Shown: positions 1-64,000 of the stretch, in pieces
Layout of the letters: the number at the start of each line of letters is the position of its first letter
How positions within the stretch are numbered: the stretch's first letter is position 1
Assembly (NCBI GenBank): GCA_963702475.1
Contig: CAVPCT010000006.1
Coordinates: forward strand, 128,001 to 192,000
Origin: an uncultured Thermoleophilia bacterium
GTDB lineage: Bacteria > Actinomycetota > Thermoleophilia > UBA2241
Length of the DNA stretch: 64,000 bases
Direction of reading: 5' to 3'
Translations under genes and position numbers: made by a program
Notes under the pieces: model-generated
What the model was told of the DNA's origin: nothing
Seen by the model: the letters and a program-made list of their open reading frames with translations, nothing else
Database searches by the model: none

Positions 1-2
1 CC

Positions 3-593
3 GGCGGCGACGCGCCGTGCCGGCTGGCCGTGCGAGACGGCCGGCGCGAGGCCCGCAGGTATTGGGATGTGGCGGCGGGCCTGTTTCGGCCCGAGGTGCT
101 CACGCCCGGGCCAGCCGAGCCCGGCACCTGTCCGCTGCACCGGCACTACCAGCTGGCGCGCACGCTGCTGTACGCGGGGGCGCTGGCCGGGTGGGCGGCA
201 GACCAGCGCCGTACGGCGCCCGTTGCGACGGCGCCGGCAGGCGCGGAGGGCCGCCGGCGCTTCGCCGCGCTGGTCATCGCCCCGGCGGCGACGGCCGGGC
301 TGCTCGAGCGGCAGACGGCGGCGTTCGCGGCCGGCGTGCTCCTGCCGGCCCACGCCGGCCGGGTGGCCGTGGCGCACTACGAAGGCCTCGCGCGCCTGCT
401 CCGCTCGTGCGGCGATCCGCAGGCGGCCGCCGCCGGCGCGTTCGTCGCCGCGCTGCTGCCGCCCGCGCCGCCGCCGGCTCGCGCCGAGACCGTCCGTGAG
501 CTGCGCCGCCGCGCCGAGGCAGGCCGGCGGGCGCGGCGCCGGGCGGAGCCGTCGGAGGACGCCGGCCGCGAGCCGCGTACAATGACGCCATGA
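3..593 (+). CDS. Hypothetical protein, 5'-truncated by the window edge; weak resemblance to PGN_0703-like PD-(D/E)XK nuclease
   Basis: Frame is open from the window start; contains CPLHRHYQLARTLLYA; stop overlaps the next ATG (ATGA at 590-593). Confidence 0.4.
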   Translation, partial: GGDAPCRLAVRDGRREARRYWDVAAGLFRPEVLTPGPAEPGTCPLHRHYQLARTLLYAGALAGWAADQRRTAPVATAPAGAEGRRRFAALVIAPAATAGLLERQTAAFAAGVLLPAHAGRVAVAHYEGLARLLRSCGDPQAAAAGAFVAALLPPAPPPARAETVRELRRRAEAGRRARRRAEPSEDAGREPRTMTP

Positions 594-1858
594 CCTCGCC
601 GTCCTCACGCCCCCGCCGCGGACGGGGGCTCGTCCTCGCCGGGGTGGCCGCCGTGCTCGTCGTGCTCGCCGGCCTCGCCGTCTTCATCCCGCTCGCTTTC
701 TACGAAGAGCGGGCCGCGCCGGTCCGTGCCGCGGCGCCCGCCACGCGCCCCGCCACGACCGCCGAGGCTCAGGCGGCGCTCACGCGAGCCGCGGCGGCAC
801 TGCACGCCGGCGACCGCGCCGCCTACCGCGCCGCTCTGCCCGCCTCCGGCAAGCCGGCCCGACGGGCCCTCGGCGCGCTCTTCCGGCACCTCTCTTCCCT
901 TCCGTGGACCACATTCGCCCTCACGGTGCAGCCCATAGAGTCGGCGCCCGGGCGTTTCGACGTGTTCGCCACCGGGCGGCTCGCCCGTACCGGGCCCGCT
1001 GACCGGGTGGGCGGCGAGCGAGTCCTCGAACTTGAGTGGCGCGACGGCGGTGTCGTGGCCGTCGCCGACGTCACGCCCGGGGCCATCGAGCGTGAGTACC
1101 TGATGGCCTTCCACGACCCCGTCACCGTGGAGCACGACGGTGTCCTGGTCATCGCCGACCGCTCGTCCCGGGGCCGCGCCGAGGCGCTCGCCGAGGCCGC
1201 CTCCGCGGCGTCTCCCCGTCTCCGCCTCGTCGGCGTGAAGCCGGACGAGCAGGTGCTCGTGTCGGTCTACTCGTCGCTGGAGGACCTCAAGGCCTCGCTC
1301 GGCGGCGGGCCGGACGAGGACCGCATCCGCTTCTTCTCCAGTACCGCCCCGCGCCTGTCGCCCAAACCCTGGCGCATCCGCGACGTGGGTGTGCTGGGGC
1401 CGTCGCTTGACGGTACCGGCGACTGGATGCCCCTCATGCTCTCGCACGAGCTCACGCACGCCTACACCGGCCAGTGGTTCGCGAAGACCGAGCACGCGCC
1501 CACCTTCCTCATGGAGGGTCTGGCGACTGCCGTGGAGGGTGGGCGCGACTGGACGCCGCTCAAAGAGGAGGTGGCCGCCGGCAACCAGCTCTGGCCGCTG
1601 GCCGACGCCATCGGCACCGGCAACCTGTGGATGGGCACGTCCACCGCCGACGTCCGCCTCGCCTACCTTGAGGCGGCCTCCGTGGTCCACTACGTGCTCG
1701 ACCGCTGGGGGCTCGCCAGGCTCCGTCCCTTCCTGCAGGCGCTGGCCGACTCGGACCTCTCGGAGCAGGGCTTCGACGCCGCCGCGCGGGAGGCGCTGGG
1801 CGTCGGCTGGGCGGAGTTCTACGGCGGCTGGAAGGAGTACGTGCCGGCGCTGCCGTGA
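590..1858 (+). CDS. Membrane-anchored gluzincin (peptidase MA-like) metallopeptidase
   Basis: N-terminal TM helix; HELTH zinc motif followed by FLMEGLA third-ligand motif. Confidence 0.75.
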   Translation: MTSPSSRPRRGRGLVLAGVAAVLVVLAGLAVFIPLAFYEERAAPVRAAAPATRPATTAEAQAALTRAAAALHAGDRAAYRAALPASGKPARRALGALFRHLSSLPWTTFALTVQPIESAPGRFDVFATGRLARTGPADRVGGERVLELEWRDGGVVAVADVTPGAIEREYLMAFHDPVTVEHDGVLVIADRSSRGRAEALAEAASAASPRLRLVGVKPDEQVLVSVYSSLEDLKASLGGGPDEDRIRFFSSTAPRLSPKPWRIRDVGVLGPSLDGTGDWMPLMLSHELTHAYTGQWFAKTEHAPTFLMEGLATAVEGGRDWTPLKEEVAAGNQLWPLADAIGTGNLWMGTSTADVRLAYLEAASVVHYVLDRWGLARLRPFLQALADSDLSEQGFDAAAREALGVGWAEFYGGWKEYVPALP

Positions 1859-1948
1859 CGGCACGCAGGCGGAGCCACCTCGTAAGGTTGCGTGCAGGGC
1901 TCTGGGGGGGTACACCGTAGTCAGCGACAACCTCCGGAAGGAGTCCCC

Positions 1949-3301
1949 ATGAGGTCCAGGCTCACGCTGTACATCGTCATCGCCCTTGTGGCCGGTCTCG
2001 CGCTGGTCGGCGTGGCAGTAGCCGTCGCCGGCGCCGGCTCCACGGCGAACCTGCCGGCCATCTCCGCCTCCGATCTCATGGCCAGGATGGCGCAGGCCGA
2101 GGACACCGTCACCTCGGTGAGCGGCGAGATCTCCTGGAAGAACACCCTGCTCGGAGATGTGGGTGACGCCAGCGGCCTCGCCCAGATGCCGGCGCAGTCG
2201 CCGCTCCTGGCGAGCGGGTCCGGTAGACTCTGGATGAGCGAGGACGGCGTCCGCGTGGAGTCGCAGGGCAGCGGCGGAGACCAGGTCGCCGGCGTCGACA
2301 AGGCCGCACGCCAGGCGTGGACCTACGACTCGTCCGCCAACACCGCCGAGGTGTGGAAGCTCACCGGCGACCTCGGCGGGATGCCGCGCACGCCGTCACC
2401 CTCCCCGTCCATGCTCACACCGGAGGCCATCACCGCCATCCTCGAGAAGCTGGCGCCATACGCGAGGATCGACGTGGCCGGGCAGGCCACGGTCGCCGGC
2501 CGCGCCGTGTACCTCCTGCGCATGACGCCGGCGGCCGACGACACCGCCCTGGGCGCCGTGCAGGCGTCCATCGACGGTGAGACCATGCTGCCGCTCCGCC
2601 TCGAGGTCTTCGCCGCGAGCGGCGGTCCGGCCGTGCTGGAGTCGGGCTTCGACACCATCTCCTACGAGCCCATCGACGCGTCCCTGTTCGCCTTCTCGCC
2701 GCCGGCCGGCGCGGAAGTCACGACAGAGGACTACGACGCCGCCGAGCTGCAGCAGAAGCTTGACGCGAGGCACGGCTCGAGCGGCGAGCAGGCCTCCGGG
2801 GCCGACAGCGACGCGGCCGGCCGCAAGGCCCTGGCACGCACCGCACTGCTGACGATCCCCGAGGCGCAGGAGCTTGTCGACTTCCAGCTGGCTTCCGCGC
2901 AGGGCTACACCGCGCGGCCGTTCCAGTGGGGCTACGTGTTCCTCGGCGGGCTGCCGGTGAACGCGGACGGGAATCCGCTCTTCGACATGGCGAAGACGGG
3001 CCTGGGGGCTTCCGGCGACGCTGTCGAAGCCCCCGACATGGGTCCCGTGTCGGTCCTTCTGTACGGAGAGGGCTTCGGCTCCATCGTGCTGGCGCAGACG
3101 AAGACCACGCCGGAGCTCGAGAAGGAGCTCGCGCAGTTGCCGGCGCTGGTCGGCGGGGCGACCCTGAACGGTGCGCCCGTGCGCTCCATGACCACGCCCC
3201 TCGGCGGGGTGTACGTCTGGCAGCAGGGAGACACGACCCTCGTGGCCGGTGGCATGGTCCCGGCTGCGGACCTCGAGGCATTCGTCGAGTCCGTGAAGTG
3301 A
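1949..3301 (+). CDS. LolA/DUF2092-like secreted or anchored lipid-carrier-fold protein
   Basis: AAGGAG RBS before ATG 1949; signal/TM segment; AWTYDS and TVAGRAVY...IDGETMLPLRLEVF...FAFSPPAGAEV LolA-like motifs. Confidence 0.75.
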   Translation: MRSRLTLYIVIALVAGLALVGVAVAVAGAGSTANLPAISASDLMARMAQAEDTVTSVSGEISWKNTLLGDVGDASGLAQMPAQSPLLASGSGRLWMSEDGVRVESQGSGGDQVAGVDKAARQAWTYDSSANTAEVWKLTGDLGGMPRTPSPSPSMLTPEAITAILEKLAPYARIDVAGQATVAGRAVYLLRMTPAADDTALGAVQASIDGETMLPLRLEVFAASGGPAVLESGFDTISYEPIDASLFAFSPPAGAEVTTEDYDAAELQQKLDARHGSSGEQASGADSDAAGRKALARTALLTIPEAQELVDFQLASAQGYTARPFQWGYVFLGGLPVNADGNPLFDMAKTGLGASGDAVEAPDMGPVSVLLYGEGFGSIVLAQTKTTPELEKELAQLPALVGGATLNGAPVRSMTTPLGGVYVWQQGDTTLVAGGMVPAADLEAFVESVK

Positions 3302-3313
3302 CCGGCCGCTGAC

Positions 3314-4357
3314 GTGACGCCCGACGTCGCCGACGAGAGGGACGAGGCGGCAGGGGCGCGGCCGGCGCAGCACAGCTGCGAGAGCCGCGCCCCCGTCCTG
3401 ACCACCCATGCCCTCAGCAAGCAGTTCGGCGCCCTGCGCGCCGTCGACGGCCTGGACATGCAGGTGTGCCAGGGCGACGTGTTCGGCTTCCTGGGGCCCA
3501 ACGGCGCCGGCAAGACCACGGTCATCCGGCTCGCCCTCGGTCTCATCCACCCCACGAGCGGTCACGTGGAGGTCTGCGGCCACCGCGTCCCGGGCGAGCT
3601 CCAGGGGGCGTTGCGACACGTGGGCGGCTTCGTCGACGACCCCACCTTCTACCCGCTCATGAGCGCGCGCCGGAACCTGCGCCTCCTGGGCAGCATGACG
3701 GGGCCGGTGAGCGAGGAGCGCATCGACGAGGTCCTGGACATCGTCGCGCTCCGCGAGCGCGGTCACGACCGCGTGGGCGGCTTCAGCCACGGCATGAAGC
3801 AGCGCCTCGGCATCGCCCAGGCGTTGCTGCACAGCCCCGAGCTCATCGTGCTCGACGAGCCCACCAGCGGCCTCGACCCGCGCGGCATGAAGGACGTGCG
3901 CGAGCTCATCCGCGACCTGGGCAGGGCCGGTACCACCGTCTTTCTCAGCTCGCACCTGCTGCACGAGGTCGAGCAGGTGTGCACGCGTGCTGTGATCATC
4001 AACAAGGGCCGCGTGGTGGTGCAGGGCCCGGTGAGCGAGCTGCGGCCGCAGAACGACGCCGTCAAGGTGCTCACCGGCGACCAGGGCCGCGCGGCCGAGG
4101 TGCTGCGCGGCCAGTTCGGCGCCGGCGGCGTGACGGAGGACGACGGCTATCTCATCGTCCAGGCCGATGAAGAGGCCGTGCCCGAGATGGTCCGCCTGCT
4201 CGTGGCCGACGGCGTGGCCGTGCGCGCCGTGGTGCCGGCGACCGAGCAGGGCCTGGAAGACTTCTTTCTCGAGCTCACCGGCACCGACGGCGACGAGCCG
4301 GCGCGCACGAAGCGGCGCACCGGCCTGGCGCGCCTGCTGCCCGGAGGCAAGCGATGA
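3314..4357 (+). CDS. ABC exporter ATP-binding protein
   Basis: Walker A GPNGAGKTT, signature FSHGMKQR, Walker B IVLDEP, H-loop SSHLL. Confidence 0.95.
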   Translation: MTPDVADERDEAAGARPAQHSCESRAPVLTTHALSKQFGALRAVDGLDMQVCQGDVFGFLGPNGAGKTTVIRLALGLIHPTSGHVEVCGHRVPGELQGALRHVGGFVDDPTFYPLMSARRNLRLLGSMTGPVSEERIDEVLDIVALRERGHDRVGGFSHGMKQRLGIAQALLHSPELIVLDEPTSGLDPRGMKDVRELIRDLGRAGTTVFLSSHLLHEVEQVCTRAVIINKGRVVVQGPVSELRPQNDAVKVLTGDQGRAAEVLRGQFGAGGVTEDDGYLIVQADEEAVPEMVRLLVADGVAVRAVVPATEQGLEDFFLELTGTDGDEPARTKRRTGLARLLPGGKR

Positions 4358-5277
4358 GCGCCGGCCCCGCCACGCCGGCCGCCCCCGCCCCGGCTGCCCC
4401 TCCCGCCGCCCCTGTCCGTGCCCACGGCAGCACCTCCGCGGCCCTCGGCGGCCACGCCTGGGGAGCACTGCGCCGGGAGTGGATCAAGCTGCTCTTCCAG
4501 CGCCGCAGCTACCTCATCTGGGGCGGCGCGTTCGTCATCCCGTTCCTGATCTCGCTGGCGCTCTACCTGGCCGGCTCGGACCCGCACGGCGAGGGCGGCG
4601 GCGAAGGTCCGCTGTTCATGCAGCGGATCACCGACAACGGCATGTTCGTCACCTTGGCATCTCTTTCGGCGCTGCTGCCGTTCCTGCTGCCCATGGCGGC
4701 GGCCATGGTGGCCGGCTACATGATCGCCGGCGAGGCCGAGCTGGGCACGATGCGCATCGTCCTGCTGCGGCCGGTGCGGCGCGGCAGCTTCCTGCTCGCC
4801 AAGTGGACCATGTCCGTCGTGTACCTGGCCGTCGGGTTCGGCGTCATGGTGGCCGGCGGGCTGCTCTTTGGGGGCCTGTTCTTCGGGTTGCACCCCATGA
4901 TCACGCTGTCCGGCACCACGGTCGGCGTGTGGCACGGTCTCGGTCTCATCCTGCTCGCCTGCGGCTACGGCCTCGCGGCCATGGCCTGCATCGTCTCCCT
5001 CTCGCTACTGCTGAGCACGCTCACAGACTCGAGTCTCACGGCGCTCATCGGCACGATCGTCATCTACATCGTCATCACCGTGCTCATCCAGTTCAGCTAC
5101 TTCGACTGGCTGCGACCCTGGGTCTTCCCGCAGTACCTGCTCGAGTTCTCCAACTTCTTCCGCGACCCGATCTACTGGACACCGATCCTCAAGGGCCTCG
5201 CCGTGTTCGCCGCCTGGAGCTGCGGCCTGACCTTCGTCGCATACCTCGTCTTCCGTCGCAAGGATGTGCTGAGCTGA
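4354..5277 (+). CDS. ABC-2 type permease
   Basis: Multiple TM helices, AGEAELGTMRIVLLRPVRR motif, C-terminal FRRKDV; overlaps the ATPase stop codon. Confidence 0.9.
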   Translation: MSAGPATPAAPAPAAPPAAPVRAHGSTSAALGGHAWGALRREWIKLLFQRRSYLIWGGAFVIPFLISLALYLAGSDPHGEGGGEGPLFMQRITDNGMFVTLASLSALLPFLLPMAAAMVAGYMIAGEAELGTMRIVLLRPVRRGSFLLAKWTMSVVYLAVGFGVMVAGGLLFGGLFFGLHPMITLSGTTVGVWHGLGLILLACGYGLAAMACIVSLSLLLSTLTDSSLTALIGTIVIYIVITVLIQFSYFDWLRPWVFPQYLLEFSNFFRDPIYWTPILKGLAVFAAWSCGLTFVAYLVFRRKDVLS

Positions 5278-5289
5278 CGGGGGCCGCCG

Positions 5290-5660
5290 GGATGTGGCCG
5301 TTTCAGCGCGGCGCTGCTCCCCGCCCCCGGCCTGCTGTTCCCCGACGCCGTGGCGCGGCTGCTCCCCGGCTCGCGCGCGATCTCCTCCTTGGCCTCGGCC
5401 CCGCGGTGGCGTAGATTCGCGCAGTGGCCGGTCTGACCGATGGATACTCCGAGGAGATGATGGGCGTGCCGGGCGCCGCACTGGTCGGGCGCGGGGACCT
5501 TCAGCTGTTCGGCGAGGAACGCCTGCAGGCGGTGGTCCGCGAGCACGCCGCCGAGCCGGCGGCAGCCATGATCGATGCGGTCCTCACCGCCGTGGACGAG
5601 TTCGCTACCGGCGAGCCGCAGTTCGACGACATGACCGTGATGGTCATCAGGGGGGTGTGA
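5290..5660 (+). pseudogene. Remnant of a PP2C/SpoIIE-type Ser/Thr phosphatase (C-terminal part only)
   Basis: LTDGYSE...FGEERL...QFDDMTVMVI in ORF 5424-5660; the same frame upstream has LLLGLGP followed by a TAG stop; the N-terminal catalytic half is missing. Confidence 0.65.
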
Positions 5661-5664
5661 GGGG

Positions 5665-6819
5665 ATGCGAGCGATGCAGCTGGCGGCGCCGGCTCCTGTC
5701 GAAGAGGCGCCGCTCCGTCTGGTCGACCTGCCGGTGCCCAAGCCGGGGCCGGGCCAGGTGCTGCTGCGCGTGCTGGCTTGCGGCGTGTGCCGCACCGATC
5801 TGCACATCCTGGAGGGCGAGCTGCCACCGCACCGCTCGCCCGTGGTGCTCGGCCACCAGATCGTCGCCGAGGTGGCCGCGCTCGGCCCCGGGGCCGACAC
5901 CGTCCGCCCGGGGGGAGACGAGAGCGCCCCGACGCTCGTGGTCGGCGACCGGGTCGGGGTGCCGTGGCTGCACCAGACCGACGAGAGCTGCCGGTTCTGC
6001 AAGCGCGGTCGCGAGAACCTCTGCGCGGACGCGCGCTTCACCGGCTGGGACGTGGACGGCGGCTTCGCCGAGTACACGGTGGCGCCGGCCGGATTCGTGT
6101 ACCGCCTCCCGGCCGGCATGACCGCCATGGCGGCCGCGCCGCTGCTCTGCGCCGGCATCATCGGCTACCGCTGCCTGCGGCTGGTCGGCGTCGTCGGCGA
6201 GAGCGCCGGCCTCGCCGGCGGCGGCACGCGCACGCCGGCCGACGAGCTCACGGCGGTCAAGGAGCGCGAGCGCTGGCCCGACTGGCCGCCGCCGCGCCCC
6301 GGCTCCGAGCACCTCGGCCGCCTCGCCATCTACGGTTTCGGCTCGGCGGCCTCGCTCTGCACCCAGATCGCCGTGTGGCGCGGCTGGGAGGTCTACGGCA
6401 TCGCCCGCGACGCCGAGCACCGCAGCCTGGCGCTGGAGCTCGGCTGCGTGTGGGCGGGCGAGGCGAGCGACGACCCCGGCGTCGAGTACGACGCCGCCAT
6501 CGTCTTCGCGCCCGCCGGCGAGCTCGCCGTCGAAGCCCTGCGCCGCCTCGACAAGGGCGGCGTGGTCGCCCTGGGCGGGATCTACAGCTCGCCCATCCCG
6601 CCCATCGAGTACCCGTGGATCTACCACGAGCGCGTGGTGCGCAGCGTCGCCAACTCCACGCGCGAGGACGCCCGCGAGCTGCTGCGCGACGCGGCCCTCG
6701 TGCCCGTCGTCAGCCGCGTCCAGGAGTACCCGCTCGAGCGCGCCAACGAGGCGCTCCTCGATCTGAAGGAAGACAGAGTGCGCGGGTCCGCGGTGCTGCG
6801 GGTGGCGGCGGACGCGTAG
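5665..6819 (+). CDS. Zinc-binding alcohol dehydrogenase family protein
   Basis: CGVCRTDLH, GHQIV, CRFC..GRENLC, PLLCAG, YGFG Rossmann motif. Confidence 0.9.
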   Translation: MRAMQLAAPAPVEEAPLRLVDLPVPKPGPGQVLLRVLACGVCRTDLHILEGELPPHRSPVVLGHQIVAEVAALGPGADTVRPGGDESAPTLVVGDRVGVPWLHQTDESCRFCKRGRENLCADARFTGWDVDGGFAEYTVAPAGFVYRLPAGMTAMAAAPLLCAGIIGYRCLRLVGVVGESAGLAGGGTRTPADELTAVKERERWPDWPPPRPGSEHLGRLAIYGFGSAASLCTQIAVWRGWEVYGIARDAEHRSLALELGCVWAGEASDDPGVEYDAAIVFAPAGELAVEALRRLDKGGVVALGGIYSSPIPPIEYPWIYHERVVRSVANSTREDARELLRDAALVPVVSRVQEYPLERANEALLDLKEDRVRGSAVLRVAADA

Positions 6820-6871
6820 CCTCGCGCCCGGGCGGGCACAACCACCGGGCAACTCAGAGCGAGGAGGAAGA

Positions 6872-7129
6872 GTGTCCGACATCGTCATCTACAAGACGAC
6901 ATCGTGCCCCTACTGCGTCATGGCCGGGGCACTGCTGAAGAAGAAGGGCCTGACGTACCGCGAGATCGACGTCACGTGGGATGCCGACCTTCGCAGGGAG
7001 ATGGAGGAGCGCTCCGGGCGGCGTACCGTGCCGGAGATCTTCATCGGCGATCGGTGCGTGGGCGGGTACGACGACCTCGCCAGGCTGAGCTCGAGCGGCG
7101 AGCTCGAGAGGATGCTCGGACAGAGCTGA
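6872..7129 (+). CDS. grxC: Glutaredoxin 3
   Basis: CPYC active site, TVPEIFI, GGYDDL; GAGGAGG RBS. Confidence 0.9.
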   Translation: MSDIVIYKTTSCPYCVMAGALLKKKGLTYREIDVTWDADLRREMEERSGRRTVPEIFIGDRCVGGYDDLARLSSSGELERMLGQS

Positions 7130-7247
7130 CCGGCCCGGGCGGCCGCGCCGGCGGTCGGCCGGGCCCTCCTGGGTCGCGGCCTCCGTCCGGGGTGTCGCGG
7201 CCGGTGTCCTCGACGTCGCGCGGGTCACGCCCGCGCCGTCAGTAGCC

Positions 7248-9167
7248 TCATATGCAGTCAAAGAGCGAGTAGGCCTCTTCTCCGGCCGCGGCCTGGCCGC
7301 CGCAGCCGGCGGCGCAGCCTTCGCCCAGCGTGGCGCCGTCCCCCGGCTGCCCGGCCGCCAGCTCCTGAAAGATCGGCCGCACCAGCTCGCAGTACGGGAA
7401 GGCGGCGGCGTAGCCGGCGGGCTCATCGTGGGCGCGGGCGGCGTAGTGCGCCTGCACCCAGCACTCGCCGCCGCAGGCGTCCACGACGGGGCAGGCGGCG
7501 CACTCGGCCCTGTCGCGGGCGCGCGCGGCGCGCAGCAGCCGCAGGCTGCTGGACGTGCGCCAGATGCGCTCGACGCTCTGTTCGCGCACCGAGCCGGCGA
7601 CGAACGCCGGGTCTCCGGCGGTGATCACACAGGCGTGCACGTTGCCGTACGGGTCGACGGCCAGGTCACGGCAGCCGGCCGCGCAGAGGTCGTTGCGGGC
7701 GCCGAGCCGGCGACGCCAGCTCGGCAGGTTGTCGACGGTGAGGCCGATCTGCGCCGCGAGGGCGACCAGCGCGCGCACGGCGGCCAGCAGCTCGTCCCCG
7801 CGCGGCACGAGCGCCATGTCGTCCGGCAGGCCGCCGTGCTGGTGCGGCAGGATCAGGTGGAGCCGGCCTACGCCGGCGGCGCGCAGCTCGCGGGCGAGCT
7901 GCGGCAGGCCGGCCAAAGCCGGCCGCACGAGCACCGTGTTCGCCACGGGCTCCAGGCCCACGGCCTGCAGCGTGGCGATGGACTCCATCACCTCGTCGTA
8001 GCTGCCGGGGCCGCGCAGGTCGTCGTTGATCTCGCGTGGCCCGTCGATGCTCGCCAGCGGCGTCAGGCGCCCGCGGCCGGCCTTCGCCAGCGCGGCCGCG
8101 GTCCTCTCGTCGATGAGGCTGTTGAAGAAGAACCTGCAGCCTCCATCGAGGCGGCCGGTGATGTGGTCGACGAGCGCGACGAAGTCGGGGCGGAGCAGCG
8201 GGTCGCCGCCGATGAACACGAAGCTCCGCGCGCCGAGCTCCGCGCACTGGCCGGCGACATCCTTCCACTCGGTGGTCGTCAGCTCGCCGGCGGCCAGGCC
8301 GGCGCCCTTGTCGTAGCAGTGACGGCAGTCGCGGGTACAGCGGTGGGTCACGTGGAGGTAGACCTCGCGCAGCGTGTCGGCCTGGACTCCGCGCAGGCCC
8401 GCTTGCCCGGCGAGCCGGGACATGAGCGCGAGGTCCTCGGCACGGTCGACATCCACCCACAGCGGAAGCTGGCGGACGCGGATCCCGGCGCCTTCTACTG
8501 CGGCCAGCGTCGCGGAGAGCAGGCCCGACGTGCTCATTGGCGAGCTTCGCAGGAGCGTGCCGAGGTCGTCACCGCGCCGGCCCCACGTGCCGGCATCGGT
8601 GCCGACGAGGTAGTAGCCGCCGTCGGCGGCGGGGCCAAGGACGAGCGCATCGTCGGACGGCTCGCCGTCCAGCAACGCCAGTCCTTGTTCCAGGTACTCC
8701 GGCGGCAGCGAGGGACTGTCGCTGCCCACGACGAGCACCCGGCCGGCGCCGGCGGCGAAGAGGTCGGCGAACACGGCGGCGAGGCGCTCGCCGAGCGCGC
8801 CGCCGCGCTGCGAGAGGCGCAGCCAGGGCCGCGTCCGGCCGGCGAGGGGGTCGGGGCCGCGGCCGCGCGGAGCCTCACCGGCGCCGCGGTCTTGCGCACC
8901 CGGACCGGCGCCGTCCTCGGCAAGGGCCAGCACGAGCGCGGCGCCCGGCACGCGCTCGGCCACGTCGAGCGTGCCGGTCAGAAGACGCGTGTAGATCGCG
9001 AGCGCCTGATCGTCGCCGACGCTCGTCGCCAGGCGGCGCTTGACGGCGCCGCGCACGAGCGGCCGCGCCATGACGGCGATGGCCGCCTGACCGGCCCGCA
9101 CTGCCGGGCCCGTCCCGCTCGGTCGGGCGTGGGCATCCCCGTGATGTGTGTGCGCCGGCGCAGTCAT
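7248..9167 (-). CDS. Fusion of DUF2064/TIGR04282-type glycosyltransferase with a radical SAM/SPASM domain (639 aa)
   Basis: ATG 9167 overlaps the upstream stop. N-half has GAVKRRLA, QRGGALGERL, GSDSP, LGPAADGGYYLVG, DVD; C-half has CTRDCRHC, GGDP, and SPASM cysteines CAAG...HAC...CAACPVVDACGGEC...YC. Confidence 0.85.
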   Translation of the reverse strand: MTAPAHTHHGDAHARPSGTGPAVRAGQAAIAVMARPLVRGAVKRRLATSVGDDQALAIYTRLLTGTLDVAERVPGAALVLALAEDGAGPGAQDRGAGEAPRGRGPDPLAGRTRPWLRLSQRGGALGERLAAVFADLFAAGAGRVLVVGSDSPSLPPEYLEQGLALLDGEPSDDALVLGPAADGGYYLVGTDAGTWGRRGDDLGTLLRSSPMSTSGLLSATLAAVEGAGIRVRQLPLWVDVDRAEDLALMSRLAGQAGLRGVQADTLREVYLHVTHRCTRDCRHCYDKGAGLAAGELTTTEWKDVAGQCAELGARSFVFIGGDPLLRPDFVALVDHITGRLDGGCRFFFNSLIDERTAAALAKAGRGRLTPLASIDGPREINDDLRGPGSYDEVMESIATLQAVGLEPVANTVLVRPALAGLPQLARELRAAGVGRLHLILPHQHGGLPDDMALVPRGDELLAAVRALVALAAQIGLTVDNLPSWRRRLGARNDLCAAGCRDLAVDPYGNVHACVITAGDPAFVAGSVREQSVERIWRTSSSLRLLRAARARDRAECAACPVVDACGGECWVQAHYAARAHDEPAGYAAAFPYCELVRPIFQELAAGQPGDGATLGEGCAAGCGGQAAAGEEAYSLFDCI

Positions 9168-10402
9168 CGTCGCCCCAGTATGGTCGAGGCCAGCGCGCCG
9201 GGCCACCGCGTCGTGAACGCCTCCGGGAGCGGCGCGACCAGCGCGACGACGACCGGCAGCCATACGCCGGCCACGAGCCCGAATGCGAGCGGCGCGAGCC
9301 AGTACCAGGCGTGCACCACGGGGAGGCACGCAACGAGGATCGTGAGGGTCCACGCGAAGGTGCGCGCCGTCTCCCCGCGTCCGCGGTAGCGCCGTGAGAG
9401 CCACACCGTGCCGGCCAGGAACACGAGGAGGCAGACGAGCTGGGCCACGCGAGCCGGGGCGACGTAGGCAAGCAGCGAGAACAGCAACGCCGTCCCCGTC
9501 CACTCCGTGCCGGCGGCGGCCGCGCCGCCGAACACCCCGCCCACGCCATCGCCGGTGAGGAGATAGGGTACGCACGGGAGGACGAACCCCGGGATGAAGC
9601 CGGCGAGCAGGCGGCCGGGCCGCGCCCGGCCGCCCACCAGCGCCGGCAGGAGCAGCGCCGCCGGCGTGAGTTTGAATGCCGCCGCCAGCCCCAGAACGAC
9701 CCCGGCCTGCCAGTCGCGCCCGCGCACCAGCAGCCCGGCCGCGAGCACGGCCAGGCCTACCGCCACGATCTCGAGGTGGGCCGACTCCCACGTCTGCAGG
9801 ATCACCGCCGGGCACAGCAGGTAGAGGACGGTGGCCTGCCTTCGTCGCCGCGCGTCCGCGAGCCACCAGATGGCCGCCGCCGTGAGCAGGTCGGCGGCCC
9901 CGACGACGAGCTTCCACAGCACCACGCCGCCGCGGACGGAGTCGGCTCCGGCGGCGCCGGCCGCTCGGGCCACGCCCAGGAACAGCACCTCCGCGAGCGG
10001 CGGGTAGACGGTCCGCAGCTGCGGATGGTTGACCAGCGACCGGAGCTCCGCGGCACCGCCGCCGGTCACACCGTCCAGCCGGGGATCGGCCGGCGCGTAC
10101 AGGTACGGGTCCGCGCCGGCGCGCTGTACGTGTCCGTCCCAGAGATAACGGTACACGTCGTCGCTCAGGCTGGGCGTGCCGGGCAGAAAGACGACGCGCA
10201 GCAGCACGGCGGCGACGAGGGCGCCGCGCAGCGGCAGGCTCGTCGCCGCGGTCGCCAGCAGGCCGAAGCCGGCGAGCGACAGGCCGTAGAATGCCCACAG
10301 CCGTCCCGCGTGCAGCAGCAGCTCGCCCGACAGCGCGAGCCCGCACAGGCCGGCGGCCAGCAGAGCGAGACCAAGGTAGGCGCGCAGGCGTGGACGCTTC
10401 AT
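9164..10402 (-). CDS. GT87/DUF2029 GT-C fold membrane glycosyltransferase
   Basis: SDDVYRYLWDG, TVYPP, HLE, K(L)TP and HAWY motifs; many TM helices. Confidence 0.85.
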   Translation of the reverse strand: MKRPRLRAYLGLALLAAGLCGLALSGELLLHAGRLWAFYGLSLAGFGLLATAATSLPLRGALVAAVLLRVVFLPGTPSLSDDVYRYLWDGHVQRAGADPYLYAPADPRLDGVTGGGAAELRSLVNHPQLRTVYPPLAEVLFLGVARAAGAAGADSVRGGVVLWKLVVGAADLLTAAAIWWLADARRRRQATVLYLLCPAVILQTWESAHLEIVAVGLAVLAAGLLVRGRDWQAGVVLGLAAAFKLTPAALLLPALVGGRARPGRLLAGFIPGFVLPCVPYLLTGDGVGGVFGGAAAAGTEWTGTALLFSLLAYVAPARVAQLVCLLVFLAGTVWLSRRYRGRGETARTFAWTLTILVACLPVVHAWYWLAPLAFGLVAGVWLPVVVALVAPLPEAFTTRWPGALASTILGRR

Positions 10403-11118
10403 CGGACCCAGACTACTTCATCGTCGTGCCGATGCTCGACGAGGCCGAGGCGCTGCCGGCGCTTCTCGTTGAGCTGCGCGACCTGCGGCTGCTGGACCGC
10501 ACCCTCTTCGTGGACAACGGCTCGCGGGACGGCGGACCCGACTTCGTCCGGGCCGCCGGCGCCGAGCTGCTGCGCGAGCCGCGGCGAGGCTACGGGTACC
10601 CGTGCCTCACCGGGGCGCGCGCAGCAGCGGCCCGCGGCGCCCGCGCCGTCGTCTTCATGGAGGCCGACGGCACCGACGACCCGGCGCAGGTGCCGGCCCT
10701 GGTCGGGCCGGTGCTCGCCGGCGTCGCCGACCTCGTGATCGGCTCGCGCCGCCAGGCCGTGCGCGGCGCGTCGGCCGGCCACATGCCGTGGCACCAGCGG
10801 CGCGGCAACGACTGGCTGGCCGCCAGCCTTTGGTTCTGGTTCGGCCTGCGGCTCAGCGACGACGGCCCGTTCCGCGCCGTGCGCCTGGACCTGCTGGAGC
10901 GTCTGCGCCTCGAGGAGCGCGCCTACGCCTATCCGACGGAGATGGTCGTGAAGGCGCGCCTGCTCGGCGCGCGGATCGCGGTACGCGACACCCGCTACCG
11001 CCCGCGCGCCGGCCGCTCCAAGATCGCCGGCACCTGGCGCGGCACGCTCGGTGCCGTGTGGGACATCTTCTGGTGCCTGTTCCGCCTGCGGCTGTGCGGC
11101 TTTCGCCCCGGCCCGTGA
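10390..11118 (+). CDS. GT2 glycosyltransferase (polyprenol-phosphate glycosyltransferase-like)
   Basis: VVPMLDE, VDNGSRDG, RGYG, EADG, VIGSR, YRPRAGRSKI. Start at GTG 10390 is my estimate. Confidence 0.85.
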   Translation: MDASSDPDYFIVVPMLDEAEALPALLVELRDLRLLDRTLFVDNGSRDGGPDFVRAAGAELLREPRRGYGYPCLTGARAAAARGARAVVFMEADGTDDPAQVPALVGPVLAGVADLVIGSRRQAVRGASAGHMPWHQRRGNDWLAASLWFWFGLRLSDDGPFRAVRLDLLERLRLEERAYAYPTEMVVKARLLGARIAVRDTRYRPRAGRSKIAGTWRGTLGAVWDIFWCLFRLRLCGFRPGP

Positions 11119-11156
11119 CGGCCGTGGGGCACGGCGGCGGACAGCGCGCAGCTCCG

Positions 11157-11648
11157 TCAGTAGATAGGCAGCCGGGGGTGCGGGTTCCTCTTCGCGAACC
11201 GCGCGTCCACGCCGAGCGTCCGCCCCGCCTGTCCCAGGGCCACCGTCAGACACAGCGCGAACATGAGGAGGTACGTACCCGGCCATTCCGTCGGGATGCC
11301 GGACGTCGCCACGAGCAGGTTCAGCTGGAATCCCGCGGCCAGCAGCCCTGCCACCGGGGTGAACACCCCGAGCACCAGGAACAGGCCGAACACCACGAGT
11401 TCGATGACGAGCTGCCCGTAGGCGAACACGGCCGCGTTGGGGATGAGCACGTCGTTGAGGATGTCGGCGTAGAGGCCGACCTTCGTGGTGTCGGCGTACT
11501 TCTGCACGAACTCGGCCCAGCCGTCGGGGGAGTAGTAGCCCTTGATCAGGTTGTCGGTCCACACGGCGAGGAAGATGGCGCCCATGAGGATGCGCAGGCT
11601 GGCGAGCATCAACTCGTTGCGTGACTCGCGTGTCGCCCAGAGTCTCAC
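11157..11648 (-). CDS. DoxX/DoxD-family membrane protein
   Basis: GGGAGG RBS before GTG 11648; LRILMG, ELVVFGLFLVLGVFT, AGRTLGVDA motifs; about 4 TM helices. Confidence 0.75.
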   Translation of the reverse strand: MRLWATRESRNELMLASLRILMGAIFLAVWTDNLIKGYYSPDGWAEFVQKYADTTKVGLYADILNDVLIPNAAVFAYGQLVIELVVFGLFLVLGVFTPVAGLLAAGFQLNLLVATSGIPTEWPGTYLLMFALCLTVALGQAGRTLGVDARFAKRNPHPRLPIY

Positions 11649-11758
11649 GATAGGCCTCCCGTGCCGTACCTTGTGGCGGCAGCGTACCCGGCAGGGCGGA
11701 AGCTCACGCAGCGTCCGCCGTGCGCCGTGTCGCGCCGCCGTCGCGGTGCGTCCAGTGC

Positions 11759-12025
11759 TCAGCCCCCGGCGACCGGGGTGACGAGCTCCAGGAGGTCGCC
11801 GTCGCTGAGCAGTGTGTCCTTGGCGGCGATAGGCGAGAGGTGGGCGCCGTTGAGCACGACGCTCACGAGGAGGCGGTCGTTGTAGAAAACGCGCGGGCTG
11901 TATCGCGGGCTGCGGGTGACGAGGTCGCGCAGGGCCTCGTTCACCGTGGCTCCCTCGCACTCCACGGTGGAAGGGGGCTCCGGCGAGGTCAAGATCGCGG
12001 GAAGGCTTACGCGGATGCTGGCCAA
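11759..12025 (-). CDS. MoaD/ThiS/CysO-like ubiquitin-fold sulfur carrier
   Basis: GGAG RBS before TTG 12025; 88 aa; GATVNEAL, VLNG, LSDGD and C-terminal VAGG. Confidence 0.85.
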   Translation of the reverse strand: MASIRVSLPAILTSPEPPSTVECEGATVNEALRDLVTRSPRYSPRVFYNDRLLVSVVLNGAHLSPIAAKDTLLSDGDLLELVTPVAGG

Positions 12026-12174
12026 GGCTTGCTCCGTTGCTCGAGAGACGTCACAGGGAAGTATGCCACGGAGGGTGGCGTCCGGCAGGAGACAGCGGGC
12101 GGCTTCGGGCTTCCCTCGAGACTGGCCGGGACGCAGGTGCCGCGGCCCTTCCGCCGGCCGTAGCCGTTGCGGCG

Positions 12175-12199
12175 ATTGTTGACTTGCCATGTAGGGTAT
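12175..12199 (+). promoter_or_regulatory. Candidate cysK promoter/Rrf2-family (IscR/CymR-like) operator
   Basis: ATTGTTGACTTGCCATGTAGGGTAT contains a TTGACT -35-like hexamer; AT-richer than its surroundings; about 50 bp upstream of cysK. Confidence 0.35.
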
Positions 12200-12250
12200 G
12201 TCGTGTTTTACTCTGCCCAAGGAGTCACACAGACCAAGGAGACCGACACC

Positions 12251-13198
12251 GTGAGGATCGCAGACGACATCACCGAGCTCATCGGTGGCACCCCGCTCGT
12301 GAGGCTGAGGGGTATCTCGGAGCGCTCCGGCGCCACCATCGTCGGCAAGCTGGAGACGTTCAATCCCGGCGGCAGCGTCAAGGACCGCATCGGGTTGTCG
12401 ATGCTGGACGCTGCGGAGGAGCAGGGACTGATCGCACCCGGCGCGACGACCATCGTCGAACCGACGAGCGGCAACACCGGTATCGCCCTCGCGATGGTCG
12501 CGGCCGCACGCGGCTACAAGGTGCTGCTCACCATGCCGGAGACGATGAGCGTGGAGCGCCGTAACCTGCTGCGTGCGTACGGCGCCGAGCTCGTCCTCAC
12601 GCCCGGGCCGCAGGGCATGAAGGGCGCCATCGCCCGGGCCACCGAGCTGGGGGAGGAGATCGAGGGAGCCTTCATCCCTCAGCAGTTCGAGAACCCCGCC
12701 AATCCGGAGGTCCACCGTCGCACCACGGCGGAGGAGGTCTGGAACGACACCGACGGTCAGGTGGACGTCTTCGTGGCCGGTGTCGGCACCGGCGGCACCG
12801 TGACCGGCGTGGGCCAGGCGCTCAAGGAGCGCAAGCCCGAGGTGTACGTGGCGGCGGCCGAGCCGGCCGACTCGCCGGTGCTCAGCGGCGGCGACCCGGG
12901 CCCGCACAAGATCCAGGGGATGGGCGCCGGCTTCGTGCCCAAGGTGCTCGACACCGCGGTGTACGACGAGGTGGTCAAGGTCACCAACGACCAGGCGCTC
13001 GAGTTCGCCAGGGATCTGGCCTCGGAGGGCGTGCTGGTCGGCATCAGCGCCGGCGCGAACGCCTACGCCGCGTACACGATCGGCAGCCGACCCGAGCATC
13101 GCGGCAAGCTCATCGTCACCGTGATGTGTGACACCGGCGAGCGGTATCTCTCGACTGTGCTGTTCGCGCAGCCGGAGGCGGCGCCGGTCACGCCGTGA
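12251..13198 (+). CDS. cysK: Cysteine synthase A
   Basis: NPGGSVKDR (PLP lysine), [36 protein letters not shown]. Confidence 0.95.
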
Positions 13199-13220
13199 CG
13201 GCGGCGCGCGCCTCTCACGC

Positions 13221-14357
13221 TCAGTAGCCGTGCGGCGCGGGAGCAGGGCTGCCCGCGGCCGAGAGCGCCCGCACGACCTCGCGCGTCTCGCGGGCGATCT
13301 CCAGATCCTCACGGGCCGCGATCACCACGGCGCGCGCGGCCGCGCCCGGTGCGCCGATCTCGCGGTCCGGCGGCCCGGCTTCGTTGCGTGCGGTATCCAG
13401 CTCGACGCCGAGGAACCCGAGGCCGTCGGCGGCGCGGCGGCGAACCTCCGCGCCGTTCTCGCCGACACCCCCCGTGAACACCAGTACGTCGAGCCCGCCG
13501 AGCGCAGCCGTCATGCGGGCGATGCTGCCGCGCAGCCGGTGTACGTAGACCTCGAGCGCCAGGGCGGCGTCGGCGTCGCCGGCCGCCGCCCGGTCGACCA
13601 CCTCGCGCATGTCGGGCGTCCCGGTCATCCCGACCAGGCCAGCCCCGTTCGTCAACAACGCACCCACCTCCGCGGCCGACAGCCCCAGGACTTCCTGTGC
13701 CCAGAGCAGCAGGCCAGGGTCCATGTCGCCGCAGCGGGTCGCCATCATGAGACCTTCGAGCGGGGTGTAGCCCATCGTCGTGTCCACGGAGCGGCCGTCG
13801 CGCACCGCGGCCAGCGATGCGCCGGCGCCCAGGTGGCAGGTCACGATGCGCAGGTCGCACACATCCGCACCAACCAGTTTCGCGGCGCGCCGCGATGCGT
13901 AGGCGTGCGAGAGCCCGTGGAACCCGTAGCGCCGCACGCCCCAGCGCTCGGTCCACTCCCGGGGCACCGGGTAGACCGACGCGGCCGGTGGCAGGTGCGC
14001 GTGGAAGGCGGTGTCGAAGCACGCGACTTCCGGCAGGTGCAGGAAGACACCGCGGACGGCGTGGATGCCGGCCAGTGCCTTGGGCTGGTGGAGCGGCGCC
14101 AGCGGCGTCAGCGCCGCGATGCGCTCGGTGACGGCGTCGTCGAGCAGCACGGGCTCGGAGAACTCGGCTCCGCCGTGCACGACCCGGTGACCTACGGCCT
14201 CGATGCCGCCGACCTCGTCGAGCGCACCGGCGATGACGGCCGAGTCACCCAGGCCGCGCGGCGCCGGCAGGAGGCGGTCGGCGACCAGGGTACCGTCCTC
14301 GTCGAGCACGCGCAGCTTGAGGCTGCTGGAGCCGGCGTTGACGGTGAGGACGCGCAT
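13221..14357 (-). CDS. ackA: Acetate kinase
   Basis: NAGSSSLK, GHRVVHGG, FDTAFH, RRYGFHG, HLGAG, FTGGVGEN. Confidence 0.93.
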   Translation of the reverse strand: MRVLTVNAGSSSLKLRVLDEDGTLVADRLLPAPRGLGDSAVIAGALDEVGGIEAVGHRVVHGGAEFSEPVLLDDAVTERIAALTPLAPLHQPKALAGIHAVRGVFLHLPEVACFDTAFHAHLPPAASVYPVPREWTERWGVRRYGFHGLSHAYASRRAAKLVGADVCDLRIVTCHLGAGASLAAVRDGRSVDTTMGYTPLEGLMMATRCGDMDPGLLLWAQEVLGLSAAEVGALLTNGAGLVGMTGTPDMREVVDRAAAGDADAALALEVYVHRLRGSIARMTAALGGLDVLVFTGGVGENGAEVRRRAADGLGFLGVELDTARNEAGPPDREIGAPGAAARAVVIAAREDLEIARETREVVRALSAAGSPAPAPHGY

Positions 14358-14430
14358 CAGGGGCGGGCGGATCCGGCTCGCCGGCGTCCGCCCGGACCGC
14401 TGGCGACGGTGCGGGCTAGCGAGCCGGCGC

Positions 14431-15852
14431 TCAAGCCGCGCCTCCGGCGATCGCCTTCTCGGCGCCGGTCAGCGTCGCGTCGACGCGCGCCAGGAGGTCG
14501 TCCAGCACCTCGCGGTCCGCCACGAGCGGGGGCGAGAGCATGAGCATCGCCGGACCCCGGTCGTCGGCGCGCGTCATCAGGCCCTTCTCCTTGAGCAGCC
14601 GCGGCAGCAGCTCACGGCACACGGCCGCCTTCTCCTCGGGGTCGAACTCGCGTCCGGTCTCCCGGTCACCCATGAGTTCGAGACCGTAGAAGTAGCCGCA
14701 GCCGCGGACGTCCTTCACGATGTGGTGGCGGGCCGCGACGTCGTCCAGCCCGCCGCGGAAGTACGGCTCGAGGGCGAGGACGCGGTCGAGCACGCCCTCG
14801 TCGCGCATGGCCGTGATGTTCGCGACGGCCACCGCCGTGGAGAGCGGGTGCCCGCCCCACGTGACGCCGTGCGTGAACATACCGATCTGCGAGTCCAAGA
14901 GGCGGTCGATGAGGGGCGTCCGTACGATCATGCCGCCGAGCGGCGCGTAGGCGGAGGTCACGCCCTTGGCGAAGGTGATGAGGTCTGGCTCGGCGCCGAC
15001 TCGGTACGAGCCGAACCAGTGACCCAGCCGGCCGAAGCCGCAGATGACCTCGTCGGCGCACAGCAGTATCCCGTACTTGTCGCAGAGCCGCCGGAGCTCG
15101 GCCCAGTAGCCGTCCGGCGGCGCCATCACGCCGCCCACGTTCTGCACCGGCTCGGCGATGAGCATGGCCACCGTCTCCGGACCTTCCTCGATGATCGCCT
15201 CCTCGATGGCCCGCAGGCAGGAGAGCTCCGTCACGGGAACGTCGCCTTCGTTCTCCCAGCCGAGGGTGTTGGGCACGTGGCGGAACCACGGCAGCAGCGG
15301 CAGGAAGGGGGCGCGGAACTGGGGGATGCCGGTGGCCGACAGCGCTCCGAGCGTGGTCCCGTGGTAGGCCATGAGGCGGCTCAGGATCTTGATGCGGCCC
15401 GGCTCGCCGTTCGCCTGGTGGTACTCCCGCGCGAACTTGATGGCCGACTCGTTGGCCTCGGAGCCTGAGTTGACGAAGAACACGACCTCGAGGTCGCCAG
15501 GCGCGAGGTCGGCGATGAGAGCCGCGGCCTCGGCCGCCGGCGGGTGCGCCGAGGCCCAGTTGGTCGCGTACGAGAGCTGCTTCATCTGGCGCGCCGCGGC
15601 CTCCGCTATGTCGGCGCGCCCGTGCCCCATGTTCACGCAGAACAGACCGGAGAGGCCGTCCAGGTATCTGTTGCCGTGGTCGTCCCACAGGTAACAGCCT
15701 TCGCTGCGCTCGATCATCAGCAGCTCGGGGCTGCGCCACGCCGTGGCGCGCGTGAAGTGCTTGCCCAGGTGGGCGCGCGCCTTGTCGCGCGCGCCGCTCG
15801 ATTCCCGCCGCAGGTCTGGAGTGGAGCGGTGATCCGCAGTCTCACCGCTCAT
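14431..15852 (-). CDS. tpa: Class III aminotransferase, probable taurine:pyruvate aminotransferase
   Basis: NSGSEANE, YHGTT, DEVICGFGR, AKGVTS; ATG overlaps the xsc stop; lies within the taurine operon. Confidence 0.75.
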   Translation of the reverse strand: MSGETADHRSTPDLRRESSGARDKARAHLGKHFTRATAWRSPELLMIERSEGCYLWDDHGNRYLDGLSGLFCVNMGHGRADIAEAAARQMKQLSYATNWASAHPPAAEAAALIADLAPGDLEVVFFVNSGSEANESAIKFAREYHQANGEPGRIKILSRLMAYHGTTLGALSATGIPQFRAPFLPLLPWFRHVPNTLGWENEGDVPVTELSCLRAIEEAIIEEGPETVAMLIAEPVQNVGGVMAPPDGYWAELRRLCDKYGILLCADEVICGFGRLGHWFGSYRVGAEPDLITFAKGVTSAYAPLGGMIVRTPLIDRLLDSQIGMFTHGVTWGGHPLSTAVAVANITAMRDEGVLDRVLALEPYFRGGLDDVAARHHIVKDVRGCGYFYGLELMGDRETGREFDPEEKAAVCRELLPRLLKEKGLMTRADDRGPAMLMLSPPLVADREVLDDLLARVDATLTGAEKAIAGGAA

Positions 15853-17615
15853 ACGGGCGCCACCGGCGGCTTCTCGAAGTGCTCGACGTCGAGGTGCTTG
15901 TAGCGCTCGAGGAAGCGCCTGGGGAAGTCGAGCGCGTCGCGCCGGAAGGGCTCGGCGAGCTCCTCCGGGTCGACCATGACCTCGACCACCGATGGCCGGC
16001 CGGAGGCGATGGCGCCGGCGTAGGCCTCGCGCAGGTCGCCCGGGTCGGTGACGCGGATGCCGTTGGCGCCCATGGCCTGCGCGATGGCGGCGAAGTCGAA
16101 GCCGCCCACGCCGTGGCCGATGTTGCCGCCCACGTAGCGGTCGTCGTAGAAGTCGATCTGGTTCTTCTTCTCCGCGCCCCACTGCTGGTTGTTGAAGACG
16201 CAGGCCACCACCGGCAGGTCTTCCTCGACGGCCGTCATGACCTCGTAGAAGCTCATGCCCCAGGCGCCGTCGCCCACGACCGCGATGACCGGCCGGTCCG
16301 GGGCCGCGACTTTGGCGCCGAGCGCGGCCGGATACGCAAAACCGCAGTTGCCGAAGCCGAGCGCCGGCAGGTACGAGCGCGGCTGCTCGAAGTGAACGTA
16401 GGCGTTGGCGGTGGAGCAGATGTTGCCGATGTCGCTGGTGACGATGGTGTTCTTCGGGAGCGCCGCGGTGAGTTCCTTGAGGGCGCGGCGCGGGCTGATG
16501 GGCGTGGCGTCCGAGGAGGACATGGCGTCCAGTTCGTCGGCCCAGGCCTTCTTGGCTTCCAGGATCGCGGCGAGGCTGGCCGGGTCCGGCTCGCGCACGC
16601 CGCCCTGCTTCGCGATGAGCCTGTCGGCGATCGCGGCCGCAGCGGCTTTGGCGTCGCCGATGATGCCGACCTCGATCGGCTTGATGCGTCCGATCTGGAA
16701 CGGGTCGACGTCGACCTGCACGATCTGCGCGTCCTTGGGCCAGTAGTCCATGCCCCACTGCGGCAGCGTGCCGAAGCCGCTGAGGCGGGTGCCCACGGCG
16801 AAGATCACGTCCGCCTGCGAGATGAGCCGCATGGCGGCCTTGGAGCCCTGGTAGCCGATCGGCCCGACGGCGAGCTCGTCGCTGCTCGGGAACGCGTCGG
16901 TGTGCATGTAGGTCGTGACGACCGGGGCGCCGAGCTGGCGCGCCACGCGGCGCACCTCATCGGCGCCGGCACAGTCGGTCACACCCGAGCCGGCGAGCAC
17001 GACGGGGTGCTGGGCTGAGGCGAGGAGGTCGGCGGCGCGGTCGAGCGACGCCGGGTCGCCGGCGCCGTATGACGCCGCGCGGTAGTTCTTCGGGTCGAGC
17101 AGCGTGGTGTCGATCTCCGCGTAGAGGTAGTCACGCGGAACATCCACTTGCACGGGACCGTGCTCGGCCAGAGCCACCCTGAAGGCGGTGCGGAACGACT
17201 CGGCGATGCGGTCGGCGCGCGGCACCTGAACCTGATACTTCGTGATGGTGCGGAAGATGGGCAGCTGGTCGGCCTCCTGGAAGCCGTCCTTACCGCGGTC
17301 GCTGGACATCACGGACGGGGTCACCAGGACGAGCGGGGTGTGGGCGTGCCACGCTGCGGCCACGGCGGTGACCATGTTGGTGATGCCGGGACCGTTCTGG
17401 CCGATGCAGATGGTCGGCCGCCCGGTCACACGCGCGAAGCCGTCGGCCATGTGGGCGGCCGACTGCTCGTGCCGTACGGGGAAGAAGCGGATGCCGGCCG
17501 CCGGGAAGAGGTCAAGCGCGTCCATGAACGCAGACCCCACGATGCCGAACGCTTCCTGCACGCCCTCCAGCCGGAGGGTCTCGACCATTGCTTCACTCGC
17601 GCTCATGTGTGTCAC
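15849..17615 (-). CDS. xsc: Sulfoacetaldehyde acetyltransferase (ThDP-dependent)
   Basis: Xsc-typical motifs GIVGSAFM, QNGPG, SDIGN, GDGAWGMS, NQQWGAEKKNQ and EPFRRDA. Confidence 0.93.
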   Translation of the reverse strand: MTHMSASEAMVETLRLEGVQEAFGIVGSAFMDALDLFPAAGIRFFPVRHEQSAAHMADGFARVTGRPTICIGQNGPGITNMVTAVAAAWHAHTPLVLVTPSVMSSDRGKDGFQEADQLPIFRTITKYQVQVPRADRIAESFRTAFRVALAEHGPVQVDVPRDYLYAEIDTTLLDPKNYRAASYGAGDPASLDRAADLLASAQHPVVLAGSGVTDCAGADEVRRVARQLGAPVVTTYMHTDAFPSSDELAVGPIGYQGSKAAMRLISQADVIFAVGTRLSGFGTLPQWGMDYWPKDAQIVQVDVDPFQIGRIKPIEVGIIGDAKAAAAAIADRLIAKQGGVREPDPASLAAILEAKKAWADELDAMSSSDATPISPRRALKELTAALPKNTIVTSDIGNICSTANAYVHFEQPRSYLPALGFGNCGFAYPAALGAKVAAPDRPVIAVVGDGAWGMSFYEVMTAVEEDLPVVACVFNNQQWGAEKKNQIDFYDDRYVGGNIGHGVGGFDFAAIAQAMGANGIRVTDPGDLREAYAGAIASGRPSVVEVMVDPEELAEPFRRDALDFPRRFLERYKHLDVEHFEKPPVAPV

Positions 17616-17734
17616 GCTGCATCACTCCTGTCATCCGTCGGCCGCCGGCGCTGTCGCGCCCGCGGCCCGGTTGCCTCGTCTGGTGGTCTGGTGGGGCGGC
17701 TCACTTGCGGCCGCCCCCCGGTCTCCGTGTCAGT

Positions 17735-18613
17735 CTAGGACGTCGCGCCGATCTTCGCGCCGATCTCGGCGCGGTACTCCGTGAACTCAGGCATGAGCAG
17801 CGCCTCGCTCACGGTCTCCACCTGCCTCGGCAGCCTGACGGGCTCGTCGTACACCACGTGGCCGGGGCGGGGGCTCAGTACCACGACGCGGGTACTGAGG
17901 AACACGGCCTCCTGCACGCTGTGGGTCACGAACACGATGGTCTTGCCGGTGGCTTCCCAGATGATCTTGAGCTCCCCCTGCAGGCGTTCCCGGGTGAGGG
18001 CGTCGAGCGCCCCGAACGGCTCGTCCATAAGGATGATGGCTGGGTCGTTGGCGAGGGACCGGGCGATGGCGCAGCGTTGCTGCATGCCGCCTGAGAGCTC
18101 GTACGGGCGCTGCTCGGCCACGTCGGCCAGGCCCACCATCTCGAGGTAGTGGGACGCGATGTGGTGCCGCTTCTCTCTGGCCACGTGGGCCATACGCGGC
18201 CCGATCTCGACGTTGCCGCGTACCGTGAGCCACGGGAACAGGGTCGGCGCCTGGAAGACCATCCCCCGGTCCGACCCGGGGCCCACGACCGGCACCCCGT
18301 CGATCTCCACGCTGCCCTGCGTCGGCGTGAAGAACCCGCCGATGAGCTTGAGCAGGGTGGTCTTGCCGCAGCCGGACGAGCCGACGAGGCAGACGAACTC
18401 GCCCGGCTCTATGGTGAGGTCGACGCCGGCCAGCGCCGGCGTCGACCTCTTGTCCTTGCCGAAGATGTGCGTCACACCCCGGACGTCGATGCGTTCGGGG
18501 TGTGACAGCGATTCATGGGGGAGGCCGGCCCCCCCGCGCTCGGAAGCGGGGGGGCCGGCGGCGTCGCGAGGGGCTTCAGGGGTGGCGCCCTCTGGAGAAG
18601 CGGCGTCCGTCAC
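17735..18613 (-). CDS. tauB: Taurine/sulfonate ABC transporter ATP-binding protein
   Basis: GSSGCGKTT, LFPWL, LSGGMQQR, MDEPFGALDA. Confidence 0.88.
   Translation of the reverse strand: MTDAASPEGATPEAPRDAAGPPASERGGAGLPHESLSHPERIDVRGVTHIFGKDKRSTPALAGVDLTIEPGEFVCLVGSSGCGKTTLLKLIGGFFTPTQGSVEIDGVPVVGPGSDRGMVFQAPTLFPWLTVRGNVEIGPRMAHVAREKRHHIASHYLEMVGLADVAEQRPYELSGGMQQRCAIARSLANDPAIILMDEPFGALDALTRERLQGELKIIWEATGKTIVFVTHSVQEAVFLSTRVVVLSPRPGHVVYDEPVRLPRQVETVSEALLMPEFTEYRAEIGAKIGATS
18524..18559. other. 14-bp-stem hairpin just downstream of tauA, within the low-complexity 5' end of the tauB ORF
   Basis: GCCGGCCCCCCCGC-(8 nt)-GCGGGGGGGCCGGC; could stabilise the tauA part of the mRNA. Confidence 0.4.
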
Positions 18614-19713
18614 TGGGCCGCCGCGACGAACTGGTTGGCGAGGTCCGCCTGGAAGGTGGTGAGCGGCGGGACGGTCTCGACACTGCCCTGGCTCTTGAGG
18701 AACTCAGCCGCGGCCAGGAGGTTGTCGGCCAGCTTGCCGGGCGCATCGGGCGTGCCCAGGTAATCGGCCCCTGCCTGCTCGCTTGAGTCGAGGAAGATGA
18801 GGTCCTTCATCTGCGCGAGCGCCTCGTCGGCGCTGATGTTGAGCTGGCGCCCCACAGCCTCGCCCGCGGCCTGCGGATCGCTGCGGTACAGCTCCACGGC
18901 CTTGTTCTGCTGGTCGACCCACGTCTGCACGGCGTCAGGATACTGGTCGGCGAACTCGTTCGTCACGATGGCCAGGTCGGCAGTCAGCTTGCCCTGCTCC
19001 GCGAGCTCCGCGCTGGTGATGAGGACCGTGCCGTCCTTTTTGAGATCGGCGAGCGTCGGGTTCCACACGTAGGCGGCGTCGATGTCGCCACGCTGCCAGG
19101 CGGCGAGGATGTCCGGCGGCTGCAGGTCGATGAGCTTCACGGAGGTGGGGTCGACGCCGTTGAGCTCCATGGCGGCCAGCAGGCTGTAGTGAGCGGTGGA
19201 GCCGAAGGGGGTGCCGACCTTCTTGCCGGAGAGGCCCGCGATGTCGGCGACGCCGGCGCTGTTCTTGACGACGAGCGACTCGGCGGCGCCGATGACGTCG
19301 TGGATCCACGGCACCTTGTACGCGATGTTCATGGGCTCGCTGAGGCCGGCGGCCACCGGGCTGCTGCCGGCCAGGCCGATGTCGACGCTGCCGCCGATGA
19401 CGGCCGTGTTGACGTCGGCGCCGGAATCGAACTTGATCCACGTGATCTCGGTGTCGGGCAGGGCGGCCTCGAGCCAGCCCTGGTCCTTCACGATGAGGTC
19501 GCCGTTGGGGATGAGCTGGTAGGCGATGCGGAGCTCGCTGGGGGCGGAGCTGCCGCCCGCGGCGGGGCTGGCGGAGGACTCGGACTCCGACGAGCTCGAG
19601 CCGCAGGCGATGAACAGGCCGGCGAGGGCGATGCACGCGAGCGCGGCGAGCACCGAGAACCCAAGCGCGTGACGGCGTTTCGCACCGCCGGTCCTACCTT
19701 CGAACTGCTTCAC
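18610..19713 (-). CDS. tauA: Taurine ABC transporter substrate-binding lipoprotein
   Basis: Purine-rich RBS before GTG 19713; lipobox FIAC; WIKFDSGADV, GSSP, PFGSTAHYSL, AWQRGDIDAAYVWNP. Confidence 0.88.
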   Translation of the reverse strand: MKQFEGRTGGAKRRHALGFSVLAALACIALAGLFIACGSSSSESESSASPAAGGSSAPSELRIAYQLIPNGDLIVKDQGWLEAALPDTEITWIKFDSGADVNTAVIGGSVDIGLAGSSPVAAGLSEPMNIAYKVPWIHDVIGAAESLVVKNSAGVADIAGLSGKKVGTPFGSTAHYSLLAAMELNGVDPTSVKLIDLQPPDILAAWQRGDIDAAYVWNPTLADLKKDGTVLITSAELAEQGKLTADLAIVTNEFADQYPDAVQTWVDQQNKAVELYRSDPQAAGEAVGRQLNISADEALAQMKDLIFLDSSEQAGADYLGTPDAPGKLADNLLAAAEFLKSQGSVETVPPLTTFQADLANQFVAAAQ

Positions 19714-19770
19714 TTTCCTTCTCCCTTCATTGTGGCGAGCGCCCTCTCGGGGTTCCCCGCACGAATCCAA

Positions 19771-19887
19771 AGAAAGTCAATCAACTTGACTGCAAGGCGA
19801 TTTCTGGCATTATGCATAAGCGGCATCGCCGCTGCAAATAAGAATTACTTATTCATACCGATAGTCATATTGGCAGGGAGGTAGCGC
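19771..19887. promoter_or_regulatory. Divergent tauA/tauC control region with several palindromes
   Basis: AT-rich; AGTCAA-N5-TTGACT (19775-19791), TTATGCATAA (19810-19819), AATAAG-N5-CTTATT (19837-19853). Confidence 0.6.
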
Positions 19888-20793
19888 ATGACGCCGTCGA
19901 GCGGGGAGGATCGCCTGGCTGTCCAGTTGGCGGCTCCCGGGGCGATGTCGCCCGGCGAGTTCGACCACGAGGTGCACGCGCATGTGAAAGGGGCGGGCTT
20001 CTGGTCGTGGACCCGCTGGCGCGGCCCTGTGCTGCACGTCGCCGTCATCGTCGTGCTGCTGGCGATCTGGCAGCTGGTCTTCTCCCTCAAGATCTGGGAC
20101 CCCGTCTTCGTGCCGTCGCCGAGCTCGGTGTGGGATGCGGCCGTCGAAGCTTCGACCGTGCACGACGGCGCCAAGGGGTACAGCGGCGTGTTCCTGTACG
20201 AGCACCTGTGGGCCAGCATGCGCCGCATCCTGATCGCCTCGGCGTTCGCCATCGTCGTGGGCGTGCCGCTGGGGTTGCTTCTGGGCACCAGCAGGTGGAG
20301 TCGCACGCTCCTGGAGCCGGGCGTCACGTTCGTGCGCGCCCTGCCCCCCCTGGCCTACTTCAGCCTGCTCGTCATCTGGTTCGGCATCGATGAGACGCCC
20401 AAGGTCATCCTGCTCATGCTCGCGGCCCTGCCACCGATCGTGCTCGCCACCAGTGACGCCGTGCGCAGCGTGTCGCAGGACCGCCTGCTGGCGTTGCAGA
20501 CCCTGGGGGCCTCGCGCTTCCAGGTCATCAGGCACGGCGTGTTCCCGTCGGTGCTGCCGGAGATCATGACCGGCATCCGCGTCGCGGTGCTGTTCGCGTT
20601 CACCACCATGGTCGCGGCCGAGACGATCAACGGCCTGCCCGGCATCGGCGGCCTGGTGCGCGACGCGCAGCGCTTCAACCAGACCGACATCGTGATGATG
20701 GGGATCATCCTCATCGGCATCTGCGGCATCGCCATCGACCTCATCGTCCAACTGATCGACAAGGCCGTGGTGCCGTGGCGGGCGGAGCTGTAA
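19888..20793 (+). CDS. tauC: Taurine ABC transporter permease
   Basis: GGGAGG RBS; RALPPLAY, WFGIDE, LGAS, TTMVAAE. Confidence 0.88.
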   Translation: MTPSSGEDRLAVQLAAPGAMSPGEFDHEVHAHVKGAGFWSWTRWRGPVLHVAVIVVLLAIWQLVFSLKIWDPVFVPSPSSVWDAAVEASTVHDGAKGYSGVFLYEHLWASMRRILIASAFAIVVGVPLGLLLGTSRWSRTLLEPGVTFVRALPPLAYFSLLVIWFGIDETPKVILLMLAALPPIVLATSDAVRSVSQDRLLALQTLGASRFQVIRHGVFPSVLPEIMTGIRVAVLFAFTTMVAAETINGLPGIGGLVRDAQRFNQTDIVMMGIILIGICGIAIDLIVQLIDKAVVPWRAEL

Positions 20794-20801
20794 GAGCGTG
20801 A

Positions 20802-20846
20802 CGGGCGCTTGAGGCGGCGGGCCATGCCCGCCGCCTCAAGCGCCCG
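20802..20846. terminator. Perfect 21-bp-stem hairpin between convergent genes
   Basis: CGGGCGCTTGAGGCGGCGGGC-CAT-GCCCGCCGCCTCAAGCGCCCG. Confidence 0.75.
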
Positions 20847-20895
20847 GTCTCGTCCGGCCGATCTGCGGCCCGGCGCGTCGCTCGCAGGTGCCGGC

Positions 20896-22236
20896 TCAGA
20901 CCGTGGCAAGCACCTCGGCCAGCGACTCCTCGGTCGCCTGCAGGAGCTGGTCGGCGTCGTCCGCCGTCACACACAGCGGCGGGTTGATCTTCAGCACGTT
21001 GTGTTCGCGGCCGCACATGCCGACCACGAAGCCGCGGCCGAGCAGCGCGAGCTGGACGGCTTCGGCGGTCTTCGCGTCTGCCGCTCGCAAGCCTGCATCC
21101 CTCACGACCTCGGCGCCGATGAGCAGGCCGCGGCCGCGCACGTCGCCGAGCTGCGGGTAGCGGGCCTGCAGCTCGCGCAGGCCGGCGAGGATCCGCCCGC
21201 CCACGCGCTGCGCGTTGGCCTGCAGGCCCTCCTCGTCGATGGCGCGCAGCACGGCGCGGCCGGCGGCGCAGCTCATCGGGTTCGATCCGTAGGTGTTGAA
21301 GAACATGCGCGAGGCCATGCCCTCGGCCACCTCGCGGCGGGCCATCACGGCCGCGATCGGGAACCCGTTGCCGATACCCTTGGACACGACGATGACGTCG
21401 GGTACCACGTCGTGCGCCTCGAAGCCCCAGAAGTGGTCGCCCGTGCGCGCGAAGCCGGCCTGCACCTCGTCCACGATCAGCAGGCCGCCGGCCGCGCGCA
21501 CCTGCTCGGCCGCGCCCTTCAGCCATCCCGGCGGCATCTCGACGATGCCGCCGTACCCCTGGATGGGCTCGGCGATGAGGCCGGCCACGGCGCCGCAGGT
21601 GTTGGTGTGCAGCACGCGCTCGAGCTCCTGAAGGTAGGGCGCGGCCTCCGCGCCGAACGGGCCGCGGTAGGGGTGCGGCGCCATGACCTGCACGTAGCCT
21701 GGGGCAGGCGGCACGAGCTGCCGCGCCTGCCCGATGCCCGTCGCCGTCTGGGCGCCGTAGTGCATGCCGTGGTAAGCGTCGCGCAGCGTGAGGACCTCGT
21801 AGTGCTGGGTGGCGGCGCGGGCGATGAGCACCGCGAGGTCCACGGCCTCCGCGCCGCTGTTGACGAAGTGCACGACCCAGTCCTCGCCCTCCGGCAGCCG
21901 GGCGACGAGTTCCTCCGCGAAGTGGCCTGGCTGCGGGTGGTGGTACGCCGTGGTGACGTGCGGGATCTCCTCCATCTGCGCCCGCACCGCCGCCAGCACG
22001 CCCGGGTGCGCATGGCCGACGCTGATGCACACGTTCTGCGCCATGCAGTCGAGGTAGCGCTTGCCGGCGTTGTCCCACACGTACTGTCTGCGCCCGCGCT
22101 GCCACACGATGGGGTCGTCGTAGGCGATGAACGTGCCGAGTGCGGGGGCCATGAAGTGCCGCCGCCGCTCGGCGATGGCCTCCGTGTCCCAGTCGAGCGG
22201 GAGCGGGTTCGTGGCGGCGGTGGCGTCGGGGTCCAT
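20896..22236 (-). CDS. Class III aminotransferase, AGXT2 (alanine-glyoxylate/beta-alanine-pyruvate)-like
   Basis: ISVGHAHP, NSGAEA, AEPIQGYGG, DEVQAGFARTG, SKGIGNGFP, FNTYG. Confidence 0.85.
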   Translation of the reverse strand: MDPDATAATNPLPLDWDTEAIAERRRHFMAPALGTFIAYDDPIVWQRGRRQYVWDNAGKRYLDCMAQNVCISVGHAHPGVLAAVRAQMEEIPHVTTAYHHPQPGHFAEELVARLPEGEDWVVHFVNSGAEAVDLAVLIARAATQHYEVLTLRDAYHGMHYGAQTATGIGQARQLVPPAPGYVQVMAPHPYRGPFGAEAAPYLQELERVLHTNTCGAVAGLIAEPIQGYGGIVEMPPGWLKGAAEQVRAAGGLLIVDEVQAGFARTGDHFWGFEAHDVVPDVIVVSKGIGNGFPIAAVMARREVAEGMASRMFFNTYGSNPMSCAAGRAVLRAIDEEGLQANAQRVGGRILAGLRELQARYPQLGDVRGRGLLIGAEVVRDAGLRAADAKTAEAVQLALLGRGFVVGMCGREHNVLKINPPLCVTADDADQLLQATEESLAEVLATV

Positions 22237-22340
22237 GCTGCTTCCTCTCTCCGCGTGGGCTGACGGGGCGGCTGCGGGCGACAAGTCTACAGCCGCCGGC
22301 GGTCTCAGCCGGGCGCGGCCGGCCGTGCTCCGCGACTGAG

Positions 22341-22829
22341 TCAGTCCGGCGGCGACAACTGCTTGCGCAGGTACACGCGCGGCAGGCCGTGCTCCACCCG
22401 CCGCGCGTACTCCACGTAGCCGATGCGTTCGTACAGGGCGATGTTCTCCACCATCACTTCCTGTGCGTACAGGTGGATCGAGTCGAAGCCCTGGCGCAGC
22501 GCCTCCTCTTCGGCGAAGGCCAGGAGCGCCCGGCCGAGCCCCTTTCCCTGGTGCTCGGGCGCCACGGCGACGTTGTCGAGCAGGAAGCCTTCGTCGGCGG
22601 GCCCCATGACGATGAGCGCGGCGACCTCGTCGCAGCGCTCGACCACGGTCACCTGCCAGTCCCGGACCACTTCGGCGTAGTCCTGCCGCATCGGCACCGG
22701 GACCAGACCGTTCCGCTCCACGTACTTGGCGTACGCGGAACGGGCGCAGGCGGCCAGGGCGGCGGCGTCCGCCTCCGTGGCCGCCCGGGCCGAGTACTCG
22801 CTCAGACGCTCGGGTAGTCGTGGTGCCAT
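22341..22829 (-). CDS. GNAT acetyltransferase
   Basis: NVAVAPEHQGKGLGRALL motif A; NIALYERIGY. Confidence 0.88.
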   Translation of the reverse strand: MAPRLPERLSEYSARAATEADAAALAACARSAYAKYVERNGLVPVPMRQDYAEVVRDWQVTVVERCDEVAALIVMGPADEGFLLDNVAVAPEHQGKGLGRALLAFAEEEALRQGFDSIHLYAQEVMVENIALYERIGYVEYARRVEHGLPRVYLRKQLSPPD

Positions 22830-22883
22830 TCCCTGTCCCTCCGCGGGCTCACCGGGCAAGCATACGCGCTGTACACTCGTCCC

Positions 22884-23702
22884 GTGCTGAACCTCGACGT
22901 CATCGGCGGCCTGCTCGCGGTGGCCTTGCTCGCCGCCGTGCTCCTCGGGCTGTGGCGGCTCGTCGCCGGGCGGCCGCGTGGTCTCGGCCGCAGGCTTCTG
23001 CGCGTGGCCGTCGCCCTTGCGGTGGCCGCCGTCGCGGTGGCCGCCGGCGCATGGTGGGTCATGGACTCGCGCACCTACCAGGTGGCCGGCGAGCTGGTCT
23101 CGAGCGCACCGGCCACCGCGGACAAGACCGTTGCCCTGACCTTCGACGACGGCCCGAGCACGCGGTACGTGGACGAGGTGCTCGCCGACCTCGAGCGCTA
23201 CGACGCCAAGGGCACCTTCTTCATCATCGGCGTCGTCGCCGGCGAACAGCCGCAGGCGCTGCGCCGGCTGGTCTCAGCCGGACACCAGATCGGCAACCAC
23301 ACCTACACGCACCCGCGGCTCGTCGGGGTGTCGGTGGAGCGCGTGGGCGCCGAGGTGGAGCGTACGGACGCCGTCATCCGCGCCGCAGGCTACGAGGGCC
23401 CCATCCTCTTTCGCCCGCCATTCTGCAAGAAGCTGCTCTCGGCGCCGTACTACCTCTGGAGGCACGGGCGCACGTCGGTCACGTGGGACCTCGAGCCGGA
23501 CTCGATGGGGTCGATCGCCGGGGACCCGCGAGCCATGACCCGGTACGTCGCCGCGAACGTGCGCCCCGGCTCCATCATCCTGCTGCACCCCTGGAGCAAG
23601 GACGGTGACGCGTCGCGGCGAGCGCTCCCGCTGATCCTCAAGGCACTCGCCGCGAAGGGCTACAGCTTCGTGACGGTCTCGGCGCTGCTGCGGCAGGGGT
23701 GA
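22884..23702 (+). CDS. Membrane-anchored polysaccharide deacetylase (CE4)
   Basis: LTFDDGP, GNHTYTH, FRPP, IILLH; two N-terminal TM helices. Confidence 0.9.
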   Translation: MLNLDVIGGLLAVALLAAVLLGLWRLVAGRPRGLGRRLLRVAVALAVAAVAVAAGAWWVMDSRTYQVAGELVSSAPATADKTVALTFDDGPSTRYVDEVLADLERYDAKGTFFIIGVVAGEQPQALRRLVSAGHQIGNHTYTHPRLVGVSVERVGAEVERTDAVIRAAGYEGPILFRPPFCKKLLSAPYYLWRHGRTSVTWDLEPDSMGSIAGDPRAMTRYVAANVRPGSIILLHPWSKDGDASRRALPLILKALAAKGYSFVTVSALLRQG

Positions 23703-23709
23703 CGGCCGC

Positions 23710-24645
23710 TCAGCCCTCTTCGAGCATCCGCTGCACTGCGCGCAGCGCGGCCTCGCGGATGCGTGGCGCCACCGTGACCTCGTGGTCGAGCACGTCGTCC
23801 CACTCGTCGTCGAGCGTCGCGACGCACTTCTCGAGTGTGGTCCGCTTCATGTTGGGGCACACGGCGTGCGGCGACGCCGGCAGGAACTTCCTGTCCGGGT
23901 AGAGGATGCCGAGCCGGTACAGCAGCCCGGTCTCGGTGGCGACGATGAACGTCTTCGCGGCGCTCGTGCCCGGGTAGCGCAGCATGCCGGACGTGCTCGT
24001 GACCACATCGGCGATCTCGAGCACCTCTCGCCGGCTCTCCGGATGCGCCATGAGCACCGCGTCAGGGTTCTCGGCCTGGATGCGGCGGATCTCGGCGGCG
24101 CGGAAGTCGTCGTGCACGTGGCACCAGCCCTGCCACAGGATCATGGTCTGCTCGCGCCCGGTCTGCTGCGCCACGTAGTCTCCCAGGTTCCTGTCGGGCA
24201 CGAAGATGATCTTCTGGTCCCTGGGGAACCGCTCGACGATCTGCACGGCATTGGCGCTGGTGCAGCACACGTCGGTCTCGGCCTTGATGTCGGCCGAGGT
24301 ATTGACGTAGGCGACCACCACGGCGTCGGGGTGCTGCTTCTTGAGGTCGCGAAGGCCATGCACCGTGACCATGTCGGCCATGGGGCAGCCGGCACGCTTG
24401 TCGGGCATGAGCACGGTCTTGTGCGGCGAGAGGATGTAGGCCGTCTCGGCCATGAAGTGCACGCCACAGAACAGGATGACGCTGCGCGGGTCCTTGGCGG
24501 CGATGCGCGAGAGCTCGAGGGAGTCGCCGGTGTAGTCAGCCGCGTCCTGGACGTCGGGACGCTGGTAGTTGTGCGCGAGGATGACGGCGTCGCGTTCCTC
24601 GGCCAGGCGGCGGAGCCGCCGCTGGAGCTCGTTCAGTTCAGCCAT
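23710..24645 (-). CDS. nadA: Quinolinate synthase
   Basis: LAHNYQ, GDSL, CGVHFMAET, GCPMA, YVNT, CHVH, AHPE, CPNMK. Confidence 0.95.
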   Translation of the reverse strand: MAELNELQRRLRRLAEERDAVILAHNYQRPDVQDAADYTGDSLELSRIAAKDPRSVILFCGVHFMAETAYILSPHKTVLMPDKRAGCPMADMVTVHGLRDLKKQHPDAVVVAYVNTSADIKAETDVCCTSANAVQIVERFPRDQKIIFVPDRNLGDYVAQQTGREQTMILWQGWCHVHDDFRAAEIRRIQAENPDAVLMAHPESRREVLEIADVVTSTSGMLRYPGTSAAKTFIVATETGLLYRLGILYPDRKFLPASPHAVCPNMKRTTLEKCVATLDDEWDDVLDHEVTVAPRIREAALRAVQRMLEEG

Positions 24646-24762
24646 GGAGAAAGTATACGGCGCGACGCAGGTCGACGTCTTTCTGGCGCCCGACGTGCGA
24701 CAGGGATGCCCGCGGGCGGGTAGAGTACCCCGCGGCCAGTACTCACCACCAAGGAGGGACCT

Positions 24763-25296
24763 ATGCACAGCAGGGGCGCATGGATGGCGCTGTCGATCAT
24801 CACCGGACTCCTCATGGTCGTCCTGGGAGTCCTCTTCCTCGCCTATCCGGGGCTCAGCCTGGCGACTGTGCTGCTGCTGATCGGCATCTTTCTCATCGTA
24901 TACGGCGTCGCGCTCGCGGTCGCCGGCCTCATAGGGCACGCCGAAGGTCGGGGCTGGGCGATCTTCACCGGCATCCTCGGCGTGATCGTCGGCATCGTCG
25001 CGATCGCCTGGCCGGGCATGACGGCGCTGGCGCTGCTGTACATCCTCGGCGCCTGGGCCATCGTCACGGGCATCAGCGACATCGTGAGCGCCTTCGCCAG
25101 CGGCCTCAAAGGCGGCAAGCGCGTGTGGCTCATCATCCTGGGCGTGCTGTCCATCGTGGTCGGCATCGTCTTCTTCGTGTACCCGGTGAGCGGCGCCCTC
25201 GCGATCCTCTGGCTGGTCGGCCTTTACCTGATCGTCTACGGTGTGCTGCGCATCGTGGACGGGTTCACACGGCCGCCGGAGGCAGAGACGGCGTGA
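24763..25296 (+). CDS. HdeD/DUF308 family membrane protein
   Basis: Six short TM helices in a repeated pattern; AAGGAGG RBS. Confidence 0.85.
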   Translation: MHSRGAWMALSIITGLLMVVLGVLFLAYPGLSLATVLLLIGIFLIVYGVALAVAGLIGHAEGRGWAIFTGILGVIVGIVAIAWPGMTALALLYILGAWAIVTGISDIVSAFASGLKGGKRVWLIILGVLSIVVGIVFFVYPVSGALAILWLVGLYLIVYGVLRIVDGFTRPPEAETA

Positions 25297-25324
25297 CCGA
25301 GCCGGGCCGCACCGCCTGACGGAT

Positions 25325-25368
25325 GGCGACGGCGGCCGGGACCCCGCGGGGTCCCGGCCGCCGTCGCC
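25325..25368. terminator. Perfect 44-bp palindrome between convergent genes
   Basis: GGCGACGGCGGCCGGGACCCCG|CGGGGTCCCGGCCGCCGTCGCC. Confidence 0.75.
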
Positions 25369-25371
25369 GCA

Positions 25372-26043
25372 TCAGTCGAGGGTGATAAGCCCGGTGCGCA
25401 GCGCGTACTTCACGACTTCGGTCACGTCGTGCAGGTCGAGCTTGCGCATGGCGTTGGCCCGGTGCGTGTCGACAGTCTTGCGGCTGAGCCCCAGCAACTC
25501 GGCGATGCTGTTGTTGCTGTGGCCCTCGGCGATCAGCCGCAGCACCTCCCGCTCGCGTGCGCTCAGAGACTCGCCCGGCTCGTCCGGGCGCTCGTTGCCG
25601 GTCACGCGCAGGTAGTCGCCGATCAGTGTCGCGGCGATGGGCGGGTACAAGAAGGACCCTCCCGCGTGCACCTCGTGGATGGCGCGCACGAGGTCCTCCG
25701 TCACGACCCGCTTGAGCACGTACCCGCTGGCGCCGGCCTGGATGATCTGGACCACGTACTCCTGGTCGTCGTACATGCTCAGGATCAGCGTGCGCACCTC
25801 GGGGTGGCGCTCCTTGAGCAGGCGGGTGGCCTCCAGCCCGCTCATGCGCGGCATCACGATATCCATGATCACGACGTCGGGGTGGAGCTCGTCCACCCGC
25901 TCCAGCGCCTCCTGCCCGTCGCCGGCCTCACCCACCACGAGGATGTCCGGCTCGCGCGTGAGCAGCGCGTGGACGCCCTCGCGGAGGATGGCGTGGTCGT
26001 CCACGAGCAGCACGCGGATCGGGGCGGCTTTGCCGGCGGTCAC
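25372..26043 (-). CDS. NarL/LuxR-family response regulator
   Basis: VDDH, MDIVMP, GYVLK, LSAREREVL HTH. Confidence 0.93.
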   Translation of the reverse strand: MTAGKAAPIRVLLVDDHAILREGVHALLTREPDILVVGEAGDGQEALERVDELHPDVVIMDIVMPRMSGLEATRLLKERHPEVRTLILSMYDDQEYVVQIIQAGASGYVLKRVVTEDLVRAIHEVHAGGSFLYPPIAATLIGDYLRVTGNERPDEPGESLSAREREVLRLIAEGHSNNSIAELLGLSRKTVDTHRANAMRKLDLHDVTEVVKYALRTGLITLD

Positions 26044-27149
26044 GACGCCCCGTCCTGGTCCGCGGCGTCCGCCAGCGGGATCACCACGTAGAGGCGCGTG
26101 CCGCGCCCGACCGCCGACTCCACGTTCACGGTCCCCCCCAGCAGATCGACCCGTTCTCTCACCGACGCCAGACCGACGCCGCCCTGGGTGCTCCCCTTGA
26201 GCACGTCGTCGGGTACGAATCCTACTCCGTTGTCGATGATCGCAAGGTTCACGTAGCCGGGCCTGGTGACGAGACGCACGACGATCTTCGTGGCCGCCGA
26301 GTGTCTGACGGCGTTCGAGAGCGCCTCCTGGGTGATGCGGTACAGCGTGGTCTCCACATCTCCCGGGAGTCGCAAGTCCGCCTCGTCGAAGTCGGTGACC
26401 ACCTCGGGGCCCACGTCCTGCACATGGGACTGGATGTACCAGCGCAGGGTCGGCACCAGGCCGAAGTCGTCGAGCATCACCGGCCTCAGGTCGTACACGA
26501 GCAGCTTGATCTCCTCCATGGTGTGGCTCAGCAGCTCCTTGCAGGTGAGGACCTGGCGGTGGGCCTCGGTCGGGTCGTGATCCTGGAGGGCCCTGTCGCA
26601 GAGGTCCAGACGCACCAGCGTGGCGGCCAGCGTCTGGCTGGTCTGGTCGTGCAGCTCCCGGCCGATGCGGCGGCGCTCCTCCTCCACGCTGCCCAGCTGC
26701 CTGCCGGCGTACCGCAACGACTCGTCGCCCAGGCGGCGGCACATCTCGTTGAAGGACGCCGACAGCCGCCGCAGGTCCTTGTCCTTCCAGTCGTCCTTGA
26801 CGCGGCAGCCCAGCTCCCCGCGGTGCATCCCGCCCATCGCGCGCGCCAGGTCCTCGAGCAGGCCGCCCGCGGGCCCGACCAGCGCGAGGTTCACCAGCAC
26901 GGCGGCCAGCGCCGCGGCGAGCAGCAGGGCCACCAAGAGAAGGACGTGGTCGCTGTCCGTGGCCGAGACGATGACCGCGCTGGCGCCGGCCACGGCCGCG
27001 GCGAGCACGACGTTGGCGCCCACCACGCGCAGCACCATGGGGCGCCGGAACCGCGAGACCTCCTCGCGCGCTCGGCCGCGCGAGCGGTGAGCGGCCGCCT
27101 CACCTGCGTGCGCCGCCGCCCTCGGTACACTGGACGAGCTCTCGCTCAT
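26040..27149 (-). CDS. Membrane sensor histidine kinase (HAMP + HisKA_3)
   Basis: Two TM helices, HAMP region, ERRRIGRELHD, QEALSNAVRH, DNGVGF, GLASVRER. Confidence 0.92.
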   Translation of the reverse strand: MSESSSSVPRAAAHAGEAAAHRSRGRAREEVSRFRRPMVLRVVGANVVLAAAVAGASAVIVSATDSDHVLLLVALLLAAALAAVLVNLALVGPAGGLLEDLARAMGGMHRGELGCRVKDDWKDKDLRRLSASFNEMCRRLGDESLRYAGRQLGSVEEERRRIGRELHDQTSQTLAATLVRLDLCDRALQDHDPTEAHRQVLTCKELLSHTMEEIKLLVYDLRPVMLDDFGLVPTLRWYIQSHVQDVGPEVVTDFDEADLRLPGDVETTLYRITQEALSNAVRHSAATKIVVRLVTRPGYVNLAIIDNGVGFVPDDVLKGSTQGGVGLASVRERVDLLGGTVNVESAVGRGTRLYVVIPLADAADQDGAS

Positions 27150-28447
27150 GATCCGGGCAGATCCAGGGGCTGTGGCAGCTCGAAAGCGAACTCGGCCCAG
27201 GCGCCCTGCTCGGAGCGTGCCCGGATGCGCCCGTTGTGCAGCTGGACGATGCGCCAGGCGCTGTACAGGCCCACGCCGGTACCGCGCTTCGCCTCGCCTC
27301 GGGTGCGCAGTCGCGAGAACCGCTGGAACAGGCGCCCGCGGTCCTCGGGCGCGAACCCCGGGCCTTCGTTCCAGACCGAGATCTCCACCCGGGAGGGGTC
27401 CTTGACGGCGCGCACGCGGATGAGCCCGCCCTCGTTGCCGTACTTCACCGCGTTGCTGAGCAGGTTGGCCACGACGATGCGCAGCAGCCCTGGGTCGCAC
27501 TCGGCGGTGACGGTCTCGGGCGGCAGGTCCAGCTCGAGACGCATGCTCCGTCGCTCGATATCCGAGCGCACGAGGTCGAGCGACGGGGCGATGACCTCGG
27601 CGAGCACGTCCGCGTCCTGACGCCGGGACAGCGCAAGACCGCCGCCGTCGATGCGTGCCAGGTCCAGGTAGTCCTGCACGAGGCTGAGCAGGTACTCGCC
27701 CTTGCCGATCATGCGGTCGACCTTGTCGACCTGTCCGGGCTCCAGTTGCCCCAGGTAGCCCTGCGAGAGCAGGCGGGCGTCGGTCACCAGGGAGGCGATG
27801 GGGTTCTTGATCTCGTGACTGACGAACGCCAGCATCTCCAGATACGCCTGGTTGGCAGCTCGCAGCTGCTCGATCTGCCACGCCTTCTCCACCGCCTGGC
27901 TGAGGCGTTCGGAGATCGAGATCTCGAGCTCCACGTGGTGCGGCGTGAACGCCCTCGGGCTCCGCGAGTCCCGGAACATGAAGCCGAGTACCCGGCCTTC
28001 TACGATCAGCGGGCACGTGAGGCTGGAGCGCACCCCCTCCCTCACGAGGAGGTGGGAGGAGTGGCTGGCCGGGTGACCCTCGGCATGCAGCGAGAGGTCG
28101 TCGATGATCCTCGGCTCGGCGCTCTTGATGACGCGCTCGAGAGACGTGCCGCGAAGGTCGGCCGTGTAGCCCTTCGTGAGCAGCAGGGGCTGGTAGACGG
28201 CGCGCGCGTACTGAGCGATCACACGCTCGCCGCTCTCGTCCACGAACGCCAGTCCGATGCGGTCGCAGGGGATGATGCCGCGAGTGCGCTCGAAGAGGAA
28301 GTCGGCCACGTCGTTGAGCGACTGTTTGGCCGCGACCTTCTGGTTCACCATGCGCAGCGTCGCGCGTTCGTCGCCGCTGATCCTCTGGCGCGCGCCCCGA
28401 TCGCGGAACGGATCGAGATAGCGCAAGGTCGACTGCAGGCCCACCAT
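27146..28447 (-). CDS. Cytoplasmic GAF-domain sensor histidine kinase (HisKA)
   Basis: GAF (EGVRSSLTCPL), SHEIKNP, NLLSNAVKY, GTGVGL; no TM helix. Confidence 0.9.
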   Translation of the reverse strand: MVGLQSTLRYLDPFRDRGARQRISGDERATLRMVNQKVAAKQSLNDVADFLFERTRGIIPCDRIGLAFVDESGERVIAQYARAVYQPLLLTKGYTADLRGTSLERVIKSAEPRIIDDLSLHAEGHPASHSSHLLVREGVRSSLTCPLIVEGRVLGFMFRDSRSPRAFTPHHVELEISISERLSQAVEKAWQIEQLRAANQAYLEMLAFVSHEIKNPIASLVTDARLLSQGYLGQLEPGQVDKVDRMIGKGEYLLSLVQDYLDLARIDGGGLALSRRQDADVLAEVIAPSLDLVRSDIERRSMRLELDLPPETVTAECDPGLLRIVVANLLSNAVKYGNEGGLIRVRAVKDPSRVEISVWNEGPGFAPEDRGRLFQRFSRLRTRGEAKRGTGVGLYSAWRIVQLHNGRIRARSEQGAWAEFAFELPQPLDLPGS

Positions 28448-28651
28448 CCCCTCCGGCGTCGTCGCTCTGGGCGGCGATGACCGACCTGAGCCTCACTAGG
28501 AGCACCACCTGAGGCCCCATCGGCCGCTCCACACGGCCACGATAGCACTCCTCCGTGGTCTCGCAACGCCGTGAGGCCTCGGCGCGGACGCGAGGGAGAG
28601 TATCCGCGAGGCTGCGGCACCCACCCACTCCCTCGTGACGCGAGCCTGTTC

Positions 28652-28712
28652 TAGGGTGTTTACCCTATATTGACACAGAACCACTTGAATAGTCCTAGGG
28701 GAGACCTAGTAT
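28652..28712 (+). promoter_or_regulatory. Promoter region of the hdr-mvh operon with inverted repeats
   Basis: TAGGGT-N4-ACCCTA (28652-28667), TTGACA (28670-28675), TTGAAT-N16-TAGTAT (28685-28712), CTAGG-N5-CCTAG (28695-28709). Confidence 0.55.
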
Positions 28713-28715
28713 GTC

Positions 28716-28733
28716 ATGTGGGGCATTTCACAA
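28716..28733. promoter_or_regulatory. Rex-like operator
   Basis: ATGTGGG-GCAT-TTCACAA versus the consensus TTGTGAA-N4-TTCACAA (11 of 14 positions, one perfect half-site), just downstream of the putative -10. Confidence 0.55.
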
Positions 28734-28795
28734 GTCCCAGGAGCCGGTGGTTCGCGCGACGCGAGTCGCGAAGAGACGCGGTCACGGAGGTCCAC

Positions 28796-30607
28796 ATGAG
28801 GATCGGAGTCTACGAGTGCCGGGCCGGCGGCGACGACAGCGACGGCGTGAACCTGGAGTCCGTCGCCCGTTACGTGGCCAACCTCCCCCAGGTAGAGGTC
28901 GTGCGGCAGCTGGGCGTGATGCCCAAGCTCGACCCCAAGATGCTCGCCGACGAGATCGCCGCGGAGCGCCTGGACCGGATCGTCATCGCCGGGGACTCCC
29001 CCGGCTTCTTCAAGCCTGCCTTCACGCGCGCCATGGCGCTGGCGGGGGGCGAACCGGACGAGGTGCGGCTCGCCTCGTTCCGCGAGCACGCCACGGGCGG
29101 GGAAGGCGCGACCGCGCGGGCCAAGGCCATCGCCGCGTGCGCGGTGTACGGCATCCCGTTCACGCTCGCTGCACAGCCGAAGGACACGAAGTGGGGCGCC
29201 GCCACTCTGGTCATCGGCGGCGGCATCGCGGGCATCCAGGCAGCCCTCGAGATCGCCGACGGCGGCAAGAAGGTCTACCTGGTCGAGCGCTCGGGCACCA
29301 TCGGCGGCCACATGGCCATGTTCGACAAGACCTTCCCCACGCTCGACTGCGCGGCCTGCATCCTGACCCCGAAGATGGTGGCCGTGGGCCAGCACGAGAT
29401 GATCGACCTCCTCACCTACTCCGAAGTCGAGTCGATCACCGGGGTCCCCGGGGCGTTCAAAGCCACGATCCTCAGACACGCACGCCGGGTGGATGAGGGC
29501 GCCTGCGTGGCCTGCGCCATGTGCAGTGACGTCTGCCCAGTCAGCGTGCCCAGTGAGTTCGACGCCGGCATCGCCGACCGCAAGGCCGTGTACATCCCCT
29601 TCCCGCAGGCGGTGCCCAACGCCTACCTCGTCGACGAAGCATCGTGCACCTACGTGCAGACCAACGGGCAGAAGTGCGGGGCGTGCGCGAAGAAGTGCCC
29701 CAAAGACTGCATCGACCTGGACGCGCACGGTGACGTCATGCAGGTCGAGGTCGGCAGCGTGATCGTGGCGACCGGCTACGAGACGCTCGACGCCGCGAGG
29801 ATCGGGCAATACGGCTACGGCGTGCACGCAAACGTCCTCACGGCCCTGGAGTTCGAACGGCTCACGAACGCGTCGGGCCCGACGGGCGGCCGTATCGTCA
29901 CCAAGACGCTGCGTCACAACAAGCGCAAGAAGGTCGACGAGTGGGTCTTCGATCCTGAGGGCGCCGCGCCGCGAAGCGTGGCCATCATCCACTGCGTGGG
30001 CTCTCGCGACACGAACTACAACGCCTACTGCTCCCGCGTGTGCTGCATGTACTCGCTCAAGTTCGCCCATCTCGTGAAGGAGAAGCTGCCCGAGGCGCCC
30101 TGCTACGAGTTCTACATCGACATGCGTGCGTTCGGCAAAGGCTACGAGGCCTTCTTCGAGCGCATCCAGGACGAAGGTACATTCATCATCAGGGGCCGTT
30201 CGGCGACGGTGACATCGCAGGACGGCCAGATGTACGTCAAGGGCGAGGACATCCTCAGCGACAGCGTCATGGAGTTCCCGGTGGACATGGTGCTGCTCGC
30301 CGTCGGCCTCGTGCCGGCAGATCGGTCGGACGAGCTCGCCGGGATGCTGAACATACCGCGCGACAGCTACGGATGGTTCACGGAGGCCGACTACAACGGC
30401 GATCCCACGGGCACGGAGCGGGGCGGTGTGTACGTCGCCGGCGTCTGCCAGGGCCCCAAGGACATCCCCGACACGGTTGCGCAGGCCTCTGCCGTCGCGG
30501 CACGGTCTCTTGAGGGCGCCATGACTGGACGGGGCCTCGAGAGCATGGCCAACGTGAGCCTCACGGACATCGAGGCTCGCGCCAAGAGCCTGGTCGCAAA
30601 GGCGTAG
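28796..30607 (+). CDS. hdrA: HdrA/QmoA-like flavoprotein (internal 2x[4Fe-4S], degenerate N-terminal cluster site)
   Basis: GGAGG RBS; GGGIAG, KTFPTLDCAAC, two ferredoxin motifs, LEFER, HCVGSR, CSRVCCMYSLK, GPKDIP. Confidence 0.9.
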   Translation: MRIGVYECRAGGDDSDGVNLESVARYVANLPQVEVVRQLGVMPKLDPKMLADEIAAERLDRIVIAGDSPGFFKPAFTRAMALAGGEPDEVRLASFREHATGGEGATARAKAIAACAVYGIPFTLAAQPKDTKWGAATLVIGGGIAGIQAALEIADGGKKVYLVERSGTIGGHMAMFDKTFPTLDCAACILTPKMVAVGQHEMIDLLTYSEVESITGVPGAFKATILRHARRVDEGACVACAMCSDVCPVSVPSEFDAGIADRKAVYIPFPQAVPNAYLVDEASCTYVQTNGQKCGACAKKCPKDCIDLDAHGDVMQVEVGSVIVATGYETLDAARIGQYGYGVHANVLTALEFERLTNASGPTGGRIVTKTLRHNKRKKVDEWVFDPEGAAPRSVAIIHCVGSRDTNYNAYCSRVCCMYSLKFAHLVKEKLPEAPCYEFYIDMRAFGKGYEAFFERIQDEGTFIIRGRSATVTSQDGQMYVKGEDILSDSVMEFPVDMVLLAVGLVPADRSDELAGMLNIPRDSYGWFTEADYNGDPTGTERGGVYVAGVCQGPKDIPDTVAQASAVAARSLEGAMTGRGLESMANVSLTDIEARAKSLVAKA

Positions 30608-30616
30608 GAGGGCCGC

Positions 30617-31786
30617 ATGGCTATCAGAGCCAATCCCAAACTCATCGAAGAGCTCGAGCCGTACGGGGCCGAGGACGTGATGAACTGCTACCACTGCGGC
30701 AACTGCTCCGCCGTGTGCCCGTTCTCCGCGGCTCCCTACGTGTTCCCGCGCAAGCCGATGCGCTACCTGCAGATGGGGCTCGAGAAGAAACTCGAGAGCC
30801 AACTGGACCCGTGGCTCTGCTACTACTGCGGCGAGTGCTCGGACCAGTGCCCTCGTGACGCCGAGCCCGGGGAGACGATGATGAGCCTGCGGCGCTGGCT
30901 CACCTCACGATACGACTGGACGGGGATCTCCCGGCTGTTCTACAAGTCGTGGCGCTGGGAGTTGGGGGCCATCATCCTGGTGGCCATCCTCACGGCCATC
31001 GGCTTCACCCTGTTCGGCATGTCCCAAGGCAGCCTGTCCGACTACGACGGCGCCAACGCCTTCCTGCCGAGTTCCGCCATCCACATCTTCGACTGGGTGC
31101 TGGCGGGAGTACTCCTCGTGTTCCTGCTCAGTAACGCGGCTCGCATGTGGTGGTTCACCATGGGCCGTGACAAGGAGCTGCCCACGACACTCGGCAGCTA
31201 CATCACGAGCGTGTGGATGCTGCCCACCCACTTCTTCACGCAGATGCGCTACAGCAAATGCGAGCGCAAGGCACCCTGGGTGACCCACCTGGCGCTCATG
31301 CTGAGCTACGTGACCATGCTGGTGCTCATCATGTTCTTCCTCAGCGAGATGGCGTCGGGGCCCGCCATCGACTGGACCGTGCACGTGTTCGGCTACCTCG
31401 CGACGGCAGGCCTCGTCCTGGCCACGATCCTCTTCCTGCGCAACCGCGTGAAGAAGTCCTCGGCTCAGTACAGGCACTCGCACGAGTCCGACTGGATCTT
31501 CCTCGTGCTGATCCTCGTCGTCGCGCTGACCGGCATCCTGCAGCACATCCTGCACCGCAGCGGCATGGACGCGGCCGCCAACATCACGTACGTCGTGCAT
31601 CTGGCCCTTGTCGTCCCGATGCTGGCGCTCGAGGTGCCCTTCAGCAAGTGGTCGCATCTCGCGTACCGCCCCCTGGCCATGTACCTGGGCCAGGTGCGCG
31701 CCACTGCCCTGGCCCGCGAAGGCGCGGGCGGAACCGCGGCGGCGCACAGAGGTGCCGAACCGCAGACGCAGGTCCACACGGCCTGA
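30617..31786 (+). CDS. QmoC-like subunit: HdrC-type 2x[4Fe-4S] domain fused to a cytochrome b-type membrane domain
   Basis: CYHCGNCSAVCP and WLCYYCGECSDQCP; about 6 TM helices with His residues; C-terminal PFSKWSHLAYRP. Confidence 0.8.
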   Translation: MAIRANPKLIEELEPYGAEDVMNCYHCGNCSAVCPFSAAPYVFPRKPMRYLQMGLEKKLESQLDPWLCYYCGECSDQCPRDAEPGETMMSLRRWLTSRYDWTGISRLFYKSWRWELGAIILVAILTAIGFTLFGMSQGSLSDYDGANAFLPSSAIHIFDWVLAGVLLVFLLSNAARMWWFTMGRDKELPTTLGSYITSVWMLPTHFFTQMRYSKCERKAPWVTHLALMLSYVTMLVLIMFFLSEMASGPAIDWTVHVFGYLATAGLVLATILFLRNRVKKSSAQYRHSHESDWIFLVLILVVALTGILQHILHRSGMDAAANITYVVHLALVVPMLALEVPFSKWSHLAYRPLAMYLGQVRATALAREGAGGTAAAHRGAEPQTQVHTA

Positions 31787-31799
31787 AGGGGGTGAAGAG

Positions 31800-33524
31800 A
31801 TGGAGGAGCCACGCATCGGCGTGTACATCTGTAACTGCGGTACGAACATCGCCAAGGTCGTCGATTGCGACGCCGTCGTGCAGGCCGCGTCCGCACTTCC
31901 CGGCGTCACCGTCGCCCGCTCGTACAAGTACATGTGTTCCAACCCCGGCCAGGAGATGATCGCTCAGGACATCGAAGACGAGGGCCTGGAGCGCGTCGTC
32001 GTGGCCGCGTGCAGCCCCAGGATGCACGAGCCCACGTTTCGACGCGCCGCCGAGTCGGCGGGCGTCAATTCGTATCTCGTGCAGATGGCCAACATCCGCG
32101 AGCAGTGCAGCTGGGTCCACGACGACCCGTTCCAGGCGACGGAGAAGGCCACCGACCTGGTGCGCGCGGCCGTGTACCGGGTCGCGCAGCATGAGCCTCT
32201 GGAGCGCATGTCCGTCGACATGTGCCCGAACACGCTGGTCGTGGGCGGCGGCATCGCCGGCCTGTCCGCCGCCCTGGAGCTCGCCGACGCGGGCAAGCTC
32301 GTGTATCTGGTCGAAAGAGAGCCGGCGCTGGGCGGCAACATCGGGCGCGTCGACCTGACGGCGCCCTACCTGGACTCGGCTCGTGACATGCTCACCGACC
32401 GCATCACGCGTGCCGTGGAGCACCCGCACGTGGAGATCATGGTCCAGACGGAGCTCGAGAAGCTCGAGGGGTTCGTCGGCAACTTCAAGGCCACCCTCGT
32501 CCACCGCTCCTCCGGTGAAGGACCACCACGACAGGTCGTCGACGTCGGCAGCGTCATCGTGTGCACCGGCTACAGAGAGTTCGACGCGTCCCGCGCGACC
32601 CACCTTGGCTACGGCAAGCTGCCCAACGTGATCACGTCCTTCGAGTTCGAGCGCATGCTGCGCCAGGGGCGCATCGAGATGAAGGACGGGCGTCTGCCCC
32701 AGTACGTGGCGGTGATCCATTGCGTCGGCAGCCGCAGCGAGGAGTTCAACGGATACTGCTCGAGGGTGTGCTGCATGACGGCGCTCAAGTACGCGCACGA
32801 GGTCAAGTCGGCGCTGCCCGGTAGCTACGTCTCGGACGTGTACATCGACATGCACGCGTTCGGCAAGGGCTGCGAGGACTTCTACCGGCACAGTGCCGAG
32901 GTCAAGACGCTGTTCCTGATGTACGGCAAGGGCGAGCATCCGGTGGTGCGGCGCGCCGACCCCGGCGACGACTGCGAGATGCTCATCACCGTCGACGAGC
33001 AGTTGTCGGGCGAGCAGATCGAGCTGCCGGCCGACCTCATCATCCTCATGGTCGGGATGGAGCCGCGAGAGGACGCCGAGGCGGTGACGCACCTCGTCAA
33101 CATCAGCCAGGACAAGGACGGCTGGTTCATCGAGAGCCACCCCAAGCTGGACCCCGTGGCGACGACGACCGACGGCATCTACATCGCCGGCGCCTGCCAG
33201 TCGCCGAAGGACATCCCCGACTCGGTCGCCCAGGCCCGCGCCGCCGCTGGGCGCATCCTGGGCAAGATCTCGCGCGGCAAGCTCGAGATCGACGCGATGT
33301 TCGCGGCCGTCGACGAGGACCGCTGCTCCGGCTGCCGGGTGTGCAACGAGATCTGCCCGTACTCGGCCATCGAGTTCGACGAGACGAAGAAGCGCAGCCA
33401 CGTGATCAGCGCACTGTGCAAGGCGTGCGGTGCCTGCGTGGCCACCTGTCCGTCGGCGGCCATCAAGGCGAGGCACTTCACCGACCAACAGATCTTCGCC
33501 GAGATCGCGGGGGTGCTGGCATGA
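31800..33524 (+). CDS. hdrA: Second HdrA/QmoB-like flavoprotein (C-terminal 2x[4Fe-4S])
   Basis: IGVYICNCG, ACSP, NIREQCSWVH, GGGIAG, FEFER, CSRVCCMTALK, CSGCRVC..CP, CKACGAC..CP. Confidence 0.9.
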   Translation: MEEPRIGVYICNCGTNIAKVVDCDAVVQAASALPGVTVARSYKYMCSNPGQEMIAQDIEDEGLERVVVAACSPRMHEPTFRRAAESAGVNSYLVQMANIREQCSWVHDDPFQATEKATDLVRAAVYRVAQHEPLERMSVDMCPNTLVVGGGIAGLSAALELADAGKLVYLVEREPALGGNIGRVDLTAPYLDSARDMLTDRITRAVEHPHVEIMVQTELEKLEGFVGNFKATLVHRSSGEGPPRQVVDVGSVIVCTGYREFDASRATHLGYGKLPNVITSFEFERMLRQGRIEMKDGRLPQYVAVIHCVGSRSEEFNGYCSRVCCMTALKYAHEVKSALPGSYVSDVYIDMHAFGKGCEDFYRHSAEVKTLFLMYGKGEHPVVRRADPGDDCEMLITVDEQLSGEQIELPADLIILMVGMEPREDAEAVTHLVNISQDKDGWFIESHPKLDPVATTTDGIYIAGACQSPKDIPDSVAQARAAAGRILGKISRGKLEIDAMFAAVDEDRCSGCRVCNEICPYSAIEFDETKKRSHVISALCKACGACVATCPSAAIKARHFTDQQIFAEIAGVLA

Positions 33525-33955
33525 GCGTCGAACCGAGGATCGTCGCGTTCCTCTGCAACTGGTGCTCGTACTCCGGCGCCGACCTCGCCGGCACGAGCCG
33601 TATCCACTACCAGGCGAACGTACGCGTGATCCGAGTGATGTGCTCGGCGCGCATCGACCCGACCTTCGTGATCAAGGCCCTCGCCGACGGCGCCGACGGC
33701 GTGCTCGTCTGCGGCTGCCATCCCGGCGACTGCCACTACTCAGAGGGCAACTACAAGACGATGCGGCGCATGCCGCTGCTCAAGCGTATGCTCACGGACT
33801 TCGGCATCAAGGACGAGCGCGTGCGGCTCGAGTGGGTCAGCGCCAGCGAAGGAATGCGCTTCGCCGACATCGTGGACGACATGACGGAACGCCTGCGGGC
33901 GCTGGGCCCGAGCCGCGTCAAGGTGGCGCTGGCCAACGACGCGGTGGAGAGGTGA
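33521..33955 (+). CDS. mvhD: MvhD/FlpD [2Fe-2S] subunit
   Basis: FLCNWCSY, RVMCS, GCHPGDCHY, WVSASEG. Confidence 0.95.
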   Translation: MSVEPRIVAFLCNWCSYSGADLAGTSRIHYQANVRVIRVMCSARIDPTFVIKALADGADGVLVCGCHPGDCHYSEGNYKTMRRMPLLKRMLTDFGIKDERVRLEWVSASEGMRFADIVDDMTERLRALGPSRVKVALANDAVER

Positions 33956-34923
33956 GCCAGGTGAGCGAGAAACTCCAGATCGCGCTCTACTGGGGCGCCG
34001 CGTGCGGCGGCTGTGACGTCGCGGTCCTGGACACCAACGAGTTCATCCTCGACGTGGCCGCCGCCGCCGACATCCGCCTCTGGCCGATCGCGGTCGACGG
34101 CAAGTACGCGGACGTGGAGGCGATGGAAGACGGCGAGCTCGATCTGACCATCTTCAACGGGGCGGTGCGCAACGCGGAGAACGAGCACATCGCCAAGCTG
34201 CTACGTCAGAAGAGCAAGCTGATGGTGGCCTTCGGGTCGTGCGCCCATCTCGGCGGCATCCCTGGTCTTGCCAACCTGGTGTCCAGGGAAGAGATCATGA
34301 CCGCCGCATACCTTCACAATCCCAGCATCGAGAAGGGGAACACCACACTGCCACGCCCGGAGACGGGCACCAACGGCACGATGCTGACCATCCCGACGTT
34401 CTACAAGCGCGTCTACAAGCTCGACGACATCGTGCCCGTCGACTACTACGTCCCCGGGTGCCCGCCGGCCGCCGACCAGGTCAAGGCGGTCCTTCTTGCG
34501 GTGGTCGGCGGCCAGCTGCCGCCCAAGGGCTCGGTCGTGGGCGCCGGCGACACGGCCCTGTGTGACGAGTGCGCCCGCACCAAGTCCGAGAAGAAGTTGA
34601 AGGAGTTCCATCGTCCGTGGCAGATCATGATCGACCCCGAGGCGTGCCTCCTGGAGCAGGGCGTGCTGTGCGCTGGCGTGGCCACGCGCGCGGGCTGCGG
34701 CGCTCGCTGTCCGAGCAGCGGCATCCCGTGCCGCGGCTGCTACGGGCCGCTCCCCGGCGTGATCGACCAGGGCGCCAAGCTGCTCTCCGCCGTCGTGTCC
34801 GTGATCGACAGCAACGACCCGGCGGAGATCGAGACGATCCTCGACGGCCTTCCCGACTTTGCGGGGTTCGCCTACCGGTTCAGCGTGCCCGCCTCGCTGC
34901 TGCAAAGGAGCGTCCGCCAATGA
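33952..34923 (+). CDS. mvhG: Group 3c [NiFe]-hydrogenase small subunit
   Basis: ACGGC, FGSCA, PGCPP, CDEC, CLLEQG..C, CGARCP..PCRGCYG. Confidence 0.92.
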   Translation: MSQVSEKLQIALYWGAACGGCDVAVLDTNEFILDVAAAADIRLWPIAVDGKYADVEAMEDGELDLTIFNGAVRNAENEHIAKLLRQKSKLMVAFGSCAHLGGIPGLANLVSREEIMTAAYLHNPSIEKGNTTLPRPETGTNGTMLTIPTFYKRVYKLDDIVPVDYYVPGCPPAADQVKAVLLAVVGGQLPPKGSVVGAGDTALCDECARTKSEKKLKEFHRPWQIMIDPEACLLEQGVLCAGVATRAGCGARCPSSGIPCRGCYGPLPGVIDQGAKLLSAVVSVIDSNDPAEIETILDGLPDFAGFAYRFSVPASLLQRSVRQ

Positions 34924-36386
34924 GCAGGAAGATCAGCATCGATCCCATCACCCGCCTCGAGGGCCACGGCAAGATCGAGATCTTCCTCGACGACACCGGG
35001 GCGGTGCAGGACTGCTACTTCCAGATCCCCGAGTTGCGCGGCTTCGAGCGCTTCGTCGTGGGCCGTCCGATCGAGGAACTGCCGCGCCTCGTGACGCGCA
35101 TCTGTGGCGTCTGCCCGGCCAGCCACCACATGGCCAGCGCCAAGGCCGTGGACGGCTGCTTCGGCGGCGAGGTGGCTCCGCTGGCCGTGAAGCTCCGCCG
35201 CATGTACTACAACGCGCACTACATCCACAGCCACATCGCCCACTTCTACGCCCTGGCGGCGCCCGACTTCGTACTCGGGCCCGATGCCGACCCGGCCATC
35301 CGCAACGTTCTCGGTGTGGTGGCCAAGGTCGGGCTCGAGATCGGAGGCGCCGTGATCGCCTCGCGCGGCAAAGCGCAGGAGATCCAGCGCATCATCGGGG
35401 GGCGCTCCACCCAGGACATCTGGTGCATCCCGGGGGGCGTCGCCAAGGGCCTCAAGAAGGACGAACTGGAGCAGATCAGGCCCATGGTGGCCGAACTGTA
35501 CGACTTCACCCAGTTCTCGCTGCAGCTGTTCCGGGACATCGTCCTCGCCAACCCGACCTACCTGGACATCATCGCCAACGGCCCTTACACCCTGGACGTG
35601 CAGAACATGGGGCTCGTGGACGAGCACAACGCTCCGGACTTCTACGACGGTCAGGTGCGCGTGGTCGACTTCGAAGGCACGGAGATCTGCCGCTACGAGC
35701 CGCACCAGTACGCCGACTACGTGGCGGAGCACGTCGAGCCTTGGTCGTACCTCAAGTTCCCGTACCTCAAGCAGCGCGGCTGGAAGGGGTTCGTGGAGGG
35801 CATCGGCAGCTCCATCTACTGCGCCACACCGCTCGCCCGTCTCAACGTCGCCGACCGCATGGCGACGCCCCGGGCCCAGGAGGCCTACGAGGAGATGTTC
35901 GCGGCGCTCGGTGGGCACCCCAGCCGCATGCTCCTCGCCCAGCACTGGGCGCGGCTCGTGGAGATGGTCCAGAACGCCGAGGCGCTGCAGCAGTACTGCG
36001 ACGACCCCGAGATCACCGGCGATGCCTACCGCGTCATTCCCCAGCAGGTCACCGGTGAGGGGTTCGGCATCGTGGAGGCCATGCGCGGCACGCTGACGCA
36101 CCACTACACGTGCGACGAGAACGCCATCTGCACCAGCGCCAACCTGATCGTGGGCACGACCAACAACAACGCGCCCATCCAGATGGTCACGCGCAAGGTC
36201 GCCGAGACCCTGATCCAGCCGGGTGTGGAACCGGACCAGGGGATCCTCAACATGGTCGAGATGGCCTTTCGCGCCTTCGACCCCTGCTACAGCTGCGCGA
36301 CACACAGTCTTCCGGGCCAGATGCCCATGCGCGTGCGCGTGCACCGGGGCGGGGAGGTGACACATGACTTCAGGCGCGGCTGCTGA
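34920..36386 (+). CDS. mvhA: Group 3c [NiFe]-hydrogenase large subunit
   Basis: TRLEGH, L1 RICGVC, L2 DPCYSCATH plus a cleavable C-terminal tail. Confidence 0.95.
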   Translation: MSRKISIDPITRLEGHGKIEIFLDDTGAVQDCYFQIPELRGFERFVVGRPIEELPRLVTRICGVCPASHHMASAKAVDGCFGGEVAPLAVKLRRMYYNAHYIHSHIAHFYALAAPDFVLGPDADPAIRNVLGVVAKVGLEIGGAVIASRGKAQEIQRIIGGRSTQDIWCIPGGVAKGLKKDELEQIRPMVAELYDFTQFSLQLFRDIVLANPTYLDIIANGPYTLDVQNMGLVDEHNAPDFYDGQVRVVDFEGTEICRYEPHQYADYVAEHVEPWSYLKFPYLKQRGWKGFVEGIGSSIYCATPLARLNVADRMATPRAQEAYEEMFAALGGHPSRMLLAQHWARLVEMVQNAEALQQYCDDPEITGDAYRVIPQQVTGEGFGIVEAMRGTLTHHYTCDENAICTSANLIVGTTNNNAPIQMVTRKVAETLIQPGVEPDQGILNMVEMAFRAFDPCYSCATHSLPGQMPMRVRVHRGGEVTHDFRRGC

Positions 36387-36434
36387 AGGCGTCGCGGTAC
36401 TCCACCGGGCCGGGCCGTGGCGGGAGGGGGTCCG

Positions 36435-36917
36435 ATGAGGACCCTGCTCCTCGGCATGGGCAATCCGATCCTGACCGACGACGCCATCGGCATCCGCGCG
36501 GCACGCTCCATCAGGGAGAGGCTGGGGCCGGTCCCCGGCCTCTCCTGCGTGGAGGAGTGCTGCACCGGCGGTCTGGAGCTGCTCGACATCGTCGAGGGGT
36601 TCGACCGCCTCATCATCCTGGATTCGATCAAGACCGAGGGGGGCGATCCGGGAGACTGGTATCGCTTCGACGGCACAGCGCTGCGCGACACCATGCACCT
36701 GGACAACGTGCACGACGCCAACTTCGCCACCGCGATGGAGCTCGGCCGCCGCATGGGTGTGCACGTGCCGGCCGACGGGGACATCCACATCCTCGCCGTG
36801 GAGATCAGTGATAACCTCACGTTCTCCGATCGTCTCAGTCCGGCGTTGCAGGCTGCGTTGCCGGACCTCATCGATGAGCTGTACGCAGAGACACGAGCCC
36901 TCCTCGACACCTCCTGA
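36435..36917 (+). CDS. Hydrogenase maturation protease
   Basis: LGMGNPILTDDAIG motif; directly after mvhA. Confidence 0.92.
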   Translation: MRTLLLGMGNPILTDDAIGIRAARSIRERLGPVPGLSCVEECCTGGLELLDIVEGFDRLIILDSIKTEGGDPGDWYRFDGTALRDTMHLDNVHDANFATAMELGRRMGVHVPADGDIHILAVEISDNLTFSDRLSPALQAALPDLIDELYAETRALLDTS

Positions 36918-36921
36918 ACAG

Positions 36922-39447
36922 GTGAGCGCCGGCGGCAGCGCCGGCTCCTCTTCTGCGCGTCCCGCCGCAGCCCGCCTCTGGGCGCGCGGCGTGGTGCAGG
37001 GCGTCGGGTTCCGGCCTTTCATCTACTCGCTGGCGAAGCACCACGGCCTCGCCGGGTGGGTGCGCAACACGTCCGCCGGCGTGGAGATCCACGTCGAAGG
37101 CCCCGGCGACGCGGTCGAGGCGTTCGTGACCGCCCTGCCGCGCGAGGCGCCGTCGCGGGCCTACGTCGCCGAGCTCGCCCGCGACCCGGCCGAGCCGGAG
37201 GGCGCGGCCGGGTTCGTGATCCTCGAGAGCGCCGTGGCGCCCGGCGAGTACCAGCTCGTGTCGCCGGACATCGCCACCTGCGACGACTGTCGCCGCGAGC
37301 TGCTCGACCCGCAGGACCGCCGCTTCCGGTACCCCTTCACGAACTGTACGAACTGCGGTCCGCGCTTCACGCTCATCGAGGGGCTGCCGTACGACCGCGA
37401 CCGCACCACCATGCGGCGGTTCCCCATGTGCGCCGCGTGCCGCCGGGAGTACGAGGACCCGCTCGACCGCCGCTTTCACGCCGAACCCACCGCCTGTCCG
37501 GTGTGCGGGCCGCGCGCGGAGCTGCTGACGCGCGCGGCGGACGGCACGGCGGAGGTGCAGGCGACGGGCACGACGGAGGACCCGGGCGCGGCGGTCCGCG
37601 CCGCCGCCGCCCTCCTGCGCGACGGCTGGATCCTGGCGGTGAAGGGCCTAGGCGGCTTCCATCTGGCCTGCGACGCCACCGATGGCGACGCCGTGCGCCG
37701 CCTCAAGGCGCGCAAGCGTCGCCCGCACAAGCCGCTGGCGGTGATGGTCGCCGGCGTCGACGAGCTGCTCCGCTACTGCCGGGTGACCGCCGAGGAGGAG
37801 GAGCTCCTGACGTCGCCGGAGCACCCGATCGTCCTGCTCGAGTGGCGCGACATCGGGCCCGCCGGCGAGCCGGGGCCGGAGGTCGCCGGCGCTGGCGACG
37901 GCGAGCAGCCGGCCGGCGAAGCGGCGCCGGCCGGCCGGCCGGCGCCCATCGACCCCGAGGTCGCCGTGGGCCAGCGCTACCTCGGCGTCATGCTGCCGTA
38001 CACGCCGCTCCACATCCTGCTCCTCCGGGAGGCCGGACGCCCCCTGGTCATGACCAGCGGCAACCTGGCGGAGGAGCCGATGGTCAAGGACTGGGAGGAG
38101 GTCCAGCGCCTCGCGGACATCGCGGACGCCTACCTGGTGCACGACCGGGCCATCGCCGCGCGCTGCGACGACTCGGTCGCGCAGGTGCACCGCGGGCGGC
38201 CGCGGCTTGTGCGCCGGGCGCGCGGCTACGCCCCGTTCCCCCTGCCCCTGCCGCGGCCCCTGCCCCAGGTGCTGGCCTGCGGCGCGGAGCTCAAGAACAC
38301 CTTCTGCCTCACGCGCGACGCCAACGCCTTCCTCAGCCCGCACATCGGTGATCTGGAGAACCTGGAGACGCTGGAGAGCTTCGAGGAGGGCATCGGCGAC
38401 TACCGCCGGCTCTTCGACATCGATCCCGAGGTGGTCGCGCACGACCTGCACCCCGAGTATCTTGGGACCAAGTACGCGTTGGCGCTGTCCGGGGAGAAGG
38501 TGGCGGTCCAGCACCACCACGCCCACGTCGCGGCGGCGATGGTGGAGGCCGGCCTCGAGGACCCCGTGATCGGGGTGAGCCTGGACGGCCTCGGGTACGG
38601 CGACGACGGCGTGCTGTGGGGCGGGGAGGTGCTCGTGTGCGACCTCACCGGCTACCGGCGGGTCGCACACCTGGAGGAGCTCCCGCTGCCCGGCGGCGCG
38701 CTGGCCATCCGCCGGCCCTGGCGCACGGCGCTCGGCTGGTCGCTGGCGGCGCTCGGCCCCGACGGCCTGGAGCGCGCGACGCGGCTGCTGTGCTCCTCCG
38801 CGCACAGCGCTGAGGAGCCGCCCGACGGCGAGGCCGTCCAGACGCTCGTGCGGCAGGTGGAGACCGGCACCAACGCCCCACTCACGACGAGCTGTGGCCG
38901 GCTCTTCGACGCGGTCGCGGCGCTGGCCGGCGTCCGCCTCGCGATCAGCTACGAGGGGCAGGCGGCGATCGAGCTGGAGATGCGCTCGCGTCCGGGCGAG
39001 GCGCCCTACCCGTACGCGCTCGACGGCGACCCCGGCGCGGCCCCAGAGGCGCCGCTGCTGCCGGCCGCCGCGCACGTCGAGGAGGGCGGCGAGGCCGGCG
39101 CCCGGCCGGCCGTCGTCCGCGTGGCGCCGCTGCTCGCCGGCGTCCTCGACGACGCCGAGGCCGGCCGGCCCGCCGGCCTGGTCGGTGGTCGCCTGCACGC
39201 CACGCTGGCGGCGCTGGTCGTCGACGTGTGCCGCCGGGTGCGCGCCACGACCGGTCTCGAGGTCGTGGCTCTGACCGGCGGCGTCTTCCAGAACCGGCTC
39301 CTCGCCGGGCTCTGCGAGGACGCCCTGGGCGGCGAGGGCTTCCGCGTGATCGGCGGGAGTCTCGTGCCGGTCAACGACGGAGGCATCGCGTTGGGGCAGG
39401 CCGCCGTGGCAGGCTATACTTTGCTCCTTCGTCGCAGCGAGCTCTGA
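36922..39447 (+). CDS. hypF: Carbamoyltransferase HypF
   Basis: GVVQGVGFRPF, two CxxC zinc fingers, KGLGGFHLAC, QHHHAH, DGGIALGQ. Confidence 0.95.
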   Translation: MSAGGSAGSSSARPAAARLWARGVVQGVGFRPFIYSLAKHHGLAGWVRNTSAGVEIHVEGPGDAVEAFVTALPREAPSRAYVAELARDPAEPEGAAGFVILESAVAPGEYQLVSPDIATCDDCRRELLDPQDRRFRYPFTNCTNCGPRFTLIEGLPYDRDRTTMRRFPMCAACRREYEDPLDRRFHAEPTACPVCGPRAELLTRAADGTAEVQATGTTEDPGAAVRAAAALLRDGWILAVKGLGGFHLACDATDGDAVRRLKARKRRPHKPLAVMVAGVDELLRYCRVTAEEEELLTSPEHPIVLLEWRDIGPAGEPGPEVAGAGDGEQPAGEAAPAGRPAPIDPEVAVGQRYLGVMLPYTPLHILLLREAGRPLVMTSGNLAEEPMVKDWEEVQRLADIADAYLVHDRAIAARCDDSVAQVHRGRPRLVRRARGYAPFPLPLPRPLPQVLACGAELKNTFCLTRDANAFLSPHIGDLENLETLESFEEGIGDYRRLFDIDPEVVAHDLHPEYLGTKYALALSGEKVAVQHHHAHVAAAMVEAGLEDPVIGVSLDGLGYGDDGVLWGGEVLVCDLTGYRRVAHLEELPLPGGALAIRRPWRTALGWSLAALGPDGLERATRLLCSSAHSAEEPPDGEAVQTLVRQVETGTNAPLTTSCGRLFDAVAALAGVRLAISYEGQAAIELEMRSRPGEAPYPYALDGDPGAAPEAPLLPAAAHVEEGGEAGARPAVVRVAPLLAGVLDDAEAGRPAGLVGGRLHATLAALVVDVCRRVRATTGLEVVALTGGVFQNRLLAGLCEDALGGEGFRVIGGSLVPVNDGGIALGQAAVAGYTLLLRRSEL

Positions 39448-39473
39448 CCTCCCACTCGGATCGGACGCCGCCC

Positions 39474-39722
39474 ATGTGCCTTGCCATCCCCATGCGTATC
39501 CTCTCGGTCGACGGCGACCTGGCCACCATCGCGGTCGAGGGCCTCGAACAGCGCGCCAGCCTGGCGCTCGTGCCTCACGCCGGCGTCGGTGACTGGGTGC
39601 TGGTGCACGCGGGCTACGCGATCAACGTGCTCCCCGAGGACGAGGCTCTCGAGACGCTCGAGCTCATCGCACAACTCGACGATCCCGACCAGCCGGAGCG
39701 CGTGGACGGGCATGAAGGCTGA
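39474..39722 (+). CDS. hypC: Hydrogenase chaperone HypC
   Basis: MCLAIP, VLVHAGYA. Confidence 0.95.
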   Translation: MCLAIPMRILSVDGDLATIAVEGLEQRASLALVPHAGVGDWVLVHAGYAINVLPEDEALETLELIAQLDDPDQPERVDGHEG

Positions 39723-40773
39723 GGCACTGCACCGCCTCGCCGCCGACCTCGCCGCCGAGGTGGGCGACGGCGGCACGTTCATGGAGGTCTGCGGCACCCA
39801 CACCATGGCCATCGCGCGCTTCGGACTGCGCGAGCTGCTGCCGCCGGGCATCCGTCTCGTCTCCGGCCCGGGCTGCCCGGTGTGCGTGACGGCCATGCGC
39901 GACCTCGACACCGCGGTCGCGCTCTGCGCTCTGCCCGAGGTGACGGTCACGACCTTCGGCGACCTCATCCGCGTGCCGGCCTCGCGCACGTCCCTGGCGG
40001 TCGCGCGCGCCGCCGGCGCCGACGTGCGCGTGGTCTACTCGGCGCGCGACGCCGTCGAGCTGGCGGCCGCCGAGCCGTCGCGCGAGGTGGTCTTCGTCGG
40101 TATCGGCTTCGAGACCACCGCGCCCACGGTGGCCGCAGCCATCGTCGAGGCGCGCAACCGCGGTGTGCGCAACTTCTCCGTGCTCGCGCTGCACAAGACC
40201 ATGCCGCCGGCGCTCAGGGCCCTGCTCGACCTCGGCGAGACGCCCATCGCCGGATTCCTGCTGCCCGGGCACGTGAGCGTGATCACCGGCACGGCCTGCT
40301 ACGGGTTCCTCGCCGCCGAGTACGGCGTCGCCGGGGTGGTGGCCGGCTTCGGGCCCGACGACGTCCTCGAGGCCCTGCTCATGCTCGTGCGGCAGACGGC
40401 CCCGGCCGTCGCGAACCAGTACACGAGGGCCGTGCAGCCGCAGGGCAACACGGTCGCGCAGGAGCTCATGGACGTGGTGTTCGAGCCGCGCGACGCCGAC
40501 TGGCGTGGCCTGGGCGTGCTCCCCGGCTCGGGGCTCGGCCTGCGTGCCGAGTTCGCCGATCACGACGCGGCGGTGCGCTTCGACGTCGATCCCGGAGAAT
40601 CGCTCGAGCCGGCCGGCTGCCGTTGCGGCGAGGTCCTGCGCGGCCTCACCGATCCGGCCGAGTGCGCCCTCTTCGGACGGCGCTGCACTCCCGAGGATCC
40701 GGTCGGTGCCTGCATGGTCAGCAGCGAGGGGGCGTGCGCCGCCCGCTACAGATTCCGGGGACTCGATGACTGA
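39712..40773 (+). CDS. hypD: Hydrogenase maturation protein HypD
   Basis: MEVCGTHT, GPGCPVC, GFETT, PGHVS, CMVSSEGAC. Confidence 0.95.
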   Translation: MKAEALHRLAADLAAEVGDGGTFMEVCGTHTMAIARFGLRELLPPGIRLVSGPGCPVCVTAMRDLDTAVALCALPEVTVTTFGDLIRVPASRTSLAVARAAGADVRVVYSARDAVELAAAEPSREVVFVGIGFETTAPTVAAAIVEARNRGVRNFSVLALHKTMPPALRALLDLGETPIAGFLLPGHVSVITGTACYGFLAAEYGVAGVVAGFGPDDVLEALLMLVRQTAPAVANQYTRAVQPQGNTVAQELMDVVFEPRDADWRGLGVLPGSGLGLRAEFADHDAAVRFDVDPGESLEPAGCRCGEVLRGLTDPAECALFGRRCTPEDPVGACMVSSEGACAARYRFRGLDD

Positions 40774-41785
40774 AGGCCCCGGCGACCGCATCCTGCTCGG
40801 TCACGGCAGCGGCGGCAAGCTCTATCGCGACCTCGTCCGCGACGTGTTCGTGTCGGCCTTCGCCAACCCCGTGCTCTCGCGGCTCGACGACGCGGCCGTA
40901 CTGGCGCCGTCCGGCCGCGTCGCCTTCACCACCGACAGCCACGTCGTCCGGCCGCTGCGCTTTCCCGGCGGCGACATCGGCCGCCTCGCGGTGGCCGGCA
41001 CGGTGAACGACCTGGCCACGGCGGCGGCGCGGCCGCTGGCGCTGGCCGCCGCCTTCGTCATCGAGGAAGGCTACCTTGTCGCCGACCTGCGCGAGGTGTG
41101 CGCCTCGATGGCGGCCACCGCGGACGAAGCGGGCGTGCCCATCGTCACCGGCGACACCAAGGTGGTCGAGCGCGGCGCCTGCGACGGCCTGTACATCACC
41201 ACGACAGGCGTGGGCGAGGTCGTGGTGCCGCACGACTTGGGAGCCGCGACGGTGCGCGACGGCGACGCCGTCATTCTCAGCGGCGGCATCGGCGACCACG
41301 CCGTGGCGGTGCTCGCCGCGCGCGGCGAGTTCCACTTCCGCACCCCTGTGGAGAGCGACTGCGCCCCCTTGTGGAAGCTCGTGGCCGCCGCCGTGGCGGC
41401 CGCCGGCCCGGGGTTGCGCTTTCTGCGCGACCCCACTCGCGGCGGCCTCACCACCGTGCTCGCCGAGCTCGCCGAGGAGTCGGGTCTGGGCGTCGAGATC
41501 GAGGAGGAGTCCATCCCGGTCGCACCCGGCGTGCGCTCGGTGTGCGACCTGCTGGGCCTCGACCCGCTGACCCTCGCCAACGAGGGCAAGATGGTGCTGG
41601 TGACGGCGGCCGAGACCGCGGACGCGGTGGTCGCCGCCGTGCGCGCCGCGCCGTACGGCGCTCAGGCGCGGCGCATCGGCTTCGTCACCGCCGCGCACGG
41701 AGGCCGCGTGGCGCTCCGCACGGAGTTCGGCACGCGGCGCGTGCTCGACATGCCCGTCGGGGAGCTCCTGCCGCGCATCTGCTGA
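40766..41785 (+). CDS. hypE: Carbamoyl dehydratase HypE
   Basis: HGSGG, GDTKVV, RDPTRGG, C-terminal PRIC. Confidence 0.95.
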   Translation: MTEGPGDRILLGHGSGGKLYRDLVRDVFVSAFANPVLSRLDDAAVLAPSGRVAFTTDSHVVRPLRFPGGDIGRLAVAGTVNDLATAAARPLALAAAFVIEEGYLVADLREVCASMAATADEAGVPIVTGDTKVVERGACDGLYITTTGVGEVVVPHDLGAATVRDGDAVILSGGIGDHAVAVLAARGEFHFRTPVESDCAPLWKLVAAAVAAAGPGLRFLRDPTRGGLTTVLAELAEESGLGVEIEEESIPVAPGVRSVCDLLGLDPLTLANEGKMVLVTAAETADAVVAAVRAAPYGAQARRIGFVTAAHGGRVALRTEFGTRRVLDMPVGELLPRIC

Positions 41786-41886
41786 CGCCGCAGGCGCGCG
41801 CGCCGCGGCGACGGGCGGAGGCCTCGTGCGCGGGCCGCGTCCGCGGCGGCAAGCCGGACCATCCGGACACAGAGAAAGGGGACCCG

Positions 41887-42240
41887 GTGCACGAATTGGG
41901 CATCACCCAGGGAATCGTCGACCGCGCCCGTGAGGCTGCCGTCGCGAACGGCGCGAAAAAGGTCACCGACGTGTACATCCTCATGACGCCTGCCGCCGAC
42001 TTCACTGAGGACTCGATCGCCATGTTCTTCGAGATGATGACGCAGGACGACGACCTCTTCCGGGGCGCCAGGCTGCACGTGGAGCACATGCCGGTTCCGG
42101 CGGTGTGCCTGGACTGCACTCACGAGTTCAGCGCTGACACGACCGAGCCGGTGTGTGCCAAGTGCGGGTCGCAGAACGTGCGTTTCGACCCCGAGGCCCC
42201 GATGATCCAGCTCACGGACATCGGCGTCGAGGAGGAGTGA
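41887..42240 (+). CDS. hypA: Nickel metallochaperone HypA
   Basis: (M)HELGI, CLDC...CAKC. Confidence 0.9.
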   Translation: MHELGITQGIVDRAREAAVANGAKKVTDVYILMTPAADFTEDSIAMFFEMMTQDDDLFRGARLHVEHMPVPAVCLDCTHEFSADTTEPVCAKCGSQNVRFDPEAPMIQLTDIGVEEE

Positions 42241-42282
42241 GAGCGGAGACAGTGCGGAGCCGGCGCGCGCTCAGCGGGCGCG

Positions 42283-43161
42283 TCAGGGCGCAGGCGGCGG
42301 AGCGGCGCTCAGCGGAGCCCTTCGCCGCCTGATCTCGCGGTCGACGATCGCCCCCGCCAGCAGGGCGATGTTCAGGATCCACGCCCACACGAGGAAGACG
42401 ATCGCGGTGGCGAGGGCGCCGTACACGCGGTCGTACGACGCCCAGTGCGTCAGGTAGTACCGGAAGACCCCGGTGATGCCGACCCACAGCACGAGCGTGG
42501 TGACGGCGCCGCCGAGCAGCGAGAGCAGGCCCTTGCGCGGCCGCGAGGGCGCGAAGCGGAACAGCAGGCCGACCATCAGCAGGCCCAGCGCGAACAGCAC
42601 CGGCCACTTCGCCCACGACCAGAGGTGCAGCGGCCCGTTGCCGATGCCCGTCGCGTCGGCGATCGCCGATCCCACGGGCCCGACCAGCGTGAGTGCCACA
42701 GCCGTCAGGGTGAGCAGCACCAGCAGGCCGACGGCGAGTGGGATGCGTACCGGCAGGTCCCTCCAGATCGGCCGCATGGACTTCGCTTCGTTGATGACGT
42801 CGGCGGCCCACATGAACGCGCCGACGAAGCTCGAGGCGGCCCACAGCGACAGGAGAGCGCCGAGGACCAGCGCGAGGGTGGACGAGTGGGACCGCACGAT
42901 GCCGTCGACGGCGCTGGTGAAGAACTGCACCGCCCAGGTGGCGCCGAGCTCGCCGATCGCGTCGATGAGGTCGTGCAGGGTGTCCGCCGGAAGGCCGGCC
43001 ACGCCCAGCAGGGCCACCATGACCAGGAACGCCGGGAACAGCGACAGCACCGTGTAGTACGTGAGCGCGGCCGCCAGCCTGGGCACGTTGAGCGCGAGGA
43101 TGGGGGCGATCAGCGCCCATGCCCTGCGCGCCAGAGCGGCGGCGCCACCGCGTTGCTCCAT
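42283..43161 (-). CDS. YihY/virulence factor BrkB family membrane protein
   Basis: AAALTYYTVLSLFP, YDRVYGAL; multiple TM helices. Confidence 0.88.
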   Translation of the reverse strand: MEQRGGAAALARRAWALIAPILALNVPRLAAALTYYTVLSLFPAFLVMVALLGVAGLPADTLHDLIDAIGELGATWAVQFFTSAVDGIVRSHSSTLALVLGALLSLWAASSFVGAFMWAADVINEAKSMRPIWRDLPVRIPLAVGLLVLLTLTAVALTLVGPVGSAIADATGIGNGPLHLWSWAKWPVLFALGLLMVGLLFRFAPSRPRKGLLSLLGGAVTTLVLWVGITGVFRYYLTHWASYDRVYGALATAIVFLVWAWILNIALLAGAIVDREIRRRRAPLSAAPPPAP

Positions 43162-43510
43162 GAGGCCTCCGGGAGACGACGACCCCGCAAGCCTATCCGG
43201 AAGAGAGCCGGTGCGGGTGCGGTCGAGGGGACAGGACCATGCAGCCGGACCTTCGGGCGACTTGGTGCCGCGGTGTCACGCTCGTCGTGGCCCCACCAGA
43301 TCCGACGTAGGCCATGAGGAAGTGCGGTCCTCGGGATCCTCCGCCCCGAGTCCCCAGACGCCGAAGAGGACCGCGGCTGCCACTCGAGACTCCGCCGCCT
43401 GGCCGCCATCCACGCCGACCTTGGTGACCGCGCTCCTCGGGAGCGCGGTCACGAGCTTCTTGCGGTTCACTCGATCGCGACGTGGCGCAGGCCTACACAG
43501 CCACGCCGAT

Positions 43511-43539
43511 GACGACGAGGAAGACGACGAGGAAGACGA
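43511..43539. repeat. 12-bp tandem duplication in the hdrC-yihY intergenic region
   Basis: GACGACGAGGAA twice, followed by GACGA. Confidence 0.6.
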
Positions 43540-43566
43540 AGCCTGGGCCTCGGCCGCGCGGGCGCT

Positions 43567-44226
43567 TCAGCCGTCGCGCCCGTCTTCGGCGGCGGGCTGC
43601 GCCCCGCTCACCGCCGCCAGGCGTTCCTTGAACCCCGTCTCCTCGAAGATCGTCTGCACTTCCTTCACCACGTGCTCGGGCGGGAAGAGGTCGCCGAGCC
43701 CGAGCTCCGCACGCACCTCCAGCAGGTGGTCCATGTAGGTGGTCCACTTCTCCCCCCAGGCCTCCCCTATCGCGGGGAACATGAGGTGCGGGTCGCCGCC
43801 CATGCCCTTCTCGTAGAAGTTGCCGCACCACTCCGCGAACATCTCCACGTGGCGCCGGCCGCAGCCGTTCTCCACCTGCATGCCGCGGATCACCTGGTTG
43901 ATCACGGCGACGCTGTTGTGGCGCGGGCAGCGGCTCTGGCACGTGTAGCAGTAGTAGCAGTACCAGAGGGTGTCGTCCTCGAGCAGCGTGACGTCGCCGT
44001 CGAGGGCGCGGCGCGCGGTCTCCCGCGGTGAGTACTCGGTGAAGCGCGCTGCCGGGCAGCCTGAGGTGCAGATGCCGCACTGCACGCAGCTCTGGAAGCC
44101 GTCCCTGTGGTCGTGCATGCGCGGGTCCTCGAGGATGCGCCGGACGAGCTCCGGGTCCCGCCGCGGCGTCGCCGCGAACGTGTCGTCGGCGATGTGGGCG
44201 TAGGGGTTGTCCTTGGCGTCAGGCAT
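43567..44226 (-). CDS. hdrC: Heterodisulfide reductase subunit C
   Basis: CVQCGICTSGCP, WYCYYCYTCQSRCP. Confidence 0.88.
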   Translation of the reverse strand: MPDAKDNPYAHIADDTFAATPRRDPELVRRILEDPRMHDHRDGFQSCVQCGICTSGCPAARFTEYSPRETARRALDGDVTLLEDDTLWYCYYCYTCQSRCPRHNSVAVINQVIRGMQVENGCGRRHVEMFAEWCGNFYEKGMGGDPHLMFPAIGEAWGEKWTTYMDHLLEVRAELGLGDLFPPEHVVKEVQTIFEETGFKERLAAVSGAQPAAEDGRDG

Positions 44227-45409
44227 GAGCGGGCTCCTCGGGGGCGCTGGGCACGGCCCGGAAGAACTCGGGCCAGAAGTGGACGGGGACGGTGAGCTTG
44301 AGCTCGCGGGCCGCCGACCGCAGGTTGTCGCGGCACAGGACGCAGGTGGTCACGACGGGCGCGCGCTGGTCCTCGGCGAAGCCGAGCAGGCGCGCGCTGC
44401 TCTTGGTGGCGCCCCGGTACATGCCGCCCAGGGCGCCACAGCACCCGCTGTGCATGGTGGGGTAGTCGACGACGAGGTCGGCGCCGGACAGTTCGGCGGC
44501 GTCGCCGAGCGCCCCGAGCGCCGCATCCCTGTCTGCGAGGCAGCCGACGTACGGCACGAACCCTGCGCCGGCCGCGCGCAGGGCGATGCCCGGCGTGCGC
44601 GCGGCCCGCTCGGTGAGCGCGTCCCAGAGCGGGACGGCGTCCACGCCGGCCTCGGCGAGGCCGGCGTCGCAGGCCGGGCAGGCGGTGAAGACGCGCTCCG
44701 CGCTCGCGAAGAGACTGCCCACCGAGCCGCGGCTGGGGTGGCCGCAGCAGCCGGCGTCCGCCTCCTCCACGAGGCGGACGCCGAAGCCGGCGGCCACCTC
44801 GTGCACCAGGGCGTGCAGCTCGCGGTCCTGCGGCAGCGAGCAGCCGGAGTAGAAGGGCAGTGCGGCGGCGCCGGCCGGGAGGTCGGCGGCCGGCGCCGCG
44901 CACTTCTTGCCGCCGGGCAGCAGCTGCCGCGCGAGCTTCACGCCCAGCTCGGCCGCGCCCAGCTTGTCTTTGGGCAGGTACCCTCTGACCGCCATGGCCA
45001 CGCCGAACCGACCGTTGTCGATGCGTGGCCGCTTGCCCAGGTGGCCGGTGGCGACATCTGCGGCGGTGCGCTCGGCGCAGCGGATCCGGCCGCCGTGCTC
45101 GCGCTCCAGCCGCCGCAGCCTGTGCAGCACGCCGGCGACGTCGATGTCCATGCGGCACACCGTCGTGCACGTGCCGCACTCGGTGCAGCGCCACAGGTCG
45201 TCGCTCCTCAGCACCGCGTCGATCTCGCCGGCGAGGATGAGCCGGACGATCCGCCGCGGCCCCCGGTACAGCTCACGCCCGCTCGGGCAGCTCGACGTGC
45301 AGGTCCCGCACTGGTAGCAGATGGCGCACTCCTGCGCGAGCCGGGCGAACTCGTCCCTCACCGCCTGCGGGTACTCCCTCGCGTCAGCGACCGCGGCCAC
45401 AGGGCTCAC
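44219..45409 (-). CDS. Compact HdrD-like protein (2x[4Fe-4S] plus two CCG domains)
   Basis: CYQCGTCTSSCP, WRCTECGTCTTVC; YSGC/GCCG/TACPAC and YVGC/GCCG/TTCVLC. Confidence 0.8.
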   Translation of the reverse strand: MSPVAAVADAREYPQAVRDEFARLAQECAICYQCGTCTSSCPSGRELYRGPRRIVRLILAGEIDAVLRSDDLWRCTECGTCTTVCRMDIDVAGVLHRLRRLEREHGGRIRCAERTAADVATGHLGKRPRIDNGRFGVAMAVRGYLPKDKLGAAELGVKLARQLLPGGKKCAAPAADLPAGAAALPFYSGCSLPQDRELHALVHEVAAGFGVRLVEEADAGCCGHPSRGSVGSLFASAERVFTACPACDAGLAEAGVDAVPLWDALTERAARTPGIALRAAGAGFVPYVGCLADRDAALGALGDAAELSGADLVVDYPTMHSGCCGALGGMYRGATKSSARLLGFAEDQRAPVVTTCVLCRDNLRSAARELKLTVPVHFWPEFFRAVPSAPEEPAHA

Positions 45410-47918
45410 CTCCTCCGCAAGCGGCGGGGGCGCCCGCGGCGACGCCGATCAGCTCCATCTCCTGCGCGACGAGCTCGTCCGAGAGCTCGTCGCCTGCTGC
45501 CCTCGCGGTGAACATCCGGATGCGCCGGCCTACGCTCGTGCGGTCCACGGCGCACAGGTGCCAGAGCTCAAGCGGGAGCGGCGTGCCCGCGTCGGCGAGC
45601 ACCTCCTCGGCGATCGTGACCTGCTGCACGGCGCTGGCGTCGCCGCTGCGGTACTGGCAGCGGCCTTCAGCGCAGCCGGCGAGGAACACGCCGGCTGCGC
45701 CCAGACGGGCCGCCTCCACGATGTGCATCGCGCTGATCCGCCCCAGGCAGGGCAACTCGATGAGCCGCACGCTCTCGGGATACTTGTCCCGGCGCTGGCC
45801 GGCGAGGCCGATGGCGGCGCCGGCGCACTCTCTGCAGTAGAACCCGACGACCGGCTTATCGACGCCCTGCATCATGGTCGCGATGCGACCGCACAGGGCG
45901 TCGTCGCTCAGGTTGTGGGCGATCGCGACCTCGGGGCAGTTGGCCGCGCAGATGCCGCAGGCGCGGCAGCTCTGGGGGTCGATAACGGCCAGCTTGCCGT
46001 CATCCTTCACCTCGTCAGGCCGCGCCTCCCACGCCGGCCGCTCGACCAGCGTGATCGCGCCGAACGGGCACATGGCGGCGCAGGTGTCGCAGCCCACGCA
46101 GTGGGCGGCATCCACGCGGGACGGGGCCGTGCCCCGGCGTCCCGCCGAGGTGAGGAAGTTGTGGATCTCGCTGGCGACCGCCGAGGCCTCGGTGTTGACC
46201 TCGATGAGCGCCTTGGGCCCGGCGGCGGAGCCGCAGACGAAGATGCCCTCGCCGCTGGTCTCGGTGGCCCTGTTCTTGCGGTCCAGGATCTCCACGAAGC
46301 CGTCCTTGTCGCGGTCGACGCCGAGCGTCTGGCTCAGCACGTCGGTCCCATCGGCCGGGACCATGCCGGTGCTGAGGACCACGAGGTCCGGACGCAGCAC
46401 CCGCTTGCGCGCCGCGGTGACGTCCTCGACCTCGATGACGGGCCGACCGGCGGCGTCCACCTGCACCTCGGGCGGCGTGCCGCGCAGAAACTCCACGCCG
46501 GCGCGCCGCGCGTCCAGGAACCAGTTCTCGTACCCGACGCCCGCGGTGCGCATCTCCAGGTAGCAGATGGTCACCTTCATGGCCGGGAACAGGGTCTTCA
46601 GGCGGATCGCGTGCTTGAGCGCGATCATGCAGCACAGACGCGAGCAGTGCGGCAGGTGACGCTGGTCGCGCGAGCCGGCGCACTGGATCATCACGAGCTC
46701 CTCGACCGGCATGCACCCGAGCGCGGCCTGCGCCGCCCAGTCGTCCATCATCTCGGCGAGCTCGACCTGGGTGACGACGCCGTCCTGCCCGTAGCCGAGG
46801 TAGTCGTAGTACTCGTGCGGCGCGGGCTCGCACCCCGTGGCGGTGAGGACCGCGCCGGCCTTCACCGTCGTCCGCCGCGGCGACTGCCCGAAGTCGATGG
46901 CCTCCACCGGGCACGCGCCTGCGCAGGCGCCACAGAACGTGCAGGTCTCGAGGTCGACGGTGCGGATCACGCGGCCGTCGTAGAACTCCGTGAAGACGGC
47001 CTTGCGTCCGGGCTCAGCGGAATCGACCTCGCACACCGTCTCGCAGGTGCCGCAATTGATGCAGGCGTCGGTGACGATGTTCGGGAGCGTGCGGATGCTC
47101 ACCTGGAAGTCGCCGGGGTGGCCGGTGACCGACTCGACCGTGGAACGGCGGTGCACCAACAGGTTCGGGTGGTCGATGGCGACGTTGCGGTGGAAGCACT
47201 TGCGGGTGCCGGCCTGGGCGTCTGTGGTCGGCAGGCACTGGCCGCAGTCGTTGGTGGGGAACACGGTGCCGATGCGGGCGGCACGGCCGCCGAGGAACGG
47301 CCGCCGCTCGACGAGCTCGACGTGATGTCCCATCTGGGCGAGCTCTACGGCAGCTTGCGTGCCGGCCACGCCGCCGCCAATGACGACGACGGTGTCGCGG
47401 CGCTCGGCGTAACTCATCGTGTCGGCCGGGGCGTCCGGGTAGGCGATAGACGAGTCGACGATGCGCGCTGCCTTGTCGGTGACGGCCACGACGTCGTCGC
47501 CGTGCACCCAGCTGCAGCCCTCGCGGATGTCGGCGATCTCGAGCTGCAGGCCGCGCGTCGTGAGCTTCTGGAAGCGGCGCGCGGCGAAGTCGGCGGAGCA
47601 GCCGGCGAAGACGAGCTGGCGGCCGGGCCTGGCGCCGGTGTGGCCGGGGACTCCGGCTCCGCCCCTGGCCCCGGTCTGGTCGTCAGCCCCGGCGTCCATC
47701 AGCTCGAGCATGCGGGCCTGGCCGACGCGGCTGCACCAGTGGGTGCCGCGGAGCACGTCGGCGTGCAGCGAGGCGTGCCGCTCGAGCCGCTCGAAGTCGA
47801 TGTTGGTCATCGTGCCGGCGCACTCGCAGAGCAGGACGAGCGGGCGGCCGGCGTCGTCGCCGGCAGCCAGGCCGAGGACGGTGCCGGGCGCGGCGCTTCT
47901 ACCTTTCGTGCCACTCAT
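45384..47918 (-). CDS. hdrA: HdrA-MvhD fusion protein
   Basis: LCEC, REGCSWVH, GGGVAG, FPTNDCGQC, CSRLCCMIALK, four ferredoxin motifs, C-terminal MvhD domain (FYCRECA, LPCLG, GCAEGRCQY). Confidence 0.88.
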   Translation of the reverse strand: MSGTKGRSAAPGTVLGLAAGDDAGRPLVLLCECAGTMTNIDFERLERHASLHADVLRGTHWCSRVGQARMLELMDAGADDQTGARGGAGVPGHTGARPGRQLVFAGCSADFAARRFQKLTTRGLQLEIADIREGCSWVHGDDVVAVTDKAARIVDSSIAYPDAPADTMSYAERRDTVVVIGGGVAGTQAAVELAQMGHHVELVERRPFLGGRAARIGTVFPTNDCGQCLPTTDAQAGTRKCFHRNVAIDHPNLLVHRRSTVESVTGHPGDFQVSIRTLPNIVTDACINCGTCETVCEVDSAEPGRKAVFTEFYDGRVIRTVDLETCTFCGACAGACPVEAIDFGQSPRRTTVKAGAVLTATGCEPAPHEYYDYLGYGQDGVVTQVELAEMMDDWAAQAALGCMPVEELVMIQCAGSRDQRHLPHCSRLCCMIALKHAIRLKTLFPAMKVTICYLEMRTAGVGYENWFLDARRAGVEFLRGTPPEVQVDAAGRPVIEVEDVTAARKRVLRPDLVVLSTGMVPADGTDVLSQTLGVDRDKDGFVEILDRKNRATETSGEGIFVCGSAAGPKALIEVNTEASAVASEIHNFLTSAGRRGTAPSRVDAAHCVGCDTCAAMCPFGAITLVERPAWEARPDEVKDDGKLAVIDPQSCRACGICAANCPEVAIAHNLSDDALCGRIATMMQGVDKPVVGFYCRECAGAAIGLAGQRRDKYPESVRLIELPCLGRISAMHIVEAARLGAAGVFLAGCAEGRCQYRSGDASAVQQVTIAEEVLADAGTPLPLELWHLCAVDRTSVGRRIRMFTARAAGDELSDELVAQEMELIGVAAGAPAACGGGEPCGRGR

Positions 47919-48364
47919 GCGCTCGCCCCCTCGGCCGCGACGGCGGGCGGGGCCGATCCGCCCGCGGCGTCCGCCCGCGGCGGCCGCGCCTCGATGGCGC
48001 CGGCCGGGCAGGTGCGGGCGCAGGTGCCGCAGCCGAGGCACCTCGCGTCGTCGTACACGATGGTGCGGAACACGGTGACGCGCTCCGGCACCTCGACGGG
48101 GTCGTCGGGCTCGTGGCGCATCAGGACGCGCAAGGCGGCGCCCAGCTCGCCGCGGCGGCTACCCTCCGGCGCCTCGAGGAGCTGGCGCACGTCGAAGAAG
48201 TCGCCACGCTCGGAGGCGCCGCTCGGGCAGTTCTTGGCACAGGCGCCGCAGCCTACGCAGAGCTCTTCGTGGCGGACGATGTCGCAGCCGACGCCGGCCG
48301 TGCTCCCCAGGTGCCCGCCGGGCACGCGGCCGAGGATCTCGCGCCCTCGCTGCGTGAGCGGCAT
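47915..48364 (-). CDS. 2x[4Fe-4S] ferredoxin with a long insert between the cluster motifs
   Basis: CVGCGACAKNCP and CLGCGTCARTCP; translationally coupled on both sides. Confidence 0.85.
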   Translation of the reverse strand: MPLTQRGREILGRVPGGHLGSTAGVGCDIVRHEELCVGCGACAKNCPSGASERGDFFDVRQLLEAPEGSRRGELGAALRVLMRHEPDDPVEVPERVTVFRTIVYDDARCLGCGTCARTCPAGAIEARPPRADAAGGSAPPAVAAEGASA

Positions 48365-48822
48365 CAGGCAGCCCCCCTCGTCGCGGCGAGCAGGTCCGGT
48401 GATGGCGACGCGTCGCCGGTCGATCGCGGCAGGGGCGGCAGCCCGCCGATCACCCGGTCCATTTCCCGCACGGCGGCCACGAACTTGGGCGGCTCGCCTG
48501 CGCTCATCGTGAACATGCGACAGCGCTCGGGCTCCACGCCGACGCTCTTCAGCAGGCGCTGCACGAAGGCCACGCGGTCGACGGCGTTGAAGTTGCCCTC
48601 GCGGTAGTGACACTGGCCCAGCAGGCAGCCTGCGACCATGACGCCGTCGGCACACTCCGCGAGCGCCTTGAGCAGGTGCAGCGGGCTGACGCGACCGGTG
48701 CACGGCATCAGCACGAGGCGCACCGTCGGCGGCAGCGGCGTGCGCGCGTTGGCGCTCGCGTCGGCCGCCGCGTAGGCGCACTCCCGGCAGCAGAAGGCGA
48801 CGATGGTGCGGTCCTCACCCAT
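48364..48822 (-). CDS. mvhD: MvhD/FlpD [2Fe-2S] subunit
   Basis: FCCRECAY, MPCTGR, GCLLGQCHY, MSAGE. Confidence 0.9.
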   Translation of the reverse strand: MGEDRTIVAFCCRECAYAAADASANARTPLPPTVRLVLMPCTGRVSPLHLLKALAECADGVMVAGCLLGQCHYREGNFNAVDRVAFVQRLLKSVGVEPERCRMFTMSAGEPPKFVAAVREMDRVIGGLPPLPRSTGDASPSPDLLAATRGAA

Positions 48823-51800
48823 CAGACGGTCGCCTCCGCCAACACCTCGGCGTCGCTGAACCCGCCGAGCTGCATCGCCCCCGTGGGGCACTCGGCGGCG
48901 CAGATGCCGCAGCCGCGGCAGATGTTGGGGTCGACGGCCGAGTGCGCGTCGGCTCCCACCGTGATGGTGATCGCCGTCTGCGGGCAGGCGGTCTCGCACA
49001 CACCGCAGGCGACGCAGACGTCCACGTCGCTCGAGGCCACCTGGGCAGGCGTCATCGCGAAGCCCGTGCTGAGCATGCTGATCGCACGGGCGGCCGCGGC
49101 CTTCGCCTGGGCGATGGACTCGGGGATCGTCTTGGGACCCTGGGCGGTGCCGCACAGGAACATGCCCGTCCGCTGCGTGTCGACGGGAGCCAGCTTGGGG
49201 TGGAACTCGCGGATGAAGCCGGCGGCCGCGGTCTGGACGCCGGCGACGCGGGCGATGTCCTGCGTCCCCTTGGAGCCCTCGAGGCCGGCGGAGAGCACGA
49301 CGAGGTCGTACTGCTCCTCGCTCTTGGTGCCGGTCATCGTGTTCTCCATGCGCACGGTGAGGCTGCCGTCGAGTTCCTCGAGGATCTCGCCAATGCGGCC
49401 GCGCACGTAGCGAACGCCGCGCTCCTGCACGAGGCGGTAGTACTCCTCGTGCGCCTTGCCCGGCGTGCGCATGTCCGTGTAGCCGATGGTGACCTCGGCG
49501 TCCGGGTAGTGCTGCTTGATCAGCGAGCTGTGCAGCGTGGCGAACAGGCAGCAGATGGCCGAGCAGTGCTCGTTGCCGCTGCTGGTGCAGTCGCGCGAAC
49601 CGACGCACTGGAGCATGAAGATGCGCTTGGGCGTCTCGCCGTCCGAGGGGCGCTTGAGCTCGCCCGCGGTCGGCCCGGAGGCCGAGAGCAGACGGGCGAG
49701 CTGGCTCTGCGTGAGCACGTTCTTGAAGCGGCCGTAGCCGAGCGGCAGCTTGCGCGTGGCGTCGAACTCCTGATGGCCGGTGGCCAGGATGATGGCGCCG
49801 ACGGTGAGGTCTTCGTCCCAGGGCTGCTGGTCGAAGTCGATGGCGTCGGCGGGGCACGCCGCGATGCACGACTTGCAGTCGGAGCACACGGCGCAGTCGA
49901 GGCAGCGCTCGGCCTCGGCGCGGACGTCCTCCTCGCTGAAGCCGAGGCGCACCTCCTCCCAGCCCTTGCGCCGGGTGACGCCGTCCAGGGTCTTCATGAT
50001 GCGCCGTGCCTGTGGCTCGAGGGGCTCGAGCTCGGTATGCGGGATCTTGACCTTGTCGGCCTCGCTGTCCCACACCGGGAGGAGCTGCTCGCCGCGCAGG
50101 AAGTTGTGGATGGCGCGGGCGCCACGGCGGCCGGCGGCGATCGCCTCGATGGCCGTCCAGGGGCCCATGGCGGCCGCGTCGCCGCCGGCGAACACGCCGG
50201 TGCGGCCGGTCATCATCGTGTCGGTGTCCACCTGGATCTGGCCGCGCTCCACGGAGACGTCGTCGGCGCCTGCGAGGAAGTCGTCCACGATGGCCTGGCC
50301 GACGGCGAAGATCACCGTGTCGGCCTCGAGCTCGACGAAGTCGCCCTCGACGGGGACGGGCGGGCGCCAGCCGCGCTCATTGGGCTCGCCCAGGGTGCAG
50401 CGCTGGAACTTGACGCCGGTCGCCGTGCCGCCCGCGCCGAGGATCTCGACGGGCATGAGCGAGTACTCGACGGTGACCTGCTCCTCCTTGCCCTCCTCGA
50501 TCTCCTCGGACGAGGCCGGCGCCGTGCGCTCGTCCTCGATGCAGGCGAGGGTGACCTCGTCGGCGCCGCAGCGGAACGCCGTGCGGCCGGCGTCGTAGGC
50601 CACATCGCCGCCGCCGACCACGACCACGCGCTTGCCGGTCTTCGGGTCCTCGCCGAGCGCCTGCGCGCGCAGGAACTCGACGGCGAGCACGACGCCGTGC
50701 TGATCGAGGCCGTCGATCGGCAGGTCCTTGCTCTGGTGCAGGCCGGTCGCGAGCAAGACGGCCTTGTAGCCGTCGGCGAACAGCGAGTTGACGGTGAAGT
50801 CCGCGCCGCAGCGCACTCCGGTCTTGAGCTCGACGCCGAGGGCCGTGATGCGGTCGATCTCGCCCTGCAGCGCCGGGCGCGGCAGGCGGTACTCGGGGAT
50901 GCCGACACGCAGCATGCCGCCGGCGACCGGAAGAGCCTCGAAGACGGTCGCCTTGTAGCCGAACTGCGCCAGCTCGCGGGCGGCGGTGAGCCCCGCGGGG
51001 CCGCCGCCGACGATCGCGACCGGCTCGTCGTAGAACACGGGCAGCGGCGCGGGCGGCTCCGCCGGCGCGCCGTGGTCGGCGACGAACCGCTTGATGCCGG
51101 CGATGGCGATGGGCTCGTCCACGTTGCCGCGCGTGCACTCGGTCTCGCACACGTGCGTGCAGATGCGGCCGCACACGCTCGGGAAGGGGTTCGGCTCGCC
51201 GGCGACCCGGTAGGCCTCCTCGTAGCGGCCCTTGGCCACCAGCGCCACGTAGCCGTGAGCCGAGGTGTGCACCGGGCAGGTGGTCTTGCACGGGCTCCAG
51301 CCCTTGCGGTCGACGGCGAACGTCGCCGGGACGGCGTTGGCGAACGGCCTGGAGATGGCCGTGCGCTCGCTGACGCCGAAGTCGTACTCGTTGGGATAGG
51401 TCACCGGACATACGGCGGCGCACTCGCCGCAGCCGACGCACTTCTCGTTCACGTAGCGTGCGCGGTGCCGAACGGTCACGTTGAACTCGCCGGGCGGTCC
51501 GGTGACCGAGGTGACGTCCGACAGCGCGTGGATGTGGATGCGGCTGTTGGTGGCCGCGCCGGTCAGGCGGGGAGCGAGGCTGCACATGGCGCAGTCCTCG
51601 GTCGGGAAGGTCTTGCTCAGCCGGGACATGTAGCCGCCGATGCTCTGCTGACGCTCGACGAGATGGACCTCGATGCCTGCGGCGGCGAGCTCCTCGGCGG
51701 CGGAGATGCCGGCGATGCCGCCGCCAACGACCAGGACCGAGCGGTTGAGGAACGTGCGCCGGCGTGGCAGGTCGCTCATGTGCTGCAGGCGGGCGACGGC

Positions 51801-52163
51801 GCCCTCGACGATCTTCTTCGCCTTGGCCTGCGCCCGCTCGGGCTCGTGCGCGTGCACGTAGGAGCAGCCCTCGCGGATGTTGCCGAAGGCCACGGAGTTC
51901 TCGCCCAGCCTGAGCTCGCGAGCGATGCGCTCGAAGGTGGGTCCCTGGAAGCGCGGCGAGCACGAGGCGATGACGAAGTGGTCGAGGCCGCGCTCTTCAA
52001 CAGCCTTCTCGATCATCGCGCGGCCTTCGGTGCCACACATGAACTGGTTGACGTTGACCTCGACGACCCCGTCGAGGGAACGCACGTGGTCGGCCAGCGG
52101 CTCGAGGTCCACGACGCCGCTGATGTTGCCGCCACACTCGCAGAGGAAGACCCCGGCCCTCAT
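48822..52163 (-). CDS. hdrA: HdrL-type large HdrA with an inserted GltD/NfnB-like NAD(P)H-binding module
   Basis: HdrA N- and C-terminal parts flank PCKTTCP...CGRICTHVCE...GGGPAG...GGMLRVGIP...GGGDVA...FAGGD...EAERCLDC. Confidence 0.9.
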   Translation of the reverse strand: MRAGVFLCECGGNISGVVDLEPLADHVRSLDGVVEVNVNQFMCGTEGRAMIEKAVEERGLDHFVIASCSPRFQGPTFERIARELRLGENSVAFGNIREGCSYVHAHEPERAQAKAKKIVEGAVARLQHMSDLPRRRTFLNRSVLVVGGGIAGISAAEELAAAGIEVHLVERQQSIGGYMSRLSKTFPTEDCAMCSLAPRLTGAATNSRIHIHALSDVTSVTGPPGEFNVTVRHRARYVNEKCVGCGECAAVCPVTYPNEYDFGVSERTAISRPFANAVPATFAVDRKGWSPCKTTCPVHTSAHGYVALVAKGRYEEAYRVAGEPNPFPSVCGRICTHVCETECTRGNVDEPIAIAGIKRFVADHGAPAEPPAPLPVFYDEPVAIVGGGPAGLTAARELAQFGYKATVFEALPVAGGMLRVGIPEYRLPRPALQGEIDRITALGVELKTGVRCGADFTVNSLFADGYKAVLLATGLHQSKDLPIDGLDQHGVVLAVEFLRAQALGEDPKTGKRVVVVGGGDVAYDAGRTAFRCGADEVTLACIEDERTAPASSEEIEEGKEEQVTVEYSLMPVEILGAGGTATGVKFQRCTLGEPNERGWRPPVPVEGDFVELEADTVIFAVGQAIVDDFLAGADDVSVERGQIQVDTDTMMTGRTGVFAGGDAAAMGPWTAIEAIAAGRRGARAIHNFLRGEQLLPVWDSEADKVKIPHTELEPLEPQARRIMKTLDGVTRRKGWEEVRLGFSEEDVRAEAERCLDCAVCSDCKSCIAACPADAIDFDQQPWDEDLTVGAIILATGHQEFDATRKLPLGYGRFKNVLTQSQLARLLSASGPTAGELKRPSDGETPKRIFMLQCVGSRDCTSSGNEHCSAICCLFATLHSSLIKQHYPDAEVTIGYTDMRTPGKAHEEYYRLVQERGVRYVRGRIGEILEELDGSLTVRMENTMTGTKSEEQYDLVVLSAGLEGSKGTQDIARVAGVQTAAAGFIREFHPKLAPVDTQRTGMFLCGTAQGPKTIPESIAQAKAAAARAISMLSTGFAMTPAQVASSDVDVCVACGVCETACPQTAITITVGADAHSAVDPNICRGCGICAAECPTGAMQLGGFSDAEVLAEATV

Positions 52164-53134
52164 CGCGCACCTCCGGTCGTGGCGGGCCGGCGGGCGCCGA
52201 TGCGCTCCAGGAAGGGCTCGACATCCTGGGAGTGCGTCTGGACCCCGACCACCGTCTCGGGGTCGGCGCCGAGCGCCAGCGCGAGGAGTTGCTGCACGTG
52301 CAGGTGGATGAAGGGGAACTCCTCGCCGGTGCTTTCAGAGATGATGTCGCTGTAGCGGTCGAACTGGACGTGGCAGTTGGGGCACATGTGCACGAGGACG
52401 TCGACGTTCTCCTCGTGCAGCCGGTGCAGCTTCTTCTGCGTCACCCCGACCGAGATCGACGGGTTGACGAACCGGTTGCGAAAGCCGGCTCCGCAGTGCG
52501 TCTGCTTCTCGTTGTACGCGCCGGTGCACTCCACGCCTGCGGGGATCAGCATCTCCTCGGGCACCATGAAGTTCTCGTTGTTGCCGAGCGTCTCGTCCGG
52601 GAAGACTTTGCAGTAGTGGCAGGCTGGGTGCGTCGCGACCTTGATACCGTCGAGCCGCCGCCGCACCAGCTCGGGAACGCTCCGGTGCGCCCCCCAGAGG
52701 ATCTCCAGGGTGTGCTTGTGCTGCACGGTCCCGGCCACGCGGTCGTCGTACTCGCGCCCGACCTTGGCCAGCACCGCGTTGGTGTCGGCTCGGTACCCGG
52801 GCACGCCGAGGATGTTGCGCGCCTTCTTGTTGATGGCGTAGCAGGTGGAGCACAGGTAGGTCATGACCGGGTGCCCGTCGTCGACCACCACGCAGGCGTT
52901 GCGCGCGGCGATGCCCACCGTCGTCTGGATGGGCATGAGGTCGGAGTAGTAGCCCAGACCGGTGCAGCACGTCTGCTCTGGGTTGACGGTGTACTCGATG
53001 CCGAAGCGCTCGAAGAGCCACTTCGTGGACGACTCCACCCCCGGGTACTCGGCGGAGACGAGGCAGCTGCGGAACAACGTCACGCCTCCGTCGACGCGGG
53101 GCACGTCGGGAGTGCTCGTGTAGCGTTTCGTCAT
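52160..53134 (-). CDS. hdrB: Heterodisulfide reductase subunit B
   Basis: FRSC, QTCCTG, LCSTC, HPACHYC, HCGAG, HMCPNC, QFD. Confidence 0.88.
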   Translation of the reverse strand: MTKRYTSTPDVPRVDGGVTLFRSCLVSAEYPGVESSTKWLFERFGIEYTVNPEQTCCTGLGYYSDLMPIQTTVGIAARNACVVVDDGHPVMTYLCSTCYAINKKARNILGVPGYRADTNAVLAKVGREYDDRVAGTVQHKHTLEILWGAHRSVPELVRRRLDGIKVATHPACHYCKVFPDETLGNNENFMVPEEMLIPAGVECTGAYNEKQTHCGAGFRNRFVNPSISVGVTQKKLHRLHEENVDVLVHMCPNCHVQFDRYSDIISESTGEEFPFIHLHVQQLLALALGADPETVVGVQTHSQDVEPFLERIGARRPATTGGAR

Positions 53135-53361
53135 GGCTTCCCTCGCAGTCGTTCGGCGTCTGGTGCCTATTGTCCATAAGAAAAAGTATTCCTGCAAATG
53201 TATATCACTTATGATTGAGCCGGCACGCATAACACGCCCGCCACGGGGGCGGGAGCTACGGCAGGTTATGCGAGGGCCTGTTCCGGGCAGGATTTGAAGC
53301 GAGTAAGGCACCCTGTGGCGCCCGTAGCGGTGGGTCGTCACTCCGTACCGAGGGAGGACCG

Positions 53362-53592
53362 ATGGGCCAAGTCCGCCCGCTTGCCAAGGCCGACACGAGC
53401 GACGCGTCAACCATTCCGCCGGCGGCCGTGCGTTCCATCGACAGCGTGCAGTGCGGCCTTTGCGGCGCGCCGTTGAGCGTCCGCTCCCTGCGCTACCACG
53501 TGGTCTCTCCGCAGGCCACCGACGCTGCGCTGACGGTGTGCCACACGTGCCACCGCGCGGCGCTCGGCGAGGGATACAGACCGGCCCACTGA
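53362..53592 (+). CDS. Small putative zinc-ribbon protein (76 aa)
   Basis: GGAGG RBS; CGLC...CHTC. Confidence 0.6.
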   Translation: MGQVRPLAKADTSDASTIPPAAVRSIDSVQCGLCGAPLSVRSLRYHVVSPQATDAALTVCHTCHRAALGEGYRPAH

Positions 53593-53769
53593 CGGAGTCC
53601 CGGCCGGCCCCGGTCGCCCCCTTCTCGTGTGCGTCAGACCGTCGTTTCCGCGGTGGTCGTCGCTGCCGCGTTCGGTGACGGGCGTCCCCGGCGAACGAGC
53701 CTCCCGGCGCCCGTTTGCTAGAATACTTGACTTCAGGAGCCTCTCGCCCACCCCGACCCGAGGACGACT

Positions 53770-54795
53770 ATGCGCCTACTCGACGCCTGCGCCCGCCGTC
53801 CCGTCGACGCGACGCCCGTGTGGCTCATGCGCCAGGCGGGGCGCTACCTCCCTGAGTACCGTGCCATCCGCGAGAAGCTCTCCTTCGTCGAGATGTGCAT
53901 GCGCCCCGATGTGGCCGCCGAGGTCACCCTTCAGCCGCTGCGCCGCTTCGACCTGGACGCCGCCATCATATTCGCCGACATCCTGCTGCCCCTGGAGCCC
54001 ATGGGCATCGGCTTCCACTTCACGCCCGAGGACGGGCCGGTCATCGAGAAGCCGGTGCGCTCCGCCGCCGACCTCGAGGGCGTGCACACCATCGACGCGG
54101 CCTCCGACCTGCAGTACGTCATGGAGTCCCTTCGCCTGGTGCGGCACGAGCTCGACGGCCGCGTGCCGCTCATAGGGTTCTCCGGAGCCCCGTTCACCCT
54201 GGCCAGCTACATCGTCGAGGGTGGCCACTCGCGCAACTACACGCACGTCAAGAAGCTCATGTACGAGGACCCGACCACGTTCGACAGGCTGATGACCCTC
54301 ATCTCGGATGTCGTCGTGCACTACCTCCTGGCGCAGATCGCCGCCGGGGCCCAGGTCGTGCAGCTGTTCGACAGCTGGGTCGGCTGGCTGGGCCCCTACG
54401 ACTACGAGCATCTGGTGTTGCCGCACGTGCATCGCGTCGTGGAGCAGGTCAAGGGCAAGGGGGCGCCGGTCATCTACTTCGGCAACGGCGCCTCCGGCAT
54501 GCTGCATCACGTCGCCACCGTGCCCAGCGACGTCATCGGTGTGGACTGGCGCATCGACATCGACCGCGCCTGGGAGCAGCTCGGCGACGTGGCCGTGCAG
54601 GGCAACCTGGACCCCATCACCCTGCTGGGTCCGCCGAGTGCCATCGAGGAGCGCGTGGCCGACATCATCGCGCGGATCGGCGGGCGTCCCGGCCACATCT
54701 TCAATCTGGGGCACGGCCTGGTGCCGCAGACGCCGCCGGACAATGTCAAGTACGTCATCGACGCGGTGCACCGCCTCAGCGCCGCGGCCGGGTGA
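53770..54795 (+). CDS. hemE: Uroporphyrinogen decarboxylase
   Basis: WLMRQAGRYLPEY, IFADIL, QLFDSW, QGNLDP, NLGHG. Confidence 0.96.
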   Translation: MRLLDACARRPVDATPVWLMRQAGRYLPEYRAIREKLSFVEMCMRPDVAAEVTLQPLRRFDLDAAIIFADILLPLEPMGIGFHFTPEDGPVIEKPVRSAADLEGVHTIDAASDLQYVMESLRLVRHELDGRVPLIGFSGAPFTLASYIVEGGHSRNYTHVKKLMYEDPTTFDRLMTLISDVVVHYLLAQIAAGAQVVQLFDSWVGWLGPYDYEHLVLPHVHRVVEQVKGKGAPVIYFGNGASGMLHHVATVPSDVIGVDWRIDIDRAWEQLGDVAVQGNLDPITLLGPPSAIEERVADIIARIGGRPGHIFNLGHGLVPQTPPDNVKYVIDAVHRLSAAAG

Positions 54796-54806
54796 GGCGG
54801 CGCGGC

Positions 54807-55772
54807 ATGGCGCGCAGCTCGTCCGCCGTCGATGTCGCTCTGCTCGCCTACGGCGGGCCGGAGCAGGCCGACCAGATCCTGCCGTTCCTGCGACGGCTGA
54901 TGGGCCGCGAGCCCGATGCGCGTACCGTCCAGGTCGTGCAGGAGCGGTACGCGCTCATCGGCGGCGCCTCGCCGCTGCCGGCGATCACGGCGCGTCAGGC
55001 GGCCGCCTTGCAGCAGCACCTCAGTGGGGAGTTGCCGTTCTCCGTGCGCGTCCGCCACGGCTTCCTCTACACCGAGCCCACCATCGCCGACTGCCTTGAC
55101 CAGCTCATCGGCCACGAGATCGTCGCCGTCCCCATGAGCCCGTTCGCCTCGCGGCTCACCAGCGGCAGGTACCGCGCCGCGATCGACGCGGCCGAGCAGC
55201 AGTCCGGCCGCGGCCGCGCCATCCCGCTGCTCGAGGGCTGGTATGCCGACACCGACTTCGTCCAGGCCATCTCCCGCAACGCCGCCCGGGAGCTCGACTG
55301 CTGCGACAACAGCGAGTGGGTGGTCCTGTTCACGGCGCACAACGTGCCGGCCGAGACGATCTGGGAGGGCGACCCGTACGCGGAGCAACTGCAGCAGACC
55401 ATCGCGCAGCTTATCCCCGCGCTGGTGCCGGGCGACTGGAAGTTCGGGTTTCAGAGCACCGGGCGCGGCGGCGGTGAGTGGATGGAACCGGAGGTCGCCG
55501 ACGTAGTCCGCGAGATCGCCGGAGAGGGCTGGAAGAAAGTCCTCGTGGTGCCGGTCGGCTTCGTGAGCGACAACGTGGAGACGCTGTACGACCTCGACAT
55601 CCTGCTCAGGGGCGAGATCGAGGCGCTCGGCATGGAGTACCGCCGTTCCGACCCGCCCAACGACTCGCCGCAGTTCATCAAGGCGCTGGCCGACGTCGTC
55701 GTACAGCACTTGGCCAACAGGCCCGGGCCGCATCAGACGCGGTCGCCGCGCGGCCCGCACGGTCACCCGTGA
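54807..55772 (+). CDS. hemH: (Copro)porphyrin ferrochelatase
   Basis: LAYGGP, IGGASPL, FTAH, GDPY, FQS, GFVSDNVETLYDLD. Confidence 0.92.
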   Translation: MARSSSAVDVALLAYGGPEQADQILPFLRRLMGREPDARTVQVVQERYALIGGASPLPAITARQAAALQQHLSGELPFSVRVRHGFLYTEPTIADCLDQLIGHEIVAVPMSPFASRLTSGRYRAAIDAAEQQSGRGRAIPLLEGWYADTDFVQAISRNAARELDCCDNSEWVVLFTAHNVPAETIWEGDPYAEQLQQTIAQLIPALVPGDWKFGFQSTGRGGGEWMEPEVADVVREIAGEGWKKVLVVPVGFVSDNVETLYDLDILLRGEIEALGMEYRRSDPPNDSPQFIKALADVVVQHLANRPGPHQTRSPRGPHGHP

Positions 55773-57439
55773 ACGGCCGGGACGCGAGCCGGCCGCTCCG
55801 TGTCGCCGTGATCGGCGGCGGCATGGCGGGGCTGGGGGCGGCGCGGGCGCTCGAGGATGCGCGCGCCGCCGACCCGTCCATCGACTGGCAGCTCTACGAG
55901 ACCGACGACCGCTTCGGCGGCAAGGTCCACACGGTGCGCCGCGACGGCTTCGTGGTGGAGGGCGGCCCCGACTCGGCCATCATCGAGAAGCACTGGCCGA
56001 TCACGATGGCGCGCAGGCTCGGCATCGCCGACCGTTTCGCCGACTCCAACGAGGCTATCCGCAAGAGCTTCGTCTACGCGCGCGGCGGCCTGCACGAACT
56101 GCCCGAGGGCATCATCCTCATGGTGCCCACGCGCATCGTGCCGTTCGCCATGAGCGGCCTCATGACCTGGCCGGGCAAGCTGCGCATGGGCATGGACCTG
56201 CTGCTGCCGCGTGGCGGCGCCGCGCGGGCCGCGGTCGCCACCGCCGACCCGACGGCCGACGAGAGCCTGGGCAGCTTCGTGCGCCGCCGGCTGGGCCGCG
56301 AGGCGCTCCAGCGCATCGCCGAGCCCATCGTGGCCGGCATCCACGCCGGCGACCCGGAGCAGATGAGCGTGCGCGCCACGTTCCCGATGTTCCTCGACAT
56401 GGAGCGCGACCACCGCAGCCTGATCCTCGGCATGCTCAAGCGGCGCAAGGCGCGGCAGAAGGCGGCCGCGTCCGGCGCCGGCGGGGGATCTGGCGCCGGC
56501 GGCCGGGAGGTAGGCAGGCCGGGCGCTCCCGCCTCCGGCGGTATCGGCGCCCCGGGAGCCGGGGCATCCGGCGCCGCGGCGGCCCCCGGCCCCCGCTCGT
56601 ACTTCTATTCGTTCACGGGCGGGCTGCAGGATCTCAGCGACGCCATGGTCGCCTCTCTGCCGGCCGACCGTCTGCACAGCGGCGTCACCGTCACGAGCAT
56701 GGCGCCGAGCGGCGCCGGCTGCGGCACACCGGCGTCCGGCACCGGGTCCGGCGCGTGCGCCCTGCAGCTGTCCGACGGCCGCCGCGTGCTCGTCGACGCC
56801 GTCGTGCTCGCGACCCCCGCCTGGGCGTCCGGCGACCTGCTCCGCACCGTCGCTCCGCTCGCGGCCGCAGACCTCTCGTCCATCGAGTACGTCAGCACCG
56901 CCACGTGTTCGCTCGCGTTCCGTCGCGAGCGCGTCTCGCGCGACCTCACGGGCTTCGGCTTCGTCGTCCCGCGTGCTGAACGGCGCCCGGTCATGGCGAC
57001 CACGTTCAGCTCGAGCAAGTTCCCCGGCAGGGCGCCGGAGGGCCACGTGTTGCTGCGCAGCTTCCTTGGGCGCGCCGGCATCGAGGCGGCCGCGCAGCTC
57101 GACGACGACGAGATGGTCAAGGTGGTACGCGCCGAGCTGCGCGAGATCCTCGGCATCGGCGCGGAGCCCGAGCTCGCCGAGATCTTCCGCTGGCCGCGCG
57201 GCATGCCCCAGTACCGCGTCGGGCACGTGGACCTGGTGACGAGGATCGAAGACGGCGTCGCCAGGGTGCCCGGCATCGAGCTCGCCGGCGGCGCCTACCA
57301 CGGCATCGGCATCGGCGACTGCCTGCGCGAAGGTGCCGCCGCCGCCGAGCGTGCCCTGGAACACGTGCGCGGCCTGCCGGAGGACCCGGTACCGGGCCAG
57401 CCGCGAAACGTGCCGGCCGGCGACGGCGTGGCCTCGTAG
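55769..57439 (+). CDS. hemY: HemY-type copro/protoporphyrinogen oxidase
   Basis: VIGGGMAGL, FGGKV, EGGPDS, GFGFVVP, MPQY, GIGIGDC. Confidence 0.92.
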   Translation: MNGRDASRPLRVAVIGGGMAGLGAARALEDARAADPSIDWQLYETDDRFGGKVHTVRRDGFVVEGGPDSAIIEKHWPITMARRLGIADRFADSNEAIRKSFVYARGGLHELPEGIILMVPTRIVPFAMSGLMTWPGKLRMGMDLLLPRGGAARAAVATADPTADESLGSFVRRRLGREALQRIAEPIVAGIHAGDPEQMSVRATFPMFLDMERDHRSLILGMLKRRKARQKAAASGAGGGSGAGGREVGRPGAPASGGIGAPGAGASGAAAAPGPRSYFYSFTGGLQDLSDAMVASLPADRLHSGVTVTSMAPSGAGCGTPASGTGSGACALQLSDGRRVLVDAVVLATPAWASGDLLRTVAPLAAADLSSIEYVSTATCSLAFRRERVSRDLTGFGFVVPRAERRPVMATTFSSSKFPGRAPEGHVLLRSFLGRAGIEAAAQLDDDEMVKVVRAELREILGIGAEPELAEIFRWPRGMPQYRVGHVDLVTRIEDGVARVPGIELAGGAYHGIGIGDCLREGAAAAERALEHVRGLPEDPVPGQPRNVPAGDGVAS

Positions 57440-57564
57440 CGCTCCCTCCGGCGGTGTGAGCAGCGGCTCCAGGAGCGGGTCCGAGGGACCGGGACGCAGG
57501 GGGCGGGGCCGACGGCTCCCGCCCCCTGGATCGACGCCGGCCGTCACCGCCTGCCGCGCCGGCG

Positions 57565-58005
57565 TCAGTACTTCTTGGCCAGCTTCATGATCCAGCGGTG
57601 CGGCGCATGCATGCTGAACCCCGGCTTGTTGTACATCACGGCGCAGTGACCGGTGATGACCGTGAGGCCGTGCTTCTGCGCCTCCGCGAGCGCCTCCGGG
57701 GTGTCGGTCATCTGGTGCATCCAGACCTGCTTCACGCCGGCCTCGGCGGCCTTCGCGACCCACGTCGCCGTCTCTTCCTTGGGCAGCTCGAGCACCGCCG
57801 CCTCGACCGGGCCGGGCAGCGAGGCGAAGTCGGGGTAGCTCGTGTCGCCGTCCACGGGCTGCCCGCCCACGTCGATCGCGTAGACGGTCTTGCCACGCTC
57901 CTTGAGCGCTCCGTAGCTGATCTTGGGAAAGGCCTTCTTGCTCCCCTGGTGGCCGACGACGGCGTAGCTTGCCGCGTCCCAGAACTGTTCGCACTCAGAC
58001 GGCAC
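57565..58005 (-). CDS. CoA-binding domain protein (YccU-like)
   Basis: YAVVG, YPDFASLP, GVKQVWMHQ, GHCAVMY; start overlaps the upstream stop region. Confidence 0.8.
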   Translation of the reverse strand: MPSECEQFWDAASYAVVGHQGSKKAFPKISYGALKERGKTVYAIDVGGQPVDGDTSYPDFASLPGPVEAAVLELPKEETATWVAKAAEAGVKQVWMHQMTDTPEALAEAQKHGLTVITGHCAVMYNKPGFSMHAPHRWIMKLAKKY

Positions 58006-58970
58006 GGTCTCCCTCCTCGTTCTCCGCGTAGCACTGGCCGGGGGTGAGGACCGCCGGGTGGCGGCCGCCCGCCCGCAGCGCGGCACGCACTTCGTAGCAT
58101 AGGTGGCATTCGTCAGCGTAGTGTGAGCGCCGGGGGGTGTGGCCGGCGGCCTGGGCGAGAGCCCAGGGGCCTCCGGCCACGATCTCCCGCACGACGGGCC
58201 GCGTCGCCGGGTCGTAGGCCTCCAGGACTGCGCGCAGGCCGCCGGGATGCGGGGCGGCGAGCTCGGCCGGCGAAGCCGGCCCGTCGCCGCCGGCGAACAC
58301 GTTGCCGGCGCTGATGCCCTGGCAGATCTGCAGCTCGCCGTCGGGGCCGAGGTGCACGCGGCCGGGATCGGCGAAGTCCTCGTGCGGGCAGGTGACCAGC
58401 GTCTCGGGCGGCCGGGTCTCTCGCCCGGGGGCGAGCGCGACGGCCGCCCGGCCCCTGTACATCACGTCGCCGACATCCTCGCCGAGGCAGAGGCCGGGGA
58501 TGTCGAGGCACGCCGGCGCACCCACTTCGAGCACACCGCCGGGCAGCCCGAGGTCCTGCGCCGCCAGCGTGGCGTTGCGCAGGTGCTCCTCGTCGGCGTC
58601 CTCGACGAAGTACGCGTAGGACGAGAGTGAGAGGTCGCTGATGCCGAGCTCCGCGAAGGGCTCGAGCCAGACGCGGGCGTCCTCCCTCGTCGTCGCCCAG
58701 AAGCAGTTGCTGACTACGCCGAACTCCAGGCCGCGCTCGCGGGCACGCTTCGCCGCCGCGAGCACGATGGGGTACGCCAGCGTCGGCTCCCCGCCCTCGA
58801 AGTAGACGTCGGTGACGCCGCACTCCGCCGCCTGGTCGATGGCGCTCGTCGAGCTGCGCCAGCGTCATCGTCTGGTCTGCGTCCGGCGACCCCCACACGA
58901 AGCAGTGGTCGCACGCGTAGGTGCAGCGGTACGTGACCAGGAAGTGGATGCCGGTGAGGGTGACGCTCAT
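57995..58970 (-). pseudogene. Radical SAM protein with a one-base frameshift near 58845-58851
   Basis: CTYACDHC in one frame; AIDQAAECG...FEGGEP...CHLCY in the adjacent frame. Confidence 0.75.
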
Positions 58971-59296
58971 GGGGCCAGTCTACGCCGCGGGGGGCCTCCC
59001 GCGTAGTCGCCGCCGGTCGCCGCTGCGGCTGTCGAGCTGCTCGGGCTCGTAGGTCGAGGCCGCCGTGCCCCGGCGCTTCTTGCGTCCGACCGCGGTCGGC
59101 GTACGCGACCGGTCCCACGTACACATCGGTCGTGACCTCGACGCCGGCGGGCGGGCGCAGCTGCGCGGGCGCAAGCCCGCGTTCGCCGCGCAGTGCGTGG
59201 CGGTAGAGCCCACGCCGCCGAGGTGCGGAGGCGCGGACCATCGCCGTCGAGGAGCTGGTACGGCACGGCATAGCGCGCTGGAGCGGCGACCAGGCC

Positions 59297-60391
59297 GTGG
59301 CCGAGGCCTTCGCGCTGGCGGCGCGTCACCAAGCTACGGGGCCGCCGCTGGGTCCGGTGCTGCGCCTCCTGCGCGGGGCGCTCTCGCAAGCCGGCGGCAG
59401 CGCCTCGCCCGCCGCTCTCCGTGCGGCGGGCGCGCGCCACCTCGGCCTGCAGCGCTGCTGGGTGGGCCGAGACCTCGTCCCGGCCGCCGAGTCGGTGATC
59501 GCGAAGTTTGAGCAGATGGTGCTGGGCCAGCACGAGGCGTGCGCCGCGGTGGTGGACGACCTCATAGCCGGCGTGTACGGGCTGGCCACTCCGGGCAGGC
59601 CGCGTTCGTACGTGTTCGCCGGTCCGCCCGGCATCGGCAAGACCAGCCTGGCTTGCGCCCTGGCCACGGTGCTCGGCGGGCCCGACGCGCGTCCGGTGCG
59701 CTTCGACTGCTCCGAGCTGGTCTCGCCGGGCGACGCGCTGCGGCTGCTCTCCAGCGGCGAGCCGGACTCTCTCGTGGTCGGGCTCACGGAGCGGCCGGGC
59801 GCGGTCGTGCTGTTCGACGAGGTCGACCGCGCCCACCCGTTCGTGCGGGGGCTGCTCTACCAGCTGCTCGAGGGGCGTGTGACCTCGCGCGAGGGCACCC
59901 TCGTGTCGAGCGCCAACGCCACCGTGATCATGACCACCAACGCGGGGGACGGCGTCTGGATGCGTCCGGACATGGACGAGCAGCAGACTGAGCAGGCGCG
60001 GGCCGCTACGCTGCGCGCTTGCGCAGAGGTGCTCGGCGACGCCATCACCTCGCGGGTCGTCCGGCTCATCGTGTTCCCGCCGCTCGCCTGCGAGGCTGGG
60101 CGCTCCATCGTCGAGCTCGAGCTGGCGCGGGTGGCCGCGCTGCCTCACCTCAAGGAGCGCGGCGTCACGGTCACCGCCACGCCGCGTCTCGTCGAGGCGC
60201 TGGCAACCACCTGTCTGAGCAGTCGCAGCGGCGCCCGCGGCGTGCAGAAGGCCGTGTACGTGGCGGTCACTGTGCCGGTGGCGCGCCTCATCAACGAGCA
60301 GGACGTGCGACGCAGCCGCCTCGTCGTCGACGCGCTCACGAGCGCCGACGAGCTGGAGGGGGTGCGCATCGAGATCGAACGCTGGCACTGA
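59297..60391 (+). CDS. Divergent Clp/Hsp100-like AAA+ ATPase (second AAA domain); upstream part apparently degraded
   Basis: VLGQ, GPPGIGKT, FDCSE, VLFDEVDRAHP, IMTTN, GARG. Confidence 0.7.
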   Translation: MAEAFALAARHQATGPPLGPVLRLLRGALSQAGGSASPAALRAAGARHLGLQRCWVGRDLVPAAESVIAKFEQMVLGQHEACAAVVDDLIAGVYGLATPGRPRSYVFAGPPGIGKTSLACALATVLGGPDARPVRFDCSELVSPGDALRLLSSGEPDSLVVGLTERPGAVVLFDEVDRAHPFVRGLLYQLLEGRVTSREGTLVSSANATVIMTTNAGDGVWMRPDMDEQQTEQARAATLRACAEVLGDAITSRVVRLIVFPPLACEAGRSIVELELARVAALPHLKERGVTVTATPRLVEALATTCLSSRSGARGVQKAVYVAVTVPVARLINEQDVRRSRLVVDALTSADELEGVRIEIERWH

Positions 60392-60423
60392 GGCCGGTGC
60401 GGCAGGAAACCCCGCGCCGCCGC

Positions 60424-61188
60424 CTACAGCTTGGCCCGGAACGTCTTGACCTCGGGCGCGAACCAGTCGCCGGCACCGTTCTTGATGCCCGTGTACTCCT
60501 TGAAGTACGGCGAGCCGTTCACCATGGCGTGGCCGATCACATCGGCGTTCTTGATGCCGAAGCGGTCCTGCAAGTAGCGCACCAGCTTGAGGCCGGCCGA
60601 GACCTGCTTCGTGCGGTTCAGGATCTGGCGGTCCATCCAGTGGCCGTCCTTGCCGCTCGCGACCTCCTGCACGAACTCGATGCCGAACGAGGTCCAGTTG
60701 ATGCCGATGGCGTGGCGACCGCGGACGGTCAGGGGAAGGCACTGATAGATGGTGCCGTCCTTGTCCACGATGAAGTGCGCCGAGACGCCGGGTTTTTCGG
60801 GCTTGCCGGGGATCGACTCGTAGGCGGTGTTGTTCGCGAACGTCCACCACGCCGACTCCCACGCCGCGCCCGCGGTGTGGTGCAGCACGATGACCTTGTG
60901 CTTGGTGAGCTTCCAGGTGTCCTGGTGGTAGTGGCGCTTGTTGTAGGCGGCGGTCTGGGCCTTGCGCGTGTCCCCGAACGGGACCAGCTTGACGGTGATG
61001 TCGGGGCGAGGGGCGGCCGTAGGGGACGCCGAGGCGCGCGGGGCGGCCGCCGACGGCGCCGCCAGTGCGGCCGGCGCCCAGGCGAGCGCCGTCAGAAGGG
61101 CGAGGATGACGGCCGCGGCGAGGCTCGCGCGCAGCGCGAGCGCCTCCGCGGCCGTCCCTTGCGCTGCGGCACGGGTCCCAACGGTCAT
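60424..61188 (-). CDS. Secreted N-acetylmuramoyl-L-alanine amidase (Amidase_2)
   Basis: Signal peptide; IVLHHTA, SAHFIVDKDG, RHA, GIEF, VIGH. Confidence 0.88.
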   Translation of the reverse strand: MTVGTRAAAQGTAAEALALRASLAAAVILALLTALAWAPAALAAPSAAAPRASASPTAAPRPDITVKLVPFGDTRKAQTAAYNKRHYHQDTWKLTKHKVIVLHHTAGAAWESAWWTFANNTAYESIPGKPEKPGVSAHFIVDKDGTIYQCLPLTVRGRHAIGINWTSFGIEFVQEVASGKDGHWMDRQILNRTKQVSAGLKLVRYLQDRFGIKNADVIGHAMVNGSPYFKEYTGIKNGAGDWFAPEVKTFRAKL

Positions 61189-61257
61189 GCCTGCAGTGTA
61201 CTCCGCTGCCGGCCAGCTCGCCTCCGGGGGGCGGCCGGGAGAGCCACCCCTCGGATC

Positions 61258-61784
61258 TCACGCCGCCGGCAGCGGCAGCGCCCACCGTGCCGACGACGGG
61301 TCCGACACGCCCAGCGTCGCGAGGTCGTGTGCGTCCGTCGTCCAACCGTCGTAGGAGCGCACGTAGTAGACGAGACGGTCGTGGTCGCGGGCGACGTACC
61401 ACTGCGTGTGGTCGCCTGACGACGCGACCTGCCGCGGCAGGCTCACCAGGTCGAGCGCGTGGAAGGCCGCGTTCCCGGCGGCCTCCGGGCCGGCGGCGCC
61501 TCGGGCAGGTCGGTCTCGGGGAGCCAGAGGGTGCCGATCGAGAGGCCGGCGTCGTTGAGGCCGTCGCACACGCCCCAGTCGAAGCCGAAGGCGTCCATGG
61601 CGACGTAGCCGTGACCGTTGGTCCAGCTGAGCGCAGGCACGGCCGTGCCGGCCTCGGTTGCGGACCACATCTGGCCGGCGGGGACCACCTGGATCCGCGA
61701 GCCCAGCTCGTGGGCGAAGTCCATGGTGCGGGCCGAGACGTGCAGGCCGTCGACGAGCTTGACGAGGCGCAGATCGCTGCACAT
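61258..61784 (-). pseudogene. Internally deleted, frameshifted linear amide C-N hydrolase (choloylglycine hydrolase/penicillin V acylase family)
   Basis: GGAGG RBS; MCS start, ARTMDF and DGLNDAGL in one frame; C-terminal FHALD..P..DHTQW..RD..YYVRSY in another; central part absent. Confidence 0.8.
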
Positions 61785-61952
61785 GGCGGAGCCTCCGTGG
61801 TCGCGCGGATGGGGCCGGTCCCGGACCGTGTCGACCATCAGGGACGGGGACTTGACCGGCAGGCGACGGCGCGGACCCACCGGTTCTTGTATGCTGCCTC
61901 CGAGGACACCCGTGCTTCAGTGGCCGGGTGGGGCAACGCGAGGAGCAGGTCC

Positions 61953-63023
61953 GTGGCAGACCCCATCGCCAAGGTCGTCGACGTCAGCATCGTCACCGCC
62001 GAGGTGCGGGTCACGCTTGAGCGCCTGCGGGAGCTCGCGGACGAGGTCGCGGCGATGCTCTTCGACCCCGAAGCCGACGACGAGGCCGTCGATCGCGCCG
62101 GCAGCCTGCTGCTCGACATCGGACCCAGCGCGGTGGAGCCGCTCGTCAGGCGGCTGTGCTCCGACCCGCGGCGCGGCCGCGACGTGGCCGCCGCGGTGCT
62201 CTGCGAGATGGGCGAGCCGGCCGTCGAGGCGCTGCTCGGCTGTTTCACGCACGAGGACGCGGACGTGCGCGCCACCGCCGCGTTTCTGTTCACGGCGCTC
62301 CGTGACCCCGGCGGGCGCGCCGTGCGCCCGCTCATCGAGCTCCTCGACGATCCCGACGAGCTCGTGCGCCAGTCGGCCGCCTACGCGCTCGGGACGCAGG
62401 ACTCGCACAAGGCGGTGCCGCAGCTCATCGCGCTCGCCACGCGGCCGGTGCAGATGCCGCCGCACGACGCCGACGACGAGGCGTGGGCCGACGCCTATCC
62501 CTACGACACGTGCGCCGCAGTCGACGCGCTCGGCCAGCTCGGGGACCTGCGGGCGGTGCGTCCTCTGCTGTTCCTCATCGAATCGCAGGGCGCCGAAGGC
62601 CCCATCTACGAAGAAGCCGTGCGCGCCCTCGGCATCATCGGTGACCCGCGCGGCGCGCAGGCCGTCCGTCAGGCCTTCGAGGCCACCCGCACCGAAGCCG
62701 CGTTCGCCGACGTGCTCGCCGCCATGTTCGGCATCGCGTCTGTCGACGACCTCACCGACCTGGCGGAGAGCGAGGACCCCGTCACGCGCCGCTCCGTGTG
62801 TGAGGAGCTCATCCGGTTGGGGTCACCCCGCTCCGCGCCCACCGTGGCCGCTCTGCTCGTCGACCCCGACGATGAGGTCCGCATGGCAGCGCGCGAGGCG
62901 CTGGGCAGAACGGCCGCCGACGCCGTCGTCGAGGAGATCGTCGTCGGCCTCGAGGACCCGTCCGTGGACGTCCGCTCCATGGCCATCGACCTGCTGCCGG
63001 TGCTTCTCGCCTGGAGCGAGTAG
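61953..63023 (+). CDS. HEAT/PBS-lyase-like repeat protein
   Basis: AGGAG RBS; repeated AV.PL..LL.D.D..VR..AA.ALG units. Confidence 0.85.
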   Translation: MADPIAKVVDVSIVTAEVRVTLERLRELADEVAAMLFDPEADDEAVDRAGSLLLDIGPSAVEPLVRRLCSDPRRGRDVAAAVLCEMGEPAVEALLGCFTHEDADVRATAAFLFTALRDPGGRAVRPLIELLDDPDELVRQSAAYALGTQDSHKAVPQLIALATRPVQMPPHDADDEAWADAYPYDTCAAVDALGQLGDLRAVRPLLFLIESQGAEGPIYEEAVRALGIIGDPRGAQAVRQAFEATRTEAAFADVLAAMFGIASVDDLTDLAESEDPVTRRSVCEELIRLGSPRSAPTVAALLVDPDDEVRMAAREALGRTAADAVVEEIVVGLEDPSVDVRSMAIDLLPVLLAWSE

Positions 63024-63053
63024 GCCGCACGGCTCCGGCGCCCGCCGCCGATC

Positions 63054-64000
63054 TCAGGGCAGGTTCTCGATCGCTACCGGCTCAAGCGCGCCCGCCGGCG
63101 TGAAGCCGAACACCCGTCCGTAGAAGGACAGCTCGGCCTCCAGGCTGCGGGCGATGTTCTCCGCCCTGCGGAAGCCGTGCTGCTCGCCCTCGAAAGCGAT
63201 GTACGTGTACGGCAGTCCCTTGCGCGCGAGCGCTTCGACGATGATCTGCGCCTGCACCGGCGGCACGATGGCGTCCTCGAGTCCCTGGAACAGGATCACC
63301 GGGCACGAGATGCCGGCCACGTGATGGATGGGTGAGCGCTCGCGGAAGGTCTCGGCCTCCTTCGGGTACGGGCCGACGAGGCCCTCCAGGTACCGCGACT
63401 CGAACTTGTGCGTGCCGCCGGTCGCGAACGCCTCGAGGTCGGCGAGGCCGAAGTAGGAGGCGCCGGCGGCGAAGACCCTGTGGCGCGCGAGCGCGTTCAG
63501 GGTCGTGTAACCTCCGGCGCTCCCACCGCGTATGGCCAGGCGGCTGGAGTCGACGTCGCCGCGCGCCGCCAGGTACCTGGCGGCGTTGATGCAGTCCACG
63601 GTGTCGACGACGCCCCAGTTGCCGAGCAGCCGCCGGCGGTACGCGCGCCCGTAGCCGGTCGACCCTCCGTAGTCCACGTCGACGACGGCGATGCCGCGGG
63701 ACGTCCAGAACTGGATCGGCAGGGCGAGGGCAGAGGCGGTCGCCGAGGTGGGACCGCCGTGGCTGATCACGAGCAGGGGCGGCAGCTCGCCGGCCGGCGC
63801 GCGGAAGTCCTTGTTGGCGGGAGGGTAGAAGAGGGCGTGGGCCGTCAGCGGCCCGGCGGCGAGCTCCGCGGCGAGCGGGCCGCGGACCTCCTCCTCCTGA
63901 TACCCGGTGGGGAACTCGACCGGCTCGGGGACCGAGAGGTAGCCGGGATCCACAGCGAGCGACCTGCTGTCCCTGAGCTCGGTGAACGAGCCGTCGCGGG
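63054..64000 (-). CDS. S9 prolyl oligopeptidase-family peptidase, 5'-truncated by the window edge
   Basis: HGGP, GSTGYG, GGSAGG nucleophile, QGLED, EQHGFR; frame is open to the window end. Confidence 0.92.

Follow-up and report, generated by a model that had tools for sequence, protein, structure and literature searches.

Clusters that combine Mvh, Qmo and Hdr genes have been described in methanogenic Archaeoglobi, in Ca. Methanoglobus nevadensis (bioRxiv 10.1101/2022.12.01.518715) and Ca. Methanoglobus hypatiae (bioRxiv 10.1101/2023.09.08.556235). In the latter, according to the portion of the preprint available, the Mvh-Qmo-Hdr gene set is highly expressed, at 995-2,431 RPKM. The available text of these preprints proposes that electrons from H2 are delivered to menaquinone and ferredoxin, and gives expression but no biochemistry, in agreement with the initial annotation of the DNA described here, whose author knew of no biochemical characterisation of such a gene string. 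For a quinone as the high-potential acceptor of flavin bifurcation, excerpts of one article provide a precedent in FixABCX (PMC5861303). A five-domain scheme for HdrA, comprising an N-terminal cluster, an FAD domain with a cluster, an inserted ferredoxin (Fd) domain and a C-terminal Fd domain, and a proposed role for the residues E356 and K409, are given in the accessible part of a further article (PMC12054007).

The window analysed here is a stretch of 64,000 nucleotides whose host appears to be a soil or sediment actinobacterium, Thermoleophilia-like; its genome is 93.8% complete and 6.5% contaminated. Open reading frame calls and family models delineate a string of six genes, all on the plus strand, at 28796-36386: hdrA1, a qmoC-like gene, hdrA2, mvhD, mvhG and mvhA, and all six proteins match family models with E-values well beyond chance. 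The tight coupling claimed in the initial annotation is borne out by gaps of 9 nt between hdrA1 and qmoC and 13 nt between qmoC and hdrA2, followed by three start/stop overlaps of 4 nt, beginning with that of the mvhD start and the hdrA2 stop. Ribosome-binding sites of the GGAGG type precede hdrA1 and the qmoC-like gene. Downstream of mvhA lie a hydrogenase maturation endopeptidase (36435..36917, plus strand; TIGR00072, 84 bits, exceeding the cut-off of 47), which holds this position in most related loci, and then hypF, hypD, hypE and hypA (36757..42240, plus strand; Pfam HypF domains, HypD, AIRS/AIRS_C and HypA; open reading frame limits with unrefined starts). There is space for a small hypC ahead of hypD. 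No ferredoxin gene was found within the operon, and no HdrB with CCG domains between 28796 and 36917.

The hydrogenase is of the F420-non-reducing (Mvh/Vhu) type. For the large subunit, MvhA (34920..36386, plus strand, 488 aa), VhuA is the top NCBIfam model (E 2.5e-107; 359 bits, under its cut-off of 800), and the closest solved chains are MvhA/VhuA, 9sw2_F at 385 bits and 5odc_F at 370 bits. Both cysteine pairs are present (RICGVC and DPCYSC), and the motif cysteines are conserved. The small subunit, MvhG (33952..34923, plus strand, 323 aa), matches PF01058 and falls under the cut-off of the VhuG model despite an E-value of 2e-62; its 12 cysteines are kept in all 41 aligned sequences, and its N-terminus, read by eye, has no visible twin-arginine signal. 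MvhD (33521..33955, plus strand, 144 aa), the [2Fe-2S] adaptor between hydrogenase and HdrA, matches PF02662 (E 2e-55, 186 bits) and VhuD (E 3e-40), with cysteines conserved across 50 orthologs.

The two HdrA proteins, both FAD flavoproteins, have lost different parts. HdrA1 (28796..30607, plus strand, 603 aa; NF040770, E 3e-163), which aligns to residues 5-562 of the solved HdrA 5ODC_A, has the inserted two-cluster ferredoxin domain and lacks the N-terminal cluster cysteines as well as the C-terminal ferredoxin domain. HdrA2 (31800..33524, plus strand, 574 aa; NF040770, E 2.5e-184 in two stretches), aligned to 8RVU_a, retains its N-terminal cluster cysteines together with a two-cluster ferredoxin domain at the C-terminus, and lacks the inserted domain and the equivalents of C194/C197. 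This complementary pattern is constant among all orthologs examined. In 49 HdrA1 sequences, including that of the window, the eight cysteines of the inserted domain and both C194/C197 equivalents are conserved; wherever the window protein has no cysteine, at most 20% of the sequences have one in that column, and the N-terminal cluster cysteines are thus absent throughout the HdrA1 orthologs. In 47 HdrA2 sequences the N-terminal cysteines and the eight cysteines of the C-terminal ferredoxin domain are conserved. The EFER glutamate and the CCMxxxK lysine reported for both copies by the initial annotation are indeed there: in HdrA1 they align with E356 and K409 of 5ODC_A, with positions counted along the alignment, and in HdrA2 with the same motifs of 8RVU_a, and they are 98-100% conserved in each ortholog set. 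A motif comparison found the same residues in the QmoA and QmoB homologs of two loci, L040 and L032; they therefore discriminate little and do not single out bifurcating enzymes.

The QmoC-like protein (30617..31786, plus strand, 389 aa) begins with an HdrC-like domain that has two CxxCxxCxxxCP motifs, after which six membrane helices are predicted. It matches NF038018 over model positions 4-358 of 360 (E 5e-57) with 193.9 bits and does not reach 300, the curated equivalog cut-off; the 13 relatives tested all fall short of it too, at 169-199 bits, including the Apr-linked protein of L040. Across 76 sequences the two full CxxCxxCxxxC motifs and eight histidines of the membrane part are conserved at 0.97-1.0. 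In the predicted structure these histidines lie at both membrane faces, and they constitute a putative di-heme cytochrome b and quinone site. The AF2 model (pLDDT 84.5) contains six long membrane helices, and its best matches among 48,161 chains are EtfD (Z 10.8), NarI (Z 9.4) and CybB (Z 8.9). For a helical bundle, the fold tool warns that scores of 9-11 may reflect no more than a common arrangement. All three are heme-b membrane proteins. Foldseek found nothing in the PDB at E <= 0.001, and a sequence profile of the membrane domain had no hit among solved chains.

The initial annotation had supposed that similar gene strings occur elsewhere, and so they do, beyond what has been described for Ca. 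Methanoglobus in the preprint text available. Among 80 loci collected through the QmoC-like protein, 43 have qmoC-hdrA2-mvhD-mvhG-mvhA; hdrA1 lies upstream in 40 of these, and the contig is cut in the other three. Fourteen further loci are uninformative, ending at contig ends. By record title 25 of the 43 belong to Actinomycetota and 18 to Acidobacteriota, Myxococcota, Bdellovibrionales, Eisenbacteria, Fibrobacteraceae, Latescibacterota, Krumholzibacteriota, Brocadiaceae or unclassified bacteria. Two genes upstream of the operon in the window are possible regulators. A GAF-domain sensor histidine kinase (27146..28492, minus strand; Pfam GAF, HisKA and HATPase_c) is divergent from hdrA1, and homologs are found upstream in 19 of the 43 loci, 8 of them close relatives with 73-87% identity and 11 weaker. 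A LuxR-type response regulator (25372..26742, minus strand; Pfam Response_reg and GerE) has homologs upstream in 14 of the 43, mostly Thermoleophilia. The limits given are those of its open reading frame; the domains begin near residue 244, which puts the probable true start near 26.0 kb.

We propose that the six gene products would form one membrane-anchored complex. Electrons from the cytoplasmic Mvh-type [NiFe] hydrogenase, MvhAG, would pass through MvhD to a heterodimer of the complementary HdrA flavoproteins, of which HdrA1 has retained the inserted ferredoxin domain. One outlet would lead to menaquinone by way of the QmoC-like protein, first its HdrC-like iron-sulfur domain and then its membrane hemes b, and the other to ferredoxin, with the net reaction 2 H2 + menaquinone + oxidised ferredoxin to menaquinol + reduced ferredoxin. 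The reaction may be reversible, so that menaquinol and reduced ferredoxin would yield H2 through the same complex. It is likely that a single complex connects H2 with the quinone pool; that it also bifurcates to, or confurcates from, ferredoxin has in our judgment an even chance. The physical complex, the binding of heme and quinone, ferredoxin as the third partner and the direction are what we infer. The anatomy of the operon and its conservation across phyla are consistent with a complex linking H2 to menaquinone, as are the lack of aprA and dsrA and the menaquinone pathway. The genome encodes the futalosine pathway (MqnC and MqnE above their cut-offs, and a gene of the MqnA/D family), a heme-copper oxidase and an acetyl-CoA synthase, CdhC/AcsB (212 bits), a consumer of reduced ferredoxin. 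Of the proposal in the initial annotation that H2 electrons bifurcate to ferredoxin and menaquinone, the membrane-linked menaquinone complex fits these data; the ferredoxin branch is conjectural, and the marker residues on which it relied have little discriminating power.

Everything that links H2 to the quinone pool would fit equally well a plain H2:menaquinone oxidoreductase, or a quinol-driven producer of H2, in which the HdrAs serve as electron wires and ferredoxin is uninvolved; the operon has no ferredoxin gene, and E356 and K409 do not decide the matter. We nevertheless regard it as unlikely. Ordinary uptake hydrogenases pass electrons to quinone through cytochrome b alone, and a pair of FAD flavoproteins that fully conserve their flavin-site residues and have seven cluster sites would be a costly wire. 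The potential drop from H2 (-414 mV) to menaquinone (-75 mV), as these values are given in the literature excerpts available, would also go unused.

A partner for a classical Mvh:Hdr system, in which hydrogenase and HdrB/HdrC would reduce some disulfide, with the QmoC-like protein as a side outlet or unrelated, can be sought 7-17 kb downstream, where a separate hdrB / hdrA-GltD / hdrA-mvhD / hdrC operon lies on the minus strand (43567-53767). The statement of the initial annotation that there is no HdrB nearby thus holds for the operon itself and not for the window: an HdrB-like gene with CCG domains (~52160-53767, minus strand; NF041780, 339 bits, below the cut-off of 450) is found 15.8 kb from mvhA. 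This cluster, with its two HdrC-like and two more HdrA-type genes, could in principle take electrons from Mvh, and the genome has 22 CCG-domain matches. It is, however, equipped with an input module and a fused MvhD of its own, the former an HdrA carrying a GltD insert (PRK12771, 515 bits); in each of the 40 complete loci qmoC lies between the two hdrA genes; and an HdrB-like match, at 22-25% identity, occurs near only 6 of the 43 Mvh-linked loci, in flanks of up to about 10 kb, shorter than the 15.8 kb in the window. The classical arrangement is in our view distinctly improbable. Still more remote, to the point of being very improbable, is a true Qmo role in sulfur metabolism, in which APS reductase or some other sulfur enzyme would receive electrons from quinol, and from H2. 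The QmoC-like protein shares 64% identity with QmoC of L040, where the cluster is aprB-aprA ... qmoA-qmoB-sat ... qmoC, and Ramos et al. (2012), judging from the excerpt available, proposed that a hydrogenase may be a third partner of Qmo. HdrA1 and HdrA2, on the other hand, share just 27-34% identity with QmoA and QmoB of L040 and L032. Profile searches of the 93.8%-complete genome for apr, sat, dsr and menaquinone genes, as the initial annotation had advised, yielded in addition to MqnC and MqnE an aprA best score of 45 bits against a cut-off of 642, in keeping with its claim of no AprAB nearby, no match to dsrA, and ATP-sulfurylase fragments on contig C7, where the match is broken across three reading frames.

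The H2- and menaquinone-linked complex may be one form of a more general design. In all five hydrogenase-less loci the hdrA1-qmoC-hdrA2 core stands behind a module of MvhD, Fer4_22 and an NAD-binding (Flx-like) protein, and the same QmoC clade also occurs alongside NAD(P)H-type modules or AprBA-QmoAB. We suggest tentatively, and rate it somewhat short of an even chance, that hdrA1-qmoC-hdrA2 is a laterally mobile chassis across bacterial phyla, a split HdrA heterodimer which QmoC anchors in the membrane and which bifurcates between the quinone pool and ferredoxin and exchanges donor modules through MvhD: the Mvh hydrogenase in the window, a Flx-like NAD(P)H module among the Acidobacteriota and Anaeromyxobacter relatives, and a GltD type in a paralogous branch. 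If so, respiring bacteria of soil and sediment would gain a general route from H2 or NAD(P)H to low-potential ferredoxin, paid for by quinone reduction, and in the reverse direction could dispose of quinol electrons as H2.

Among known systems, the MvhADG-HdrABC complex of methanogens (5ODC, 8RVU, 9SW2) provides close homologs of MvhA, MvhG, MvhD and the HdrA flavin domain (370-534 bits), and an HdrC-like two-cluster domain is also present in the window. In contrast to that complex, the operon lacks HdrB and hence a heterodisulfide site, its HdrC is part of a fusion with a membrane domain of six helices, and the single five-domain HdrA is replaced by two with complementary losses. QmoABC of sulfate reducers likewise has two HdrA-related flavoproteins and a QmoC of equal architecture, matched end to end, and the position of mvhD directly after hdrA2 recalls the MvhD-like domain after QmoB. 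The window differs from it in the QmoC-like score (194 bits, below the curated 300), the absence of an aprBA link, a gene order of A-C-B rather than A-B-C, HdrAs that are closer to methanogen HdrA than to QmoA/QmoB, and the inclusion of a hydrogenase. The hydrogenase-less sister loci, in which hdrA1-qmoC-hdrA2 is preceded by an MvhD-like gene, iron-sulfur proteins and an NAD-binding flavoprotein, presumably resemble FlxABCD-HdrABC of Desulfovibrio, a likeness of domain content alone that concerns this variant and not the window operon. EtfD, which transfers electrons from ETF to menaquinone, is the best structural match of the QmoC-like membrane domain, and FixABCX, which passes electrons from NADH to flavodoxin/ferredoxin and ubiquinone, is an analogy for quinone-accepting flavin bifurcation, as excerpted from PMC5861303; the flavoproteins of both are of the unrelated ETF type and the donors differ; homology is claimed for the membrane-domain fold alone. 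Mvh-Qmo-Hdr of Ca. Methanoglobus, compared by its description in the available preprint text, shares with the window MvhAGD, two HdrA homologs, a cytochrome b-bearing QmoC/HdrC fusion, the lack of AprAB and DsrAB in the genome, and the same proposed reaction, whereas the host of the window is a bacterium whose genome encodes a heme-copper oxidase and an acetyl-CoA synthase. The transfer of H2 electrons to ferredoxin and menaquinone is a plausible idea and, because that text already proposes it for the Ca. Methanoglobus gene set, not a new one; the window is a bacterial counterpart of a gene set already noted in some archaea.

The window has a G+C content of about 70%, and the cluster occupies 28796..36386 on its plus strand. 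The first gene, hdrA1 (28796-30607; HdrA model, E 3e-163), is followed by a qmoC-like gene (30617-31786; the qmoC model NF038018, E 5e-57, model positions 4-358 of 360), hdrA2 (31800-33524; HdrA model, E 2.5e-184), mvhD (33521-33955; PF02662, E 2e-55), mvhG (33952-34923; VhuG, E 2e-62) and mvhA (34920-36386; VhuA, E 2.5e-107). Judged by these profile matches, the family identities of all six proteins are unambiguous. From hdrA1 to mvhA the genes are spaced by gaps of 9 and 13 nt and then overlap by 4 nt at the final three junctions. Coordinates, small gaps, overlaps and family matches all agree with the tightly coupled gene string described in the initial annotation. Ribosome sites of the GGAGG type precede hdrA1 and qmoC. 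The closest solved large subunits to MvhA are those of F420-non-reducing hydrogenases (9sw2_F, 5odc_F). A hydrogenase maturation protease gene (36435-36917) and, downstream of it, hypF, hypD, hypE and hypA are also on the plus strand, while a GAF histidine kinase and a LuxR-type response regulator are encoded upstream of hdrA1 on the opposite strand. No RNA data set is listed as containing the stretch; read run X20, labelled as RNA by guesswork, has contig pieces 90-99% alike in all 30 bins.

The two HdrA proteins have complementary domain patterns. The alignment of HdrA1 with the solved HdrA 5ODC_A spans residues 5-562; HdrA1 retains both the inserted two-cluster ferredoxin domain and the DCxxC pair (C194/C197 in 5ODC_A), but is without the N-terminal cluster cysteines and stops short of the C-terminal ferredoxin domain. 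HdrA2 retains the N-terminal cluster cysteines and the C-terminal two-cluster ferredoxin domain, but is without the inserted ferredoxin domain and the DCxxC pair. The flavin-domain cluster cysteines are present in both. Because this pattern is kept across 49 HdrA1 and 47 HdrA2 sequences from related loci, the domain losses are not local decay. As read from the alignments, the functions of HdrA are split over two proteins in a conserved manner, which is new from this analysis. Residues aligned with E356 and K409 of 5ODC_A, the glutamate of EFER and the lysine of CCMxxxK, are present in HdrA1 and HdrA2, as first annotated. These residues have been proposed as markers of bifurcating HdrA (PMC12054007). 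Since QmoA and QmoB homologs at two other loci with QmoC-like relatives (L040, L032) carry their equivalents as well, they are weak evidence for bifurcation.

The QmoC-like protein contains an HdrC-like domain with two complete CxxCxxCxxxCP motifs, and HdrC chains are its best solved relatives by sequence. Its AlphaFold model has six long membrane helices (mean pLDDT 84.5). In the membrane part, eight histidines (156, 205, 224, 256, 289, 313, 328 and 347) show a conservation of 0.97-1.0 across 76 sequences and, judged by their position in the predicted helices, lie near both membrane faces, a placement that would suit two bis-His hemes. A fold search of 48,161 representative chains gave Mycobacterium smegmatis EtfD as the top match (Z 10.8, 217 aligned), followed by Escherichia coli NarI (Z 9.4, 188 aligned) and the superoxide oxidase CybB (Z 8.9); by the tool's own warning, Z of about 9-11 is modest for helical bundles. 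All three are presumably heme b proteins. Foldseek gave no match in the PDB at E <= 0.001, and the membrane-domain sequence profile matched no solved chain, even at E 10. Cys215 (window 31259-31261), which adjoins the conserved His205, is invariant in 76/76 sequences and sits in the predicted cytoplasmic loop joining membrane helices 2 and 3.

At least 2805 homologs of the QmoC-like protein were found at E <= 0.001 (7998 candidates scored), and among the matches listed the closest bear Thermoleophilia MAG names. Gene order was compared at the best 80 of 150 relatives from a scan of species-representative genomes. The order qmoC-hdrA2-mvhD-mvhG-mvhA occurs at 43 of these loci, with hdrA1 upstream in 40 and a contig end cutting 3. 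Another 14 loci are uninformative contig ends, 4 have hdrA1-qmoC-hdrA2 without a hydrogenase, and 19 have other gene orders. By record title, where bin labels may be wrong, 25 of the 43 Mvh-linked loci belong to Actinomycetota and 18 to other groups (Acidobacteriota, Myxococcota, Bdellovibrionales, Eisenbacteria, Fibrobacteraceae, Latescibacterota, Krumholzibacteriota, Brocadiaceae or unclassified bacteria). This wide bacterial distribution is an addition of this analysis. MvhA is 74-95% identical between phyla, which suggests lateral transfer of the entire module. Within the class, 34 of 201 sampled genomes have an MvhA match at E <= 1e-100; 20 of these, at 79-100% identity, represent the window's subtype, and 14, at only 46-55%, represent a second, classical Mvh.

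Some individual loci deserve mention. The genes of L021, a locus labelled Deltaproteobacteria, share 85% identity with the Thermoleophilia versions; its contig may therefore be mis-binned. In another genome of the class sample, G050, the MvhA ortholog (C4:738047-738775) is interrupted by an internal TAG stop. Several Thermoleophilia relatives (L050, L060, L061, L074 and L084) have, upstream of the Qmo-linked cluster and divergent from it (positions ~1-4500), a second mvhA-mvhG-mvhD-hdrA set of the classical kind with 45-63% identity; HdrB-like matches of 23-24% identity occur nearby at L050, L060 and L061.

The HdrA-QmoC core also occurs with other partners. In all five hydrogenase-less loci with enough upstream sequence, hdrA1 is preceded by genes for an MvhD-like protein, a 265-aa protein, a Fer4_22 protein and an NAD-binding/DHODB-type flavoprotein. 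The 265-aa protein of this NAD(P)H-type variant, encoded between the MvhD-like and Fer4_22 genes, is conserved in L030, L031, L048, L069 and L090 and has no Pfam match. At L040 a QmoC 64% identical to that of the window is found with aprB-aprA, qmoA, qmoB and sat. The source genome itself has a paralogous qmoC-like gene at contig C4:336114-342792 (locus L099), which encodes 434 aa and scores 182 bits with the qmoC model; HdrA-type genes and an MvhD/GltD-like flavoprotein are ahead of it, without a hydrogenase. At L034 the same arrangement is joined by TusA and DsrE-like genes. In a quick maximum-likelihood tree of 75 QmoC sequences, with L040 cut to 362 residues and L081 excluded as a 963-aa ORF-extension artefact, Mvh-, Flx-like-, GltD- and QmoAB-linked proteins interleave, with 7 label changes against a minimum of 4; one QmoC clade has thus switched partners several times. 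The curated qmoC model gives all 13 tested members of the clade, including the Apr-linked one, 169-199 bits, short of the 300 bits set as its cut-off. That donor modules are exchanged on a shared HdrA-QmoC core is new from this analysis.

Two other systems might be thought to partner the cluster. QmoC at L040 stands beside aprB-aprA and sat, and a sulfur-linked role was considered for the window's cluster. The assembly comprises 4.3 Mb in 9 contigs with 6.5% contamination. No aprA over the cut-off was found in this genome, which is 93.8% complete (best 45 bits vs. 642), and dsrA had no match in it; this agrees with the initial remark that AprAB is absent nearby. An ATP-sulfurylase match (contig C7:57881-58515) is broken across three reading frames, which may reflect a pseudogene or a fault in the assembly. 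On these searches a sulfur-linked role is rated low. CCG-domain proteins, with 22 matches in the genome, are also encoded on C7, 6-13 kb from the split ATP-sulfurylase. The other candidate is HdrB, which the initial annotation had stated to be absent nearby. For the window this does not stand, since a minus-strand hdr operon (43567-53767) encodes an HdrB-like protein, an HdrA of 1170 aa that contains a GltD-type NAD(P)H domain as an insert, a 924-aa fusion of HdrA with MvhD, and two HdrC-like proteins. This operon is treated as a system probably independent of the Mvh-QmoC cluster because it encodes a donor module and an MvhD of its own, and because an HdrB-like match (22-25% identity) occurs in the ~10-kb flanks of only 6 of the 43 Mvh-linked loci. 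The HdrB remark aside, the initial observation is sound. After the operon, hemE and an amine-oxidase-family gene, possibly HemY-like, are found at 53731-57439.

Menaquinone, the acceptor proposed at first annotation, can be placed in the genome through the futalosine route: MqnC and MqnE score over their cut-offs, and an MqnA/D-family gene, a polyprenyl synthase and UbiX are encoded. A model search of the genome for menA gave no match. Also encoded are a heme-copper oxidase subunit I, a CdhC/AcsB acetyl-CoA synthase and a second hydrogenase, of the sulfhydrogenase type.

A mechanism may be proposed from the observed parts, cofactor motifs, coupling and conservation, the absent sulfur partners and the menaquinone pathway. 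H2 would be oxidised by MvhAG, and electrons would pass through MvhD to the flavin of an HdrA1/HdrA2 heterodimer. From there, one branch would reach menaquinone by way of the QmoC iron-sulfur domain and hemes, and the other would lead to the reduction of ferredoxin. Published potentials are -75 mV for menaquinone and about -500 mV for ferredoxin, against -414 mV for H2. The methanogen HdrA dimer is symmetric, whereas the pair described here is complementary in its domain losses, which would leave a single copy of each wire of the methanogen dimer. In the uptake direction, the acetyl-CoA synthase gene would provide a use for reduced ferredoxin; the H2-evolving reverse direction is equally possible on paper.

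If this mechanism is true, hydrogen-driven, quinone-dependent flavin bifurcation joins bacterial energy metabolism, and the purpose of many bacterial HdrB-less Mvh-type hydrogenases is explained. H2 cycling would be tied to CO2 fixation that depends on ferredoxin, both in uncultured Thermoleophilia and in other common sediment and soil lineages. There would also be genetic support for the old idea of a third, low-potential partner of Qmo-type complexes. QmoC was described as an HdrC/HdrE fusion, menaquinol was considered unable by itself to drive APS reduction, and a hydrogenase was named among the possible third partners (Ramos et al., 2012; PMC3333476). Its compactness and wide conservation make the cluster tractable for expression, spectroscopy and cryo-EM.

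No biochemical study of the cluster and no account of its bacterial distribution were found in the open-access literature, in keeping with the initial annotation. Its closest described counterpart is archaeal. In Ca. Methanoglobus nevadensis, described in work to which PMC12008871 refers, the genome is reported to be without AprAB, Sat and DsrAB, and "a fascinating gene cluster" combines Mvh [NiFe] hydrogenase subunits with two HdrA homologs and a QmoC-HdrC fusion; electron flow among H2, ferredoxin and menaquinone was offered as speculation (Buessecker et al., 10.1101/2022.12.01.518715). In Ca. M. hypatiae the same cluster, named Mvh-Qmo-Hdr, is expressed at 995-2,431 RPKM; H2 bifurcation to menaquinone and ferredoxin was hypothesised and future studies were called for (10.1101/2023.09.08.556235). 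The flow from H2 to ferredoxin and menaquinone put forward for the window is reasonable, and is an already-published hypothesis for this archaeal counterpart. Compared by description, the Thermoleophilia cluster and the Mvh-Qmo-Hdr cluster of Ca. Methanoglobus are alike in their Mvh subunits, two HdrA proteins and a QmoC-HdrC fusion.

Follow-up and report, generated by a model that had tools for sequence, protein, structure and literature searches.

The minus strand of the 64,000-nucleotide stretch analyzed here (the window), from an uncultured high-GC actinobacterium, carries seven overlapping ORFs between positions 43567 and 53134 in the order hdrB-hdrL-mvhD-fdx-hdrA::mvhD-hdrD-like-hdrC. 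On balance, and with some reservation, we favor the reading that they encode an NADPH-fed, probably electron-bifurcating disulfide reductase of the HdrL/HdrABC kind, with HdrB and HdrC derived from archaea. The operon is widespread rather than rare, being found in four named phyla. It has no purified representative, and its parts list is already in print for Syntrophobacter and Desulfobacterium, where it is uncharacterised.

The preliminary description had proposed seven overlapping Hdr genes in this interval, and ORF calling, Pfam and NCBIfam bear this out, with both databases backing all seven assignments. With the chosen start codons, the junctions overlap by 4, 1, 1, 4, 26 and 8 nt in operon order; the GTG of the hdrD-like gene is the least certain start. 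The first gene, hdrB (52160-53134), codes for the catalytic CCG-domain subunit of 324 aa (Pfam CCG domain, 59.9 bits). It is followed by hdrL (48822-52163), encoding an HdrA of 1113 aa into which an NAD(P)H block of GltD/NfnB type is inserted (Pfam and NCBIfam), and by mvhD (48364-48822), a free-standing [2Fe-2S] electron-transfer subunit of 152 aa that scores 139.7 bits for FlpD and 122.6 bits for the VhuD model. Next, fdx (47915-48364) encodes a ferredoxin-like protein of 149 aa with two Fer4 sites, that is, two [4Fe-4S] motifs, found by Pfam and NCBIfam, and hdrA::mvhD (45384-47918) a second HdrA paralogue of 844 aa with a FlpD (MvhD) domain fused at the C-terminus, which reaches 451 bits against the HdrA2 model NF040770 (cut-off 1100). 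The hdrD-like product (44219-45409, 396 aa) combines an HdrC-like N-terminus holding two [4Fe-4S] sites with two five-cysteine CCG-type motifs (..CCGHPS.. and ..CCGALGG..), which were read directly from the translation, the Pfam CCG match being sub-threshold at 17.5 bits. Finally, hdrC (43567-44226) encodes 219 aa with two [4Fe-4S] sites and a C-terminal half typical of Methanobacteria-type HdrC. As had also been stated, no hydrogenase, fdh, flx or lipoate-protein genes are among the seven; Pfam and NCBIfam found no Flx-type genes in the operon or its neighbors, so the locus lacks the FlxABCD-HdrABC arrangement.

The proposed NAD(P)H link is supported by the architecture of HdrL. Its HdrA core (residues 2-287 and 757-1108) matches solved HdrA with 556-570 bits and is interrupted at about 288-756 by a GltD/NfnB-like insert predicted to bind two [4Fe-4S] clusters, FAD and NAD(P)H. 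Residues 290-692 align to NfnB/GltD-type chains with 257-361 bits, and HdrL matches Pfam Fer4_20 and Pyr_redox_2. This block lies within the inserted-ferredoxin domain, which is the layout of type III HdrA. The nucleotide-binding motif is GGGDVA, shared by 55 of the 63 clade HdrL proteins scored, all of which have GxGxxA; this pattern is linked to NADP, and GxGxxG to NAD, in PMC12054007. At the flavin site, the clade HdrL proteins have Leu at the Lys409 position (57/64) and Ala at the Glu356 position (54/64), whereas both equivalents are reported for all archaeal type III proteins. In HdrA::MvhD, the Lys409 position of the bifurcating FAD site is still Lys (58/59), and the Glu356 position is Ala in 47/59. 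Judged by the two residues used as a criterion in the literature, neither of these flavin sites is a textbook bifurcating one.

The signatures of HdrB and HdrC had been tentatively described as closer to the methanogen type, and the family models agree, with scores below the cut-offs. The best NCBIfam model for HdrB is NF041780, 'ferredoxin:CoB-CoM heterodisulfide reductase HdrB', with 341.3 bits over model positions 5-303 of 304 (equivalog cut-off 450; the Methanobrevibacter curvatus protein scores 505.5 bits). For HdrC it is NF041890, 'hdrC_Methbact', with 196.5 bits over positions 11-190 of 192 (cut-off 270). The older CoB_CoM_SS models gave lower scores, 158 and 74 bits, as did solved chains (HdrB 110-138 bits, HdrC 48-70 bits). 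HdrB aligns over its full length to PDB 5ODC_B and 8RVU_b. All the motifs quoted earlier were found in the translations, both those of HdrB (LFRSCLVSAEYPGVESST, QTCCTGLG, ACHYCK and HCGAGFR) and those of HdrC (CPAAR..YSPR and CYYCYTC..CP..NSV..INQ). The family is defined by two CCG motifs of five cysteines each (Cx31-39CCx35-36CxxC). In HdrB, the first is complete (C24, C56C57, C95xxC98), while the second consists of five Cys and one His: the CCG triplet begins with His instead of Cys (HCGAGFR), and ACHYCK contributes an additional Cys. Since this second cluster site is altered from Cys to His, catalysis may differ. The relocated cysteine (CHYCK together with TCG or HCG) is present in 12/12 Methanobacteriales-group rows inspected and in 68 of 70 bacterial loci, the search pattern leaving the other two unparsed. 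The residues contacting CoM and CoB in PDB 5ODR are Arg14, Gly46, Gly198, Arg201 and Arg240, as listed in PMC13261682. On alignment, HdrB has the same residue at Gly46, Arg201 and Arg240, but Glu at Arg14 and Phe at Gly198, and the five states are identical in the bacterial clade and its Methanobacteriales sister group.

In the HdrB tree (59 rows), whose nested topology presupposes that the root lies outside the subfamily, the subfamily is supported at 100/99 and the bacterial clade within it at 100/100. This clade joins the Methanobacteriales group and one Helarchaeota row at 96/96. Among the 20 other rows of the subfamily, the 10 usable organism names are all archaeal (Methanobacteriales, Asgard and Methanomassiliicoccales). 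Constraining those 20 rows to one clade, a group chosen post hoc from the tree, cost 22.5 lnL (p-AU 0.026), and the stem of the bacterial clade is long, at 1.17 changes per site. The tree that the preliminary description had proposed thus nests the bacterial HdrB proteins beside Methanobacteriales in an otherwise archaeal-named subfamily, outside ordinary bacterial HdrB, and the methanogen-type reading of the catalytic subunits is supported.

The nearest named relatives are the HdrCBA proteins of Methanobacteriales (NF041890, NF041780 and NF041891; e.g., Methanobrevibacter curvatus, locus L084), with 45% identity for HdrB and 32% over 187 aa for M. curvatus HdrC. Their HdrB shares CHYCK with an x-C-G second motif, EYPG at the Arg14 position, GFRxR and QFDR, and their HdrA is likewise fused to MvhD, but at only 28% identity. 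None of the three equivalog cut-offs is reached by the window's proteins, and whereas the Methanobacteriales operon consists of three genes next to comDE, the bacterial one adds HdrL, an extra MvhD, ferredoxin and HdrD. With the solved MvhADG-HdrABC complexes (5ODC, 8RVU), the operon shares the HdrA-HdrC-HdrB electron path, the non-cubane cluster motifs and MvhD, and HdrA2 of Methanosarcina acetivorans HdrA2B2C2 is an HdrA::MvhD fusion like the fifth gene here, as reported in PMC5296606. Unlike these systems, the operon has no hydrogenase or F420 module and encodes two unequal HdrA paralogues; besides the low HdrB scores above, solved HdrA gave 214-274 bits against HdrA::MvhD.

No purified complex matches the operon. 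In published composition, as given in PMC5947623, it resembles the Syntrophobacter type: genes for HdrA, HdrB, HdrC and MvhD lie together with those for an FeS electron-transfer protein and a large HdrL that includes a glutamate-synthase-like portion for NAD(P)H binding, and the hydrogenase catalytic subunit is absent. The Syntrophobacter fumaroxidans HdrABC/HdrL locus (Sfum_0819-0824) and the HdrL loci of Desulfobacterium autotrophicum are described as detected in proteomes, with no purification in those accounts (PMC5947623, PMC2702500). The operon differs in its extra HdrD-like gene, in the fusion of a second MvhD to HdrA, and in the placement of hdrB at one end and hdrC at the other; DsrC, which was put forward there as the substrate, is missing here. 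Type III HdrA proteins (HdrA-NfnB fusions) of ANME-1 and Bathyarchaeota, presented as uncharacterised in PMC9012536 and PMC12054007, share the GltD/NfnB-type block in the inserted-ferredoxin domain and likewise occur alongside additional HdrA paralogues and HdrD-like genes. According to those papers, the archaeal sequences have Lys409, Glu356 and GxGxxG (NAD), whereas HdrL here has Leu, Ala and GxGxxA.

In the mechanism proposed, the seven genes would form one soluble iron-sulfur flavoprotein complex. NADPH would be oxidized at the GltD/NfnB-like insert of HdrL, and electrons would pass through a chain of [4Fe-4S] and [2Fe-2S] clusters in HdrL, free MvhD and the ferredoxin-like subunit to HdrA::MvhD, whose FAD is the likeliest site for splitting or merging electron pairs. 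One branch would then lead to low-potential ferredoxin, and a disulfide-type, possibly persulfide-type, substrate would be reduced. The HdrB/HdrC pair would descend from the archaeal 'ferredoxin:CoB-CoM' Hdr lineage through horizontal transfer into bacteria, with later spread among soil and peat phyla.

A convergent operon on the plus strand (28670-42240), unmentioned in the preliminary description, ends 1.3 kb from hdrC. It contains qmoA/qmoC/qmoB-like genes (by NCBIfam, two HdrA-like and one QmoC-like), followed by mvhD, mvhG, mvhA and hyp genes. The Mvh-type hydrogenase is not a conserved neighbor, being nonadjacent in all four congeners checked: the MvhA homologue lies 1.08 Mb away in G134, about 389 kb away in G038, on another contig in G008, and on contigs other than that of hdrB in G171. 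In operon-bearing G166, no MvhA homologue was found. MvhAG is therefore neither among the Hdr genes nor conserved beside them, as it is in MvhADG-HdrABC.

Four other explanations were weighed against the bifurcating disulfide reductase. A minor share of the probability goes to a module that feeds electrons into a terminal reductase encoded elsewhere, as HdrABC-MvhD does for MetFV in Moorella, with HdrBC and HdrD acting only as a relay. According to PMC5861303, the Moorella thermoacetica MetFV-HdrABC-MvhD complex, which shares HdrB, HdrC and MvhD with the operon, is the only purified one whose HdrA holds two FAD and oxidizes NADH, and its acceptor is methylene-tetrahydrofolate, reached via MetFV. 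The altered second site of HdrB also fits a relay, as does the lack of a thiol-carrier gene in or next to the operon. However, metF and metV are absent from the operon, and the Moorella-type enzyme has its own HdrL(1518 aa)-MvhD-MetV-MetF cluster in this genome, on a different contig (C5), so that the seven genes do not encode it. In addition, AcsB was found in just 3 of the 26 further genomes that carry the operon, no partner gene conserved across phyla was found beside the operon, and the pocket arginines of HdrB are retained. It is unlikely, too, that the operon supplies the Hdr part of an H2-dependent Mvh-Hdr pairing with the VhuA/VhuG-like [NiFe] hydrogenase (34926-36386), which lies with its hyp genes 8-10 kb from hdrC on the opposite strand. 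The two MvhD modules would suit such a role, and a Hox-type hydrogenase, annotated as such in L062, and hypA are found directly upstream of hdrB, with matching hits in six loci from Chloroflexota, Dormibacterota and genomes labelled 'Actinomycetes'. Yet that enzyme is of a different class, the hydrogenase operon in the window has an mvhD (~33521-33955) and HdrA-like and QmoC-like partners of its own, and MvhA is scattered among the congeners as described above.

Still less probable is a sulfur-oxidizing system, either sHdr-like or linked to DsrC, whose substrate would be sulfur bound to a protein (LbpA, TusA or DsrC), even though PMC5947623 describes bacterial Hdr-like complexes as commonly proposed to act on DsrC. 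The DsrC/TusE family TIGR03342 was not found in the genome, which is 93.8% complete, and was found in just 5 of the 26 further genomes with the operon; DsrA is likewise missing from the genome and AprA gave no match above the cut-off. The sHdr systems are defined by the order hdrC1B1A-hyp-hdrC2B2 with lipoate-binding protein genes. The gene order here differs, and no tusA, dsrE or lipoate-protein genes were found in or beside the operon or its flanks. It is very improbable that the operon encodes a genuine bacterial CoM-S-S-CoB reductase. The best HdrB family model, the five pocket states shared with Methanobacteriales and a ComA homologue in the genome would fit it, but HdrB and HdrC score under the equivalog cut-offs, McrA was not found in this genome, and ComDE (sulfopyruvate decarboxylase) had no match above the cut-off. 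Moreover, the ComA homologue sits in a TauE-ComA-phosphatase unit, which points toward sulfolactate and not coenzyme M, and such homologues also occur in the Bacillus and Corynebacterium controls.

Conservation of the operon was examined in 79 bacterial loci, taken from the best 80 of 580 confirmed relatives. All seven genes are in the same order in 53 of them (46 in Actinomycetota, three each in Dormibacterota and Chloroflexota, and one in Planctomycetota), 19 are cut by a contig end, and 7 have hdrB-hdrC only. Within the class its distribution is patchy, the operon being present in 29/35 genomes of the window's own family and in 0/165 from the 11 other families sampled. No candidate substrate gene was found linked to the seven-gene form; a PALP enzyme is encoded beside the hdrB-hdrC-only form in five loci and 1.5 kb upstream of one seven-gene locus (L041).

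Translation of the minus strand at 43567-53134 reproduced exactly the seven open reading frames of the preliminary description, and Pfam and NCBIfam matches were consistent with every name given to them. The genes are hdrB (52160-53134, 324 aa), hdrL (48822-52163, 1113 aa), mvhD (48364-48822, 152 aa), a ferredoxin-like gene (47915-48364, 149 aa), hdrA::mvhD (45384-47918, 844 aa), an hdrD-like gene (44219-45409, 396 aa) and hdrC (43567-44226, 219 aa), all on the minus strand. With the start codons chosen, the junctions from hdrB to hdrC overlap by 4, 1, 1, 4, 26 and 8 nt. All peptide strings reported earlier were found in the translations. The G+C content of the window is 65-75%, and a scan of the sequence was uninformative, with 0 promoter-like and 2 terminator-like sites vs. 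2.2 expected. Short metatranscriptome contigs about 90% identical, from three runs in three studies, span the operon and are sparser in both flanks; they come from relatives, may reflect DNA carry-over and cannot show transcription, and they were left out of the evidence.

A word-indexed search returned 496 HdrB relatives at E ≤ 0.001, the best 120 being 68-90% identical, and 580 of 596 pattern matches in GTDB (one genome per species) were confirmed as relatives. Synteny was compared for the best 80 of these 580, namely 79 bacterial loci (60-92% identity to the window HdrB) and one from Methanobrevibacter curvatus (45%). The full seven genes in the same order were present at 53 of the 79 bacterial loci, distributed among Actinomycetota (46), Dormibacterota (3), Chloroflexota (3) and Planctomycetota (1); the Actinomycetota loci include 22 from Thermoleophilia, 13 from 'Actinomycetes' and 7 from Acidimicrobiia. 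As for the rest, 19 run into a contig end and 7 carry hdrB-hdrC alone. Within the class, 29 of 35 further genomes from the window's family yielded HdrB, against 0 of 165 sampled from 11 other families. This patchiness, together with the high identity across phyla, points to horizontal spread of the operon. Two incomplete loci of the 79 have a delta-proteobacterial label, and such labels of metagenome-assembled genomes may be wrong. Since the proteins of one of them (L073) are 85-95% identical to the window's (HdrB 91%, HdrL 95%), its contig may be mis-binned; the other (L051), at 52-70% identity, looks like a true separate lineage.

The two-gene form (L055, L057, L060, L063, L066, L068 and L070), with HdrB 66-68% identical, is known here from Dormibacterota, Chloroflexota, Gaiellaceae and a single 'Actinomycetota' MAG, in some cases within a genome that also has the seven-gene operon. 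At five of these loci (L060, L063, L066, L068 and L070), the opposite strand carries a PALP-family, cysteine-synthase-like gene 68-160 bp downstream, and a PALP enzyme is also found 1.5 kb upstream of one seven-gene locus (L041).

The affinity of HdrB and HdrC was studied with family models and solved structures, and that of HdrB also with trees. The top NCBIfam model for HdrB was NF041780, 'ferredoxin:CoB-CoM heterodisulfide reductase HdrB' (341 bits vs. a cut-off of 450), with TIGR03288 at 158 bits, and for HdrC it was NF041890, 'hdrC_Methbact' (196.5 bits vs. a cut-off of 270). Solved methanogen chains aligned at 110-138 bits for HdrB and at 48-70 bits for HdrC, the latter over the N-terminal ferredoxin part only. 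In an exhaustive search of representatives, where the entire ≥50% HdrB cluster counts as one, the next full-length relatives were 41%, 39%, 37% and 35% identical. Their clusters are named for Methanosphaera, a Halobacteriota archaeon and Methanomassiliicoccales, and the 37% relative (P0126) is nearest to Helarchaeota and Promethearchaeota proteins.

The preliminary description had likened HdrB to the methanogen type subject to a tree. That tree was run, and the bacterial clade (the window HdrB and its close bacterial relatives) nests with the Methanobacteriales group (96/96). A quick tree of 95 rows (76 of 148 representative hits, 270-345 aa, plus 19 locus rows) agrees with a careful tree of 59 rows, an author-chosen subsample in which many rows are without names. 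In the latter, a subfamily (100/99) unites a Methanomassiliicoccales group, an Asgard group and the 96/96 clade, in which 12 Methanobacteriales-group rows and one Helarchaeota row are joined by the bacterial clade (100/100) on a stem of 1.17 changes per site. The 20 subfamily rows outside the bacterial clade comprise 10 with archaeal names, 9 unnamed and one with its name cut off ('Candidatus De...'). Constraining these 20 rows to one group, which was defined after the tree was seen, cost 22.5 log-likelihood units (p-AU 0.026), and the conclusion holds only with the root placed among the 27 outgroup rows.

A relocated cysteine, as an independent rare character, agrees with the HdrB tree. CHYCK is present in all 70 near-full-length bacterial-clade loci, and x-His-Cys-Gly replaces CCG in 68 of them, the other 2 being unparsed by the pattern. 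In the Methanobacteriales group, CHYCK is combined with Thr-Cys-Gly in 11 rows and with His-Cys-Gly in 1. The remaining HdrB rows inspected keep CCG and have no extra cysteine, except for one Helarchaeota row (Thr-Cys-Gly) and the unnamed row P0207, where a CCG was looked for and not found. Tree position and relocated cysteine alike link HdrBC to an archaeal lineage, and the catalytic HdrB-HdrC pair would descend from the archaeal ferredoxin:heterodisulfide reductase line, as judged from trees of HdrB. The Methanobrevibacter curvatus paralogue belongs to an hdrC-hdrB-hdrA::mvhD operon (L084:241-6451) that scores above all three NCBIfam equivalog cut-offs and adjoins comD and comE, the sulfopyruvate decarboxylase genes of coenzyme M synthesis. 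Identity to the window's proteins is 32% for its HdrC (over 187 aa, C-terminal half included) and 28% for its HdrA::MvhD.

According to the accessible text of PMC13261682, in the solved structure 5ODR the CoM sulfonate is contacted by the backbone NH of Gly46 and Gly198, the CoB carboxylate by Arg201 and the CoB phosphate by Arg14 and Arg240. In the alignment to solved HdrB, the window protein has Gly, Phe, Arg, Glu and Arg at the Gly46, Gly198, Arg201, Arg14 and Arg240 positions. The Methanobacteriales sister group is identical at all five (EYPG, GFRxR and QFDR), and QFDR is present in 65 of 70 bacterial-clade loci.

Of the two HdrA paralogues in the operon, HdrL matches solved HdrA over residues 2-287 and 757-1108 (556-570 bits) and NfnB/GltD-type chains over residues 290-692. 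This architecture is the same as described in the accessible parts of three papers for HdrL of Desulfobacterium (PMC2702500), HdrA-NfnB of ANME-1 (PMC9012536) and type III HdrA (PMC12054007). The dinucleotide motif of the window HdrL is GGGDVA, conforming to GxGxxA, which a rule quoted in the available text of PMC12054007 links to NADP; GxGxxA occurs in 63 of 63 scored clade HdrL proteins, as GGGDVA in 55. At the flavin site, the Lys409 position is Leu in 57 of 64 clade HdrL proteins and Lys in 58 of 59 HdrA::MvhD proteins, and the Glu356 position is Ala in 54 of 64 and 47 of 59, respectively. The DCxxC motif, the source of Cys197 for the partner's N-terminal cluster in the solved HdrA dimer, is retained in both paralogues, so an HdrL/HdrA::MvhD heterodimer would be possible.

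Past the cofactor content, we infer every step of the mechanism. NADPH would enter at the insert of HdrL, which Fe-S centres of HdrL, MvhD and the ferredoxin-like subunit may bridge to HdrA::MvhD, the better candidate for the electron-splitting flavin. HdrC-HdrB with the HdrD-like subunit would reduce a disulfide-type acceptor, and low-potential electrons would pass to ferredoxin, the reverse direction being also possible. The proposal follows a scheme proposed for NADH-dependent bacterial Hdr complexes and for HdrA2B2C2 homologues in the accessible text of PMC5296606, and is also compatible with the purified two-FAD HdrA complex of Moorella as far as the available part of PMC5861303 describes it. 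The most specific reading is that of an NADPH-driven heterodisulfide reductase of archaeal ferredoxin:CoB-CoM Hdr origin, in at least four named soil/peat phyla, with an anionic thiol pair (a coenzyme M/B analogue) as bifurcation sink. It is highly improbable in this full form; if true, non-methanogenic bacteria would use an anionic low-molecular-weight thiol pair as redox sink in flavin-based electron bifurcation.

Other substrates and partners were weighed on gene content in the window's own genome (G000) and 26 other operon-bearing genomes. DsrC was rejected as substrate, since DsrC/TusE gave 0 matches in G000 (93.8% complete) and is present in 5 of the 26 others; in G000, DsrA was not found and no AprA scored above the cut-off. 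A link to the Wood-Ljungdahl pathway was rejected because AcsB, present in G000, was found in only 3 of the 26. Coenzyme M synthesis was likewise discarded: McrA was not found in G000, no sulfopyruvate decarboxylase scored above the cut-off, and only ComA (phosphosulfolactate synthase, 304 bits) is present, between a TauE/SafE exporter and a histidine phosphatase on one strand (G000:C4:480438-483113; L086:7438-10113). Beside them lies a 303-aa ORF, presumably a LysR-type regulator as judged from its N-terminus only, and the unit looks like one for sulfolactate synthesis and export rather than coenzyme M synthesis. Mycothiol or another phylum-specific thiol would be improbable as the substrate, since proteins ≥66% identical are found in several phyla. 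No neighbour of the operon conserved across phyla was found in 72 loci, only lineage-specific synteny. For example, hemE, identified through similarity only, lies divergently upstream in the hem region (53770-57439, plus strand), next to two ORFs whose translations we read as ferrochelatase-like and HemY-like. Since hemE adjoins the operon in 34 Actinomycetota loci and not in other phyla, this looks like inherited synteny with no functional link.

The operon itself contains no formate dehydrogenase, Flx or lipoate-protein gene and, as previously described, no hydrogenase gene, yet a hydrogenase operon sits 8-10 kb off. Downstream of hdrC, after a 405-bp gap, a YihY/BrkB-family membrane gene (42283-43161) is followed by the convergent plus-strand hydrogenase operon (28670-42240), with genes for a QmoA-like HdrA homologue, a QmoC-like membrane protein, a QmoB-like second HdrA homologue, MvhD (about 33521-33955), VhuG/MvhG-like and VhuA/MvhA-like [NiFe] subunits, a maturation protease and hypF to hypA. 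The pairing of a group-3c-type hydrogenase and a Qmo-like membrane module would point to an H2:quinone or a bifurcating connection, and G000:C4:336174-342654 holds another Qmo-like cluster. As a partner, the hydrogenase was rejected because its operon has its own mvhD and the adjacency is not conserved: in operon-bearing genomes of the window's genus, the MvhA homologue is 1.08 Mb (G134) or 389 kb (G038) from hdrB or on a different contig (G008, G171), and none was found in operon-bearing G166, of another genus. The hydrogenase genes upstream of hdrB in Chloroflexota and Dormibacterota loci are of HoxU/HoxY/HoxH type with hypA, as read by Pfam at L062, where they directly precede hdrB on the same strand (HoxU-like protein of 235 aa, small and large subunits of 177 and 474 aa). 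L058, L064, L067, L072 and L080 have MvhG/MvhA-type matches and ORFs sized as in L062; at all six loci the genes lie at about positions 6200-9800. Four of these six loci are labelled Chloroflexota or Dormibacterota, and L072 'Actinomycetes'.

Hdr-like complexes rank among the commonest predicted electron-bifurcating enzymes of anaerobic and soil bacteria and, to our knowledge, none beyond those of methanogens and Moorella has a proven substrate. The present operon exemplifies them in a clean, self-contained and highly conserved form and occurs in abundant uncultured lineages of soil and peat (Thermoleophilia, Acidimicrobiia, Dormibacterota and Chloroflexota). The putative archaeal descent of HdrBC, the HdrA flavin asymmetry and the inconsistency of DsrC, coenzyme M, the Wood-Ljungdahl pathway and hydrogenases as partners narrow the substrate search and give a target for reconstitution, and the cysteine shift at the second non-cubane cluster offers cluster chemistry a natural variant of interest. 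The parts list is already published for clusters of Syntrophobacter (Sfum_0819-0824) and Desulfobacterium, according to the available text of PMC5947623 and PMC2702500, the former cluster being abundant with sulfate and never purified (PMC5947623). Literature searches for the operon in Thermoleophilia, Acidimicrobiia, Dormibacterota, Gaiellales and Solirubrobacter returned nothing relevant, and those on HdrL, HdrA diversity, HdrB chemistry and Moorella returned no paper describing it in soil lineages; comparable bacterial homologues may already be listed in the supplements of PMC5296606 (Fig. S1), PMC9012536 and PMC12054007 (Hdr tables). The present analysis contributes the HdrB tree with the cysteine relocation, the comparison of pocket residues, the asymmetry of the flavin sites, the family-restricted distribution and the negative partner tests.

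The 4.3-Mb genome G000 carries at least five Hdr-type loci. A Moorella-type cluster at G000:C5:560776-567533 (L085:5776-12533) encodes an HdrL-like protein (1518 aa), MvhD, MetV (DUF5981) and MetF (MTHFR), after which come genes for a flavodoxin-like protein and a B12-binding corrinoid protein. With AcsB/CdhC at G000:C5:445925-446389, this Thermoleophilia genome thus carries Wood-Ljungdahl-type genes. A further HdrA-MvhD-HdrB-like cluster lies on the window's contig, outside the window, at G000:C6:13447-16861, its HdrB-like protein scoring 68.6 bits to NF041780.
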